A DNA stretch of 63,301 nt, filler included, from Reclinomonas americana ATCC 50394 (lineage: Eukaryota): the NCBI GenBank assembly GCA_048213135.1. It is 6 parts of 2 records of this genome, joined end to end, with 100 filler letters (N's around TTAATTAATTAA, not from the genome) between each part and the next. Parts side by side here need not be neighbours in the genome. Positions count along the whole stretch, not along the records: positions 24,053 to 40,894 come from PS015018.1; 5 more parts are not named here. One strand, written 5' to 3'. The notes below the pieces were generated by a model. The model was not told where the DNA came from. It ran no database searches and saw nothing but the letters and a program-made list of their open reading frames with translations. The translations under genes were made by a program, and so were the position numbers. Every line of letters starts with the position of its first letter. Positions within the stretch are counted from its first letter, which is position 1. Of this stretch, positions 1-63,301 are shown in pieces.

Positions 1-751
1 CTAGTTTTTCTTTTTCTCTGCTGCGTCTTCTCTCTTTCCCTGCCTTCCCCGCGTGCGCCCGTGAACTTATAAAGTCGTTCGTGTGTGTGTGTGTGTGTGC
101 GTATTCTCTCTCACAGGCGGCCCGACCGTGATCAGTTGTCTTGTGTATGTGCCCCGTCGTCGCTATGACCACCGCTGCGCTGCGGCCCCTGCGGCCTGTC
201 GACGGAACCACAACAAGTGTACACTTTTGTAACATGAATCTCTCCGCCACGTGCTTCCGAGGAGATAGACTCTCTCTACACACATTTAATAACACTTGTC
301 AGTCGGTGAGGTATGCTTGGTCAGCACACGACAGCTGCTACTACTTCTCGTTCTTTCTCTCTTTCTTTGTTTTTCTTGTGTTGTTCGCAACCGGCCGGTT
401 AGGCCGGTGCACTAACGACGGTGGTACCGGCTCCGCTCCGATCCACCGCGTCCATGAGCTCTGCCGCGATGCGAGGTCTCGACAGGTACCGTGCCAAGGC
501 GCACGGGTCATCCATCGACGGCGCCTTGTCGGCCGCCTCGCGAACTATGATTTTTGTTGTCGCCAAGCGGTGTTAGAAACTCAAAAACCCCACGACCGCA
601 CACTCGCTTCTCCTCATCCTCACTCACCCGCCGACATTCGCAGTCGCAGATCAATCACAACGCGCTTCACGCTCTCGTCGTCGTCATCGTCGCCATCTTC
701 CTCGTCGTCGCCGTCCAACGTGAGTTCGTCTGTGTGACGAACAGCAGTAAG

Positions 752-3700
752 TCAACTCCCACCTTCGTTGGACGACAACGCTGACAAACCTTCGCAATCG
801 ACATCTGTGCCCGTTTCTAGCTCCCACGACTCCACGCTGGGCCCGCTGGTCGCTTGTTCCAGGCCCGAGTCGTGTGGCAGCTGCAGGCGTTCCATCAGTG
901 CCGACGTGACACGATTGAGAACCTCGCCGTCGACTGTGCCCGGCGCAGTGGCGACTGTGGTCATCGACGGGGTGCGCAGCGTGCTGGACGACTCCGAGTC
1001 GGCCGACATGGCGGAGATGACGGTCAGGTTCTCCGACTGAGTCGGCAGCAGCGGGGCAAACATCGTGTCGCTGGATCCGCTCGCCTGCTTCGGCCTGGGC
1101 GGCTGCTCTGATGTGGCTCGTCCCAGTCGCGGAAGAACCAGCAGCGGCGGCTCGTCGTCAACCATTGGATCGGTCCCGCTGTCGACTCGCACCTTCTCCA
1201 CGGCCGCTGCGGATGGTGTGGTCTGTGCTGCGCTCTCCAACTTGGGCTGTCCATTCGTCGTGCGCACTCGTTGCTGCGGGCGCGCCCATGTAGGGGTGGT
1301 GGAGGAGCCAGCAGGCGCGGCGGCATCGCCCGCCTCCCTGTCTCCCTTGTCGAGTTGACGACCAATGTTGGTCAGCAACTGCACAATAAGATCGCTCGTC
1401 TCCACCAGCTGCCGCACAGCATTCTTGTCGTCACCCGACGCCGACTGCTCGCGCACAATACGAGTGGCTTCTCGCGCCACAGCACTGACTGCTTGCATGG
1501 CCACGACGGCATCGCGCGCCAGCTGAGGCGACACAAACGAATTGCCGTTGACAGTGGCCGCGCTGGAGACACCGGATTCGCGCAAAATGTCGTTGACTGC
1601 TGCCGCCGTGCTTGGGTGCGTAACCAATATCGAGGCTTCATCGCCTTCCACTGACGGCGATGCAGCGCCTTGACGAATAGATCATACAGTTAGTTCACGC
1701 ACATCATAGCATAGGGGGAATAGACAAGCGCAGTACTCACCGGTAGCTGCGCGCGTACCGCCATCAATAATGTCCACCACAGCATCGGTTAGCACGGCGC
1801 TCACCAGCTGCTTCACCGAAGCACGCCGCCCCATGGTCAGTTGAATGCCTGGTAGATGCTATGGTGAGAAAAACAAGTGACACAGAGCGAGAAGAAGAAG
1901 AAGAGAGGGAGAGAGCCGTACTCTTGTCGCGAATGGACATTTCGACTGCGTCCGACATCAGAGCTCCCACGACACTTGTCACCGCTGTGAGTTAATCGTG
2001 TGAGTATTTTTTGTTGATACGCATGCATCGTATGGCCTTGCACACCTTCTTCACGGTTCTGCTGTGCGAGAGACGGTCTGCGGCCGAGCAGCGACGACTT
2101 GGACGAGTGTCTCACCAGGGCGCCCGACGACGACTGCCGGCGAGCGAACGGCATTCGACCTGCTTGTACTATCGCATCAGTTCACGTCAACTAACTTGCG
2201 TGAGGGTGTGCAAACACACACATACACACACCTGCATCATCGTCGGCATCGGTTTGCGTGGTGACATTGTCGAATGTTCTGAGTCGTTGTGCCTGCCGTC
2301 GGCGCCGCCGAATCATTCCTACCGTGCCTCCGGCCATGTGAGGATCGTCACCAAAAGCGTCTTCGGTGCCAGTCCCGCTGTCGGTGGTTCGCTGGTGCAA
2401 CATTGAGTCTTCACCAAATACTGCCGTGTCGTCATCGTCGCCGAGTGTGTCACCCATGATGGGCTCGGAGAGATCGAACAAGTCCTGCGCTGAATCGGCC
2501 CCCGCGCCGACTGCCTTCCGAGAGCTGCTATGAGAGCCACTCGCACCAGTGGTGGTCACGCTCATGAGTGGACGGTTAGTGGACCAGAGAGTGATCAGTG
2601 TGCGAGGCAGGCCGATCCCTCGACTTTGCAGCGCTGTAAAGGAGAAGAATAAGGCCATTGGAGAAACAACCGAAACGACCACATCAGCAGGAACCGCACC
2701 CTGCAGTTGGTCTGCTCTGGTAAACTGCGTGTTGGTCATCAGACACTGCTTTGGCTCGCCCTGATAAAAGCTCAAGACCGTGAGCAGAAGTGTGGAGAGT
2801 GAGCGACTGCTGCTTGGGCTACGTAACTGCCACGTCGTACAGCTCAACAGGCGCGCTGGAGAGGATGAAAAGCGTTGATGTGGCATCCGGCGCTTCCTCT
2901 ATCCATCGCCGGTTGCGTGTGGTGATGCCAGCTCCGTACAGCGTGCCACCGGTGAAGTCGAGTTCTTGCATCACTCGCTCGTCAAACGAGTGCGACGTGG
3001 GCAGCACCGAGAGACCGCCAGACACTGGTGCACCAACAAACAAACGAAGAGTGAGTTGAGTCGCAGCTTCTCTCCATGTTCTTCTGTTTCTCACTCACCT
3101 GTCTGTCGGTAGAACACAGCGGATTCGCCATAGGCGGAGTCTGCACAGCGAGTGCTGTCGCTACCCTCGGTAGCGAGAAACATGAAGGCGAAGATCACCG
3201 GCGCAGCACTGCCAACCATCAGTGGTGGCGAATCCCATCGCAGCTGCCCGCGTACACAAGTCACTCATTTTGTTGTAAACATGAGTGTGGCGTGGAAGGC
3301 AGGGGAAACACTCACCTGACACGCTGTTGTGAACCACTCTGTGCCACGATTGCCACTTGAAGTCATACTCAGTGGCGAGGTCGTGCGACTCATAATGTCG
3401 AGAACAAACGACTGGGGAGCCGGTGATGGCGGTGATTCGCCGTCTTCCGAGGCACGCTCATCGTTGCCGAGGATCACGGGAATGAGGTACGAGTCGTTGC
3501 AGAGTGGGAAACGGTCCAACTTGACGCAGACTGATGGCGGTGATGGAAAAAGTCAGTGCCATGTCAACGCGGCGCGAAGTGCGGATGAGATGTAACTGTG
3601 AGACGACCCAGCAGCATTCTGCACGGTCTCGAGAGCCGACACGGGGCCGAGGTATCGCCGACCACCTGCACGTACACAGTCCCGATGAAACTCTGATTTC

Positions 3701-6700
3701 TTTTTAGTGATAATCGACTGCGCTGAGTCTCACAAACCGCACGAGTCGGGTTGCGTCAATATGAGACCAATTGTTGTTGGCAGTGGCTCTGTGTGTATGA
3801 CAAGCCGAGATGAGTAAGCATGAGTAGCTCACTGCCCACCAGCAACGACCAAACGCAACGTGAAGTCGCACGCAGCGAGATCAGCAGGTCTCCAGCTCCT
3901 CCACCCTTGATGCCGCGAATGATGAGCTGCTGCCCCGCCGACACTTGCTCAGGAACAGGCGGCACGCCACTCTCAACAGTGGACGCCATCCATTTCCCCG
4001 CGTATTGCTGTCGCGTCCAACCTTGTGTGTTGCGTGTGTCGGGCTTGTTGACAACCACATCGGCAGCTTCCGAGGACAGCACCGTGACCACAATGGGGAC
4101 CATGTCGTCGAAACGCGCAGCTAGCACTTGGCGGCGGTGCTTGAATGCGGGGAGATGCAGCAGGAAGGGTGTCACCACGCATTCTCGCTGGCCATTGGCG
4201 CACGTGGTGAACCACTGACTGCACTCGCCACAGGTCGAGTGCGTTGTGGCAATGGCATCGCATCGGTAGGCGCTCAGGCCCTGCCGTGCTTGACCACCGG
4301 CGAGTGCCTGGCTTGGACCCTCGCAGAGAGCCAACCCCAGCGAGAATACCGACGCAAAGTTATCCCATTCCACCGTCACACTCTGCGGGGCACGTATGCC
4401 GGCGAGTTGCTGACATGCCACACAGTGAATGTGATGCCCGCTGTGCGAATCAGTCAACAGTGGTGAGTCGGCCATAGTGTGGAAGAGAGACTCTCACACT
4501 TTCCACGCATTTACACACTCACCTCGTTTCACGGTATCGCAAATCCGCACGCCGCGGAATGCGGAATGACACTCGAATATCACCAGTGGCGCCATTTGCC
4601 GTCCTGATGGTCACATGTGGCTTCGTTTGCAGTTGCAGAATGTCCACATCGCTGCCATCGGCGGAGACGAGCGGATGCCGTGCATCAGACACCAGATCTC
4701 CCAGACGTACGAGCATGGTCTCGGAATACACTGCACCGCGCAAGTGAGTGGTGAGCGATGAGCAATGCCATTGAGGAAACCAGTGTGCTGGCGCACCATG
4801 GAAACGAATGCCAGGCAGTGCCACAGAAGCTGCTCGTCGGGCGGTGGTGGAATGCAGAGAGGTCGCGCAGGCATCGGCAACAGTGCGCACGGTCTGTCGC
4901 CACAAAAGATGCAGCAATTTGCCGTCACACAGACCGAGAACGGCATGCGGGTCTGCAGCAAATGGTCAGGTCAGTTTGGCCAGGAAGAGAGCATGCATGC
5001 AGTGTGAACAACGCACGTCGCTGCGCCGCGGTAAACAGATGTGAGACAAACTTGCGCCGCACCACATCCGGTCGTTGAGTGAGCACAGTGCGCGTGTCTC
5101 TCTCGGCTTCCAGCTGCGGCAACCAACACTAGCACATTAGCTCCCATCTTAGAACTGTTGAGAAGTGTGGCGGTGAACGTACCACCGACAAAGCCGATAG
5201 CAATCTGTGCAGCGCCTGCTCAATGCCGGCACCATCCAGCGGAAACGCCTGCGGTCCTCCTTCATGCACGAGTTCAATAGCACACGCCACGGCGCTGCAC
5301 AATTCGTACAGTGGCGGCTGCTTGGTGGCGTCCGTTGGCGTCAGAACCGACGAGAGGATACTCACCACCGTGGACGAGGCTGGCGAGTCGATCAGCGTCG
5401 GCGCTGGACAGGCGAGTAAAGGATATATAGTTGGTACGATTGCGTCATGGTCACTCACACACACAAACACACAATGACGTACTGTGATGAATAAGTTCCG
5501 CGTACAAATCAAAGGCCAGGGCCAGGAAGCGGGAGTCGCGCATACGCCGACTCATGCCGGAGGCCAACGACTGCACTACCAGGGTCTTGTCGTGAATGTC
5601 CAGCACTGCGCAGACGCCAGACAATGTTCAGTCAGCCACATTATTACTTCTACTTTGGCTCTCCCCCTCCATGTCATCCACACCGTTAAGCGGCAGCAGT
5701 TTCAGCAGCACCAGTACAGCGTCGATTTGCTCCAAATCGCTGCCGTAGTCGGAAACATCGGTCTGCGCCACCATGTCGCAGAGGCGGCCCGCGACGTCCA
5801 TGTCGGGAAAACTCAATAGAGCGCGTGCGAATTGCAGCGGATTGGTAGCACGTTCCAGCAGCGCACAAACCGCGAGGCTAAAGTACGACCGTTGAGTGAC
5901 CGAGCGCGACGACAGGGCTCCCAGCATGCGGTCGAGACCACCGGGTGCCGACAGGAGTACGCCGGCGCAATCGCGCTCTGTGCCGCACACGCAGTTCAAG
6001 TTAATGGACGGCTTCCAAAGTCACGCAGATACAGCTGGCGGCGTTCGCAACGAGTACGGGCGGCTGACAAGAACTGCCCAATGGAGGCAGGCAGGCAGCG
6101 AATAAGCTCTGTCACGCTGTTGGCTGCAGCCGGTCCAGCGGCCGACGAGGTTAATCGACGAGCGTGCTTCTGCTCGGCCGGCACTGGCAGTGAATGATGG
6201 CGACTGCTGGCGAGGGGTGTTCGCGTGGTCATCAGGGTCGGCAGCGTGAGTGTGTGCGGCGTGGCGGCCGATGATCGCGACGAGATCATGCGATCGTCCG
6301 CAGAGTCGAAAAAGGCACGCGGTGTGATCATGGAAGGCAATGCTAGTTGCCGACGAGGCGACGACGGCACGCTGAGGCTTGTCGTCAACTGCGATCGCAG
6401 ACTGGTTGGCAGGAGTGGAGAGGATGAGACAGATGGTACGGAAGCAACGTACCTTGGTGCCGGGCGGAACCAGCACCACGCCACCGGATCTGGTGGGTGA
6501 CACAGGTGCGGACCGAGTGAATTGCTGAGAGACTGTTCGAAGGGTTTTTTCGTTGGTAACACGCAAAAGGCGAACAACGGCGACGGCGAGAGACGCAACA
6601 CTCGTTCAGGTTCAGTGCGGGAATGCCTGCAGTGGTACCAAGCACAAACATGAGAATGCGAATACTCGAAGACGACGTTGTGCTCTCTGCCACTCACCGT

Positions 6701-6717
6701 CAGCTGCAGCACTTCGA
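752..6717 (-). CDS. Large multi-exon protein of unknown function (5' truncated; possibly more than one gene)
   Basis: Chain of minus-strand ORF segments (752-1651, 2191-2886, 2819-3094, 3756-4475, 5129-5512, 5628-5999, 5996-6712) separated by short GT-AG intron-like stretches. No family motif recognised. Confidence 0.45.
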
Positions 6718-6817
6718 NNNNNNNNNNNNNNNNNNNNNNNNNNNNNNNNNNNNNNNNNNNNTTAATTAATTAANNNNNNNNNNNNNNNNNNNNNNNNNNN
6801 NNNNNNNNNNNNNNNNN
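6718..6817. other. Artificial scaffold linker (N-TTAATTAATTAA-N)
   Basis: Six-frame stop linker embedded in Ns. The same linker occurs at about 14770-14869, 23953-24052, 40895-40994 and 59530-59629. Confidence 0.97.
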
Positions 6818-7910
6818 TGAACTGGAAGAGCAGGCGGTCAGGGCCTCAAACAGCGGCGCCAGCGCGCCATAGTGCAGCGCACAGCGCTCCAAGCACAGCG
6901 ACCGCAGCGACCGGTTCTTCCTCACCATGTCGCCGAGCGCCGCACCGCCCTCCATCATAATGTAATTGACTAGGGGCAACAAAGAGTGAGCGAGCACACA
7001 CACACTGGAAACGACCACACCGCAACGGAGCGCAACTCATGACAGTGAGCTCCTCCAACGACGAATTCTCGCTAATGGCGCGGAACAGGTGGTTGGCCAG
7101 CGTCTGCGAGAGCAGGTTTTGCTCCAAGCGCAGCGAGCGCAGTCGACACGTGGGCGCACGCAGCAGCGTGGCCAGCGCCACCGCTCCATCCTCCTCCAGT
7201 TGTACCCAGTTGAGGAAGGCCAAGTCACGCAACGCACTACGCGGATCTGAGCAGCAGCAGCAACAACACAGAGTGAGAGACGAGAAACAAGGACAAGGAC
7301 AAGGAGGAAGAGGGGGAAGACGCAACTGGCCGACACAGCCTCCAACATCAATCGCACACTCGGACCGCGCACCGCCCCACTAAACGACCCATCGTTGCGC
7401 ATGCTGACACTCTCCAAGTAGCGCGACACGGGGCTGTCGACCGACAGCGCCTCGGCCAGCAGCGCAGCCGGTCGCGGCCCCGTCGCTCCCCCAGGCTGCG
7501 TGGCCACTCGTCTCAATCGCGGAAACGTGGCCAGCGCCTTCTCCAGCGCCACCTCATTCTGCGGACTGACCGCCACCATGTGCTCCCTAAAGATACTCAT
7601 CCACTGCCAACACACCTGCGAACACACACGACTATCATCAGTCGTTCATGTTCGATGCTATTATCGCCTCTCTGTCACACACACACACATGATTTACACA
7701 ATCGCTCACTATCTTCCGTCGACAAACCGTCGCACATGATCCATAGTCTTTGGCATTGAGAAACGAAAGCACATGTCCCCAAAGAGCTGCGTCAGGCAGC
7801 AAATCCTCGCGCACAATCACTGACACCAATCGCTCCTCTTCCTCCTCCTCCGTCCTTTCTTCCACATTGCCTGCTTCGCTCTCACGAAAACGCGGTGCCG
7901 CAGAGGCCAT
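6818..7910 (-). CDS. F-box / RNI-like leucine-rich repeat protein (3' truncated, multi-exon)
   Basis: N-terminal LLPDAALWGHVLSFLNAKDYGSCATVCRR F-box-like motif, followed by RNI-type LRRs (LRSLRLEQNLL, NSSLEELT, NRSLRSLCLERCAL). Divergently oriented to DDX41. Confidence 0.75.
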
Positions 7911-8025
7911 CAAACAAGCAACACCCTTTCTCTCTCTCTCTCTCGAAACACTTCAGCAGCGACTATTTATAGTGTCGCCAACTGGCCGCCAGTTCGCTCA
8001 ATTGGCGCGCCATTTGGTTGTTGCA

Positions 8026-10879
<2,854 letters not shown>

Positions 10880-11326
10880 TGCCAGAGCTGAGGCGTGTGA
10901 AGAGAGAGAGAGCAAGACGATTAAAATATTGGAATCGTGTACAAAAACAAAAAAGATGCGTTCGAACGCCGTCAGTCATCCACAAGAAGCTGGGCGTCCG
11001 TCAATGGCCACTGGGTTTCCATGCACTGTGGCGCCGTGCCACCATGCCTCCCCCCAAATCACGGAAAAGGTTCTATGAGAAAGATGCTGCAAAGATCCGA
11101 GTACCGATTCACAAATTATTCGCGAATGATTCGGGTCAGGTGCGACCGGGTGCGGGCGGGTTGGCATCTTTTTTATCCTTCTCTTCTTACACGCCCGCTG
11201 AGCGAAAGCAACCTACTCCCTCTTCTCTTCACAACCCCCTTCCCACACAGTTGAGTCTCTCGATCTGTCTTGTCACCCTCCTGCGATCCTGTCACTCAAC
11301 CTTTTCTCTCTCTGCAGAAAACACAA

Positions 11327-11608
11327 ATGGCCGGAACGTACGCCAAGTCTGTGCTCCGTCACACCATCGACACCAAGGAGGCGTGGCCCATGGTCTTCTT
11401 CGTCGGCGTCGCCTGCGCTGGCTCTGCCGCCTCGATGATCACCCACACTCGCAAGAACCCCGACATTGCGTTCGACCGCAAGGGCGAGTACGCCTGGGAC
11501 CACGCCGCCGTCGTCGGCGACAAGGTGCACCACGGCTTCTTCACGACCCACCGCCAGAAGTCCAAGGACATCTTCACGTCCATGAACGAGGCCTTCACCC
11601 GCCCATAA
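11327..11608 (+). CDS. B12D/NDUFA4 (COXFA4)-like small mitochondrial membrane protein, copy 1
   Basis: 93 aa; EAWPMVFFVGVACAGSAASM transmembrane segment followed by NPDIAFDRK, matching the B12D/NDUFA4 pattern; probable 5' UTR intron ending at about 11317. Confidence 0.8.
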   Translation: MAGTYAKSVLRHTIDTKEAWPMVFFVGVACAGSAASMITHTRKNPDIAFDRKGEYAWDHAAVVGDKVHHGFFTTHRQKSKDIFTSMNEAFTRP

Positions 11609-12357
11609 GCGTCCACGCGTCGCCGCGCGCAGCGCCGTGGTTGTTGTTGTTGTTGTCGTGTGCGATCCAACAGGTCGCGTTCACGATGCAGCTGCAGCTG
11701 CAGCCGCGGCGCGTGCGCGCAGCGTAGCGATGAAAAGCAAATAAGATAATGAATGTTTTGTTGTATAGTGCCATCGCCATCGTCCCTGCCACACACCACC
11801 ACCTGTTGTCTCCACGCTGCGAGAGAGAACTGACGATCGCGACAAATCACCCTCCGCCGCTGCGGCGATTGCACGCTGCCACTTGCACCTCGTTGCGGTA
11901 CGTCAGCGGTCGGTCGCACAACATCACGGCGATGAAGCACCACCACTTCGTACGGTCCGATGGTTGAGTTGTCGCCGACTCTGCCTCGAGCTCCGATTTT
12001 TTTCGCTGCGTTTCTTGCACTGCGATTGCCGAGATCGTGTGCGTCCTTGTCTCCCTGCAGCACCCTCCTCTCTGGATACACAATCGCTGAAGAGCACGAG
12101 TGCAGTCCCTGGTGGCCAGCTTTATCGATCGCTTTCGATCGATATCGATATCGCTTTGCATGAATCGCGATCGTTCGTTGCCTCACCCACCCAAGCACCA
12201 CGAGGGACGACGACAGGTATCATACTATACATCATAACATTCATTAACTTTCCTGCCTGTCACCACCACCGCTGCTGCTGCTGCTGCGTGAACGCGACCT
12301 GTTGGATCGATATCGCACACGACAACAACAACAACACGGCGACGTGAATGAGCACGC

Positions 12358-12639
12358 TTATGGGCGGGTGAAGGCCTCGTTCATGGTCGTGAAGATGTCC
12401 TTGGACCTTTGGCGGTGGGTCGTGAAGAAGCCATGGTGTACCTTGTCGCCGACGACGGCGGCGTGGTCCCAGGCGTACTCGCCCTTGCGGTCAAAGGCGA
12501 TGTCGGGGTTCTTGCGAGTGTGGGTGATCATCGAGGCGGCAGAGCCAGCGCAAGCGACGCCGACAAAGAAGACCATGGGCCACGCCTCCTTGGTCTCGAT
12601 GGTGTAGCGGAGCACAGACTTGGCGTACGTTCCGGCCAT
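12358..12639 (-). CDS. B12D/NDUFA4-like protein, copy 2
   Basis: Near-identical 93-aa ORF on the minus strand. Confidence 0.8.
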   Translation of the reverse strand: MAGTYAKSVLRYTIETKEAWPMVFFVGVACAGSAASMITHTRKNPDIAFDRKGEYAWDHAAVVGDKVHHGFFTTHRQRSKDIFTTMNEAFTRP

Positions 12640-13241
12640 TTTCTGCAAGGAGGGAGAAGGTGAGTGATCTCATGACAGGTTCAAGCAACAAGGACAAGGC
12701 AAATCGAGAGACTCAACTGGTATGTTGTTGTGTTGGGAGGGGTTTGTGAAGAGAAGAGGGAGCAGGTTGCTTTCGCTCAGCGGTGTGTGGGAAGAGAGAG
12801 GATAAAAAAGATCCAGCACCTGAGGTGCGACGATTGAATCTGGCCGGATCTTTCGTTGCAACAAAGATGCGAACGATGATTTGAATGCTGAGCGATCAAT
12901 TGCTTCTCATAATTCACTTTGCGCGGCGACGATTGGTGGTGGCACGTGGGACCGCTGATTGACGCCCGTTGGCCACCAAGGGCTGACGCAGGCATGCGGA
13001 TCGGACGCTAGCAAAGATCCGGCCAAAAATGAGATTCATCATCGCACCTGTCAGGTGCGGGCCGGGTGCGGACTGGTGCTGGATCTTTTTATCCTTCTCT
13101 TTCTCACACGCCGCTGAGCGAAAGCAACCTGCTCCCTCTTCTCTTCACAAACCCCACCCAACACAACCATCACAGTTGAGTCCTGTCACAGGCCATGACC
13201 ACACACCTTCCTGTCACTCACCTTCTCCCTCCTTGCAGAAA

Positions 13242-13523
13242 ATGGCCGGAACGTACGCCAAGTCTGTGCTCCGCTACACCATCGAGACCAAGGAGGCGTG
13301 GCCCATGGTCTTCTTTGTCGGCGTCGCCTGCGCTGGCTCTGCCGCGTCGATGATCACCCACACTCGCAAGAACCCCGACATTGCCTTTGACCGCAAGGGC
13401 GAGTACGCCTGGGACCACGCCGCCGTTGTCGGCGACAAGGTGCACCACGGCTTCTTCACGGCCCACCGCCAAAGGTCCAAGGACATCTTCACGTCCATGA
13501 ACGAGGCCTTCACCCGCCCATAA
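13242..13523 (+). CDS. B12D/NDUFA4-like protein, copy 3
   Basis: Near-identical 93-aa ORF, head-to-head with copy 2. Confidence 0.8.
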   Translation: MAGTYAKSVLRYTIETKEAWPMVFFVGVACAGSAASMITHTRKNPDIAFDRKGEYAWDHAAVVGDKVHHGFFTAHRQRSKDIFTSMNEAFTRP

Positions 13524-13756
13524 GCGTGCTCACATCGCTGTGTTGTTGTTGTCGTGTGCGATCCAACAGGTCGCGTTCACGCAGCAGCAGCAGCGGTGAT
13601 GGTGACAGGCAGGAAAGATAATGAATGTTATGATGTATAGTATGATACCTGTCGTCGTCCCTCGTGGTGCTTGGGTGGGTGAGGCAACGAACGATGCGAA
13701 ACCGCCACAAGAAACCAACAAGCAAACATCATGCAGGTCTGTACTTACACTCTCGC

Positions 13757-14689
13757 TCACACGTTCTTGCGGCGCGTCAGGTGATCGTACAACACCACAG
13801 TGGAGTACTCCTTGGTGGCCAGTGGCGTGCGCGTGGAGTTGTCGCCCACCGACTCGGCCTTTGGGTTGACGTAGATCAGCTTGCGATCACGCTTGTGCTT
13901 GAAGGTGAGGCCGTTGACGTCCTCGGCCAGCACCTCGAACGATGGCGAGTTGGTCGATCGCAGTGTCTGCGTCTTCCAGTTGTAGTACGACAGGTCCAGT
14001 GGCTGCGGGTACAGCTTCTTCTTGCCAGAAAAGTACACCGTGAAGTCCTCGGTGCGCATGCGGTGACCAACTGCATCGCGGGGCAAGAGAGAAGTGAATA
14101 ACAGCTGCGAAGGAGAGAGAGAGAGAGAGGTACGCCCCACATACCGTCCACGTAGCCGCTGATCTCGTGGCCGCGGACGTTTTCTTCGCGGATGAAGACG
14201 ATTGTCTGCACGAGAGAGAGTCAGAAGGGAGTCCGTTTTGGAGTGACTCTCTCTCTCTCTCTTTCTCTTCCACACCACACCTCCATGCGCCCACTTCGAA
14301 TATCGAGCTCACGCTTGGCCAACTCCTGCAACAGCGGACTGTGCGACAGGTCGTAGCCCACGTGGCACACGGCCTTGACGTCGCGTCCACTGGCCTGCGT
14401 TCCGTGTCTGGCCACTCGCTTGCGCTCCTCGAACTCAAAACGTGACAGTGCGTCCTTGCCCTTGTGTGTGTGCTGTACAGTGCGCGACACCACGCGTCAG
14501 CATCGGCGGCACACGAGTGTGCATGCGTGCGCGTTCACCAACCTCCACCAAATCCCTCGCCAACTCTGGATCCTCCAAGTAATCCAGATCCTGTTGTGAC
14601 ACGAACGTGTCGAGGTACTCCTCGTAGGAGCTGAACTTGACCACCGGGTCCTCCATGGCCAGGAACGTGTTCTCGACCCCAGACTCCAT
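13757..14689 (-). CDS. CFAP299: Cilia- and flagella-associated protein 299 (C4orf22/DUF4464), multi-exon
   Basis: FSSYEEYLD...LDYLEDPELARDLVE, GHEISGYVD, DLSYYNW, GLTFKHKRDRKLIYVNP, GDNSTRT, VVLYDHLTRRK. Confidence 0.9.
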
Positions 14690-14869
14690 TTTCTCTCTCT
14701 CAGTGCGTTTCCGAAGAATGAATGAAAACGGCGCGAGTACGGTACAAACAAATCAATCCAAGTGAGTGTNNNNNNNNNNNNNNNNNNNNNNNNNNNNNNN
14801 NNNNNNNNNNNNNTTAATTAATTAANNNNNNNNNNNNNNNNNNNNNNNNNNNNNNNNNNNNNNNNNNNN

Positions 14870-15748
14870 CATCTTCATCGTTCGCACGTGCACATCATCG
14901 TCACCGCCCTCGGTCACATCCGGGTCGGCATCCGGCGCCGCCATCAGCGCCGACAGTGCCTCCTCGCTCATCGGCACATCCCCGCCATCGCCGCCAGCAG
15001 TGGCGCCCTCCGGAGCACTGGTCTCGTGTGGTGCCGACGCCGCAGAGCCAGCAGCGGCGGCACCGCCATTCCCACCCACCGACGACGGCTCGTCCTCGTC
15101 GGGTCGAAGCGGCCTGACCACCGCCGGATCCAAGTTGCTCAGCACCTGCAACTCGCGTCGATACGGCAGCTCGTCGGCCAGCAACATCTCGTCGATGCGC
15201 AGGAACGTCCGTCGCAGCGCCTCCGGCACGTCACCGCGAGAAAACTGATCGGAACGCGCCAACTCCTTGGCAAAGTGGCGGCGGCAAAAGAGCGCCACTT
15301 CCTTGCCTCCGTGTCCATCAAACACACCAAACACAGCGGCACGTGTGTTGCCAATGGTCAGCTCCGGGAGGCACAAGTGTGCGTCTTCCTGGTTTGTTCG
15401 CCTGTTGCGAGTGAGTGAGTGAGTGCGTGTGTGTGTGCGAGAGAGAGAGAGACAAGTCCACACGAGGACCAAATTGCACTTTCATGAGCACATTTTTTCT
15501 TCTCACACTGGCGACGAACAGAGCGAGGATGCGTGCGCGTGCATGAAGAGAGGAGAGCACATGATGTGTGCGTGCGTGTGCGTGCGTGCGCGCGTGTACG
15601 AAAGACGAGCTGTCTCTGTCTGACATGGACATCACCACGCGCCGCACCAGCCCTGCATGCTCGAGACGCCAAAGCGGAAGCTGCCACCCTCTGCACCACC
15701 ATCCTCAATGTGCTTCTCGCGGTTCGGCGAGGAGAGCAAAACACCCAT
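14870..15748 (-). CDS. Protein phosphatase 2C, PPM1G-like (3' truncated)
   Basis: MGVLLSSP...FGVSSMQGW|RTNQEDAH...FGVFDGHGGKEVALFC...LRRTFLRIDEML, followed by an acidic/low-complexity insert. Confidence 0.9.
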
Positions 15749-16096
15749 TGCTCGTGAATGAAGAAGGGAGTGACAATGTGAGGAGTGACTCACTCCTCAA
15801 ACATCACACGCACACGCAGCACACACGCCCCGCTGCCCGCTCCCCGCCTCTCTCTTTCCACTGGCACATGCATCGCACACGGTGGAGGAAAGAGTGATGC
15901 AGTGGAGATCAACAACAACGAATATGAGGACAACACGCTTGATTGTGTTGACGACGATTGCAAACGTTACACGGGGTTTCTATTCATTAACAAAACAAGC
16001 ACACGAGCTCTACAAGGGGGCATCATAAGCAGGCATCGGGAGACAAAAAAGGAAAAATTATTAATGGTGTAAAAAGCGTGCAGGGGCGCCGCCGCG

Positions 16097-19000
16097 TTAG
16101 CAGCAGTCGCTGGCCTGCTGTTGTGCAGGCGCACCACCACCGGCCGAGCCCGTCCGTGGTGGGTTCACCGCCAGCTTGGAGCGCCGCTTGTTGGCATTGG
16201 CACCCTGCTGCATCATGGTCAGCGAGCCGACCGCCGTAATCGTGCGCACCACCTCGACATGCTGGTGCTCTTCGCTGCTGCTGCTGCAGGCCGCCATGGG
16301 CACCGTCGACGCGGGTCTCTTGAAGCACAGCTGTCGCACCGGCCGCAGGTTCTCCGCATGCGTGCACTGGCGGTGACGAGAGCCAATGTGGTGATGATTG
16401 GCGGGAGCTGTAGCCGTGGCCGTAGTGGTAGCAGTCGTCATGGCGGAACCGGCCGCCGGACGAGACTTGCTGCGGGCGGGGCTGGCGTGTCGCGAGTTCG
16501 AGCGCGACACGGGAGTACGCGATCCGCCGCTGCGCGATCCGACAGCGCTCGACGGCCGTCCGCGCGTCGGGGTCGTGTTGGTCGAGTGCGAGTCGCGAGT
16601 CTTGTGACTGGAGGTCGACCGCTTGCCGGCCACGACCAGTCGCTTGCCGGCCACCGTGGCGCCGTCGGCAGTGGTGGCGGTGGTGTTCGTGGAGGCGGTG
16701 GCGGCGGCAGCGGCGGCGGGGGTGACGTTGGTGGTGCTGTTGTTGGCGGCCTTGGCGTGCTTCTTGGTGTTGGTGACGGTCTTGCCCAGCAGCACGGTCG
16801 GCGTGCAGTGAATGTCGACCTCGGTGCGTCGCAAGTCGAGCGGCGGCACGACTATCGACAGGTCCTTGAGGGCCCAGATAAAGTCGCCCTGCTCGCCTTC
16901 CTCTCGATCGCACTGGCGCTCCTCGAAGCTGCCGGTGCTGGAGGCGTCAAAGTCCAGATCCGCATCCGCCAGTCCTGGCGTCGGGGGCGCGCGCGAGTGG
17001 GCACTCAGCGCCTCGCTCCACTTGTCCATCAGCTGCTCGGCGTGCGACTGAATGTGCGACAGGAACCAGCCCGGCAGTGTCGACTCCTTTGGTGATGCAC
17101 CGCCCGAGGCAGCAGCCTTGTCAGTGGAGGCGGCGGCCTCCATCGCCGTCGCCATGACCGACGAACGCTCAATGCCGACCAGGTAGGCCTCCGCCGCATC
17201 GGCGCACATGACCTTGGTGACGGCCACCCGACGCGCCTCCGTCAGCATCTCCATGCGCTGTTGCAGAGCGGCGAGCTCCTCGTCAATGTCGCGGACGGCC
17301 GAGGTGGCCAGCTCGCGCTCGTGTCGCACACGATGGTGTGCACTGGCCACTTGCGTCAGCGGCGTGCCCGTCGACGCCTTCTTGGCCAGCAGCGCCTCAC
17401 GTGAAAACTGCTGATCCAGCGCAGCCCACTCGCGCCCGCGATAACCCTCAGCTCCGCGCGCCCACTCGGCAACCGTGCTCACACGGACGGCGGTGTCGTC
17501 GCCGTCACCGTGCTCGGTTTCGCCATTGATGGAGCGAATCGTGCGTGAGAACGCCAGACAGATCTGCAAGCGAGTCGCGCAAGTGAGCAAGGGAACACGC
17601 GTACGCGGGCGATCTGTTTCTTTTGTCTTTTTTCGTACCTCATCGAGCTGCGGCCGCGCCAGCTGCGCAATGCGAGTCGAAATGACCTTGCTCGGCAGCG
17701 CGTCGAGCTTCTCCTCAAACTCCACCAGCACTGCACCGAGGCTGCGCGCAATGGCCGACACGTTCGAGTCGTAGTCGCTGGCCGCGGCCAACGCCAGAGC
17801 CATTTGCGCATTGCGTGACACCAGACGCAGAGCGCCAGTCGAGCGTGCGCTGCGTGGCGTCTCAGTTGTCGAAGCGACAGGTGCCGTCGTGTTGTCGTTG
17901 ATCAGCGACGTGAGCAGCTGCTGGACANNNNNNNNNNNNNNNNNNNNCCGGTGATCAGAGGCGCGCAAGCAGCACGCTCACTCTCCGACTCTGCAGGCAG
18001 AGGAACGGGAAGAAAAGGTGAGTGATCGGCTGCAGAGGTGAGAGGAAAGAGTGGGTAAGGAAGGGCAACGCACCGGTGGCAGTCGTGCCAAAGTCGCCAC
18101 TAAAGATGGCATTCGGAATAATGGCGTCGCTGGTCATCATCACGTCAACATGGTACTGGTGCGCTGGCAGCAGGGACTGGATGGTGAAGGTGCCGGTGGT
18201 CGGCGCCACATCGGAGCGCTCAAACACCACAACGTCGGTGTGCGACGCTGACGAGACGCGCACAAGAAGGCGCGAGTCCGCTTGCGGGGTGATGGACGGT
18301 CGAGTGTACGGCAGGGCCCAGGTCTCCAGCTGCAAGGTTTGAAAAAAAACAAGAGTGTAAGCATCGAGGTTTGCAGCGGGCGGCAGAATGGGTGGGTGTG
18401 TGGAAGGTAGACATCCATCNNNNNNNNNNNNNNNNNNNNNNNNNNNNNNNNNNNNNNNNNNNNNNNNNNNNNNNNNNNNNNNNNNNNNNNNNNNNNNNNN
18501 NNNNNNNNNNNNNNNNNNNNNNNNNNNNNNNNNNNNNNNNNNNNNNNNNNNNNNNNNNNNNNNNNNNNNNNNNNNNNNNNNNNNNNNNNNNNNNNNNNNN
18601 NNNNNNNNNNNNNNNNNNNNNNNNNNNNNNNNNNNNNNNNNNNNNNNNNNNNNNNNNNNNNNNNNNNGACAAATAAAAAACGATACGAAAACTGTGGCAC
18701 ATGACACAGCGTGCCACCATTCTTCCGTGCGACCTGCGAATGGGGGGATGCATGACGTGAAGCAAACACTCCGCGCGCCACAAGTGGCGGGGATGCTGCC
18801 GAAAACAAAACAAACAAGCGACACGTGTTGTGTTGGTGCCACCAACCTTGGACAGCAGCTGGAAAACAGAAGGATCCCACTCCAGCACCGCCGTGAATGC
18901 GTCGATGCGCGCGAGCGAAACGCGGCACGCGGGAATGCCAGCGCTCTGGAATGCGGTCCACGGACCGTGAGCCCACGACAAGTGACCGCCGGCGGCCACC

Positions 19001-22000
19001 GGATCTGCCGACACCTCGGCCGAGCGCTGCAACGGAACGCAGGTCAGGAAAGGGAGCCACAAAAGTAGTGAGATAGTGGCTCGTGCGACTCACCGCCTCC
19101 AAGCGGAACTCGTGCACGCCCTCCTCCAGGGCCTCGACCACGCAGCCAAACTGGTCGTCGCCGAGCGGAATGACGGGGGCGCGGTGCGGGCCGAGAATGT
19201 CCACGTGTGCGTTGGGGCCGCGGCGGTGTGCCAGGCGCACGTCAATGTTACCGCGTGCGCCAGTGCCGGGCAACGCGTTGGAGCGCGACCATCTCAGCAA
19301 CACGCAGGCCAGCTTCTCCGTGCCACTCAGCACCCGCAGCTCGGGCGGCACAACCACCGCTGCCGCTGCCGTCGGTGGGGTCGATGCAGAAGCGTTTGCC
19401 GCCGCCGCCGCCGCCGACGACTCGCCGACCGTCAACGACGAGGACGAGGCGAGTGCGAGATCGGCGGTCAGAGAATACACGCGAACCGAGCGGTCGCGTG
19501 AGCCCGTGGCGATGACGTTGTTGACGACATCGACAGTGCACACGGCCGCCGTGTTGTTCATGGTGGTGTGCAAGCAGCTGCCGGCTGTGGAGGAAGGAAA
19601 GACGGGAGATGAGTCGAAACATTCCCAGAAGAAGACGAAGGGGTGCGCGCANNNNNNNNNNNNNNNNNNNNNNNNNNNNNNNNNNNNNNNNNNNNNNNNN
19701 NNNNNNNNNNNNNNNNNNNNNNNNNNNNNNNNNNNNNNNNNNNNNNNNNNNNNNNNNNNNNNNNNNNNNNNNNNNNNNNNNNNNNNNNNNNNNNNNNNNN
19801 NNNNNNNNNNNNNNNNNNNNNNNNNNNNNNNNNNNNNNNNNNNNNNNNNNNNNNNNNNNNNNNNNNNNNNNNNNNNNNNNNNNNNNNNNNNNNNNNNNNN
19901 NNNNNNNNNNNNNNNNNNNNNNNNNNNNNNNNNNNNNNNNNNNNNNNNNNNNNNNNNNNNNNNNNNNNNNNNNNNNNNNNNNNNNNNNNNNNNNNNNNNN
20001 NNNNNNNNNNNNNNNNNNNNNNNNNNNNNNNNNNNNNNNNNNNNNNNNNNNNNNNNNNNNNNNNNNNNNNNNNNNNNNNNNNNNNNNNNNNNNNNNNNNN
20101 NNNNNNNNNNNNNNNNNNNNNNNNNNNNNNNNNNNNNNNNNNNNNNNNNNNNNNNNNNNNNNNNNNNNNNNNNNNNNNNNNNNNNNNNNNNNNNNNNNNN
20201 NNNNNNNNNNNNNNNNNNNNNNNNNNNNNNNNNNNNNNNNNNNNNNNNNNNNNNNNNNNNNNNNNNNNNNNNNNNNNNNNNNNNNNNNNNNNNNNNNNNN
20301 NNNNNNNNNNNNNNNNNNNNNNNNNNNNNNNNNNNNNNNNNNNNNNNNNNNNNNNNNNNNNNNNNNNNNNNNNNNNNNNNNNNNNNNNNNNNNNNNNNNN
20401 NNNNNNNNNNNNNNNNNNNNNNNNNNNNNNNNNNNNNNNNNNNNNNNNNNNNNNNNNNNNNNNNNNNNNNNNNNNNNNNNNNNNNNNNNNNNNNNNNNNN
20501 NNNNNNNNNNNNNNNNNNNNNNNNNNNNNNNNNNNNNNNNNNNNNNNNNNNNNNNNNNNNNNNNNNNNNNNNNNNNNNNNNNNNNNNNNNNNNNNNNNNN
20601 NNNNNNNNNNGTCGTTTCGCGCCGAATAGCGTGGCACAAGACGGGACGCGTCGTTTACATTTCGTCGGGATCGACAGGCGAAGTTCACGTGTGGAAGGCC
20701 GCCGAGGGCAAACTGTCGAGCCGGTGGAAGGTCTCACCGCTCTCATCGTTGGCGACACCCGTCGACGTCTTGTCGGTCGATGTGTGCCCGCACGGTCGCG
20801 TTTTGGCAGCGTCGAGTGCCGACGGTGGCGTCAGCTTGTGGACGCTGGACGAGGCGAGCGGCGAGCCAGCCGGCGGTGCCGTCGACATGCTGGCACCCGG
20901 CTCGCATGCCCCGGTGCAGCAGCTGCGATTCTCGCCCGACGGGTCGCGTCTGTGCATGGCCACGGGCGATCGTATCGAGGTGTGGTGCGTCGTTCATCGC
21001 CGCCTGTTCCTCAGCATCGGAGGCCACGCTGGACGCGTGTTTGGCGTCGCATGGCGACCGGACGGGCGTGAGCTGGTCACTGCCTCGGCCGACAAGTCGC
21101 TGCGCTTGGTGGACGCCGAGTCGGGTGCCTGCCTGCGAGTGATGCACGGCCACACTAGGGGCGTGTGCAGCACCGCGTTCACCTCGTGCGGACGCTACGT
21201 TGTGTCGACCTCTCTCGATCGCACCACCAAGCTGTGGAGTGGACTCAGTTGCGTGNNNNNNNNNNNNNNNNNNNNNNNNNNNNNNNNNNNNNNNNNNNNN
21301 NNNNNNNNNNNNNNNNNNNNNNNNNNNNNNNNNNNNNNNNNNNNNNNNNNNNNNNNNNNNNNNNNNNNNNNNNNNNNNNNNNNNNNNNNNNNNNNNNNNN
21401 NNNNNNNNNNNNNNNNNNNNNNNNNNNNNNNNNNNNNNNNNNNNNNNNNNNNNNNNNNNNNNNNNNNNNNNNNNNNNNNNNNNNNNNNNNNNNNNNNNNN
21501 NNNNNNNNNNNNNNNNNNNNNNNNNNNNNNNNNNNNNNNNNNNNNNNNNNNNNNNNNNNNNNNNNNNNNNNNNNNNNNNNNNNNNNNNNNNNNNNNNNNN
21601 NNNNNNNNNNNNNNNNNNNNNNNNNNNNNNNNNNNNNNNNNNNNNNNNNNNNNNNNNNNNNNNNNNNNNNNNNNNNNNNNNNNNNNNNNNNNNNNNNNNN
21701 NNNNNNNNNNNNNNNNNNNNNNNNNNNNNNNNNNNNNNNNNNNNNNNNNNNNNNNNNNNNNNNNNNNNNNNNNNNNNNNNNNNNNNNNNNNNNNNNNNNN
21801 NNNNNNNNNNNNNNNNNNNNNNNNNNNNNNNNNNNNNNNNNNNNNNNNNNNNNNNNNNNNNNNNNNNNNNNNNNNNNNNNNNNNNNNNNNNNNNNNNNNN
21901 NNNNNNNNNNNNNNNNNNNNNNNNNNNNNNNNNNNNNNNNNNNNNNNNNNNNNNNNNNNNNNNNNNNNNNNNNNNNNNNNNNNNNNNNNNNNNNNNNNNN

Positions 22001-22340
22001 NGTGTGTGTGAGCGGCAGATAAGAGAGACGCAGAGGGAGGGTGGGAGAGGAGGCACTCACCGACAGAGAGCTCTGCACGTTGTGCCGCCGCCGAGGACAT
22101 GATCATACTCGGGGTCGGCAACACAATGCTTGCCTCGCTGCTGGCGCCACTGACTGGCATCACCAAGGCAGTGCCGTCGGTGAGCGCCACAGCCACGAGT
22201 GTGGCATCGGGTGAGAGGCGTACTGCGGACACTGGAACACCGCCAGTGCTGGAGTTGGAAGATGATGATGATGATGTGTCGTGATGGGACGAGGTGCGCG
22301 CGACCGCCGCCACCGTCGACAGGACTGCGATGGCCTCCAT
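16097..22340 (-). CDS. Probable WD40 + FN3-like + coiled-coil/low-complexity protein, fragmented by gaps
   Basis: Minus-strand pieces: 22340 start (VSAVRLSPDATLVAVALTDG), about 19560 (IATGSRDRSVRVYSL), about 18200 (FTIQSLLPAHQYHVDV, FN3-like), 16097-17927 coiled-coil and S/T-rich tail. Joining them into one gene is inferred. Confidence 0.5.
20611..21255 (+). CDS. WD40 repeat fragment (probably a flipped contig of the surrounding minus-strand gene)
   Basis: GHAGRVFGVAWRPDGRELVTASADKSLRL, GHTRGVCSTAFTSCGRYVVSTSLDRTTKLW; gap-bounded on both sides. Confidence 0.8.
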
Positions 22341-24251
22341 GTGTAGGGTGTGTGTGTGTAGGGTGTAGGGTGTAGGTGTAGGTGTGGGTGTAGGGTGTGT
22401 GTGCAAGTGTCCAATCTACGAAGTCTCCCACAAAACCACTAAAACACTGTGCTGGCCCACCTCATTTTGGTATGGTCAAGTCCGACCCTCGACAGCATCA
22501 ATTGCACCTCGTCGATGGTCAAACCAACGGGCAATGGAGTTGTGTGCTGTGTGGCTGGCGGGGTGGCGACGTGCACCTGTGGCAGCGGCTGTGTGCGGAG
22601 ATCGATCGCATACATGACAACAGGAGAGATACCAGTTGTTGTTCGACTTTTTGGTCGCCCTGTGCGTTGTAGGTGTTGATCATGGAAAGAGAGAGAATGC
22701 TGCAGCTGAACCTCGCTTGAGTGAAGGTGGCCATGCAAAAGCAGAGTGGCAAAGGCAATCAACATCGGACTGCTCATTTTCGTACCGTGAGGTGGCCATA
22801 GTACATTCACGAAGCTGCAGCTGTATCGCGCGAGGGCGATGCAAGTTTTATTAGCGAACCCAACGTTGGCACCTTGGTCCGTCTCATCTTGCTCGAGCTG
22901 TGAAAGTACTCTCGCGAAGATCGCTTCGTGGTTTTGTAAGATGCTGCGGTATTTCGGAAAACGAATTATTTTCAATTGCGACTTGCTTGCAGGCAGCACG
23001 TCCTTGTTTGTGGACCACAGTCGGAGTGGGGGTGAGGAAGCATCTCCCTACCGGCTCACCTGGCCACGGAAGCTTGTTTACGGCCTCACGATCGCCGAAG
23101 TCTGCAAAGCTGTCGGCAATATTGCGCCTGAGACTTGCAATAGGTCGCCAGTGCGAATTCCACATGTGAGGCGGCCTCACACTAGTCTTTAGCTTCGACC
23201 TGCTGCCATGGCCAGCGTGGCACTCTCAGCTCTGCGGATGGGATATGCCGGCGGAAATGTACGCATTTGGAAAACCGCAAGTGCTTGAGTTGCACTCAGC
23301 ATCCCTCCTGGCACCCTCAGTGCCCCACGCAACACATCTCTCTAACCAGGGGCGCGCGCCACTCTGCAGTCGTGTTTTCGGACCTCGACATTGAAATCAC
23401 TCGACACTGACCCACAAATGAATATTCGTCGCGGACTTTCGGCTCTCCCTCTCCCTCCATGTCGCCTCGCGCCACCGCTGTCACGCTTCTCGCGTCACTA
23501 CTCTTGCTGGTGCTGTGCGTCGGCTCGGCCCAAGCAGCCAGCAAAGAAGCATGGTCAGTCTAACTTTCTTCTCCTGACACTNNNNNNNNNNNNNNNNNNN
23601 NNNNNNNNNNNNNNNNNNNNNNNNNNNNNNNNNNNNNNNNNNNNNNNNNNNNNNNNNNNNNNNNNNNNCCCTGACGAATGCAAATGCACGCAAATGAATG
23701 AATGAATCTCCGCGTCTCCGCACATGCACACACACTCGCACTCACCCGGAAAGTGCCACCGCAGTACTGTGAGAGGTCGTTGCAGTTGCCAGAGGGACCC
23801 CCGAAACCTGTGTGTACGCGATGAGAGTCATGATGCACTGTCTTCTTCTCATTCTCCGCATCACATTGTGCACGCACGATCCGTCAACAGCTGGTAGATG
23901 ACACGCGACTTCCTGCATGTGGGCGAGAACACGGCGAGTGTGAGAGAGTGTGNNNNNNNNNNNNNNNNNNNNNNNNNNNNNNNNNNNNNNNNNNNNTTAA
24001 TTAATTAANNNNNNNNNNNNNNNNNNNNNNNNNNNNNNNNNNNNNNNNNNNNCTCTCTCTCTCTCTCTCTCTCTGTCACACACCTTGTTGCTCACTGGAC
24101 TTGTGTCTTTTCCGCGGCGGCGACCCACTCGCTCGCCTCACCTCTCCCTCCTCCTCTGCCTCTCCATCCTCCCGCTCCACCTCTGCATGCCCTCTCTTCT
24201 CTTCGCGCATGGTATGTGTGTGTGTGCGTGTGACAAAAAACAAGACAGTCG

Positions 24252-24623
24252 ATGCTCGCTGACGCACAAAGCGCGGGAAAACGTCGTCAACGATGCCTGG
24301 GTGCGTTCTCCTCTCTCTCTCTCGCCTCTCTCTGTGAGTGTGTGTCTGTCTCACCTAGGCGCGCGCACAGGTCATCGACTACAGACGATCAGACCTCTGA
24401 CTTGGTCAGTGCAGATTCACACACACACTCTCGCGCGCGCACACAACTCACTTCTCTTTCTCTCTCTCTGACAGGGGAGTGAGAGTGGTCGCGAGGTGTT
24501 GAATGTGCTCTCGGAGATCGATGGACAGCGATTCAAGTTGCTCATGCGCGGCAGTGTCGCCAACTTGCGCGTCTCCAAGATCAAGCGTTACTTGCATCGA
24601 TTCTCTGGGGTGCCACCAGAAGG

Positions 24624-24654
<31 letters not shown>

Positions 24655-26583
24655 TCACTCTCTTGTGTCGTTGCTCATCCCGCTCTCTCACACACACACA
24701 CGCGCGCGCAGAGCAAATCCTCAAGTTTCTCGGCGACGAACTCATTGGCGATCGGCATGCGTTCGAGTATGGCATCTCCAATGGAGCCACGTGCACCATG
24801 GCGCGTAAGCAGCTGCTCTCTGTGCTGCCGACGTCGCCGACCACTGCTGCAGTCGCGCAGCGACAGCAGCTGTATCAGTCGCAGCAGCCGTACTTGTCGT
24901 CGTCGTCGGTGTATATGTCGTCGCCGGGGAACAGTCGACCGTCGTCGCCGATGTCGAACGCATCGCGCATGTCGGCCTCGTCGGTGTCGCTCGCCGATGG
25001 CCTGCTGAGCCGTTGCGCTCTATTGTTGCTCGTGTTTATCAATCGCCGCTGCCCGCTCACTGTGTGTGGAATTCCACAGGTTCTGGTGGTTCGTCGCGAG
25101 TGGCGTACAGCTCGCCGCGGAAACTGCGGCCACCGTCAACGACTCGCTCCTCGTCGCGTCTCATTTCGTCGGGAGGAGGAGGAGGTGGTGGTGGATCGGC
25201 GCCGTCGTCACCGCAGCGGCAAGCGCCACAGTCGCGACGACAGGCGGCTACACCACAGCCGAGTTCTAGTTTTGCATCGTCGGCGCCCGTGTTCAGCACG
25301 CCCACTCCTGCTACGGTCACGTTCTCCGCGCCGACTGCACTGGAGCAGAGTCTAGCGCGTGTGCAGCAGCAACGGCAGCAGCAGCGAATGGCGGCGTCAC
25401 CACCCCCAGCTCCTGTCGATCACGCTCCCGCTGTTGTTTCACAGGTGAACACACGAAGGCCGTCACCGCCACCGCTGCCGCCGCCACCACCATCGCTATC
25501 AATGATGAATGCGTACGATCGGCACAGCGGACTGCATTCGCCGCCGGTGGCTCTCGAGTCGATTCGGCCACACATGACGGTCGAGCCGCCGACTGACGAC
25601 AGCGTCACCGAGCACGAGACAAGCCTGACTCACTCCGCTATACCGCCACCTATTGGTTGCGTCGCAGCACGAGAGAATGTGCTTCCGCTCTCGTTTGGCT
25701 GAAAGAAAGTGTGTTGTTCAGTGAGTGTCGATCTGACTCGCACCTCGTCAACTACACCCACTCGCGGTGGAAAATCCGCCCCGTCCGCCACGAGACAGCG
25801 TGCATCGTCCCCACCGCAGCAGCAGGCATCGTCCGCCAATGGCACACGTGCGCGAAATGGAACCACAGCCGCCACCGACGCGAAGAAGACGAGTCTCTCA
25901 CCCCCGCGTCGAGTTGCGTCCGCTCACCGATGTATGTGTGTCTCTCTCGCACACTGATCACTCACTCACGCAACGCGACCGCGACAGGCTGCACCTGCAG
26001 GACCGTCGGCGACACCGGTGGAATCGGCACAGCGTTCCAATCAAGGTGCCTACCGCAACGCCGTCACCAATCTCATGGAGCTCGGCAAGGATCTGGACGG
26101 TCGTCAGCTTGCCTTGTTGCGTGCACAGTTTTTTTGTTGACAGTTGGTATCTTTCTCTCTCACGCACACGCTCTCACTCTCAGCGACGAGAATTACACAT
26201 GCGTAATTGCCATCGAGTCACGCGACAGCGAATCACCAGAGCCGACCAACGTGCTGGTGACGTACGACCCGGAGACCTTCCGGTTGCATGTCTACAGCAC
26301 GCTCCTCACGTCGCTGCCGACGGATCCCGCTCATCGACTGGCGCTGTTTGAGCGTGTTCTCAGCGGTTCCATCCTCGGTCGCGACATGTGTGGCGGCGGT
26401 GCCGGCATCTCGTCCAAGAACAACCTCCTCCTGATGCACACCACTGTCGACATGCGGACCAGTAACCCGTCGGCACTGCGTGTGTTGATGCCTGACTTCT
26501 TGCGGTCGCTGCACGACTGGAGGGCTATCGTGCAAGGCGTGATGGAGACCGGGCACGGTGGTGCGACAGCGGCTGCTGTTTGA
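24252..26583 (+). CDS. Ubiquitin-like domain + S/P-rich linker + CesT/YbjN (type III chaperone-like) domain protein, multi-exon; start uncertain
   Basis: Spliced LRVSKIKRYLHRFSGVPPEEQILKFLG...YGISNGATCTM (Ubl-like). C-terminal LAFDENYTCVIAI...LHVYSTLL...LFERVLSGSILG...GGAGIS...FLRSLHDWR resembles CesT-family chaperones. Confidence 0.65.
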
Positions 26584-27395
26584 CAACGGATACCCCGTAT
26601 CGATGATGTGTGTACATTTGTTCTTTCTTCTTTTCATGTGTTTGTTGCCCAGTCCGTTGTCGTTTAGTTGCGTGCATGCCTGGTGATGGGAACATAATGA
26701 ATTCGTCTCCAGGTCACGTGTGCCACGTGCGCCACCCGCAGCGTGTTTTGGTGGTCGATATCGCCGCCGACACTTTCGTGTCCGTTTTTTCGCGCGGAGT
26801 CAAGGAGTTGCTGGTAAAATCGAAGGTGAGTGAATCTTTGACGACTGTCATGAGTGTTGCAAAACTGTCCATGTTCGCGTGTCTGTGCGTGTGACTGATG
26901 TGCACATGAGGAGTGGTATGCTCGATAGCAAAACCACAATGCTGCACGAGCTCGCGCGCGCGCTCGAGGATCCGGAATGCCGCTGCGTGAGGCCATACCG
27001 CGGTAAATATGCGCGCTGCGACATGTGGTGTTGTGCCATGCGCAACACACACTGGGAGTCAGTGCCGGTGACAACGTCGAGGAAAGTGCACCAAAGGACC
27101 CCACTTGAAGTCGTATCGCACACCAATCAAGTCCGCCGGTTGGGCAGAAGGCAGTGAAAATTGTGTGCTCTTCGCGCAGCACACGCACACACACGCACAC
27201 ACACACACACACCATGGCACATCAGCATCCTCAGTCTCCCTCTCTACAAGCGGTTCGTAGCAGCGAAACACAACCTCGCACCACACACGCGCGCAGAGTG
27301 ACACACAGTTGCTGCCGTTTCTTCGCGCCCATACGTCTACAAATGTGCGTTTCACACAGAGTTACCCCTCTGCGGCGGCGACCTCTGCCGCCATT

Positions 27396-27733
27396 ATGCT
27401 GAGCATGGTTGCCAACGATCGACGACGTGAGTACCTCAAGTTCTCCAGCGACGCCAAGGCGCGTCTCAGAGCCGAGTTTGATTCCAATCCAGTGCGTCAC
27501 CAGACAACACACACACTCACGCACACAGTGTGGCACTTAGACACTCGTGTGCCACTCGCATGAACACGCGAACAAAACAGTGGGAGATCTGTAAGTGAGG
27601 AAGATACTTGAGAGACGAGCGGGGAAAGTCAGTCAAGTATGTGCGACAACATTCGCACCCCAATTCTTGCCCATACTTCTCCTCATTTGTACTTTTGGTG
27701 TCACTGACACTCACGTTGCACATTTCACGCTCG

Positions 27734-27765
<32 letters not shown>

Positions 27766-29092
27766 GTCTTCCTCTCCATGTCTTCATTCGCGAACTGTGA
27801 CTTCCAGTCCCTTGTCTGTTTCTTTGTTGTCGAGCTTGTACTCAGTACCCACCACTCGCTCAGTACCCGGATCAACGGAGAAAGCAAGTACTGGCTGCCG
27901 AGTTGCAGCGCTCCGCTCGCTCAATCAACAGTACGTGGAGCCACTTGCTGTGTGTGTGTTTTTTTATTGGTTGCACATTTTTCACCATTCACTCAGTTTG
28001 GTTCGAGAACGAGCGCAAGAAACGAAGACGGACTGGCCAGTGGAGTGGCGCGCGGCCGCAGCCGACCATCAGCGTCGGTGCGCCACATCTCAGCGCTGCC
28101 AACATGTTCCCGTTGCCGCCGGCACCACCGCCACCGCAGCACCAGTTGATGCAGCCGCCGCCGTCGTCGGCGATAAAACCGCTCGCCATGTTGCCAACGT
28201 CGTCGTACGCACAGTTTCTCGGCGGCGCCACAAGTGGCATGATGCAGCAACAGCAGCAGCAACTGCTTGGAGGAGGCTTCGGCGACCTGCAGCAGCCGTT
28301 CAACCCGGGAACCCTGCCTTTCATCGGCGCCGGCACCATCGGCACCAGTGGTGGCGTGTTGGCCATGGGACAGATGACGCGCGGATTCAGTCCGATGCTA
28401 CCGACAGCGCGAGGTGCCGCGGGCTTCTCTCTGCCGCCACCCAACATAATGCCATCACCAGCAATGACCGGACCCATGGTCCCCTGCGTGGGACACTCAC
28501 CAGCACTGCAGCCGTTCATGAGCATGGGCAACGCAGTGGCGGCCGGCCCATTTGAACCCGGCATTATGCAACGACAGGCGTCGTCGAAATCTGCTGCCGC
28601 ACTGCGCCCCAAGGGCCTCCACTCTGCCTCGCCGTCGTCAGTTTCATCGGCAGCTTCCTCGTCATCGCCCTCTGCCTCCTCGCCTACGGCCTCATCGCCC
28701 ACCGCGTCGCCGTTCCCCATGGCAAGCGAGGCAGCCGCGACGACGGCAACAGCAGTCTCGCTCCCGACCCCCGTAGAAGTCGAGATATCGACACTGGTAA
28801 GACGATAATGTGTGTGTGTGTGTGGGGGGGGGGGGGGTGGCGGGCATCTGCTTGCCGTGTTCTTGCAGCTAACTTTGGCGAGCACACACCCCCGCAGTCG
28901 CGGATGAAGTTGGCCGGAAGCGAGTCGCTGCCGCCGCAACTGGTTCGGCAACAAGCATCCTACCCGCCCCGTTTTCCGCTTGCGCTCACTCGCTGCCTTT
29001 GGGTACACAGGGAACCAATGCATTCTCGCCTTCAAAGACGAGCACCACTGCCGAATCGCCCGTTGCTCTGCCGAGTTTCTACGATCCACAGG
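27396..29092 (+). CDS. Homeodomain transcription factor (3' end lost in gap)
   Basis: Spliced RRREYLKFSSDAKARLRAEFDSNP|YPDQRRKQVLAAELQRSARSIN|IWFENERKKRRR, followed by a Q/P/S-rich region. Confidence 0.9.
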
Positions 29093-29141
29093 TACGGACG
29101 CTGTGGCGACCGCCCGCGTGCATGGCGAGGCACATGCTGAC

Positions 29142-29188
<47 letters not shown>

Positions 29189-29517
29189 CAGACGNNNNNN
29201 NNNNNNNNNNNNNNNNNNNNNNNNNNNNNNNNNNNNNNNNNNNNNNNNNNNNNNNNNNNNNNNNNNNNNNNNNNNNNNNNNNNNNNNNNNNNNNNNNNNN
29301 NNNNNNNNNNNNNNNNNNNNNNNNNNNNNNNNNNNNNNNNNNNNNNNNNNNNNNNNNNNNNNNNNNNNNNNNNNNNNNNNNNNNNNNNNNNNNNNNNNNN
29401 NNNNNNNNNNNNNNNNNNNNNNNNNNNNNNNNNNNNNNNNNNNNNNNNNNNNNNNNNNNNNNNNNNNNNNNNNNNNNNNNNNNNNNNNNNNNNNNNNNNN
29501 NNNNNNNNNNNNNNNNN

Positions 29518-30487
29518 ATGCTCTGTCGCCGTCACCCCCGATGGTCAACACGTTGTGACTGGCAGTCAAGACAAGACGGTGCGAATGTGGTCGGCGACGA
29601 CTGGTGAAGAGTTGCTGCGATTAGTGGGACACTTTTTTGGAGTATGGTCTGTCGCCATCACTCCTGATGGCCAGCACATCGTGAGTGGCGGTGATGACGA
29701 GACAGTGCGGTTGTGGTCAGTCACGAGTGGAGAGGAGGTAAGACGGCTTAAGGGACACATTGGTGCGGTGCACTCGATTGCCGTCTCTGCTGACAGCCAG
29801 CACATTATCAGCGGAAGTGAGGACAAGACAGTGCGAGTGTGGTCGCTGACGAGTGGCGACGAGGTACGACGGCTGGCGAGGCATACGGGAGAGGTGTACT
29901 CTGTCGTCGTCACTCCCGACGGGCAGCACGTCGTAAGCGGTAGTCAAGACAAGACCGTCCGAGTGTGGTGTCTGGCGCGTGTGGAGGAAGAAGTGCAACG
30001 GCTGGAGGGACACACTGGAGGGGTAAACTCGGTTGCCGTTAGTCCAGATGGTCACCACGTTGTGAGTGGGAGCGCTGACAAGACCGTGCGTGTGTGGTCG
30101 CTGGTGACTGGGAGAGAATTGCGACGGCTGGAGGGACACACCTGTCCAGTGCGGTCTGCCGTCGTCACTTCCGATGGACAGCACATTATCAGTGGCAGTG
30201 ACGACAAGACAGTGCGCATGTGGTCGCTGGCGACCGGCGGGGAGGTGCAAAGTGTCGGTGCCGGCTTTGTTTATGTGCAAGCGGCATGTGCGGACGACAG
30301 TCAATGCTTAGATGGACACACTGGTCTGGTGACCTCAGTCGCGGTCTCTCCAGACGGTTCGCACATCGTAAGTGGCAGCGCGGACATGACGGTGCGCATC
30401 TGGTCGTACCACCACCACCGTTCCGCTCTCTTGGACCGTGTTCTCGGTTCTTTCCTTCCTGACTTTGCCGATTCTCTCGGAGAGTAG
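29518..30487 (+). CDS. C-terminal WD40 array (7 highly similar repeats), 5' truncated
   Basis: Repeating GHxxxVxSVAVTPDGQHIVSGSxDKTVRVWSL units, no obvious intron. Same repeat type as the truncated end of the NACHT gene at 34732. Confidence 0.9.
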
Positions 30488-30612
30488 ACGCAGTTGGAGT
30501 AGTAGTAGTATGCAGATTTTCTTCATTTAAACAGTGTGACACATGATGACAATTGAGGAAGCGCGTCGGCTGGTCACACATCACAGTGATGGCAGTGGTA
30601 GAAGCCGTGTCT

Positions 30613-30660
<48 letters not shown>

Positions 30661-31195
30661 CGTACGTACGTACGTACGTNNNNNNNNNNNNNNNNNNNNN
30701 NNNNNNNNNNNNNNNNNNNNNNNNNNNNNNNNNNNNNNNNNNNNNNNNNNNNNNNNNNNNNNNNNNNNNNNNNNNNNNNNNNNNNNNNNNNNNNNNNNNN
30801 NNNNNNNNNNNNNNNNNNNNNNNNNNNNNNNNNNNNNNNNNNNNNNNNNNNNNNNNNNNNNNNNNNNNNNNNNNNNNNNNNNNNNNNNNNNNNNNNNNNN
30901 NNNNNNNNNNNNNNNNNNNNNNNNNNNNNNNNNNNNNNNNNNNNNNNNNNNNNNNNNNNNNNNNNNNNNNNNNNNNNNNNNNNNNNNNNNNNNNNNNNNN
31001 NNNNNNNNNNNNNNNNNNNNNNNNNNNNNNNNNNNNNNNNNNNNNNNNNNNNNNNNNNNNNNNNNNNNNNNNNNNNNNNNNNNNNNNNNNNNNNNNNNNN
31101 NNNNNNNNNNNNNNNNNNNNNNNNNNNNNNNNNNNNNNNNNNNNNNNNNNNNNNNNNNNNNNNNNNNNNNNNNNNNNNNNNNNNNNNNNNNNNNN

Positions 31196-31240
<45 letters not shown>

Positions 31241-31321
31241 GGGGGGGGGGTGGCGCGCGCTCTCTCTCTCTCCCTCCCTCCCTCCCTCCTTGCATTGTTT
31301 GCTGAGCTGCGTGCATGACAG

Positions 31322-31973
31322 GTCCACACCGCCGGCGCTGTACGGCTCGTTGAACACGCGCATCAAGGAGGCTGCCACGGAGGTGGGCGCGGATCCTGCC
31401 AACTACGGCACCCACTCTCTGCGTCGCGGCATGGTCGTCAACGCCATCAGCTCTGGCGCCGATCGCAACCAAGTCATCGGCACTGTGGGGTGGTCGACGA
31501 GGGGTGCCTGCAACCAGTTCGACAACTACGCGCAGACGTCGCGCGTTCTCAATCGCGGAGTCATGTCGCACCTTGGCATCGGCACCGTGGCAGTGGTGGA
31601 GACAGTGGATGGTGTCCCCATTGGGCGCTTGTGCTCTCGGCCGGCGTACTATGACAAGCGAGTGGAGGCCGTCGCTGTCAGTGCTCTGCCGCCACCGCTT
31701 CCGCGCCGCGTGTGTCACACCACTCCCGCCACCCCCGCCACGCCCACCACCACTACCACCACCGCATTCAGCAGCAGCGGCAGTGGCAACTCTGCAACTG
31801 CAACTCCTGCAACTCCTGCTGCTGTTGACACAGCTCCGACCGCAGCACTCCCGACTGCAGCGCGCGCCCTCTCCTTTGCGGATGAGACGCCGCGCCGTCA
31901 GCGCCGCCGGCAGAGTGTGCCTTACCATCCACGAGAGTCTCGCTCTGCTTCATCTTTGGATGACAGTGTGTGA
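31322..31973 (+). CDS. Tyrosine recombinase, last exon (catalytic H-x-x-R, W, Y)
   Basis: ANYGTHSLRRGMVVNAISSGADRNQVIGTVGWSTRGACNQFDNY; preceded by acceptor catgacag. Confidence 0.9.
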
Positions 31974-33290
31974 TCTCTCTCGCTCTCTCTCTCTCCTCTC
32001 TGCCGTGCGCGTCTCTTTGCCGGCCTCCCCTGCAGCGTTCAATAAACATACATGCCGCTGTGTTGCATCTGTTGTTCCTGTTGACCGTTGCCGACTGCTG
32101 TATCCACGCCGCGTTGCGCGCCAAACCAACCGACGATTCTGCATTCTGTTTTTTGTCATTGTTTCGTACGCAGAGGTGCACCCTCCCTTCGTGTTTTTGT
32201 GTGCCTTTTTCGCTCTCTCGTATATATGTGTGTGTGCTCTCCCCCTCTCTAGTGTGTGGTGCTGTGCGCGTGCAGCGGGGCGCCGCACACGAAGAGATGT
32301 GTGTGTGTGTGTCTCTGCTCTGATTCGCGTGTGCATTTCGTAACCGATTGTGTTCTGTCGCGCTCTTCTCTTCTCGCCTCTCGCTGCTGCAGTGCTTATG
32401 TGTGTGTCTGTAGTGTGTGTGGTTCCTGCTGTGTGTGTGTGTGTGTGTGTGCGTGTCTGTGTCGTGCTCCACTCGTTGGTTTTATCTCGGCAGTTGGTGC
32501 CACCTACACTTGGTCGGCGTGCGTGTGCGCGCACTCCCTGCGGGAGTGCGTGCACGCGTCGCGCTCGCGTACCGCGTGGCCGACCCACATGTGGTGTGCG
32601 TCGACACTCTCTGGAGAGTGCGCGCACACAATTGTGAGGTCGCGTCCAGCACAGTTTTGTGCTGTGACACCCACGCAGGCTCTGCATGGCTTCGAGGCTC
32701 TGTGCGCGCGCGTAGCGCGCGCAGGCCTCGCCGCCGCGCGGTACGCGCGGCACGACGCATGGTGCGCGCGCTTGCGCGCGCAACATGCTGCCGAAGGCAA
32801 CCAGTGACCAGTATTGGTCACCGTCGTGTCAAAACTAATNNNNNNNNNNNNNNNNNNNNNNNNNNNNNNNNNNNNNNNNNNNNNNNNNNNNNNNNNNNNN
32901 NNNNNNNNNNNNNNNNNNNNNNNNNNNNNNNNNNNNNNNNNNNNNNNNNNNNNNNNNNNNNNNNNNNNNNNNNNNNNNNNNNNNNNNNNNNNNNNNNNNN
33001 NNNNNNNNNNNNNNNNNNNNNNNNNNNNNNNNNNNNNNNNNNNNNNNNNNNNNNNNNNNNNNNNNNNNNNNNNNNNNNNNNNNNNNNNNNNNNNNNNNNN
33101 NNNNNNNNCTAGTAATGTTAGGTAGAACTGTGTAGATACTAGTGTGTATATGGAAGGAATGTGTGTGCGCGCGCACAGTGAACTGTGGCTGCACGCTCTT
33201 CTATTGGCGTGCGCCACGGCGCACGCCAGTTCAGAAAGAGCATCAACTGACCGTGCTTCTGTTCGCTCCGCAGTTCCTTTTTGACGCACG

Positions 33291-34594
33291 ATGGAGAGCG
33301 AGCTGTTCCGCGACCTGGATCACGAGATTGTGGAGGCTGGTGCTGTGGGCAACCTTGCTCCGAAGACTGTGTCAGACTACCGCTACATTGTGCAACAGTT
33401 TACAGCGTTCTTGCGAGAGCATGCGTGCTGTATCGGTGAGACGAACTGCTCATGCACACACTACGCCGCACCGTGCTGACGCACGCTCCTCTGCAGAGTC
33501 CATCCCAGATCGCAACCCTGCATTGCATCAGGCTGCAGTGGACATGTGTTGGGACGACGCACACATCGACCGATGCGTGGCTGTGTACGTCAAGTACCGC
33601 GCCCGGAACCACATCAAGTACTACTCGATCCACAAGGACTTGCAGGCCATCAACTGGCACCGGAAGCAGCTCGGCTACACCACGGTACGCATAACAACTT
33701 GTTTGCGCGCGAAGCAACTGCCACGAGTTCCATTTTACCGACCACTCCTGCAATTTGTTTCTCGCTGGTTTTCGCGCGCTCAGGTTGTCGGCTACTCGTC
33801 GCGCTTCTCTCCTCAGACGGGTGTGGCGTTGCTGTCGGTCAGGCGCGACAGGGATGGCAGCGGTGTGGCGCAGACGCACAAGGAGCCAGCAGATCCAGTC
33901 ATCGTGTTGACGGCAGTTGCGCTGTGTGATCGCAATGCCGCGTTTGCGTTCCGGCGCATGCTGGAAGTGCAGGCGACGCTGCAGCACCTCTCGCCGGGGG
34001 CCCGCGACAAGCGCGCAGAGAAGGAGCGCGCGCGCCAGACGCACTTGCGCTCGTTCCATCGTTACCTGAGGTGCGTGAGATGCAGTACTGCATGTTCGTC
34101 AGTTTGCCTGTTTCTCACCCGCTCCCTCTCTCTCTCTCCTCCCCCCTCTCCCCTCTCCCTCCTCTTTCCACGCTGGCGCGCAGCGAGGGCACGGTCCTCC
34201 TGCTGCAGTACGCAGGCGGGCGGCGCAACAGCGAGGTGGTGAACCTGCGCTTGTGTGACATCGCCTTCTACCCGCTGGGGAATCGTCAGATTACCGCCGC
34301 CCACCTGCTGCGTCGCCGCCTGTTCTTCACGGAGGATGACGAGCTTGTGCCGGTGGAGCCGCACGACGAGGAGGCGCCGGGTTGGCAGCTGCTGCATCGC
34401 GTGACTGTCACTGTGCCGCGCTCGAAGACCGATCAGGAGGGTGTCGGGCACATGATCGACATTGTGCGCATGGAGCCGGCGCGCTGGTGCCCCGTGGCTC
34501 GTCTGCTGGTGTACCTCTCGTACGCCAAGCCGCACTTCCTCGAGAGCCCTCAGGAGCACAGGTCGGAGTACCTGTTTCAAGTGCAGGAGGGGCA
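33291..34594 (+). CDS. Tyrosine recombinase, exons 1-4 (core-binding domain and first half of catalytic domain)
   Basis: LAPKTVSDYRYIVQQFTAF, LQAINWHRKQLG, LLLQYAGGRRNSEVVNLRLCDI, VTVPRSKTDQEGVG, WCPVARLLVYL, EYLFQ; three GT-AG introns restore the frame. Confidence 0.9.
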
Positions 34595-34596
34595 GT

Positions 34597-34633
<37 letters not shown>

Positions 34634-34731
34634 TGGGGTGGGGGGGTGGGGGGTGCGCGCGTCTCTCTCTCTCCTCCCTCCCTCCTCCTCTCGTACTTGT
34701 TTGTTCGTCGTNNNNNNNNNNNNNNNNNNNN

Positions 34732-37700
34732 AAACAATGTGCTGACCATCGGGAGTGGCAGCGACAGACATTACGCAGTCAGTGTGCCCCACCATCGGCT
34801 TCCTCGGCCACTTCATCCCCGTCACATCCGCTCCCCTGAAATCCGCCTCCCTTGCATACGCCATGCACATATTCACCCCTCGCAGATCTGCCCCCCTCCA
34901 CACTGTCCTGTGCATCACCGCATCCCTCAAATCAGCCCCCCTCACCCGCACACCCGACAGATCTCGCCCGCTGAACGACACCTGAGCCACACATAACACC
35001 GTGGCTGCATTCGCTGCTGCCGTCACCACTCGCTCCTCCTCATCCACCTCCCGTGACAACTCAATCACCTCCCACAGTCTCGTTTGCAATCGAGGTGACC
35101 GTCGCACCACCTCGGCAATCTGCTCAACTAGCGGCGGTCGATCGTTCAGCAGCCGCACTGCCAGCACATGCTGCTGCACATCTTGCATTGTCAATCGCCT
35201 CTCCTCATCCCACGTCTCCCATGCAAATACATGTCGTGCCACACAGTGCTCCAGTAAAGACAGATGCACGAAACCCCACTGATCCGTCCCATACCGTCGC
35301 ACAATCGGACAGCACACTCGCACATGCTGGTTCTTGCGGCCGAGGAACTTGTCAAATGGTCCCTTTTCAACTCGACGGAAGCTGATCGGGGCCCCACCAA
35401 ACTCGGCAATGTCCTCTTCGAATGCTCGCTCTTCAGACACCACGCGCACCACGTTCCTCTCATGCATCAGCCGTGCCAGTCCCTCACAGAACGCCAGACA
35501 CGTCTCCTCACTCGGCACACGCTCTGCACCAAGACGCGTCTGTCTCTCTTGCTCCCTCACAATCCACTGTCGAATGAATCGGTCAAACACATCACATCGA
35601 GTCGGTCGCTGCACACCACTCGCCACCAACTGCGGCAACACACGGGCCACTACCGATAACATATATGGATTCGATACCAATGCATCCAGTCCATGCACAC
35701 TCTTCAGTGCACGAATGTACTCCTCGGCAGTCGACCATCGCACATCACCGATATCGTCATCATCACCACTCACTCTCACCAGTCTCACGAAATACTCCTC
35801 AATCTGCTCCTTGTTGAACGGCGCAATGTGTCGCTCCATCAGTTGCTGCATGCATAACTGTCCGCGTGCGTCCACGGGAGCAAAACATCGTCGATACTGT
35901 ACCGCTCCACCCAATGCCGTCAGTGCGTAATCCTCACGGCAGGTGATAATCACCTTTACGTCGCGACACACAGATGCATCCAGCCGGTTCTTGACAAACA
36001 GATTCACACCACGATACAACTCATCGTACCCGTCCAGTAACAACAGCAGTGGTTCCTCCTTCAACCGTCGCGCATCCGATTCACTGAATCCCAACTCGGG
36101 TGAGAGTCGCTCCAATGCCTCCTCGAGCAATCTCTCGTCGGCATTGCGCAGAGCACCAAGAGGCACACGCACAGGCACTCGTCGCAGTCGACTCTCTCCT
36201 GCCTCCTGCCACTGTCGCCATGCTCGCTCGGCCAACACCGACATGGTGGTGGTCTTGCCGGCACCGCTGTTGCCAAACAGAACCAGCACACGGTGGGTGG
36301 TGTTGGTGTCAGAGAGGAAAGCATCAGCTTCCGTTAATAGGTCCAGCAGCTTCTCCCTCGGCGCGACGTCACGCTCACGTGAGCACAGCAATGGCACATA
36401 CATCTGCATGTCCTTGCGCACACTCTCGTCGTGCTCATAGAACGAGAGCTCTCGTGCAGCCAATCGATGCAGGTGTTCCTCGAAAGTGCTGATATGCACA
36501 TTAGCTGGGGGAAAACGACGAACAGAACTCAGCAGGCATGCCCATGAAATAGTCAACGATTCGCTAACAGTTGCACAAACCATGCCGCACTTGCTTCAAG
36601 TGATCTCTCGCTGTGGCCTTGACTCGTTCGTCAACATGGAGGAGGTCGCAGAGCATACCAAGCTGTCCGTTGCTTCCGTCGGTTCCCAGCCAAAGGTTGA
36701 CCTCTGGTGCCAAATTGTGCGTGCCAGATCGATGCACGACCTCATTGCGGAAGCCACGAAGGCGATCAATAACCCCACGCTGCAAGCGTCACGGATAGTA
36801 TACACGTGTCAGTGGAGCTGCATTCTTTCCACTTGTCATGATGGCGGGGATGGAAACGCACTTCGATAGTATCGCTCATGAGGAGTTCGTGCCTATCGCT
36901 GTCGTCGACGTCGACTCCACCATGGAGGAGAAGGGAGCACACCAGCATGAAGCTGAAGGCTGAGCAGCTGGGAGCCGATGTGCGTCCGGAGGCCTCAAAC
37001 TCCTCCATCCACTTCTGCAGCGCCAACTTGTCCGCAGCGTCAACAACCATGACCCGACCAGTGCGCGACCGCAGCCTAGCGACACAATACACACAGGGAA
37101 TAACATATTAGTTGGTGACAATTTTCACACCTCTCTTTGTCAAGCTACAAAACGCAACCGACGCGGCGGATCTGGCTTGTACCACTCGGTGACTCTGACA
37201 TCGAATGCACGACAGAAGTCGGGAAGGAGTCGCTGCAGTCGGATTCGCAGCAACTCGGTGACAATGTCCAACGCTGTCGACAATCGTCCATAGTTGATGA
37301 CGCCAACCTGGAACGTGAAACTGGCAGAGTCGCGCCCATATGCACCGTGTGAAAACCGTGCGCTGCTAGTTACCGCATGAGCGGTGTCAGCAGTGGACTC
37401 GGAGGTGTCTCCAGTCCTCGCCTGCTGCTCGGCGATGCTGTTGCGGACAGAGTGGATTGTCGGTTGAGAAGAAAGTATGCGCACACGAGCTTGTGGAAGG
37501 AACATTGCGCAACGTTGATTCGCCCACTTTCACCACAAACGTGGTGCCCGGGTTGAAACGGTGCAGGGTGGCACTTGTTGAGAAGGCCTTGGGCTTCAGC
37601 ACCTCCACAATGTGCAACGACTGATTCCCAGTCGTCTCACGCAACGCCTCGGTGGCGGCCGCGATAAACTGCGCTGCAGTGGACGAACGCTGTAGTCCGC

Positions 37701-38343
37701 ACACCTCCACTTCACCAGCCTGTCCATGGATTTTGACGCGAACCACCAACTCCTGAGAGAGCTAAAAAAATATCGTCAGCATCAGTTGGCGCGTTTCACG
37801 GCCTGACAAGACACACAGTCTACCTCGCTGCGCTTTGCCTGCTCTCTTCCGTTGCTCATGTCCTCGCCTGCGTCACTGCGCGCAGAATCGTGACTGGAGG
37901 AACGCGATTGCTTGTCAACATATTCGCTGCGAGACGGCTGTGGTTAGGCAGCGCTGAAACCCACTCTCTCGCTTCCACTGTGACGCAACGCTGGAGCAGC
38001 GATCACCACGGCCGTCAACTCAGCCCCGTGGTGGATGCCCAGCGATAAGAGGGTGTGGTCGCCCAGTTCATGCAGATCGCCGAGATGGTCGATCGACTCC
38101 ACTTGGAGCGTCGCATCGCTGACGATGGCGCGGATGCGTTCCGTGATGGTGTCGACCAGCTGCTGCAGCGTACACTCAGCGTCCAGGTTGTGCAAGACCA
38201 CGGTGACCATGCCGGTGCCGAATTGCGCAGTCACCGTGAGTGAGAATTGCTGCGCGTGGAGTCAGCAGAGTAAGACCAAGGCGCGAGTGGTCTCTCTGAG
38301 ACACACGTAGACCCGCAGAACCACGCACCGCGCGCTCCGACAT
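34732..38343 (-). CDS. NLR-like STAND NTPase: Ubl-like x2 - NACHT - pentapeptide - WD40 (3' truncated)
   Basis: Walker A GNSGAGKTT, Walker B LLLLDGYDE, KVIITCREDY, LVSNPYML, FVHLSLLEHCVAR, AAANAATVL followed by pentapeptide repeats (GADLRD, GADLRG, EADFRGAD) and GHTDCVMSVAATPDGQHIV. Joining of the upstream exons (37.5-38.3 kb) is inferred. Confidence 0.85.
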
Positions 38344-40093
38344 GATGAAGACGTAATGTGGGGTGTGGGACACAGTTATAACTCTGGCGCGTTTCGACGC
38401 GATTTCGACCAGGATGCTCCCCCGCACTACTGCTCTCAGTGGACTGCGCATTCACACCACTTCTCCAAGGATACGCATTGCTGTATACAGCCGTGCAAGT
38501 CGACGTCGCGACGTCTTGCATGTCGAATTCTGTGTGCGCGTGCAGCCAGACGAGCTCATCCACGTAAGTATAAGTGTGCTTCCCGACACNNNNNNNNNNN
38601 NNNNNNNNNNNNNNNNNNNNNNNNNNNNNNNNNNNNNNNNNNNNNNNNNNNNNNNNNNNNNNNNNNNNNNNNNNNNNNNNNNNNNNNNNNNNNNNNNNNN
38701 NNNNNNNNNNNNNNNNNNNNNNNNNNNNNNNNNNNNNNNNNNNNNNNNNNNNNNNNNNNNNNNNNNNNNNNNNNNNNNNNNNNNNNNNNNNNNNNNNNNN
38801 NNNNNNNNNNNNNNNNNNNNNNNNNNNNNNNNNNNNNNNNNNNNNNNNNNNNNNNNNNNNNNNNNNNNNNNNNNNNNNNNNNNNNNNNNNNNNNNNNNNN
38901 NNNNNNNNNNNNNNNNNNNNNNNNNNNNNNNNNNNNNNNNNNNNNNNNNNNNNNNNNNNNNNNNNNNNNNNNNNNNNNNNNNNNNNNNNNNNNNNNNNNN
39001 NNNNNNNNNNNNNNNNNNNNNNNNNNNNNNNNNNNNNNNNNNNNNNNNNNNNNNNNNNNNNNNNNNNNNNNNNNNNNNNNNNNNNNNNNNNNNNNNNNNN
39101 NNNNNNNNNNNNNNNNNNNNNNNNNNNNNCGCAACTGTCTGTGATGAGTGCAGAGGTGTCCACAGCCAGCTCCGCGCCCTGTCGCAGTGTCCGCAGTGAG
39201 TCTCTCGCTGTTATTCCACTGCGATGAAGACGACCACACTCACATCCCGCGCCGCGTATCCATTGGATCCATTCAAAGCATGCAGAGAGGGAGGAGGAGG
39301 TGGACGCAAGGCACCTACAAGTGCGTGAGAGCGAGAGGGAGAGAGAGAAGCGAATGAGAGAGGGTCGTGAAAGCGAACAATGTGAGAGTTGGCACACACA
39401 CTCACACACACCTCGACCGGCCTCTTGGTGAAGCATCTCCGATCGTCGAGCGTGCGAGTGCGGCGGCGGTGAGTGCGCCTTTCGCAACTCCAGTTGTGAG
39501 ATGATGATGATGGATGAGTCAGCAGAGATTCCCGACGTCGCTTGGTGTCCAGCGCCAGTGTGCATTTTCCCACAGCAGCTGCAGTGGCGTATTGTNNNNN
39601 NNNNNNNNNNNNNNNNNNNNNNNNNNNNNNNNNNNNNNNNNNNNNNNNNNNNNNNNNNNNNNNNNNNNNNNNNNNNNNNNNNNNNNNNNNNNNNNNNNNN
39701 NNNNNNNNNNNNNNNNNNNNNNNNNNNNNNNNNNNNNNNNNNNNNNNNNNNNNNNNNNNNNNNNNNNNNNNNNNNNNNNNNNNNNNNNNNNNNNNNNNNN
39801 NNNNNNNNNNNNNNNNNNNNNNNNNNNNNNNNNNNNNNNNNNNNNNNNNNNNNNNNNNNNNNNNNNNNNNNNNNNNNNNNNNNNNNNNNNNNNNNNNNNN
39901 NNNNNNNNNNNNNNNNNNNNNNNNNNNNNNNNNNNNNNNNNNNNNNNNNNNNNNNNNNNNNNNNNNNNNNNNNNNNNNNNNNNNNNNNNNNNNNNNNNNN
40001 NNNNNNNNNNNNNNNNNNNNCGCGCACGCATACACACACGCACACACACTCTCTCCCTCCCCGCTCGATCACTCACACACACACACGCGCGGC

Positions 40094-40894
40094 AGTCTCG
40101 AGTTGCTTGGATGTTCTGCGCGTGATTCAGATGCAGCTCGGCTTGCAGGAGTACGATGTCGACGAGTATCACGCCCTTATGCAGTACTCGGACATGGGCG
40201 AGCTACTGTCAGCACAGCAAATGAGCGATGTGCTGCACTCGAGGGGAACGCAGAGCTTCCTGCAGAAGCTCACCGACGTCGGTATTCCCATCGAGGTGTG
40301 TGATCACTGCACGATCCCGGCTGTGCGTGACGCAGCGTTGACACCCTTGTGATCGTCGCTCCATGCAGGTGGCCAACTTGGCTGCGGAGTTGGTCCGGCC
40401 ACTGCAGCCAACATCTCGGTCACGCAGGGGTACTGTGAATGGTGCTGGCGGATCATCGGGTGGATTGGCGGCTCCCAGTGGCTTCTCGCCACCACCTCAT
40501 GCCGCAGCGTTGTCGGCATTGTCGGTGGTGCGGTCGCCGAGTGCGGCTGACGTGTTTAGTCTGAGGGGTGAGATGGAGTCGGAGGGTCTGGCGTTTGGGT
40601 TGCCGGAACTGCGGCTTCCGCAGCTGGCTGTCGGCGCCACGCTCGAGTGCCCGGAGGAAGGAGTGACGCTGAATGCCGGACAGACTGTGACGTGCATCTG
40701 GTCTTGTAAGAATACGGTATGTTTGTCGTCGCTGAATGAGTGCCAAATCAACGAGAGCGTCTTGAGTTCACGAGTTTGGTGCGCAGGGTACCAAACCGTG
40801 GCCGGCGAGACTGTCCTTGATGGTGAGCGCGTTGGCGGAGCAGCAGCATGTTGCAACTCTCTTCATAATCGCCGTTTCCTTTGTGCAGCGCATC
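40094..40894 (+). CDS. Partial multi-exon protein of unknown function
   Basis: Coding-like segments 40094-40295 and 40369-40726 with GT-AG boundaries; truncated by gaps. Confidence 0.45.
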
Positions 40895-40994
40895 NNNNNN
40901 NNNNNNNNNNNNNNNNNNNNNNNNNNNNNNNNNNNNNNTTAATTAATTAANNNNNNNNNNNNNNNNNNNNNNNNNNNNNNNNNNNNNNNNNNNN

Positions 40995-42019
40995 GCCATC
41001 GGCGGCAAATCGTCCATCCATGTTTCGCTCTTTCCGTTCAGGATCCACTGTGCAGGTGTGCGCATTCCGTGTGATTGTCTCTGCCGCCACCATTACGTTC
41101 CTCACTGCCGGTCGGCACCGCAGATGGTTCCGCCCGGCGGCGCGATTGCGTCCTCCGAGTCTACTCTCAGTGTGCCAGGCGGCAATCCGCCCGCACGTGC
41201 CATTTCGGCTCCAGTTGTCAATGCCGCGGGTGTACGACTACCTATCGCGCAATCGTCTGCAATTCCACCTCCACGGGCCTCGAATATTGCGCCATCTGCT
41301 GCTACTGGAACAATTACCAATCCACGCTCCAGCGTTGACGGTGCGGCGCCGATGCGGCACATGATTGAGACACCCATGTTGTTGGTGCCACAATCACCGC
41401 CGCCACCGTACTCGCCCGAACCACCATCGCAGGCGCTCAAGCCGGCACTTGTGGTGCCGCCATCGCCGCCGTCTGCCGCTTCGCCTGCGGTCTCGCACGG
41501 TCCAGCTGTTCGACCGCATCATGCCGCTCTGGAGCATGTCGGTCGAAGTGTGGACCTGTCGAATGTTTCGATCCAGAATCAGGGAGACTTGTCGCGCACC
41601 TCGCCCGAAATGAGTCCGTGGGATCCGCAGGCGTCCGACGATGTGCGTGCGCGCATCGCCGACATGCTGTTTGCGCCCGACGATTCCAACGGGCAGTCAT
41701 CGTCGCCAGCCATGACAACGTGGTCGGCGGCCTTTGAGGATGGCGACAAGTACCTGCCGCGTCGTGTGCACCAGATTTGGGAGGCAGATCGCAGCAAGAG
41801 TACGTGTTGCCATCGTGGTCCTTGTACTACCTGGTTGTGTTCAGCAACTCACAACCGCTGCTTGCTCACTCCCACAGCCGAGCAGCTGGAGGTTCTCCAG
41901 TTGATTCTCAACGGCGTTCAAGGCGTGCAGCGCGTGGAACCATTGTCGCCGCTCATGTTCCTCGACATTGACCCGCCAGTTCTCACCAGTGACATTGTTG
42001 CGTGTGCGCGCGGCTTTTT

Positions 42020-42057
<38 letters not shown>

Positions 42058-45000
42058 GTGCAGTGTTTCTGACACCTCCAAATGCAGGTGGCCGCCGCCT
42101 ACAAGAGCGGCAAACCGATGGGATGCGGACTCATTCGTGCTCTCACGCCGGTGCTCGTGCACACGCTGCAGCGATCGGTGCCGTGGACCGAGGTGATGGC
42201 CACGCTGCATGCCGAGCTCGATCGCTTCGCCGTGGAGAACGCGCAGACTCTCATGCCGCGCGAGATCTCGCTTCTGGAGGTCGCTGTCGGCATCCTCACA
42301 TCGGCGTCGCAGTCAGATCACGGACGCGTGTATTCGCTGATGGCGCGGTTGCGCATGCCGCTGCCGCTTGCGTTCCCCGCACTCTCGGTCACCACTGAGG
42401 ATTCACCGGGTTCGTTCGCAGCTCCGCATGGCATTGCGCGAAAGTCCTCTCTGTGCGTGCAGCTAACGCTTGGTGCAGGCCTGCAGCCACCATCGGTCCG
42501 TGTGCCGCTGCGTGCACTGCATGGTGCATTGTCTATGCCACTCCGCGCCGGTCTGCCTCTGTTTGTGTCCTTTGGCTCGGACAGCACGACTGGCATCGGA
42601 AAGTCGGCGTTCCTTAACAGCCTGCTCAACCTGGGACCGTGCACTGCATTCGACACCAATATCAACTCGGCGCTTCATGCGCCAAGGTATTCATTCATGT
42701 CGCCTCCCCTGTTCTTCGATGCATTTGTTGCTGAGCGAATGCTGTTTCGCAGCGTGCAACTGTCACTCGGCTCCTCCGGCACGCAGACTCTCCATATGGC
42801 CGACTTTCACGGTTCTGTTCACGGAGGTGTGCTTGTCCGCCCACCCGCCCTCCCATGATTGTCACGCACATTGTCGCTCACGTTTGCGTCTTGTTTTTTT
42901 GTTGTCCGGCTGATAGGATTGGAGGCGTTGGCGTACCGACTCGGCAGATTGGCTGCCGGTGTGCTGGTGCACGTGACCGCCAACGACTTTACATCTGCGG
43001 CACAAATGGCTGACAAGGAGCTGCAGCAGCTGCTGCAGGCGCTGCCGCGACGCGTGCGTGTCTTTTTCATCTGGCACGATTACGACGACGCTGTGCACCA
43101 GCAGACTGTTGACTCGGTGCTGCGGGTGTTGGCGGCTCCGTTGCGGCGTCGACTGCACGCCATTACGGTGTCGGCGTCGCTCCGTGCTTTGCGAGGTGCC
43201 GAGCGACAGGCAGAGATGGCCCCGCTCGCGCGCACTTTCTTCGAGGCACTGGACGAGAGTTTGCATGTTTCCGGCAGTGCGGCTGCGGGCTCACGCTCAC
43301 TTCATCCGCTCGCATCATTTGCTCGTCTGGTGTGCCACACGTTTCACTCTCTCACGTTCTCTCTGCGTACGCGCTGCTCACAGACCGATTGTGTGCAGGT
43401 GTCGGATCTGGAACCGCTGCAGCGGGAGGGTCCGTACGCATTGTCGCTGCCGACGCCGGCATTTTTCACCGCCAGCAGTCGGACACCGGAGCTGCTGGCG
43501 CAGGTGCGCATCGCCGACGGCCTCTTCCGATCCAACCTGTTCCCGCACATCAAGGTGCACAGCAAATGGGTCATGCAGGTAAGCTGTTGTGTGTATGTAT
43601 TGTGCGTCGGGACGCCCCGACAACTCATTTTTTTGCGATCAGAACAAGCCGCGAGTAGATGGACCGGCGGCTGACTCTGTGGAGTCGGTATACGATGTGG
43701 CGCACGCGTCAGCATCGTCGGCTGAGCCCATGGTCATTCCGTCCGGGCCCACCGCCATTGTCCGACTGTTCTCCGAGCTGTTGACGGCAGGGGTGTGTGT
43801 CCTTGTATTTGCCCCCCTGATTGCAGCTGCTCATGTGTGACTGACGTCGTAACAGGACCTCGATGCGGTGCGTGAGTTTGAACGCAAGCTGGAGGAGTGG
43901 AAGGGTACCAAGCTGAAGGATGTGGACGGGCACATTGCGCGACACGAAATGGCTCTCGAGGCACAGCTGCAGGTGCGTGAATGTGCTTGTAAATTGTGTA
44001 TGCGTTCTCTTTCTACCCAGCTCAGTCGCTTTGTTGATGGATCGACAGGCCCGTCGCCGTAGTTCCCAGACCGATATCGCCCAGCAGTTGCAAGCTGCGC
44101 GTGACATGCTTGTGAGATGGAGATATCGGCGCGATGAAATCGACATTACTGTGGACCACTTCTTTGCGGAGTTGATAGCCATGGACGCCATGCGGCGCGG
44201 CCGTGTTCCCTCTATTGGCACGCTGCTTTCGGTACGCGCGCGACTTTCACTGGCCAGTCTACAATTCTGCGTGGTACTCACACTGTGTCCGCAGTCTGAC
44301 GTCCTCGTCGATCGGTACAGCCAGTGGATCGCCGGAGGCGCACCAATACAATTGGTCAACGAGGAGTTTCTGCAGCTGGATCGTGAGGTGAGGCGGCGTG
44401 GCAAGTTGCACGCTTTACTCAAGTTACGCACTCCCCGCTCACACGGTTTGTGCAGTTTGTCGGTCGTGCGTTGGAGCATCTGTCGGGCAGTCAGCAGAAC
44501 GTTGGTAAGCTGCTGGTCGTCACGGTGGTGGGTCCGCGGCAGTCCGGCAAGTTGCGTGCGGAGCGTTGACTTTTGCTGTTGCCGTCTTCCGACTTACCCT
44601 CATGTGCGACCGCAGATCGACGCTCTTGAATGCGCTGTTTGGCTCCGAGTTCCGCGTCTCCACTCGTGAGTGTGTGCTCTTTTGTCGGCGCAAGATGACA
44701 CCGTGGATGATACTCATCAGTTGCCACGCAGATCGCCAAACACGCGGCATCTTCTTGTCGTACAAACGGGGTCCTACGCCGGGCGCTACCGATATTTTGT
44801 TGATTGACACGGAGGGTTTGCGAGTGGGCGACACTAACATTAGTGCATCTGGCGTGCCCGGTTTGAGGTGTGTGATTGCGTGCGCGCAGGTACCTGCTGC
44901 ATATCTTGTGGCTCATTGGTGAATTCTACTGCAGCATGTCGGCCTTTGATCAGCGACTAACCATTCTGTCGTTGTCGTGCTCCAACGTCGTGCTGTTCAA

Positions 45001-46887
45001 TGGTCGAGAACGCGCCTCGCTGCAAGGACTCTGCGACGCATGTGTGTTTGCTGTTAATCAGGTACGCGCTGAAGCTGATATGTACCTCAGGTTGGAAGGT
45101 GTCTCACTTTTTTTGAGCGCACAGACTCGCATGCGGGCGGAGCCGCCACGCATCATCTTTGTGTTGCGCGACGTGCCGTCTCCCGACGAGGAAGCGACGG
45201 TGCTTCGCTGGCGCAGTCGAATGCAAGGCCTGCTGACGGCCTCTGCTCACGAACAGCAGTTTGACAACCTAGACGAGTTCCTGCGCATCGACCAGAACAC
45301 GCTGGTTCTCGTGCCACCGGTACGCCATCTCTGTGCCTAATTGAGCATTGTGCATTTCGTTGCTCATTCGTCCTGTGGCATGCAGGCCACGGTGTCAGAG
45401 TCGTCCCTGGACAGCGTCGCGCGACCAATGGCCGGTGCCTCCACTCGCCAAGTGCCGAATCCAGACTTTGCGGACGCGGTTCTGCAGCTGCGCCAACTCA
45501 TTCTAGACCACGCACACCACTTGGCCGACGTCACCGCCGACCGTCTCTTCAACAACATGATGCAGTGGTGTGGCTGAACATCTTATAGTGACCGTCGTCC
45601 ATCAGTCAGACTGACTGTGCGTCCGTGTCGCGTAACAGGGTGCAACATGCAAGTGCCATGTTTTACACCATTTCCGATGTCGAGGCCTTCACGCGGGCCA
45701 ATGAACGCGACATTGCGGCCGATGCTGTGGCAGCACTGGTGCCCAAGTTGGAGAGACGAACCAAGGTGTGTGCGTGTGCGTACTCGATCCTCTCTGATCA
45801 TGTGCATCCCTGAAAAAGCTGTCACACCCGCAGATCATTCGCGAGATTGTGACTACGGAGGCCGAGTATGTGACCGCGCTGGAAGTGGTTTGTACCCGTC
45901 AGTGCGTGTACTTAGGCAGTGGACGGAGACCGACTGCGCGATTGTGCGTTCCCGCAGATCCACGCGTTGTACGAGCAGCCTATTCGCGAACAGCAGGCAT
46001 CTCTGCGCATCCCCGACCGCGTCCTGGCGTCACTCTTCAACGAGATCAACGTTGCGATTGTGCTGGGGAAACCACTTAAATTGTCGAAGTGTCTGATTTG
46101 TGCCGTATGGGGTATTACGCAGCTCATTCGTCGATTGCACCCGGCACCTCCTTCCATCACCTCGAGGTCTGTGCGCATGTCGTTGCGCTGTCGCCTCTTA
46201 TCGCATCTTGACTGGTCTCTGCAGCATTCTGCGAAGCATTGCCGATGGCGGTGCATCTCCCTCGTCCCCGCCTCGCTCTCTCGGCTCACCGTCGTCGTCG
46301 TCACGACACACATCGTCGCCATCGTCAAGCGTCGGTTCGCCGACGGGCAGTCCTCCGAGCGCGTCGACTTCCATATCGAATCCGCGCCAGTTGTCGCTGC
46401 TGGAGGCACTGCAGGCTGTACTCAATCCAGCACTCGATCGCGCGCGAACCGAGTCGGCGACCATGCAGCCAGACGACTGGTGGGAGGTCAACCGCGAGCT
46501 CCCGCTCGGCTACATTCTGCTGCAGCACGTGCAGCCGCTGAGGTGTGCCCGTCGTCCACGCATTCCTTTCTCTCTTCTCTCCGCGTTCCTTAACTGTGTT
46601 GGTGCGCAGGCTGTATGTGACCTACGCGCAGCATCATGCCAACATTGTATCGTTGTTCCTCAAGCTGGCCAAGGAGCGACCTGGGTTCTCGGAGATTCTG
46701 GATGCGGCGCGTCGACATCCGCTGAGCAAGGGCCTCGATATTGAGGCGCAGGTTTGTGGGCTCTCACCATTCAAGTGCACTCGTTTGTCTCCCTTGTGCG
46801 AGACTCACATAGACGGCGTGCACGCAGCTGATCAAGCCGATTCAGCGCATCGCGCGATACACGTTGCTCGTGCAGGTTTGCACCTTG

Positions 46888-46941
<54 letters not shown>

Positions 46942-48000
46942 CTCTCTCTCTCTCGTCGTCGTCGTCGTCGTCGTCGTACGTACGTACGTACGTACGTACG
47001 TACGTACGTCGTACGTACGTACGTNNNNNNNNNNNNNNNNNNNNNNNNNNNNNNNNNNNNNNNNNNNNNNNNNNNNNNNNNNNNNNNNNNNNNNNNNNNN
47101 NNNNNNNNNNNNNNNNNNNNNNNNNNNNNNNNNNNNNNNNNNNNNNNNNNNNNNNNNNNNNNNNNNNNNNNNNNNNNNNNNNNNNNNNNNNNNNNNNNNN
47201 NNNNNNNNNNNNNNNNNNNNNNNNNNNNNNNNNNNNNNNNNNNNNNNNNNNNNNNNNNNNNNNNNNNNNNNNNNNNNNNNNNNNNNNNNNNNNNNNNNNN
47301 NNNNNNNNNNNNNNNNNNNNNNNNNNNNNNNNNNNNNNNNNNNNNNNNNNNNNNNNNNNNNNNNNNNNNNNNNNNNNNNNNNNNNNNNNNNNNNNNNNNN
47401 NNNNNNNNNNNNNNNNNNNNNNNNNNNNNNNNNNNNNNNNNNNNNNNNNNNNNNNNNNNNNNNNNNNNNNNNNNNNNNNNNNNNNNNNNNNNNNNNNNNN
47501 NNNNNNNNNNNNNNNNNNNNNNNNNNNNNNNNNNNNNNNNNNNNNNNNNNNNNNNNNNNNNNNNNNNNNNNNNNNNNNNNNNNNNNNNNNNNNNNNNNNN
47601 NNNNNNNNNNNNNNNNNNNNNNNNNNNNNNNNNNNNNNNNNNNNNNNNNNNNNNNNNNNNNNNNNNNNNNNNNNNNNNNNNNNNNNNNNNNNNNNNNNNN
47701 NNNNNNNNNNNNNNNNNNNNNNNNNNNNNNNNNNNNNNNNNNNNNNNNNNNNNNNNNNNNNNNNNNNNNNNNNNNNNNNNNNNNNNNNNNNNNNNNNNNN
47801 NNNNNNNNNNNNNNNNNNNNNNNNNNNNNNNNNNNNNNNNNNNNNNNNNNNNNNNNNNNNNNNNNNNNNNNNNNNNNNNNNNNNNNNNNNNNNNNNNACT
47901 AGTAACGGACGGTCGGTCGACGCACGACTCGAGTCAAGACCGACGTTCTACGACGCGACTCGCGCGACGTACACGTTACGTCTCGTGTCGCGTTGTCCTC

Positions 48001-48048
<48 letters not shown>

Positions 48049-48986
48049 GCTTGGATAACATGCATGCCGTGTCCCAGACGGTTCTGGATTATACTCCACG
48101 AGGGCTGCGTACGTACAGACCGGTGGCGCAGTTTGGCGGCGGTTCGGCCGAGGTGTTGCAGGAGGACGACGAAGTGGAAATGATCACGTCGGCACTCGAT
48201 GTGCTGCGCACCATTGCACACAATGTCGACCAGAGGAAAGAGTGCGTTACTGCTGCTGTGCGACGGGACGCTCGTTTCTCTTCTGACTCCACCGTCGTGC
48301 GCAGCGAGTTCGACAACCGACTGAAGGTGCAGGAGATGCAGGAGCAGCTGGGTATGACGGCCGATGTACCATCTCGCCGCCTGCTCCACCAATTCACAGT
48401 GGAGAAAGTGGCTGCACGGCAAAAGCCCAATGTGCAGACGCAGATCAAGCCAGCCACACTGATTCTCTTTAGCGACGGTTGGTGCACGTTTTTTTTCATT
48501 TGTTTCTGTCCCTCTACTGTCCATGACGTGAAACGCGCGTGCGTACCTTCAACTTGCAGTGCTGGTGGTGAGCCGCGATTTTAGGCGTTTCAGCATCGGC
48601 TCTCGTCGCAAGAACGATGTCGTTCCACTCATGCTCAACGGTGTGCCTTTGACGGCATCGCGAGTGATTCCAGACGACATGCGTGCTGGTCCGTGGGAGC
48701 TAGTGTGGGACAGCGTGCACGTCACATCTGTCGCTAATTGTGTGATTGCATGCGCAGGCATCTTGCAGGGCAGCGGGTTCATGGTGGAACGGCGGAAACC
48801 CGACTATTCGTGTGTGTTTTTCGCACCGTCGGAGAGGGAGGTCTGTATTGCTGTCTGTCTCCTGCCTGCACAAGTTTTTTTGCTGGAGAATACTACTCAC
48901 TCTGTTGCTGTCGGTTGTGGCAGGCGATGGACATTGTAGAGGCTTTAAACAAGGCAGTTAGTTGTGCTCATCCGGGATTACTATAA
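40995..48986 (+). CDS. Giant GB1/RHD3/VLIG-type GTPase with C-terminal DH-PH RhoGEF module (5' truncated, many introns)
   Basis: P-loop-like GSDSTTGIGKSAFLNSLL (about 42574); G1 VVGPRQSGKSTLLNALFGSEF, G2 TRGIFL, G3 LIDTEGL, FDQRLTILSLSCSNVVLFN, IFVLRD. DH motifs IIREIVTTEAEYVTALE, LYVTYAQHH, LIKPIQRIARYTLLVQ; PH-like ATLILFSD...VFFAPSERE. Confidence 0.75.
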
Positions 48987-49052
48987 TGGGTGTGGGAGGA
49001 ATAAAGAAAAAAGTGAATGCGACTGTTTACTCGCCGGTGCTGGCCACTCACT

Positions 49053-52000
49053 TTACGCCTGGAAGATGGCACACACTGCTGTCTGCGGCAACATGGGAGC
49101 CACGAAGTTGAGTCTCCCACTGGCGTCGGCCACCACCACCTGGTTGGTGGCGTCGACGCGGTATCGCGCATTCGGCACCGCACTGGTCAGCACGTAGCGT
49201 GCCTGTGCGTAACCCTGCACGCCCGTGGTGATGCAGATGCGATCTTTGCGATAATGGTACACATGCAGAGTGCCCATGTCGTAGCTCCACGAATCGCTGT
49301 CGAAGAGCGGTGCCACGGTGACGCCACCAAAACCGAGCCGAATGCCGTACTTGGCCTCGCGGAGGAGCATCGCATAGGCCTGCAAGCAAGCACGAATCGT
49401 CAACTACATCTGCAAAGCATCATTGCCATTGACAGTGTGCGAACCTCCGGATACTCGATAAAGAACTGTACACCCGTCCACGTGTGAGTCACGACGATTG
49501 CAACACAAGACGCACACATGCACATACCGGATTGTGCGCCGGCTTGTTGTCGCACGTGTAGCGTTCATACAGCCACCTGTGAAATGCAAATATATGTGGT
49601 GAGACATTTGTCGATCACACATTGACGGCCGAGGAAACGCAACGTCTGCTGCACGATGGTGCTGCTGAAGCGATCGAGAATGCGCGTCTGCAGTGTATTC
49701 ATGTCGCCCATGACTCGTCGCGCGATTCCCTCCTACACATAGCCCGTGAGCACCACAGTTCCGGGGGGAAGCGACACGCAGAAAAATGACACGCACCGCC
49801 CAGGCTATGCGGGCCATCGTCACCGCGCTGTCACCAATGTTGTCGAGGTAGCAGTCTTTCGGACCGTAGAACTTCTCCGAGACGTAGGTCGGCCACGCGG
49901 GACCGCAGGTGCTGTTGTCGATGCGGTGCAAAATGGCAGTGGCACGATCTGGAGTGGCCACACCGATGCCGACGGCCAGCAGATTGCTGTCGTAGTCGAC
50001 AAAGTCGCGAGTCGATCCGTCCTTGTTGAGCTGCGTAATGTAATGGTCTCCGGCCCACAGATGCTGATTCATGGAGGTGGCAATAAGAGTGGCATTGGCG
50101 CGCAACGATGCCGCGCGTGCCGTGTTGCCGAGATAATCGTGAGCCTCGGCCAGTTCGTGCGCCAGACGAACGGCAAAGGCGTTCGTGTCGGAGGTGAACT
50201 GCTCGCGGCGGAAGGTATCGATCCACAGCGGTCCCGGAGCACTGATCTGCACACAGCAGACACATAGGTTTCTGCATCGGGCCACCGCCAAGCACCACCA
50301 CGACAACAGCTCCAGCCTCACCAGTCCCAACGTCTTGTCGAGGTTATTCATGACAAAGTCGGTGGCACGGTCAATCAGGTTGATACGCAAGCGCAGCCAC
50401 GACACGTCGCCGGTCTCGCGCACATACAACAGTGCAGCTGAAGCCCAAAACATATTCGGTCCGGTCTGCGTCGCGCCCGAGATGGCCACATAGACGGGCT
50501 CCTTGTCGTGGAAGTGCTGAGAGGCGAGGACACGACCAACATGCATCGCGATGAGCCCCCTCACACCACAGCTGCAATCGGCAAAGACGCAACGTGCGGA
50601 AGCTGACCGGTGGGCAGGATACGAGCGATACTGGTCTCGAGCACCTGTTGCGACTGGTCAGCCAGGTACGGGTCGTCGGCATACAGCAGTGCTGAGATGG
50701 TGAAGAACGAGTCCGGGTCCTGCGCGCCACCGAGAGACATTGTAAATCACACGAGCAGGGAGCAAACGGATGAAAGATCTAGAGTAGTGTGCACTCAACA
50801 AAGAAGTTGTACAGTCCGCCGTACGCGTGGTTCGGTGTGGCGATGGTGGGCGACACACGTGCCGGCGGCAGCACGTATGAGACGAGCGCTCCGACCGGCG
50901 ACGCGTAGATGCCGGTGTAGAGCGCCTGCATTTCGTCGCTTAGCGCGCCACTCTGCTGCGGGTCACTCGCGTTTGGCAGGCGCGAAGCCGGCAGCGGGCG
51001 ATCCGAGGCGTAATACTTGAACGACACACTCCACGAGTCGCCCACATGAATGGTGGAGTTCGAGGAGCCGTTCTGCAGCGAGCAGAGCAGTGAGAGCACT
51101 AACGGGGCAAGGCAGTAGGTTTCTTCCTCGTGCCAACTGACCCAGCCAGTGGACCAGTCGTCGAACCCCTCTCCGTAGTTGCCTAGCAACACCAGCTGCA
51201 CGCCGCTGCCGAACCACTTGGTGGTCGGCGGCTGTGATTCGGGATGCCGATCGAATGAGTGCGGCACGCGCACACACACACATAAAAGAGGCGACGCACA
51301 CAAGACCTTGTTCAGCAGAACGGTGGTCGAATGCCCGCTGGGCTCCACAATCTCCGGGCACCCGCTCTGCTGCACGTTGGAGTCGATCGAGTACACACGC
51401 TGCAGAGCATCGCGCGACGCAAAGAACGGTGCCGGACTCGACATGCTCTGCACCGGACCGCGATCAAAGAGGCCGTACACCGACGGATTGGGCGAGTAGA
51501 CCGACACGTACACCGCCACCGTCTCCTGCGCCACCAGCGCACTGGCGCTGACCTTGAGCTCAAAGAACCGCTGCCCGGCACCCAGAGACAGAACCCACTC
51601 GGAAGTGATGGTCGGCTGCGTGGCGTCGTCTACCACGCCGGTAAAGTGCACTCTGCATGCATGCAGCGTGGATGAGCACCTGCGAGGCAACGAGAACGAC
51701 AGCAACAAACAACAACAACTGACCGTCCCAGTGTGTCGGTGTTGGACTCGATCGTGTACTTCAGGGAGGGCGATGCCGCACGAGACGAGGCACGCGTCTG
51801 GTAGTCCAGCCTGTGAACAGCAGTGAATGTGAATGCTCGGAAAAACACAGCTGACTGACTGTTTGGCTGACCATGATTTTGCGACAATGCGCTCGAGCGA
51901 GACACCCACACGACTGAGGCCGAGTGGATCCAATGTGGGCGAGCTCAGTGTCAGAGACGGGCGCGCATCAAAGTGGCCCGTGCCATTCACATCGGCGACG

Positions 52001-52176
52001 ACATTGCAAATGCCGGGAGTCTGCAGGCAAAAGGCCACATGCACAAAGCCGTTCTCCAGCACCACTTGGTTGTTCTGTGTGAAGACGCGCACAGGCGGGA
52101 GTGCAGTGGTGTGTGAGGCCAGTGCAGTGCCCAGCGCGGACGAGAGGAGAAGGAGGAGGAGGAGGAGGAGACGCAT
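49053..52176 (-). CDS. Secreted six-hairpin glycosidase-like ((alpha/alpha)6) protein, multi-exon
   Basis: Signal peptide MRLLLLLLLLLSSALGTALA; YVRETGDVSWL, WIDTFRRE, ARAASLRANATLIATSMNQHLW, DFVDYDSNLLAV, WLYERY-type motifs. Confidence 0.65.
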
Positions 52177-52530
52177 TTCCTCCGGTAGGAGAAGACAAAT
52201 GAATGGTGGACAAGGGACAACGAAGACGTCGATTGTTGCTTTCCCGAGGCGTTGCGGCAGCCAGTTCCCGTGTATTCTCTCTCTTGTGTGCATCAAGGAT
52301 GGATTCACTTGAAGTCTTGTCTCGTCTCATGTACAAAAGCAAAAAACAGCAAACAACGTGGGGGGTGGAGAAGGGGAGGGTTACCGGTGGCGGTGGTGGT
52401 GGGTGACAGCGGTGCACGGCACACAGATACAGACGGCACACGTGCACACGCTCGCAAAACGGGCATCTAACGCAAACGCAAACAACAACAACTAGCTAAC
52501 AAGGGTGGAGAAGGCAGCCGAAACGCGCAC

Positions 52531-55500
52531 TCATGGTCTCGGCAGCATGTGGGGCGGTCGAATCGCAGCCCAGGTCTCCGGGCAGTCTGTGTCATGGGGT
52601 AATGATATAGCAGGTGAGTTCAAATCGCCCCTGTTGTTCACGTCTCCAAACCAAGACGCAACGCTTCGACGCCAGCTCCGCCGCCATACTGGCAGGTCGA
52701 TGCACGTGGTCGCGCGTGGAGTAGCGGGTGAGCACCTCAGCTAGCACCGCCAAGCCATCGCAGCTGACCAGAGATTTGCGGTTCGACTCGTTGCCTGCGA
52801 GACACCACCGTATTGAGCAAGCCGTTTTGTTTCTTTTCGGCATACCCATCAGGCGGACACACACACACACATACCATCCATGGCATAGTAGGCAGCCCAC
52901 ATGGCCTCGCATATCAGTGGCGCCTGATCGTAGTGCTTCCTCACAATGTCAACCAGCGCCTGTACGAATAAAAACAAGTCAGCAGCTGCCATTTTCCAAG
53001 GACAAGGCACGAGTGTGCACGCAACAGTCATGCCGCCAGCATCACCAAAGAGTGCCTGGTTTGCGGGATCTGTCACACGGACGGACAAGCTTCTGGGTGA
53101 GCCAGGAGGAGAGGAGAGTGCGAATGGCAATACAGTGCACTAGCTGACGCACCATCATGCATTGCATTCCAAGCCGCACGGCACGCCTGCGCCGCCACGT
53201 GAACACTGTCGGGGTGGTTTCGCATAACATTGACAAGAGCACCCATGCCACCAGCGTCACGCAAGAGCGCGCGCGCGGTAGGTGAATCTGCAAGTGCGCG
53301 GAGATAGATATACGAGTGAGAGAGGGAGTGCATATTGAGACACGTGAAAAAACGACAGCACCTCCAGTGACGTTGGCGATCGCGGCACAGGCGAAGCGCA
53401 TGACTTCAGCACTGCCAATCTGGTAGTGAAGCACAAGGACCAGCATGCGCAGTCCCCGCGATTCACACATGCGTGTTCCGTTGGCCAGGTTGCCTGTTTA
53501 GGGTGCGAATTAGAAAATGGTGACATGACCACCCCTCCCAAAAATGGAATCACAACAGTGCGTGAGACGCAACAGTCGAGAGCAGCCGATGCTGCCAAAC
53601 ACGCATGCTGCATGGTCAACACGTTGCCGGTGTGCTGCTGGAATACGGGAACGAGGGCTGCGACGCCGCCCAACTGTACGAGGAAAAAATCGGGTATGTG
53701 AGTCAACCAGCACAAAAACGCACGGAAGAAACAGACACCAATCACACACACACACAAACAAACCTCGCCAAACATTGCTTGGTTCTCGGGGCACGCCTGA
53801 GAAACAAAGCAGGACAAGGCACGTACATCAGTGAGTGAATCGGCATCCAAAAGTGGAGAGAAAGTGAGCAAGCGCAACAGCCATGGCACAGAACGCCGCA
53901 TCGCAGGCATATCGCATCACTTCGTGGTTCAGGTAGTGCTCGTGGAGCACATCGACGAGTGCCCGCAGGCCATCGCTCTGTCGGAACTCCACTTGATTTC
54001 GCGGGAATTCTGCACAGCACTGGATCAGCAACAACACCGAAAACACGTGCAGCGTGCACCAGATGCGGAGCCGTACCGTGCATGGCAGTGGCCACCGACC
54101 AGCAGACGTAGCGTTCCACTGTCGCATCTCGCAAGTGCCGTGCCTGCAGAGTCCGATGGGCAAAAAAGGCAAGTGCGGGTGAGAGACAGATCCAAAACGG
54201 GGGACGCAAAAGAAGGAAAAGCAGCACTCGACTCACCATTGCGCGAACAAGTGTGGGAATACCGTCGGCCTTGGAGAGGCGCTCACGGTTGTCCTTGGAA
54301 GCGTACATGGCATACGTGAGTACCCATGCAGCCTCGCGTGCGACGGCGGCCGAGTCGGGAAGCCGCTCCATGACCTCGATGAGCGTTTTGATGCCACCGA
54401 GTTCACCCCACTGCCTCTGATTGTCCGCATTGCCTGCAGTGATGCGTGTAAGCACACACATGTCGGTGTCCACCACTCTGCTGACATTATAAAATGTACC
54501 TGCGAGGGCATTCAGCGTGGCTCGGCAGGCCTCGAACATTGTGTCCTATGTACACGCAACAGACACGGGCGAGATGAGCGTGCAAGCCACTTTCTCAACG
54601 ACGAGATACACCAGATCGAACACACACACTCACCGCGTCGCCAATATGCTTCTTCATCACCCGCTGCAATTGGTCAAGGCCGTTGACATTGACAAAACGC
54701 AGCCGATTCGGCGTATCCGTGTCAATGAGAGCGTTCGCCACCGCCATGCAGGCATAGAACATGGCCTTTGTCTCGCAGTTGCAATGGCGGGAGATGAATG
54801 CTGTCAGCGAGGGCTGCACATACACAAGCGGTCGCATGAGACGACACAATCATCCACAGCAGTGACGGTGGCAACACCATACCATGCCGTCCACGTCAGC
54901 AAACCGCCGACGATTCTCTGTCGATAAGTACATGAGAACACAGTGTGACACATTTCACGCACACGGTTTTCGTGAGACTCACCGTCGATACGCATGGCAT
55001 TGGCCAGGCAAGCAGCTGCCAGACCACACACTTCCGCGTCCGACGCATACCGCTCGAGAACTCCCATGCACAACTCCACGCCCCGCTGACCACCGAACTG
55101 GCGACATGAAGTCGTATCTGTGAAACGAGCAGGCGGTGAACAAACACAAGCACACACAGTCGACCACATTCACAACACACGCAAACGGCACCCACCCAAG
55201 CGCAAGATCTCCTCTGCTACCTCCAGAGCTGCACCGACAACTTCTGCTGGCTCCGCCGGTTGCGCCTCCAACACGTGCAGCACCTGACCGCCGACACGGT
55301 GTGAGCACGGACATGTACACACCAACACACACCAAAACACAGAAAAAGAAACGTGAGAACGCACCTGTTCAAAAGCAGGACGCTGTCGCCGTGGGAGTGC
55401 ACGCAGGGCCGCCACCCGAAGTGCCGTCGGTACTGGAGTCTGTCTCAAAGGCACCATGCTCGTCGCTGTGCTCGAAGTCGCACTGGCCGCCTCCATGATG

Positions 55501-55778
55501 GTGAGGCTCACGTCGCCTGCGCTGCTGACGGCCCGCGTCGGCTGCCGGTTGCGCGGCTCCCATTCGCCAGCAATGAGCGCCAGCAGAATGTCTTCGGTTC
55601 GGGCCAGCGGCGTGTTGCTCATGTACAGATTCTTGAGCGACTGCAAACATGGTCGCAGGTTGGGCAGGCGCGCCAGTAGCGTCGACGACAGGTTGAGCGT
55701 GACGATGCCTGATGGGAGATCGCCGACCTACACACGCGATGAATAATAGTTGAGCTCACTAAAAATGGAAATCGCGGG

Positions 55779-55831
<53 letters not shown>

Positions 55832-57216
55832 AAGAAAAGACAATACGTACCACTCGTGTCAGCGTNNNNNNNNNNNNNNNNNNNNNNNNNNNNNNNNNNN
55901 NNNNNNNNNNNNNNNNNNNNNNNNNNNNNNNNNNNNNNNNNNNNNNNNNNNNNNNNNNNNNNNNNNNNNNNNNNNNNNNNNNNNNNNNNNNNNNNNNNNN
56001 NNNNNNNNNNNNNNNNNNNNNNNNNNNNNNNNNNNNNNNNNNNNNNNNNNNNNNNNNNNNNNNNNNNNNNNNNNNNNNNNNNNNNNNNNNNNNNNNNNNN
56101 NNNNNNNNNNNNNNNNNNNNNNNNNNNNNNNNNNNNNNNNNNNNNNNNNNNNNNNNNNNNNNNNNNNNNNNNNNNNNNNNNNNNNNNNNNNNNNNNNNNN
56201 NNNNNNNNNNNNNNNNNNNNNNNNNNNNNNNNNNNNNNNNNNNNNNNNNNNNNNNNNNNNNNNNNNNNNNNNNNNNNNNNNNNNNNNNNNNNNNNNNNNN
56301 NNNNNNNNNNNNNNNNNNNNNNNNNNNNNNNNNNNNNNNNNNNNNNNNNNNNNNNNNNNNNNNNNNNNNNNNNNNNNNNNNNNNNNNNNNNNNNNNNNNN
56401 NNNNNNNNNNNNNNNNNNNNNNNNNNNNNNNNNNNNNNNNNNNNNNNNNNNNNNNNNNNNNNNNNNNNNNNNNNNNNNNNNNNNNNNNNNNNNNNNNNNN
56501 NNNNNNNNNNNNNNNNNNNNNNNNNNNNNNNNNNNNNNNNNNNNNNNNNNNNNNNNNNNNNNNNNNNNNNNNNNNNNNNNNNNNNNNNNNNNNNNNNNNN
56601 NNNNNNNNNNNNNNNNNNNNNNNNNNNNNNNNNNNNNNNNNNNNNNNNNNNNNNNNNNNNNNNNNNNNNNNNNNNNNNNNNNNNNNNNNNNNNNNNNNNN
56701 NNNNNNNNNNNNNNNNNNNNNNNNNNNNNNNNNNNNNNNNNNNNNNNNNNNNNNNNNNNNNNNNNNNNNNNNNNNNNNNNNNNNNNNNNNNNNNNNNNNN
56801 NNNNNNNNNNNNNNNNNNNNNNNNNNNGGAGGAGGAGGAGGTCAACAACGAGTGATAATCACCCACGCGGAAAGACACAACACCGACCTGACGCGCCACA
56901 GCTGCGAGAACTCGGCCAGCGTCAGGTGCCGGCACACCTCGATCCACAGCTCAGCAGGGAAGTGCGGCAATCCACCTGCACCACTGCGCTGCTGTTGCTG
57001 CTGTTGTTGTTGTTGCATCAATGCCTTCCTCCCAGCTGCTGCCGCTGCTCCACCTCCATTCATGGCAGCAGTGGTCAGTGTGGTCACTCCACCCGCAGAG
57101 GAGGCTGAGGAGGATGAGGTTGGCGACGACGGGCGATCGCTTTCAATGGACGAAGAGGACGCTGAGGAGGTCGAGCGGTGATGATGAGGATGAGAATGCA
57201 CGTCTTGATCCATCAT
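52531..57216 (-). CDS. F-box + LRR + armadillo-repeat protein, multi-exon, with one gap
   Basis: F-box LPHFPAELWIEVCRHLTLAEFSQLWRV; LRR LQSLKNLYMSNTPL; many ARM repeats (NQRQWGELGGIKTLIEVM, ARALLRDAGGMGALVNVMRNHP). Confidence 0.75.
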
Positions 57217-58038
57217 GGTGTGGAACGCACACAAATGAGACACACACACACACAGAAGGAATCACGCACACGCACACACGTAGAGAGAGAGAAGGAAAGA
57301 GAGAAGGGGAGGAAGGTGGTCTTTGCTCTCTCACTGGCACACACGTCTGACAATGTAAAAGCGAGGGAAGAATCGGTGCACACTTCGGCGAAACACACTC
57401 TTCCACATCACACAAGTCGCTCACGCACTTACACAACAGTGAATGCGAGCGGCAAAACAGACCTTTTTCTCCCTCGCCCTTTTACCAAGAGGAACAATGT
57501 CTCTCGCTCTCTCGCTGTCAATGAGTGTGCGCGCACGTGCAATGAATGAAGAAAAATGGGCGCGTGTGTGGATGAACACTCACTCAATCGACACCACAGC
57601 CGCCGAATCGCAGGCTGTTGTCTGAGAGAATCTGCGGCACCAGTGTGCAAGACCTCATGCACACGAAGAGGGGGGAAGGAAAGCAGGGGAGAGGAAGAGG
57701 AGAGAGAGGTGTCGATCTACACGCGCTGTATACATTTATTGCGTCTCGTCATCCGCAGCGGTAATGGGCATGTCCGCTTCGGGTCATTTCCGATGTTGTC
57801 GCACCGTTTGAGACACAGCGGCGCACACTGTAGGTGTGGCAACAGGTAGACCATGTTGGAGTGAGCTTCAGTGACTCATTCATTCCGCGGTGGTGATGCA
57901 TTGTTGGCGTCGACAGATATCGACAGCGCACAGCTCCGGTGAGACGCGCTGCGTTTGCTGCAGCACTCGTGGTCGCCTGTCGACTCGTCCAGTTGCAGTG
58001 CTCTTCTAGACCCTGCTGACACACTGTGCCAGTTTCTC

Positions 58039-59529
58039 CTACGGCAGCTTCCACAGATCGCATGCCTTCATCGAACGAATCTTCCGATCCACATCGCCGA
58101 CAAAGTGGACCTGCATGCAGACAACAGAGTGAGAGAGTTCATCGTACGTAGTGGCGGGAGTCTTTCCCGAGAGACGACTGACCGCTGCCATTCCAGCCTC
58201 GAGTGGCGGAGGCATGAGGCGGGTCGCACGCAGTTTGGCAAAGCCCATGACGGTGTTGACTTGGCGCGGATCGAACCAGTCGAAACGCAGACGACCGAGA
58301 CGGGTGTGGTAGTCGAGCAGCAAATTGGCCGCATCCTGCTCGTTCCATGTCGCCCAGTGCGACTCCAACGCGTCCACCATGTGCGCCAGGAAGCGCAAGG
58401 TGTACACGGTGGGGCGGAAGAAGAAGGCCCCGCTGTTGACGCAAAAGTGGCGTGGATGCTCCGGGCACACGGCGTACCGCTGCGGGCGGGAGAGATCAGG
58501 ATATCAAGAGCAGCAGCAGTAGTAGAGTGAATGAGGACGGTGGGCTCACCCAGTCTCCAGTAGGCATGGTGCAGCCGCGCGGCGCCACGGTCCACGGCTC
58601 ACGCATGCGTGCTTCGGCGCTCAACAGTGTGAACTCAAAGGGATCGCACAGCGTACTGCTGCACTCGGAGAGGCCGAGAATGTCGGCGACAGGGACACTG
58701 TCGGCTCGCAACTGCGGCAGCGTGGCCAGATCGCGCATCGCCAGCATGTCGACGTCCATGTACAGAGATTGGTAGCCGAGGCGCACCAAGAGGTACGCAT
58801 ACAGCCACTTGACGTTGATGGAGGCCGAGTAGTTCATCGGCAGGTTGCGCTTCTTCTCCCACCTGCGTGCAGCGGAAGATGAGTGATGGCACGTGGAAGA
58901 CGGAGACGAGGTACCAGGAAAACGTACCATTTCGCGCGGTCGAGAAACGCCGCCGACTTGTGCTCTGTCGGGAGCACCGACTGTACCAACTCCAGTGTCG
59001 CCTTGTCGAGGCACACAATCAGTGGCTGCACGGCTGGCCCGTGTGCACGCCAAAACAGCTGCAACCAGTTCTCCAACAGCGACAACCACTTGGAGGTGGC
59101 CGCGTCGGAACCGACCAGCTGCAGCACCGTGTAGACCACCGTCTTTTGCGCAAGACCCGGAAGTGCAAACGATGACACTGCAGATTGCAAGTGGCGACCG
59201 AGTTGCTTGAGCGCGCTGGAGCGACTTTCACGGAACCCGCTGTGCGGGAACAGAGCAATGGGCTGCGGTGCCTTTTCGTCGCCGACGGCCCTGAGGGTCG
59301 CCGTCGCTGCGTTCTTCTCGGTCAGCGCGCGCCACAGATACCGCTCCAGACCCTCACACGCCGAGGCGCCAACAGGCTCGCTGCGAAAGAGCGACAAATC
59401 GGCGCCACCATTGTCGTCGGCATGCAAACTCGGCAGCGCGGGTGGCGCCATGAAGTGACCGCGCTCGAGGAAATCGACGCCCAGCGTCGAGCACTCGCAC
59501 CGCGACACTGGTGGGAAGGCTACGACACC
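58039..59529 (-). CDS. Nucleotide-diphospho-sugar transferase (GT77-like), 5' truncated
   Basis: KWLYAYLLVRLGYQSLYMDVD (DxD), CVNSGAFFFRPT, WNEQDAANLLL. Confidence 0.8.
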
Positions 59530-59629
59530 NNNNNNNNNNNNNNNNNNNNNNNNNNNNNNNNNNNNNNNNNNNNTTAATTAATTAANNNNNNNNNNNNNNN
59601 NNNNNNNNNNNNNNNNNNNNNNNNNNNNN

Positions 59630-62025
59630 CACACACAGCTGAGCGATCGAGAGGACGCACGAACAATGTCTTGACAAATACATGCACACGCACCCGCGGC
59701 ATATCCATGATCGACACACAGAGCCGTGCACGCACTGACGAAGGGGTCGACATTGACGAGGTCGGTGACCAGCGCGCGACTGTGCGCCCATTCGGCCAGC
59801 GGCGCCCGTCGTCTGGTCGACGCGATTGGCGCAAACGGCTGCGTGTAGTACGACGGCAGCGGTGGCACGAGTCGGTGCATGTCGGCCGGATGCGCATCGA
59901 GGTGCTGCGAGGTGGAATGAAAAAAGTGAGACGCTGCGGGCACGACAACAACAACAACAAGGAGGCCGCAGTACGCACTCTCATGTACGAGGTGAAAAAG
60001 TCAGACGAATGCAGACTCTCCTCGGCCACCAGCGTGTCCACCAGCGTGATCGCCGCCAACGCCTCCTGCAGGTTCTCCTGCACGAATTCCACGTTGCCCT
60101 CCGACACTTGGAGAAGCCAGTTTTCCACTGGGGCGAAGGTGAAGGAGAAAATGAGGAGGAGGAGGAGGAGGAGGAGAGGCAGGAGGAGGCGGAGGAGGCG
60201 GAGGACGAGGAAGAGGAAGAGGAAGGAGGAGGAGGAGGAGGAGGAAGGAGGAGGAGGAGGAGGAGGAGGAGGAGGANNNNNNNNNNNNNNNNNNNNNNNN
60301 NNNNNNNNNNNNNNNNNNNNNNNNNNNNNNNNNNNNNNNNNNNNNNNNNNNNNNNNNNNNNNNNNNNNNNNNNNNNNNNNNNNNNNNNNNNNNNNNNNNN
60401 NNNNNNNNNNNNNNNNNNNNNNNNNNNNNNNNNNNNNNNNNNNNNNNNNNNNNNNNNNNNNNNNNNNNNNNNNNNNNNNNNNNNNNNNNNNNNNNNNNNN
60501 NNNNNNNNNNNNNNNNNNNNNNNNNNNNNNNNNNNNNNNNNNNNNNNNNNNNNNNNNNNNNNNNNNNNNNNNNNNNNNNNNNNNNNNNNNNNNNNNNNNN
60601 NNNNNNNNNNNNNNNNNNNNNNNNNNNNNNNNNNNNNNNNNNNNNNNNNNNNNNNNNNNNNNNNNNNNNNNNNNNNNNNNNNNNNNNNNNNNNNNNNNNN
60701 NNNNNNNNNNNNNNNNNNNNNNNNNNNNNNNNNNNNNNNNNNNNNNNNNNNNNNNNNNNNNNNNNNNNNNNNNNNNNNNNNNNNNNNNNNNNNNNNNNNN
60801 NNNNNNNNNNNNNNNNNNNNNNNNNNNNNNNNNNNNNNNNNNNNNNNNNNNNNNNNNNNNNNNNNNNNNNNNNNNNNNNNNNNNNNNNNNNNNNNNNNNN
60901 NNNNNNNNNNNNNNNNNNNNNNNNNNNNNNNNNNNNNNNNNNNNNNNNNNNNNNNNNNNNNNNNNNNNNNNNNNNNNNNNNNNNNNNNNNNNNNNNNNNN
61001 NNNNNNNNNNNNNNNNNNNNNNNNNNNNNNNNNNNNNNNNNNNNNNNNNNNNNNNNNNNNNNNNNNNNNNNNNNNNNNNNNNNNNNNNNNNNNNNNNNNN
61101 NNNNNNNNNNNNNNNNNNNNNNNNNNNNNNNNNNNNNNNNNNNNNNNNNNNNNNNNNNNNNNNNNNNNNNNNNNNNNNNNNNNNNNNNNNNNNNNNNNNN
61201 GGGCAGGAGGAGGCGGAGGAGGAGGAGGACGAGGAAGAGGAAGAGGAGGAGGAAAGGAGGAGAAGGAGGAAAAGGAGGAGGAGGAGGAGGAGGAAAAGGA
61301 GGAGGAGGAGGAAAAGGAGGAGGAGGAGGAGAAAGAGAAGGACGAGACCGCGGGGATGGAGAAGGGAAAGATGAAGAGAGTTTGCAAAGTTCCAAGTCTT
61401 CAGTCTTCCATCCCCTCCCGTCCATTCCCCTCCCCGGACCTTGCTCGCGAGTGGATCGCTCCGTCGACATTGCCACACTGTACATCTGTCCACGCATCGA
61501 CAGCGTGTGCTGCGTCGCCTGACGCGGTGCACGATGCGACAGCGTTCGCGGGTGAGTTACGTGATACGCCTGATCGGCCACCGAGATGGTGAGATGATGC
61601 TCGGCGAGCAGATTCAGTGAGTAGGCCCATATCTCATCGCGATAGTGCTGCAGATGCGGGTATGGATGAAGCGCCTCCTCCACTGATCACACGAGACAAG
61701 TCAAAAAAATCAATCAATCACACATGCATGCACCTGTTTCTCTTTCTTCGTTTTTCTTTGTCTCTCACTCACCTGCCTCCATCAGTGTGACGTGATGATT
61801 GTGGAACACCACATAGATGGGAGTGTCGGGCTCTCCTGCAATGTCGCTCTTCACGCTGACAAATGTCGACTGCACATTGGCGAGCGTCCATGGTCGCACG
61901 AGTGCGTCTGCGTGTTGTTGTGCAGTGGCGCACTGTGTGACACTGAGGAGTAGGAGCAGCAGGGGGAGGAGGAGAAAGAGAGAGGAGCGCGCGAAGGAGT
62001 GCATGAACGAAAACGAACCGAACAT
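59630..62025 (-). CDS. Putative secreted protein of unknown function, fragmented
   Basis: Signal-peptide-like SSLFLLLPLLLLLLSVTQCATA, then short exons with GT-AG boundaries; large gap. Confidence 0.45.
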
Positions 62026-62366
62026 ACGACTGTCCCGCTGTCTCTTTCTCTCTTCCTCTGGTGAAGTCTGCAGTGCCGGAGTGCGGCAGCATACAGTGTG
62101 ACACATGCAGCTGCTTTGTGAACGCGCTGCAGGCACAGTTCAGGAGAGAGAGACAGAGATCGCGAAGTCGACGTCGACGTTGATTCATTGCATGTGCTCC
62201 TGCCTGATCCAGTGTACCCGCTGTGGAGTGTTGCAACTGTGCTACGCTGCTGCCGAGCGTGGCGTGCAGGGAGCCATGTGCATGCACGCATTCTGTTGTT
62301 CGGGTAAAAATAGTTGCGAAAACATTGCATGCTTGCACCACTCCCCCCACCCCTCACAAAGAAATC

Positions 62367-62375
62367 AAAAAGAAA
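62367..62375 (-). terminator. Putative Pol III terminator (TTTCTTTTT)
   Basis: T-run immediately 3' of the trailer that closes the permuted tRNA hairpin. Confidence 0.6.
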
Positions 62376-62415
62376 GTTGAGCACCGTGCTCTAGCAGAGC
62401 GGCCGTCAGAATATA

Positions 62416-62500
62416 CCGAATGCTACCACTACACTACAGCGCCTTCCGTGAGGGGAGGGCGCTGGGAGGGAATCGAACCCCCGCCTCGGGCACCCAAAGC
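62416..62500 (-). tRNA. Circularly permuted tRNA-Pro(UGG)-like gene: 3' half 62500-62457, 13-nt spacer, 5' half 62443-62416
   Basis: The re-ordered halves give a 72-nt cloverleaf with acceptor stem GGCGCUG/CAGCGCC + C73, D stem GUGU/GCAU, anticodon stem CGG|GC/GCCCG, loop UU-UGG-GU and T loop UUCGAUU. Confidence 0.8.
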
Positions 62501-63301
62501 AAAGAACCGACATGCCTTGGTCTAGCGCGCGGTGCTCGATACACAAGAGTGCACATCTGAAGGCCATGGTTGCAGGACGCACGCAAGCACAGCGCTGCAG
62601 CCGATGGCTGCAGCTTGACCGCGCGCGAGAACGCACTTGCACGCGTACGTGCATGCAACGCGATCGCGTGGGATCGTACGTAGTCCAGTCCACTATGTAC
62701 GCGCACTGGTCCATGTCCAGCCAGTGCTGGCATACGAGACTCGCGCACCACACAACAACAAAAACGATCCCAGCGCGACTTCGACTTCGAATTCACAGCT
62801 GCACATGTACTACGCTTCACCACTTGCACCGTTACGTAGTTCACACCCCGACTACCAGGCAGACCTTACCCGGATCCGCACCACCGGTACCATGCCAGCC
62901 TTCGTTCTCCCTCATCATGACCGGCACGCGATTCTCTCGTCCCGCACTTCCACCTCTTTTCTCGGGAATGCGCACTCACGTTGCTGCATCAGCGACCCCT
63001 CCTCGGGGTCGTCTGACTGTGCTTCTTGCGGCCTTGCTCGTCTGTGCACTGGCAGTGGCCTCGCTGGTCGATGCATGTGGAATGCTCACGCACACTGTTG
63101 CGTCTCCGTCAGTCAGTCTCTTTCACTCACTCTTTGTCACTCACTCTCTCTCTCTCTCACAGGAAATCACAGTGCGCGCGCAGCAGTCGGCGTTCTTCTC
63201 CGAGTATCCCGCGTACAATGCTGTGTGTGTGCTGTGTGTGTGTGCATTGATTATTGATGGTCGTCTAACAATCACACGCACTGTCACACTCTCTTTCTCC
63301 G

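Follow-up and report, generated by a model that had tools for sequence, protein, structure and literature searches.

The DNA analyzed here is a 63-kb window from Reclinomonas americana ATCC 50394 (the whole stretch under study, 63,301 nucleotides), which is a chain of scaffolds separated by five identical artificial spacers, each reading 44 N, TTAATTAATTAA and 44 N. A gene for a tyrosine recombinase lies in the scaffold at positions 24053-40894, which consists of nine contigs in 16.8 kb; the draft is very fragmented. The two halves of the gene occupy separate contigs, each bounded by runs of N, and the contig with the last exon (C3) stands ahead of the contig with exons 1-4 (C4). The initial annotation had read this arrangement as a circularly permuted unit. 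The limits of that unit, 31196 and 34711, are mere contig ends, a point which was underweighted at the time. An Rfam search of the scaffold and a tRNA search of the window returned no match. The features of the recombinase contigs and of those beside them are collected in Table 1.

Table 1. The recombinase gene and the neighboring contigs, with positions counted along the window
Feature	Position	Strand	Description
(TG)21	29143..29184	+	End of contig C1; then TAGACAGACG and gap
Orphan WD40 array, 7 blades (first partial)	29519..30484	+	Contig C2, 1162 nt; Pfam WD40 1.9e-78
(CA)21 then (ACGT)5	30616..30679	+	End of contig C2; reverse complement (TG)21 TACAGACACGG
Contig C3	31196..32839	+	1644 nt; 516-N gap left, 269-N gap right; 3' part of intron 4, exon 5, 866 nt 3' of gene
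Intron 4, 3' part	31196..31321	+	(GT)21, G13, TGGCGCGCGC, (TC)n, (CCCT)n ... CTGAG ... GACAG
Exon 5	31322..31973	+	Catalytic domain, second half: HSLRRG, GW, DNY; stop TGA 31971-31973
Downstream non-coding stretch	31974..32839	+	GC-rich inverted repeats 32523-32747; CACAATTGTG palindrome
Gap	32840..33108		269 N; sole 'evidence' that the 3' end of the gene adjoins its 5' end
Contig C4	33109..34711	+	1603 nt; 269-N gap left, 20-N gap right (gap map, sequence); 182 nt 5' of ATG, exons 1-4, 5' part of intron 4
Exon 1	33291..33435	+	ATG at 33291; in-frame stop just 5' of ATG
Intron 1	33436..33496	+	61 nt, GTGAGA...CTGAC...TGCAG; removal required for open joined frame
Exon 2	33497..33686	+	Weak alignment to profile positions 72-151 of relatives
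Intron 2	33687..33782	+	96 nt, GTACGC...CTCAG; in frame, stop-free
Exon 3	33783..34070	+	Part of open joined frame
Intron 3	34071..34183	+	113 nt, GTGCGT...polypyrimidine...CGCAG
Exon 4	34184..34594	+	Catalytic domain, first half: Arg in GGRRNSE, Lys in RSKTDQEG
Intron 4, 5' part	34595..34711	+	GTTGCG, (TG)16, broken G-run, GCGCGCG, (TC)n, C/T-rich
Gap	34712..34731		20 N; recombinase intron on the left, interior of a WD40 blade (minus-strand gene) on the right
NACHT + pentapeptide-repeat ORF	34733..36595	-	Pfam NACHT 2.4e-9, Pentapeptide 1.1e-7

Exon 1 has a weak match to the beginning of a SAM-like N-terminal domain, with E of about 0.1 only for the Pfam models Phage_int_SAM_4 and Phage_int_SAM_1. 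An ORF at 33136-34242 runs open through intron 2, which could possibly be retained in the message; its splicing is favored because of the spacing in the family profile. In exon 4, an acidic insertion of approximately 40 aa separates the Arg and Lys motifs, and exon 5 ends in a Thr/Pro/Ala-rich C-terminal tail of approximately 140 aa that includes the sequence RRQRRRQ. Exon 4 ends exactly as had been claimed, with ...GAG GGG CA/GTTGCG at 34594/34595, and the upstream piece reads ...CATGACAG followed by G TCC ACA, so that the start of exon 5 at 31322 stands as well. The proposed joining of 34594 to 31322 is in frame and gives a five-exon frame of 1686 nt with a single, terminal stop, encoding 561 aa. 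The recombinase gene is real and intron-bearing, and its natural order is 33291...34594 followed by 31322...31973.

Tyrosine recombinases act on a specific DNA site, which they cut and then join again by way of a 3'-phosphotyrosine link, and from knowledge of the family the product is predicted to act in this way. The motifs RRNSE, SKTDQ, HSLRR, GW and DNY, picked out in the initial annotation, were all found and line up with the catalytic columns in true PF00589 proteins. By our own count, the residues of the joined protein are R222 (RNSE), K289 (SKTDQ), H376 and R379 (HSLR), W402 and Y414; R, K, H-x-x-R, H/W and Y are present in order, the position of the Tyr aside. The Tyr is found at +12 from the Trp versus the usual +9, which is occupied by Phe. 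As the spacing from the Tyr to the C-terminal LG is the same as in the family (+15/+16), an insertion of three residues before the Tyr is favored.

Membership in the superfamily was traced through individual relatives and a profile. A phmmer search of 1.84 billion proteins with exon 4 found P0007 (E 1.4e-5), which is itself a true PF00589 protein (8.2e-17). In BLASTP, exon 4 aligns to residues 160-231 of P0007 at 2e-13 and exon 5 to residues 261-317 at 9e-7. A profile was built from 50 of the 81 environmental relatives, which had been fetched with exon 4 alone. Against this profile exon 5 scores 26.8 bits, with 4.9 for the best of 1000 shuffles. The joined protein matches the same profile as a single domain across the 34594/31322 joint (profile 188-303, residues 280-401, 70.2 bits), and the sequence taken in window order matches as two separate pieces of 40.3 and 22.5 bits. 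The 'pvF' motif and HSLR are 36 residues apart versus 39 in the family, so that no exon is missing. In the N-terminal region, a putative SAM-like core-binding domain, residues 74-163 align to profile positions 72-151 with an i-E of 8e-4. The gene belongs to the tyrosine recombinase superfamily in that both catalytic half-domains are similar, in order, to PF00589-matching proteins. PF00589 itself was not matched by the exon-wise pieces (E up to 1) or by the long ORFs (1e-3); these hold half-domains only, which makes the negative a weak one. A PDB sequence search with exon 5 (E up to 10) and a word-based search of longer and near-length proteins with its catalytic part gave no match. The top phmmer match, P0006 (2862 aa, 14 stretches), matches the acidic insertion, being itself an acidic protein of tandem repeats, and was set aside as spurious.

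The best sequence matches are prokaryote-type Xer/phage-integrase recombinases that have the RSKTDQEG hairpin: P0007, the environmental loci L002-L081 and one viral contig, L001. These relatives match PF00589 at 1e-13 to 1e-18, carry SAM-like N-terminal domains and have similarity to Xer-like NCBIfam families at levels under the cut-offs. The likeness keeps the same order from the N-terminal domain through the RxSE box, RSKTDQEG and GHSLRxG to a C-terminal LG(L/I) tail. Each relative is one ORF of about 320-510 aa without interruption, in contrast to the gene, which has four spliceosomal introns. The gene's product is also set apart by other features. It differs in the acidic insertion, which precedes the Lys hairpin, in a Trp that replaces the second His, in the Tyr, which comes three residues later, and in the long low-complexity tail with its basic cluster; identity in the domain is only approximately 30%. 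There was no eukaryotic relative among the three phmmer matches of exon 4 (one spurious, two prokaryote-type).

The initial annotation had called the unit Crypton-like, after the DNA transposons reportedly described by Goodwin et al. in 2003. The label is reasonable for how the element would work: by analogy, a Crypton-type element would move by excision of a circle and site-specific reintegration. No Crypton-linked Pfam domain was found on the gene pieces (DUF3504, DUF3435, NDC10_II and GCR1_C gave no match), and no second copy of the gene within the window. Language-model neighbors include DUF3504, NDC10_II and DUF3435 clusters, which are leads only and not tests. The claim that reverse transcriptase (RT) is lacking was upheld: there is no RT, RNase H or methyltransferase in the 53 ORF pieces of the scaffold (at least 110 aa), nor in the 120 ORF pieces (at least 130 aa) of the rest of the window. 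No RT, RNase H or DDE transposase accompanies the recombinase, which is the sole enzyme in the sequence at hand; around the gene this amounts to only 3.2 kb, and beyond it come gaps or doubtful neighbors. The gene resembles Cryptons in being a eukaryotic tyrosine recombinase unit without RT, with introns in the recombinase gene and a catalytic set that is apparently intact, and it differs from them in that, Pfam domains apart, the nearest relatives detectable here are prokaryote-type proteins.

Passages of PMC3212892 and PMC9977147 describe Crypton termini with 4-6 bp direct repeats or a target-site match, and in the former (Kojima and Jurka 2011) Cryptons are said to be usually low in copy number. 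CryptonF-1_cRei is presented as active in Chlamydomonas reinhardtii in part of PMC9977147, where Crypton movement, inversions and translocations are described as seen in one organism only so far. In addition, a passage of PMC13465315 gives introns for most Glomhopper CryptonA copies. The retrotransposons DIRS, Ngaro and VIPER have a tyrosine recombinase as well and are assumed to form circular intermediates. PMC13465315 attributes to them RT/RNase H (with methyltransferase in DIRS) and inverted or split direct terminal repeats, whereas here these enzymes were not found and the only repeats found are of low complexity. A DIRS/Ngaro reading was rejected on the absence of RT from the scaffold and window ORFs. 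Starships (DUF3435 'Captain') are likewise eukaryotic recombinase-driven elements, with a circular intermediate reported in the preprint cited below, but they are giant fungal cargo carriers, and the unit here has no DUF3435 match and is at most a few kb. As the gene is eukaryotic, encodes a recombinase only and has introns of the host type, it is most likely part of a Crypton-type DNA transposon or else was domesticated from one. It is a candidate for a divergent, recombinase-only and Crypton-like gene.

The two contigs are related through intron 4. The pieces at 34595-34711 and 31196-31321 have a mean column identity of 83% over 129 columns and, by blastn-short, 89.8% identity over 88 nt in the same orientation. 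Both strands of the 63-kb window taken together hold the full pattern of (TG)n, G-run, GCGCGC and (CT)n just twice, at the two contig ends. Alignment and composite pattern bear out the earlier suggestion of a common intron, with the caveat that low-complexity sequence carries the identity. The pieces differ in their G-runs and in the last approximately 20 nt of C4, which have no match in the 3' part except for a common TTGTTTG and are probably poor read ends; the differences between C4 and C3 are ascribed to read-end error. A third copy of (TG)n, G-run and TGGCG is found at 28809-28842, in another intron-like stretch; what sets the two ends apart is the longer composite alone, with GCGCGC and (CT)n included. 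Three of the (TG)n runs at contig ends are exactly 42 nt each, which may reflect an assembler limit rather than a common origin. Where the NACHT contig begins, 8 nt (AAACAATG) agree with the intron piece near 31297 when the latter is reverse-complemented; the agreement was put down to chance. Elsewhere, two of 14 intra-scaffold gaps, with contigs in the normal left-to-right order, have a low-complexity tract common to the flanking ends (47024/47898 and 60276/61201). The recombinase contigs have the same kind of relation, but in reverse order.

Neighboring joins are inconsistent as well. The join at 34712..34731 cannot be a simple adjacency, and the NACHT ORF stops at this gap within its first WD40 blade (...GHTDCVMSVAATPDGQHIV). 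The orphan WD40 array lies 4 kb off on the strand opposite to the NACHT gene, and no N-terminal part for it was found upstream, where the ORFs are without NACHT. Its blades are of the same type as the broken blade (up to 30/40 nt identical), which is about equally similar to several of them. A link between the NACHT and WD40 contigs is plausible, and the two could belong to paralogues. A word-based protein search with the NACHT ORF gave no match at E 1e-10, a strict threshold that lends the result little weight. The end of C1 and the reverse-complemented end of C2 both read (TG)21 then T..ACAGAC, and C2 therefore fits better flipped; in a chain of C1, flipped C2 and C5 there is no evident place for the recombinase contigs. 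As (TG)n is found at four contig ends of the block (C1 end, C2 end, C3 start and C4 end), the scaffolder would have been offered false links. Runs of (ACGT)n, which occur only at contig ends adjoining gaps (30660-30679 and 46978-47024), are read as read-end noise. A real inversion of the WD40 contig mediated by the recombinase, for which passages of PMC9977147 on Chlamydomonas Cryptons offer a parallel, was rejected because the microsatellite would be expected on one side only, and C1 and C2 both have the full 42-nt (TG)/(CA) run. Overlapping contig ends are a better account of these double runs.

Simple mis-ordering of contigs, which the initial annotation had named as the case that would refute it, is the likeliest reading. 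Judging from the internal inconsistencies of the scaffold, an ordinary linear gene was probably broken in a low-complexity intron and then mis-scaffolded. Here, the locus would hold one linear five-exon gene for the 561-aa recombinase, in which the intron 4 tract, approximately 140 nt of (TG)n, G-run, GCGCGC and (CT)n, would be unreadable for a draft assembly. The gene would thereby be split into two 1.6-kb contigs with ends that overlap in the tract, and the scaffolder would have put the 3'-exon contig ahead of the contig with exons 1-4. This misplacement would have occurred in a block of small contigs, several of them ending in the same (TG)n, whose neighboring joins also appear to be wrong. 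The likeness to an assembly artefact lies in the small contigs broken at microsatellites, the estimated gap sizes and neighbors that conflict in strand and gene content. The order of the contigs is the scaffolder's and does not come from sequence; the 32839-33109 joint is 269 N. We infer that the apparent circular permutation would be a scaffolding artefact. One intron-bearing gene, in natural exon order and with no RT nearby, is what stands of the initial interpretation; the 3.4-kb circle or array has nothing beyond contig order behind it.

Some observations run against mis-ordering. The gap between C3 and C4 was given a definite size (269 N), which suggests some links in that order. C4 starts with 40 nt at 35% G+C, as low as in 0.6% of 40-nt windows, and the end of C3 has 45% (6.7%); these AT-rich ends weakly fit a real adjacency within one AT-rich stretch. 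The last approximately 20 nt of C4 and the form of the G-run may equally mean two different copies.

A collapsed head-to-tail array and an integrated circle, taken jointly, form a doubtful alternative that nevertheless keeps some weight. It seems unlikely that the contig order is real and that an approximately 3.4-kb recombinase-only element is present as a head-to-tail array or integrated circle with its joint in intron 4. A tandem array of such a unit, with two or more copies, or a full and a partial one, collapsed into one, is improbable on its own account; the scaffolder would have opened the unit at the unreadable intron, and 34594 to 31322 and 32839 to 33109 would both be real joints. 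Contig order, the sized gap and the AT-rich ends on both its sides agree with an array, the differences between the intron pieces may be between-copy differences, and collapsed tandem units typically show up in assemblies as one permuted copy. Active Cryptons of Chlamydomonas reinhardtii are described, in part of PMC9977147, as gaining copies by a 'complex' mode. Set against this, tblastn and blastn found neither another copy of the gene nor a fragment of it in the rest of the 63-kb window, and a look-up of terms in the Crypton literature found no tandem arrays described in the passages covered. The flanks assigned by the scaffold are inconsistent among themselves and are not the coherent, unique flanks of an integrated array: on the right a gene is cut mid-blade at the 20-N gap, and on the left stands the other-strand orphan WD40 array, the far end of which, when flipped, matches the end of the preceding contig.

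A circular form is very unlikely, whether as a free extrachromosomal circle that was co-assembled or as a circle integrated within or near its own intron 4; in the integrated case the chromosomal copy would be permuted and an intact recombinase message would come only from the circle or a tandem form. The permuted order, in which the two outer ends have approximately 110 nt of tract in common, would suit a circle, as would the excision of Cryptons as circles that is proposed in passages of PMC3212892 and the circular intermediate of Starships reported in part of a preprint (bioRxiv 10.64898/2026.09.21.753150). However, a free circle would be expected to have its own scaffold and not a place between chromosomal genes, and a tyrosine-recombinase crossover would duplicate a short core only, not a tract of this length. 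The common tract is plain low complexity and accounts for the assembly break too, and the right flank is the middle of a coding WD40 blade without junction sequence. Two different incomplete copies of a dispersed family, one with exon 5 only and the other with exons 1-4 only, neither encoding a whole enzyme, are very unlikely. Although the distal approximately 20 nt and the G-run differ between the intron pieces, the halves fit exactly, in frame and with family-typical spacing, no residue is missing or doubled, both break at the very same tract, as one broken locus would, and the window holds no further copies.

The probable mis-ordering of a linear gene is mainly a caution, namely that a 'circularly permuted' gene can result from a scaffolder swapping two small contigs at a microsatellite-filled intron. 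If the order were instead real, the full recombinase message would arise only across a unit-to-unit joint or from an excised circle, a built-in switch that would couple expression of the enzyme to the topology of the element. A circular or tandem form would then have direct physical evidence behind it for an element of this type, and a Crypton-like element with a prokaryote-like recombinase would have been caught in the proposed intermediate form. The lasting interest is in the gene, which comes from a GC-rich eukaryote, has introns of the host type and encodes a tyrosine recombinase that appears intact; its only detectable sequence relatives in 1.84 billion representative proteins are prokaryote-type integrases. 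As a divergent, possibly active, further recombinase-only member, it would be a useful candidate.

The gene analyzed here is eukaryotic and, judged from its sequence, is predicted to encode a complete tyrosine recombinase of the Xer/phage-integrase type. It is divided into two parts: exons 1–4, which lie on contig C4, and exon 5, which lies on contig C3. The initial annotation had described this split gene in detail, and every element of that description was found in its place. When exons 1–4 are followed by exon 5, the joined coding sequence is 1686 nt and encodes 561 amino acids, with the sole stop being terminal. Here, a CA/G codon is split at the exon 4/exon 5 joint, which reads ...EYLFQVQEGQ STPPALYG.... 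Introns 1–3 are 61, 96 and 113 nt long, with GT...AG ends and pyrimidine tracts, and the four spliceosomal introns of the gene are of the same style as those of neighbouring genes. Because intron 2 is in frame and contains no stops, its removal by splicing is a prediction.

Pfam gave no recombinase match for the separate exon and ORF pieces. Exon 4 was the query in an exhaustive phmmer search of 1.84 billion representatives, which returned three matches: two prokaryote-type proteins, including the tyrosine recombinase P0007 (E 1.4e-5), and an acidic repeat protein that was rejected as spurious; no eukaryotic relative was found in this search. P0007, a genuine member of PF00589, also has a SAM-like domain at its N terminus, and its residues 160–231 align with exon 4 (2e-13) and residues 261–317 with exon 5 (9e-7). 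Scanning metagenomes with exon 4 gave 538 pattern matches, which yielded 119 relatives, 80 of which were kept, and a viral scan added one relative. At these 81 loci the matches sit in single, uninterrupted ORFs, mostly of 320–510 aa.

A local profile was built from 50 of the 81 ORFs (of 250 aa or more, of which 140 aa or more lie past the match start; 31 truncated ORFs were left out), the relatives having been chosen without exon 5. The joined protein matches this profile with an E of 4.4e-30, and one domain of 70.2 bits spans the exon 4/5 joint, whereas the same residues in window order are split into pieces of 40.3 and 22.5 bits. Exon 5 alone scores 26.8 bits, as compared to 4.9 or less for 1000 shuffles. 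As one domain crosses the joint and exon 5 scores above its shuffles, the natural gene order is C4 and then C3. From the pvF motif to HSLR there are 36 residues versus 39 in the family, so that nothing is absent between exons 4 and 5.

In the alignment, the catalytic columns are occupied by R, K, HxxR, W and Y. The Tyr lies 12 residues past the Trp, not 9, and a Phe is found at +9, the canonical Tyr position. The distance from the Tyr to the C-terminal LG motif is conserved, which argues for a 3-residue insertion before the Tyr rather than a lost nucleophile. Two segments are peculiar to this protein: an acidic insertion of approximately 40 aa ahead of the Lys hairpin in exon 4, and a Thr/Pro/Ala-rich tail of approximately 140 aa in exon 5, which includes the basic cluster RRQRRRQ, a possible signal for nuclear targeting. 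The region downstream of the stop codon holds a cluster of GC-rich inverted repeats: one pair has perfect arms of 14 nt separated by 79 nt, another has arms of 15 nt separated by 152 nt, and a CACAATTGTG palindrome is also present. These repeats may act as a recombination site or a regulatory region, or may have arisen by chance in DNA rich in GCGCGC.

Positions of the recombinase gene, its contigs and other features
Feature	Position	Strand	Remark
Exon 1	33291-33435	+	
Exon 2	33497-33686	+	
Exon 3	33783-34070	+	
Exon 4	34184-34594	+	
Exon 5	31322-31973	+	
Contig C1	24053-29194		
Contig C2	29518-30679		
Contig C3	31196-32839		
Contig C4	33109-34711		
Contig C5	34732-38589		
NACHT + pentapeptide-repeat ORF (C5)	34733-36595	-	cut within first WD40 blade at 20-N gap
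Orphan WD40 array (C2)	29519-30484	+	seven blades, first partial; no N-terminal part upstream
Contig-end (TG)/(CA) runs	29143-29184, 30616-30657, 31197-31238		each exactly 42 nt
(ACGT)n runs	30660-30679, 46978-47024		
Intron-like stretch	28797-28875		GTAAGA ... TTGCAG
GC-rich inverted repeats	32511-32800		
CesT ORF piece	25597-26580	+	PF05932
Artificial blocks	6718-6817, 14770-14869, 23953-24052, 40895-40994, 59530-59629		44 N, TTAATTAATTAA, 44 N
DEAD-box helicase	8610-10707	+	several exon pieces
B12D/MLRQ subunit	12987-13520	+	
DUF4464	13760-14308	-	
PP2C	14870-15481	-	
Another WD40 protein	20611-21255	+	
Nucleotide-diphospho-sugar transferase	58042-58503	-	

The window of 63,301 bases holds 24 runs of N. 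Among these are five identical 100-nt blocks, each centred on the 12-mer TTAATTAATTAA, a palindrome that gives a stop codon in each of the six frames. These blocks are taken to be glue joining independent scaffolds, and the window is evidently a chain in which features spanning the blocks carry no meaning. The scaffold with the recombinase gene (24053–40894, 16.8 kb) consists of nine contigs, and the other scaffolds carry ordinary eukaryotic genes. From C1 to C5, the successive gaps are 323, 516, 269 and 20 N; a gap of 20 N is a common minimum size in scaffolds of this kind. The limits that the initial annotation gave for the unit, 31196 and 34711, coincide exactly with the start of C3 and the end of C4. 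In only two places are there (ACGT)n runs, both of them at contig ends abutting gaps; they look like read-end noise, presumably from a flow-based sequencer, rather than genome sequence. In addition, an ORF piece matches the Pfam CesT family (Tir chaperone family; E 1.6e-6, 28.7 bits, cut-off 22), which is unexpected on a eukaryotic scaffold.

The two halves of intron 4, at the end of C4 and the start of C3, have 83% column identity (89.8% over 88 nt), an identity that rests on low complexity. The composite of (TG)n, G-run, GCGCGC and (CT)n occurs in two places in the window, which are these two halves. In C4, T's interrupt the G-run, and the terminal 20 nt or so of this contig are without a match in C3. 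A shorter tract, comprising (TG)n, a G-run and TGGCG, is also present at about 28809 in another intron-like stretch. This stretch (28797-28875), with (TG)8, G14 and TGGCGGGC, starts in the same way as recombinase intron 4, and thus such tracts recur in introns of this genome.

The permuted order has one basis, the scaffolder's placement of C3 ahead of C4 across a gap of 269 N, and several observations argue that joins in this contig block are unreliable. Beyond the 20-N gap at which the NACHT ORF is cut lies the recombinase intron, not the remainder of the propeller. The orphan WD40 array is 4 kb from this ORF on the opposite strand, and the broken blade resembles those of the array in type, with identity of up to 30/40 nt. 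C1 ends in (TG)21 TAGACAGACG and C2, as the reverse complement, in (TG)21 TACAGACACGG. Because these ends are alike and the blades match, both ends of C2 suit a flipped C2 better. The chain C1, flipped C2, C5 would then carry a whole NACHT-WD40 gene on the minus strand, and C3 and C4 would be either interlopers or the contents of a gap within that gene. Probably a flipped contig has divided one gene into the ORF and the array, or else the two are paralogues. A recombinase-driven inversion of C2, of a type reported to be caused by Cryptons in Chlamydomonas (PMC9977147), was set aside as the whole microsatellite is kept on both C1 and C2.

These inconsistent joins favour a linear gene whose contigs were placed in the wrong order, the reading that we consider rather likely. 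In further support, (TG)n stands at four contig ends in the block, a ready origin of false scaffold links. There are 14 gaps within scaffolds, and at two of them the same assembly-breaking tract is found at the end of the left contig and at the start of the right one; the end of C4 and the start of C3 show the same relation, but with the contigs in reverse order. Against mis-scaffolding, the C3–C4 gap has a definite size, and the start of C4 is unusually, and the end of C3 mildly, AT-rich, which would fit real adjacency. A link between C2 and C5 is plausible but not proven, and the 42-nt length common to three contig-end runs may reflect one locus seen repeatedly or an assembler length limit. 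The initial annotation had instead proposed a circle of about 3.4 kb or a head-to-tail Crypton-like unit. That a head-to-tail array was collapsed in assembly seems unlikely. A circle, whether free or integrated, is highly improbable: when free it should not sit scaffolded among chromosomal genes, and crossovers made by a recombinase do not create duplications of approximately 110 nt. Least probable is that C3 and C4 represent two truncated copies.

No reverse transcriptase, RNase H or methyltransferase was found in the scaffold or the rest of the window, and DIRS, Ngaro and VIPER elements are excluded on this ground. By architecture, Cryptons are the closest system, making the gene a Crypton-like candidate. 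Cryptons are described as recombinase-only DNA transposons of low copy number, without inverted terminal repeats and with 4–6 bp direct repeats at their termini, for which excision as circles is proposed (PMC3212892). Introns are reported to be often present (PMC13465315), activity is reported to have been demonstrated in one alga (PMC9977147), and a circular intermediate has been reported for Starship elements in a preprint. Unlike in Cryptons, the exon and ORF pieces carry no Crypton-linked Pfam domain. A second copy of the gene was not seen in the 63-kb window. Language-model neighbours come from oomycetes, fungi, molluscs and cnidarians and include DUF3504, NDC10_II and DUF3435 clusters; these bear on Crypton membership as leads only. 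From what is known of the family, the protein would catalyze site-specific strand exchange via a phosphotyrosine intermediate and, if the unit is mobile, would excise it as a circle that then reintegrates. The data would fit a domesticated host gene equally well.

Follow-up and report, generated by a model that had tools for sequence, protein, structure and literature searches.

How is a locus to be read in which the 3' part of a tRNA lies upstream of its 5' part? Such a locus occurs on the minus strand of the window, by which we mean the whole 63,301-base stretch of DNA that was analysed. A preliminary description had proposed that it is a circularly permuted gene for tRNA-Pro(UGG), split within the anticodon stem. 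All of the sequence statements made there were checked and all hold; the interpretation taken as a whole is partly supported. The locus is probably real as arranged. Judging from its sequence, we put the chances at about even that this is a true nuclear tRNA-Pro(UGG) gene, circularly permuted, single-copy and plausibly functional.

Along the minus strand, the order is leader, tRNA 3' part, spacer, tRNA 5' part, trailer and then TTTCTTTTT. The arrangement reported earlier (a 44-nt 3' half, 13 nt, a 28-nt 5' half and a trailer) is confirmed on this strand at the following coordinates:

62457..62500, minus strand: 3' part of tRNA-Pro(UGG), 44 nt, positions 30-73
62444..62456, minus strand: intervening sequence TCCCCTCACGGAA, 13 nt, closing the acceptor stem as a loop
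62416..62443, minus strand: 5' part of tRNA-Pro(UGG), 28 nt, positions 1-29
62494..62496, minus strand: anticodon TGG (proline), as called by ARAGORN on the re-ordered sequence
62469..62479, minus strand: T loop, B-box-like GGTTCGATTCC, the sole exact T-arm motif match in the window
62424..62436, minus strand: D arm, A-box-like TAGTGTAGTGGTA, the sole D-arm motif match in the window

The 3' part contains two nucleotides of the anticodon stem, the anticodon loop, the variable loop, the T arm, the 3' acceptor strand and C73. The 5' part contains the 5' acceptor strand, U8, A9, the D arm, U26 and finally C27, G28 and G29. The spacer TCCCCTCACGGAA has no T-run or terminator, and the folds add a 3-bp extension here (TCC with GGA). 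CCA is not encoded at the locus.

When the two parts are swapped, the sequence can be drawn as a cloverleaf, as the preliminary description had it, with 21 of the 21 named pairs standard and the anticodon TGG at 62496-62494. The pairs are distributed as seven in the acceptor stem, four in the D stem (two of them G-U), five in the anticodon stem and five in the T stem. Three of the five anticodon-stem pairs arise solely between the two pieces, across the junction. The conserved nucleotides, read by eye, are in place: U8, A14, G18, G19, A21, U33 and G37, and on the T side G53, U54, U55, C56, A58 and C61. Pair 3:70 of the re-ordered tRNA is C-G. The junction lies at 29/30, within the anticodon stem, and this position is unique, because the T that follows G29 and the T that precedes G30 would each form a mismatch opposite C. 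With a minimum free energy of -33.4 kcal/mol, the re-ordered sequence is not exceptionally stable, as 72 of 1000 shuffles match it, a result that carries little weight either way; the D stem is missing from the minimum free energy structure.

The earlier suggestion that standard tRNA scanners could miss the locus is borne out. On the 63,301-base window as it stands, ARAGORN reports no tRNA genes, and a search of the same window with Rfam at gathering scores gives no matches. It had also been proposed that the halves be joined in silico, and once they are re-ordered ARAGORN calls tRNA-Pro(tgg). As a null control, the same 44/13/28 swap was applied at all 108,418 N-free positions on both strands (85-mers). 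This produced 11 tRNA calls, and all 11 are at the permuted locus. The Rfam tRNA model RF00005 was also run against each part alone. The 5' part matches positions 1-28 of the 71 in the model (12.1 bits, E 1.2, with the 3' side cut off) and the 3' part matches positions 29-71 (21.8 bits, E 0.004, with the 5' side cut off). The two matches therefore abut exactly, and their summed score of 33.9 bits is above the gathering score of 29, with the ten pairs between the pieces left uncredited. The one exact T-arm motif and the one D-arm motif in the window both fall at this locus.

When introns are allowed, ARAGORN reports a tRNA-Gln(ttg) at c[62457,62890] with a 367-nt intron. The 3' part would then belong to a conventional gene, with its 5' exon about 390 nt upstream. 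The resulting model is poor and we regard it as spurious: it has two mismatches and a G-U pair in the acceptor stem, a vestigial D arm, a length of 67 nt and an anticodon that is out of register. The downstream 5' part instead gives seven of seven acceptor pairs and a canonical D arm. A conventional intron-containing gene is hardly credible as an explanation of this locus.

The cloverleaf has one irregularity, already pointed out in the preliminary description: an extra nucleotide on the 3' side of the T stem. It is real, and lies in the following run:

62464..62470, minus strand: CCCTCCC, which lies between T loop and 3' acceptor strand and has one surplus nucleotide

The earlier drawing bulged a U in this run (62470-62464), whereas ARAGORN, and Infernal on the 3' part alone, absorb the surplus base by a one-base shift of the 3' acceptor strand. 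In an alignment to the Rfam family cyano_tmRNA, discussed below, the T of CCCTCCC is an insertion. Three placements were evaluated. A bulged U in the T stem gives -29.6 kcal/mol; a regular T stem with a G-U pair and an extra C before the acceptor strand gives -30.4 kcal/mol; and the shifted acceptor stem of ARAGORN gives -28.1 kcal/mol, with one mismatch and a single nucleotide before the D stem. None of the three gives a regular cloverleaf; a run of six bases in place of seven would do so. The surplus nucleotide may be a true defect of the gene or may stem from an indel error.

The last point concerns the quality of the assembly. As a draft pseudo-scaffold, the window contains 24 N runs, including five pairs that flank TTAATTAATTAA contig linkers, and a 924-nt gap lies 1.2 kb from the locus. 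In such a fragmented draft the arrangement might be an artefact, for example of mis-joined or collapsed reads from ordinary tandem tRNA-Pro genes, and the surplus base sits in a C-rich run, which would be prone to indels. The locus, however, lies inside 2,101 uninterrupted bases. Its flanks are unique in the window, and they form an imperfect, bulged inverted repeat, which a mis-join would not be expected to produce. Had tandem genes been collapsed, the flanks should retain remnants of tRNA, and none can be detected there. The earlier observation that no other half lies nearby holds for the 801 nt upstream, where the window ends, and for the 1,216 nt downstream, where the assembly gap starts. 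A search of the window for a second copy of the locus, the leader or the trailer found none, the longest other match being 18 nt, and a multi-copy or foldback element was accordingly rejected. We consider an assembly artefact very improbable.

The leader and trailer pair with each other, and the trailer is followed by a run of T:

62507..62537, minus strand: leader strand of the helix (GAGCACCG...CTAG...GGC.TGTCGG), 31 nt, from folds
62501..62506, minus strand: 6-nt linker TTCTTT, from the leader helix to position 30, unpaired in all folds
62410..62415, minus strand: 6-nt linker TATATT, from position 29 to the trailer helix, unpaired in all folds
62379..62409, minus strand: trailer strand of the helix (CTGACGGCC...CTAG...CGGTGCTC), 31 nt, from folds and inverted repeat I5
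62367..62375, minus strand: T-run TTTCTTTTT, candidate RNA polymerase III terminator, 3 nt past the helix
62357..62365, minus strand: second T-rich copy (ATTTCTTTG), following the first T-run

The pairing of leader with trailer is seen in unconstrained, cloverleaf-constrained and duplex folds, and the helix survives when the cloverleaf is enforced. The duplex formed by the 40-nt flanks has an energy of -38.5 kcal/mol, which is reached by none of 1000 shuffles and by 14 of 3000 window pairs with the same spacing. The fold of the 165-nt precursor has a z score of -3.69, and none of 200 dinucleotide shuffles folds as well. The inverted repeat is imperfect (88% over 16 nt, and bulged), as natural sequences are. 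The helix stops 6 nt short of each processing site, that of the 3' part being presumably the 3' end of the TTCTTT linker. As predicted by folding, the helix would bring the two processing sites together, and this fits a transcribed precursor. Of 15,515 control positions, 246 have a run of five T in the matching +30..+60 interval. The 83 nt upstream contain no TATA-like element, and the B-box lies upstream of the A-box.

By eye, the flanks bear some resemblance to decayed tRNA halves. The alignments are not significant: for the leader against the 5' part, 373 of 2000 shuffles score as well, and for the trailer against the 3' part, 1946 of 2000. The flanks are thus not decayed halves, and the helix is not a leftover of tRNA stems. 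The lack of similarity between the flanks and the missing halves also argues against two half-decayed tandem genes.

The junction itself was then searched for the motif expected of a permuted pre-tRNA. In passages of the reviews, maturation of permuted tRNAs is tied to a bulge-helix-bulge and the tRNA splicing endonuclease, and in the permuted pre-tRNAs described there the bulge-helix-bulge at the junction is the recognition element of that enzyme. No strict 3-4-3 bulge-helix-bulge is present at the processing sites. For the central helix, four leader nucleotides would have to pair with ATTC, the exon sequence just 5' of the cut, and they do not. When the search was relaxed to allow bulges of 2-6 nt and a central helix of 3-6 bp, 18 combinations turned up, none of them convincing; in the best, UCGG pairs weakly with UCGG and the cuts fall at the ends of the helix. 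Anywhere between the two strands, four strict motifs are observed against 3.21 expected from shuffles, with none at the junction. Since the motif is absent from the junction, maturation by the known route is unsupported, and in a functional gene the step that removes the ends would have to differ from that described for the algal and archaeal permuted tRNAs. One review of permuted tRNA genes names a 'no H' class.

These features can also be taken to indicate a relic. The main rival to a functional gene is a recent rearrangement that left a tRNA-Pro(UGG) gene non-functional: the locus would not be processed into a tRNA, and a conventional gene elsewhere would supply tRNA-Pro(UGG). The rearrangement could have come about by excision of a unit from a tandem pair, or by re-insertion of a circular tRNA-derived copy. 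A single break of such a circle or tandem unit would give exactly complementary halves with no need for selection. The irregular cloverleaf that results from the surplus nucleotide would fit this origin, as would the lack of both a bulge-helix-bulge and an upstream TATA-like element, and permuted tRNA genes are known from few lineages in the passages of the literature that list them. A relic, however, leaves unexplained a helix of -38.5 kcal/mol that stands 6 nt from both ends and is so seldom equalled in shuffles and controls, and also the T-run 3 nt past the helix. With 21 of 21 stem pairs and the conserved nucleotides intact, a relic would have to be very recent. We consider this explanation rather unlikely.

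Returning to a functional permuted gene, we infer transcription, two cleavages, ligation and function from the anatomy, the helix and the T-run, along the following lines. The transcript would be about 170 nt long, starting just upstream of 62537 and ending at the T-run at 62375-62367. Within this precursor, the 13-nt spacer would form a loop that closes the acceptor stem, and both the T arm and the D arm would fold normally. The leader-trailer helix, of about 23 pairs, would hold position 29, where the downstream piece has its 3' end, beside position 30, where the upstream piece has its 5' end, with strand 39-43 as the bridge. The leader and trailer would be cut off flush with the anticodon stem and the 29/30 nick would be sealed, to give a circular intermediate. 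RNase P and tRNase Z would then open the acceptor loop, and CCA would be added. The ends might be removed by an endonuclease with other requirements, or by trimming of the two 6-nt single strands with sealing of the nick.

It is possible, and we put it forward tentatively, that the locus represents a new type of permuted tRNA gene and is functional. It would have the first junction within a helix (in the anticodon stem, at 29/30), would be the first for proline, would come from a flagellate eukaryote not evidently among the known red and green algae, and would have ends that are docked by a helix and joined without a bulge-helix-bulge. According to one sentence of a review, crenarchaeal tRNA introns or split sites occur in the anticodon arm. 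The preliminary description gave junctions at 20/21, 37/38, 50/51 and 59/60 for permuted genes and suggested that 29/30 may be new. The junctions it gave match Table 1 of a 2014 review, which adds 15/16; this table holds 34 permuted tRNA genes, none of them for proline. The junction type 29/30 is absent from that table and from the junctions described in the relevant passages of the reviews of permuted tRNA genes. To that extent the suggestion stands, whereas the known route of maturation, which had been cited along with it, finds no bulge-helix-bulge here. Further lineages are added by a 2015 paper on nucleomorphs, a preprint of 2025 on Auxenochlorella and a review of 2026. The passages of these three give no junction types beyond Table 1; Figure S1 of the preprint, which depicts the permuted genes of Auxenochlorella, may include a 29/30 junction or a tRNA-Pro. 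In two further papers of 2026, permuted tRNAs appear only in a methods passage and the reference list.

According to the same passages, permuted tRNA genes are reported from few lineages: a handful of algae, two nucleomorphs and one archaeon. The species concerned are Cyanidioschyzon merolae, prasinophyte green algae, Bigelowiella natans and Amorphochlora (nucleomorphs), Auxenochlorella and Thermofilum pendens. As described for these genes, the two parts share a strand, with the 3' part first, and a short spacer closes the acceptor stem, as it does here with 13 nt; intervening sequences of known permuted genes range from 1 to 74 nt in the 2014 review. Leader-trailer pairing, a downstream T-stretch and the lack of an encoded CCA are also shared. 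The locus differs from the genes so described in its 29/30 junction, its proline isoacceptor, and its lack of a bulge-helix-bulge and of a TATA-like element. It differs too in its host, whose DNA contains introns and a flagellar gene and which does not evidently belong to any of the species named.

The long complementary sequences outside the tRNA body recall the split tRNAs of Nanoarchaeum equitans and some Crenarchaeota, whose pieces, in the accounts given of them, are joined in this way. Those pieces are encoded by separate genes, and a relaxed bulge-helix-bulge at the boundary between leader and exon is cut by the splicing endonuclease. Here there is, in contrast, a single locus in a eukaryote, and the motif is absent.

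Two kinds of tRNA-like RNA also have a similar topology. The locus might encode a stable RNA that does not decode, with its stem kept as in YrlA, or with two base-paired pieces as in two-piece tmRNA. The missing bulge-helix-bulge would then be no problem, since nothing would be spliced there. Weak Rfam matches at the locus are indeed to permuted tRNA-like RNAs. The best sub-threshold match that spans both pieces is to cyano_tmRNA (21.0 bits, E 0.0035, gathering score 70). It covers only model positions 62-110 of 288, and the alignment runs through the T arm, the 3' acceptor strand, the loop and the 5' acceptor strand, which is the same topology, and the order found in the two-piece tmRNA of cyanobacteria and other bacteria. 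YrlA scores 16.2 bits (E 6.1, gathering score 69), and tmRNA_permuted 6.4 against a gathering score of 47. The cyano_tmRNA and YrlA scores are thus far under their gathering scores. Alanine charging of tmRNA needs a G-U pair at 3:70, and the locus has C-G; unlike two-piece tmRNA, it has complete D and anticodon arms, and no message-like region is evident. To our knowledge, there is no eukaryotic example of such a stable tRNA-like RNA. In the bacterial Y RNAs of the YrlA type, as described, the acceptor stem is closed, T and D arms are present, and the 5' and 3' ends pair into a long stem. The locus shares all of these features, and the authors of that description themselves compare YrlA to circularly permuted tRNAs. 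In the same passages YrlA has no anticodon loop, whereas the locus keeps an intact anticodon loop and a full 5-bp anticodon stem. We regard a non-decoding tRNA-like RNA as improbable.

If the locus is a functional permuted gene, it would widen the range of junction positions and lineages of permuted tRNA genes, and would suggest that a eukaryote can cut and join tRNA ends in another manner. Helix docking, flush removal of the 6-nt strands and sealing of the nick would together make up a route of tRNA maturation that has not been described. It would also be a further instance of standard scanners leaving an isoacceptor seemingly missing from a genome annotation. Should the locus prove to be a relic, it would be a rare snapshot of the rearrangement step that has been proposed for the origin of permuted genes.

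The preliminary description spoke of the host as a protist. What stands is that the window comes from the nucleus of a eukaryote that has introns and a flagellar gene; support for the more specific name is loose, with no close relative in the searched databases. For the proteins of the window, the protein collection likewise contains no close relative. The permuted pattern has no matches in metagenome contigs, and the 26-nt core of the 3' part has none in metagenome, genome and viral contigs.

Public sequencing runs were also compared. Each of 24 runs contains at most 0.06 of the sampled window words. In four of them, examined at 80% likeness, depth is zero in every bin of 62195-63046 and reads lie only on (GGA)n at about 61945-61981 and (CT)n at about 63117-63160, a pattern that has no bearing on assembly or expression.

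It is worth adding what else the window encodes. It includes exons of CFAP299 (a flagellar protein), DDX41 and a B12D subunit. A 515-aa ORF has one weak match. The best protein matches to CFAP299 are 64-65% identical, and DDX41 is 79-83% identical, to a similar degree, to proteins of a haptophyte, land plants, oomycetes and green algae.

The window is a series of small scaffolds, as is evident from the five contig-joining linkers (N44-TTAATTAATTAA-N44 blocks) and 14 gaps that it contains, the latter being further N runs of 20–962 bases. Genes that are adjacent in the window may therefore lie apart physically. The linkers and the host genes are located as follows.

6718-6817, 14770-14869, 23953-24052, 40895-40994 and 59530-59629: linkers
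8610-10707, plus strand: exons of a DDX41-like DEAD-box helicase
13760-14308, minus strand: exons of the flagellar protein CFAP299 (DUF4464)

The exons of these two genes show that the host is a eukaryote with introns and a flagellum. The closest named relatives of the DDX41-like helicase are scattered among a haptophyte, land plants, oomycetes and green algae.

Two other reading frames are worth describing. A 308-residue ORF (25657-26583, plus strand) matches the CesT (Tir chaperone) family PF05932, with an E-value of 1.4e-6 and a score of 28.9 bits, where the cut-off is 22. This family is otherwise known from bacteria, and the ORF is unexpected on a eukaryotic scaffold; it may represent transfer, contamination or a chance hit. 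In the second ORF, of 668 residues (34577-36583, minus strand), a NACHT NTPase domain (E 2.9e-9) occurs together with pentapeptide repeats (E 1.3e-7); this ORF is broken by a 20-base N run.

Small-share sequencing runs were drawn to the window by two simple repeats. The first of these is long and imperfect, and adjoins a 924-base gap.

61205-61378: (GGA)n tract
63117-63160: (CT)n tract

At the candidate circularly permuted tRNA-Pro(UGG) gene, a 12-nt pair of segments, 92% complementary, reaches past the T-run (62375-62367, the candidate RNA polymerase III terminator).

62448-62459, minus strand: arm 1, CCCTCCCCTCAC, end of the 3' part of the tRNA and intervening sequence
62346-62357: arm 2, GTGAGGGGTGGG, just beyond the T-run

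This pairing would be relevant only if transcription read through the T-run. Two T-rich 11-mers, TTTCTTTTTGA and TTTCTTTGTGA, stand in tandem on the minus strand at 62354-62375, and look like a doubled terminator-like element.

Follow-up and report, generated by a model that had tools for sequence, protein, structure and literature searches.

A candidate circularly permuted tRNA-Pro(UGG) gene split within the anticodon stem and lacking a bulge-helix-bulge motif

Introduction

Can a tRNA whose two halves are encoded in reverse order be rejoined at a place where the usual splicing signal is missing? Permuted tRNA genes are rare, and all cases covered in the review literature, as far as its available text goes, are tied to the motif known as bulge-helix-bulge (BHB) that is read by the tRNA-splicing endonuclease. 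The available part of Soma 2014 (PMC3978253) tabulates 34 such genes, found in six algae and one archaeon; their junctions are at 15/16, 20/21, 37/38, 50/51 and 59/60 (none at 29/30, and none in a tRNA-Pro), and their intervening sequences measure 1-74 nt. The accessible portion of a 2026 review names permuted tRNAs only in certain algae (unicellular species, nucleomorphs) and archaea. A 2025 preprint, in the part of it at hand, adds Auxenochlorella to the hosts, and the word 'permuted' was not found in those of its text supplements that were available. Among the titles listed for 'permuted tRNA' (literature from 2015 on) and for combinations with Discoba terms, none dealt with nuclear permuted tRNAs of Discoba.

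The locus described here lies on the minus strand of the piece 59630-63301 of the window, that is, of the whole 63,301-nt stretch of DNA that was analysed. An initial annotation had described it as a permuted tRNA-like unit between a leader and a trailer and had offered a Y-RNA-like tRNA mimic as an alternative. We read it, with a probability of about 0.55, as a circularly permuted nuclear tRNA-Pro(UGG) gene with a new type of junction. The absence of a BHB is what makes the locus interesting: with a junction that interrupts the anticodon stem and no BHB there, cutting cannot go by the known rule, and any use of the locus would call for a mode of rejoining the two halves that has yet to be described. 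Gene order, cloverleaf content and the stem formed by leader and trailer are seen in the sequence; a function of the locus is inferred.

Results and discussion

Order of the gene parts

The window is made up of six pieces joined by five identical linkers, each consisting of 44 N, a 12-base six-frame stop sequence and another 44 N (positions 6718-6817, 14770-14869, 23953-24052, 40895-40994 and 59530-59629). It holds a further 14 N runs of 20-962 bases and 7352 N in total, and thus represents a gap-rich draft. In the window as it stands, ARAGORN called no tRNA and Rfam gave no match at gathering scores, and no tRNA could be read at the locus on the plus strand. On the minus strand, the following features were found (the stem formed by leader and trailer is called the clamp):

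62537-62379, minus strand: whole permuted unit, 159 nt, in the order leader / nt 30-73 / spacer / nt 1-29 / trailer
62501..62537, minus strand: leader, 37 nt, 5' arm of the clamp stem; its final 6 nt unpaired
62457..62500, minus strand: 3' half of tRNA-Pro, 44 nt, corresponding to nt 30-73
62494..62496, minus strand: anticodon UGG (proline), followed by G37
62469..62479, minus strand: perfect B box / T loop, the sole exact B-box consensus match in the 63-kb window
62465..62470, minus strand: 3' strand of the T stem, 6 nt against the usual 5, with one surplus base
62444..62456, minus strand: intervening spacer, 13 nt, which loops the acceptor stem shut and has no T run
62416..62443, minus strand: 5' half of tRNA-Pro, 28 nt, corresponding to nt 1-29 with position 17 absent
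62426..62436, minus strand: A box (D-arm consensus), downstream of the B box
62379..62415, minus strand: trailer, 37 nt, 3' arm of the clamp stem; its initial 6 nt not paired to the leader
62367..62371, minus strand: T5 run, candidate RNA polymerase III terminator, 8 nt past the trailer

The coordinates and strand that had been assigned to the unit, with a leader at 62537-62501 and a trailer at 62415-62379, each of 37 nt and on the minus strand, proved correct. The arrangement is that of a permuted gene: on one strand the 3' half comes first and the 5' half follows after a short spacer, which at 13 nt falls within the range of known intervening sequences. In both respects the locus resembles the permuted tRNAs of Cyanidioschyzon merolae, Ostreococcus/Micromonas, the Bigelowiella nucleomorph and Thermofilum pendens, as described in the available part of Soma 2014 (PMC3978253). 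The 3' half contains anticodon-stem nt 30-31, the anticodon loop, stem nt 39-43, a 4-nt variable loop and the T arm, as well as the acceptor 3' strand and the discriminator C; CCA is not encoded. The 5' half contains the acceptor 5' strand, U8 and A9, the D arm, U26 and anticodon-stem nt 27-29.

As in a permuted gene, a candidate T-stretch terminator (the T5 run) is located downstream of the unit and none lies between the halves: direct reading showed no run of four or more T anywhere in the 159 nt. The internal promoter boxes bear on the permuted-gene reading in two ways. A perfect B box and an A box are present, which counts for it, and the B box precedes the A box, the wrong order for TFIIIC, which counts against it. 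No clear TATA-like element was seen by direct reading within 50 nt upstream, whereas the permuted genes of C. merolae have an upstream TATA-like promoter; the promoter scan was of bacterial-type promoters only.

Within 61210-63301, Rfam gave no other RNA gene at E <=1, save for a tmRNA-like match to the locus itself. Upstream of the leader, at a distance of 223 nt, the minus strand has a second T5 run (62760-62764), and about 150 nt beyond it comes a C-box-like AUGAUGA (62912-62918, also minus strand); no Rfam family matched in this part. In addition, a 13-nt inverted repeat (62521-62533 / 62618-62630, 92% complementary) could pair the outer leader with sequence about 85 nt upstream, replacing the trailer.

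Content of the rejoined halves

After the halves had been swapped by script, ARAGORN called a tRNA-Pro(tgg). Together with the gene order, this call bears out the initial description of the locus as a permuted tRNA-like unit with its junction at 29/30, a position that is fixed because only that joint yields a 5-bp anticodon stem. The rejoined cloverleaf carries the conserved bases of a tRNA, with the caveat of one surplus base in the T stem. The acceptor stem is paired 7/7, the anticodon stem 5/5 (three pairs from the 5' half, nt 27-29, and two from the 3' half, nt 30-31) and the D stem 4/4, two of these pairs being G.U; the T stem has five pairs. The anticodon loop is 7 nt long, with U33, UGG and G37, and the variable loop 4 nt. 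U8, A14, G18 and G19 are all in place, as is the T-loop consensus, and the discriminator is C.

The surplus base was placed differently by different programs. Three covariance models put an inserted U at 62467, ARAGORN shifted the acceptor register and accepted a U-C mismatch, and RNAfold left one C unpaired between the T and acceptor stems. It is possible that this base is a homopolymer error (the run is C-rich and the draft rich in gaps), a real bulge or a sign of early decay. Near-B-box matches at 52780 and 58267 lacked T-arm pairing and were set aside as chance matches.

An alternative is that the locus is a permuted pseudogene: a rearranged copy of tRNA-Pro that does not function or is decaying, and from which no tRNA is processed. 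We regard this as the main rival explanation, although a rather unlikely one. It is favoured by the extra base of the T stem, by the missing TATA-like element and BHB, by the single copy in the window, and by the fact that no relatives were detected in the metagenome contigs or prokaryote genomes searched: the exact 22-nt T-arm/acceptor pattern had 0 matches in the metagenome contigs and the permuted acceptor/D-arm pattern 0 matches in the prokaryote genomes. On the other hand, every stem and every conserved base that was checked is intact, bar that one surplus base, and the flanking sequences provide further points against decay.

The clamp stem

Complementary leader and trailer sequences beside the junction belong to the picture of a permuted gene, and they are present at the locus. 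The RNAduplex prediction showed that leader and trailer form a stem of 8 + 2 + 4 + 3 + 6 = 23 bp at -37.0 kcal/mol, a value reached by 0/1000 mononucleotide shuffles (mean -18.8, sd 3.7) and by 8/1989 N-free control pairs taken from the window with the same 37/85/37 geometry. The four helices listed in the initial annotation for the two 37-nt arms were all recovered, together with a 2-bp GC/GC step and one U.G pair, and the clamp stem was found once in the window. The 159-nt unit folded at -75.5 kcal/mol (z = -4.0), with none of 200 shuffles equally good, and the outer stem was present in both the MFE and the centroid structures.

The last six bases of the leader and the first six of the trailer are unpaired with each other, and the six unpaired nucleotides reported earlier for each side of the junction were thus seen both in the fold of the unit and in RNAduplex. 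In the MFE fold, the first six bases of the trailer pair with part of the D-arm instead. The structure that combines cloverleaf and clamp has -55.9 kcal/mol vs -75.5 kcal/mol for the MFE, so that an alternative fold is about 20 kcal/mol more stable.

Neither arm of the clamp resembles the tRNA halves to a significant degree, the alignment score being matched by 717/2000 shuffles for the leader and by 1896/2000 for the trailer. Such shuffle-level scores rule out that leader and trailer are themselves decayed tRNA halves, which argues against the pseudogene; they also mean that an origin by tandem duplication, a proposal made for permuted tRNA genes, is neither supported nor excluded. Moreover, decay does not explain why a 23-bp clamp is set symmetrically, 6 nt from both sides of the junction, nor why a T5 run stands directly behind it.

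The split tRNAs of Nanoarchaeum equitans, as described in the available part of Fujishima and Kanai 2014 (PMC4033280), offer a parallel to the clamp: their complementary leaders anneal beside the junction and unite the halves before cutting and ligation, as the arms of the clamp would. Unlike the locus, they are archaeal, come from separate genes joined in trans and have a relaxed BHB, whereas the locus would give a single transcript and has no BHB.

The junction at 29/30

In the available part of Soma 2014 (PMC3978253), a BHB is defined by a central helix (H) of 4 bp, by two bulges of 3 nt each and by flanking helices (h and h') that have 2 bp or more, and the relaxed forms are hBH, HBh' and 'no H'. 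All pairs of cut sites in a 211-nt stretch were scored against this definition. The exhaustive register scan showed no strict or relaxed BHB at 29/30, where H has 1/4 pairs and h and h' have 0 each, so that the leader/trailer junction lacks a BHB motif of any class. It had been stated that no canonical BHB could be drawn at 29/30, and the scan agrees. The accompanying statement that known permuted tRNAs use BHB-type motifs is in line with the same source, which lists 'no H' as well. Eight strict BHB-like combinations were found elsewhere in the 211-nt stretch, and all of them would give nonsense products.

Both cuts would be flush with the exon helices (27-29:41-43 and 30-31:39-40) and 6 nt from the clamp. 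The two sides thus mirror each other, whereas those of a BHB are related by two-fold rotation. Towards the leader, the succession of clamp, 6 nt and cut is the spacing found when a BHB has its H unpaired; towards the trailer, 6 nt separate cut and clamp, vs the 1 nt expected for a BHB. By manual count, a yeast-type ruler starting from nt 27 (a rule taken from the available part of Soma 2014, PMC3978253) would cut within the clamp stem.

A classical BHB might nevertheless form in an alternative fold, or after other processing or editing, and allow the ordinary splicing endonuclease to act. Processing takes place at a BHB-type motif in each of the 34 tabulated permuted tRNAs, with some of these motifs very relaxed ('no H'), and the leader-side cut 6 nt past the clamp is where a BHB with an unpaired central helix would have it. 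The near-empty register at 29/30, the nonsense products of the eight strict combinations and the trailer-side distance, however, make a hidden BHB very improbable. Compared with the algal and archaeal permuted tRNAs, then, the locus stands apart in its 29/30 junction within the anticodon stem, in fitting none of hBHBh', hBH, HBh' or 'no H', in its long clamp (23 bp) with symmetric 6-nt tails, and in a host that looks like a discobid and not like an alga.

Comparison with YrlA, Y RNA and tmRNA

The initial annotation proposed a different explanation, in which an unspliced RNA of about 160-170 nt would act as a tRNA mimic of the Y-RNA/YrlA kind; its terminal stem would then bind a Ro60-type protein. 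At the locus the 5' and 3' ends pair and a U-run comes after them, as in polymerase III small RNAs, which would fit such a mimic. The module order of the locus is also the same as in YrlA (RF02553), where a terminal stem is followed by the T arm, the loop-closed acceptor stem and the D arm. This architecture had been given correctly, as it agrees with the available part of the YrlA structure preprint, whose authors liken YrlA to circularly permuted pre-tRNAs.

The Rfam comparison showed that the locus scores 16.2 bits with YrlA against a gathering score of 69, and that the alignment covers model positions 23-88 of 114, i.e. the tRNA-like core alone, leaving the Ro-binding stem of YrlA (positions 1-22 and 89-114) unaligned. 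Y_RNA was not among the seven Rfam matches listed at E <=10. With YrlA far under its gathering score and Y_RNA without a match, the comparison did not uphold the Y-RNA/YrlA reading. The likeness that had been noted between the inner stem and the Ro60 helix is a loose and putative one.

In bacteria, a Ro60/TROVE gene is usually found near YrlA. Among the ORFs of the window no Ro60 gene was seen: in their 56 translations (some being overlapping versions of one frame) neither a TROVE domain nor a splicing-endonuclease domain was detected. The locus differs from YrlA in its eukaryotic context and, after joining of the halves, in its complete anticodon arm. What a proline anticodon arm needs beyond nt 27-29 of the other half is supplied, exactly and in register, by the 11 bases that lie between clamp and nt 41; this is the weightiest point against a mimic, which has no need of such an arm. 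Taken with the Rfam scores, we consider the mimic improbable.

The best Rfam likeness of the locus was to permuted (two-piece) tmRNA genes, with 18-21 bits (cyano_tmRNA 21 bits, E 8e-4). This likeness reflects only the order of T arm, closed acceptor stem and D arm: in two-piece tmRNA (RF01851, RF04321), as at the locus, the T arm and the acceptor 3' strand come before the acceptor 5' strand. Unlike these RNAs, the locus lies far below the family thresholds (70 and 47), has no tag reading frame or pseudoknots and possesses real D and anticodon arms. Over all tmRNA models, it scored 9-21 bits vs thresholds of 47-70, with the tRNA-like part alone covered. Furthermore, tmRNA occurs in bacteria and organelles.

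The tmRNA likeness is of interest for another alternative, in which the product would be a two-piece RNA: RNase P and RNase Z would open the acceptor loop, the ends at 29/30 would stay unjoined and the clamp, which is long enough for this, would hold the pieces together. A 23-bp arm on the anticodon stem, however, should prevent decoding, and the differences from tmRNA also weigh against it; we think it highly unlikely. The two-piece RNA and the unspliced mimic are both best described as possible but minor.

A degenerate B-box-to-D-arm pattern matched 117 metagenome loci, 20 of which were compared with Rfam. Most of the 20 were ordinary tRNA arrays and seven were YrlA-like, and they were rejected as relatives of the locus. 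The YrlA-like ones (L004 298-351, L054 252-386, L008 275-385, L011, L005, L036 and L059) share an architecture of outer stem, hairpin with a 7-nt loop, T arm, loop-closed acceptor stem, D arm and outer stem, and often adjoin tRNA genes. They scored 25-35 bits against the threshold of 69, two of them across the full model. At scores this far below the threshold, the elements are RNAs not yet catalogued, YrlA-like or permuted-tRNA-like in kind and bacterial or phage in origin.

Proposed processing and its significance

In the permuted-gene reading that we prefer, the locus would be transcribed as a single polymerase III transcript of about 170 nt ending at the T5 run. The clamp would align G29 and G30 on the 39-43 strand, and the two 6-nt single-stranded tails would be cut flush with the helix and removed together with the clamp. 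Sealing of the nick would give a circular intermediate, the loop-closed acceptor stem of which could be opened by RNase P and RNase Z before CCA is added. A splicing-type endonuclease of relaxed specificity, together with a tRNA ligase, might do the cutting and joining; within the permuted-gene reading, the odds between such an enzyme and another nuclease followed by trimming would be roughly even. We lean towards the relaxed splicing endonuclease because C. merolae, T. pendens and the Guillardia nucleomorph tolerate junctions of the 'no H' kind and introns that have no defined BHB (sources available in part, including Soma 2014, PMC3978253).

Several findings argue against function. These are the surplus base, the missing upstream TATA-like element, the alternative fold that is about 20 kcal/mol more stable, and the fact that no BHB class fits, although every reviewed permuted tRNA has a BHB-type motif. 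A more far-reaching claim would be that a non-algal eukaryote, a discobid, makes tRNA-Pro(UGG) from a gene split in the anticodon stem and joined independently of a BHB, by way of a long clamp, two 6-nt tails cut flush and a nick sealed on the anticodon stem as template. We put this forward as a tentative proposal, with the odds standing against it.

If this proposal is true, the locus would add a sixth type of junction and, for disrupted tRNA genes, a new signal for processing, and it would be the first example of a permuted tRNA from beyond the algae, nucleomorphs and archaea. A working locus would imply that cells can rejoin tRNA halves by a rule other than the BHB, and 'missing' tRNA genes that are invisible to tRNAscan-SE and ARAGORN could then be looked for more widely. 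If the host is a discobid, the phenomenon would move beyond photosynthetic lineages, weakening the idea of an algal or archaeal relic. Even a dead locus would still be a record of how permuted genes arise.

Other features of the window

Domain searches of the 56 ORF translations showed B12D/NDUFA4, WD40, Arm, NACHT-pentapeptide and DEAD-box domains; the first four of these imply a eukaryotic context for the locus. The ORF at 25930-26580 (plus strand) has a CesT-like domain (Pfam PF05932), and an exhaustive HMMER search gave 170 relatives. Among the best 20 of these 170, 11 have a name and ten name an organism, all ten being Discoba: four diplonemid species (five entries), two euglenid species (three entries), Trypanosoma conorhini and the jakobid Andalucia. 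On the strength of this one protein family, the host is probably a discobid.

Two long ORFs have no Pfam domain, one at 16100-17803 (minus strand; 568 aa, GC3 0.79) and one at 50782-52293 (minus strand; 504 aa, GC3 0.72). The word-index search gave no match for the ORF at 16100-17803, whose Ala/Ser/Thr-rich tail may have swamped the candidates; two ORFs of the window had no homologues by word-index search, and the protein atlas search gave no match. The window is also rich in dinucleotide repeats. An NACHT NTPase with pentapeptide repeats is encoded at 34580-36583 (minus strand) and had one weak match in the homologue search, and a separate, gap-interrupted array of seven very regular WD40 repeats was found at 29144-30484 (plus strand). 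By their domains, the NACHT and WD40 ORFs are predicted STAND-type proteins in a protist draft.
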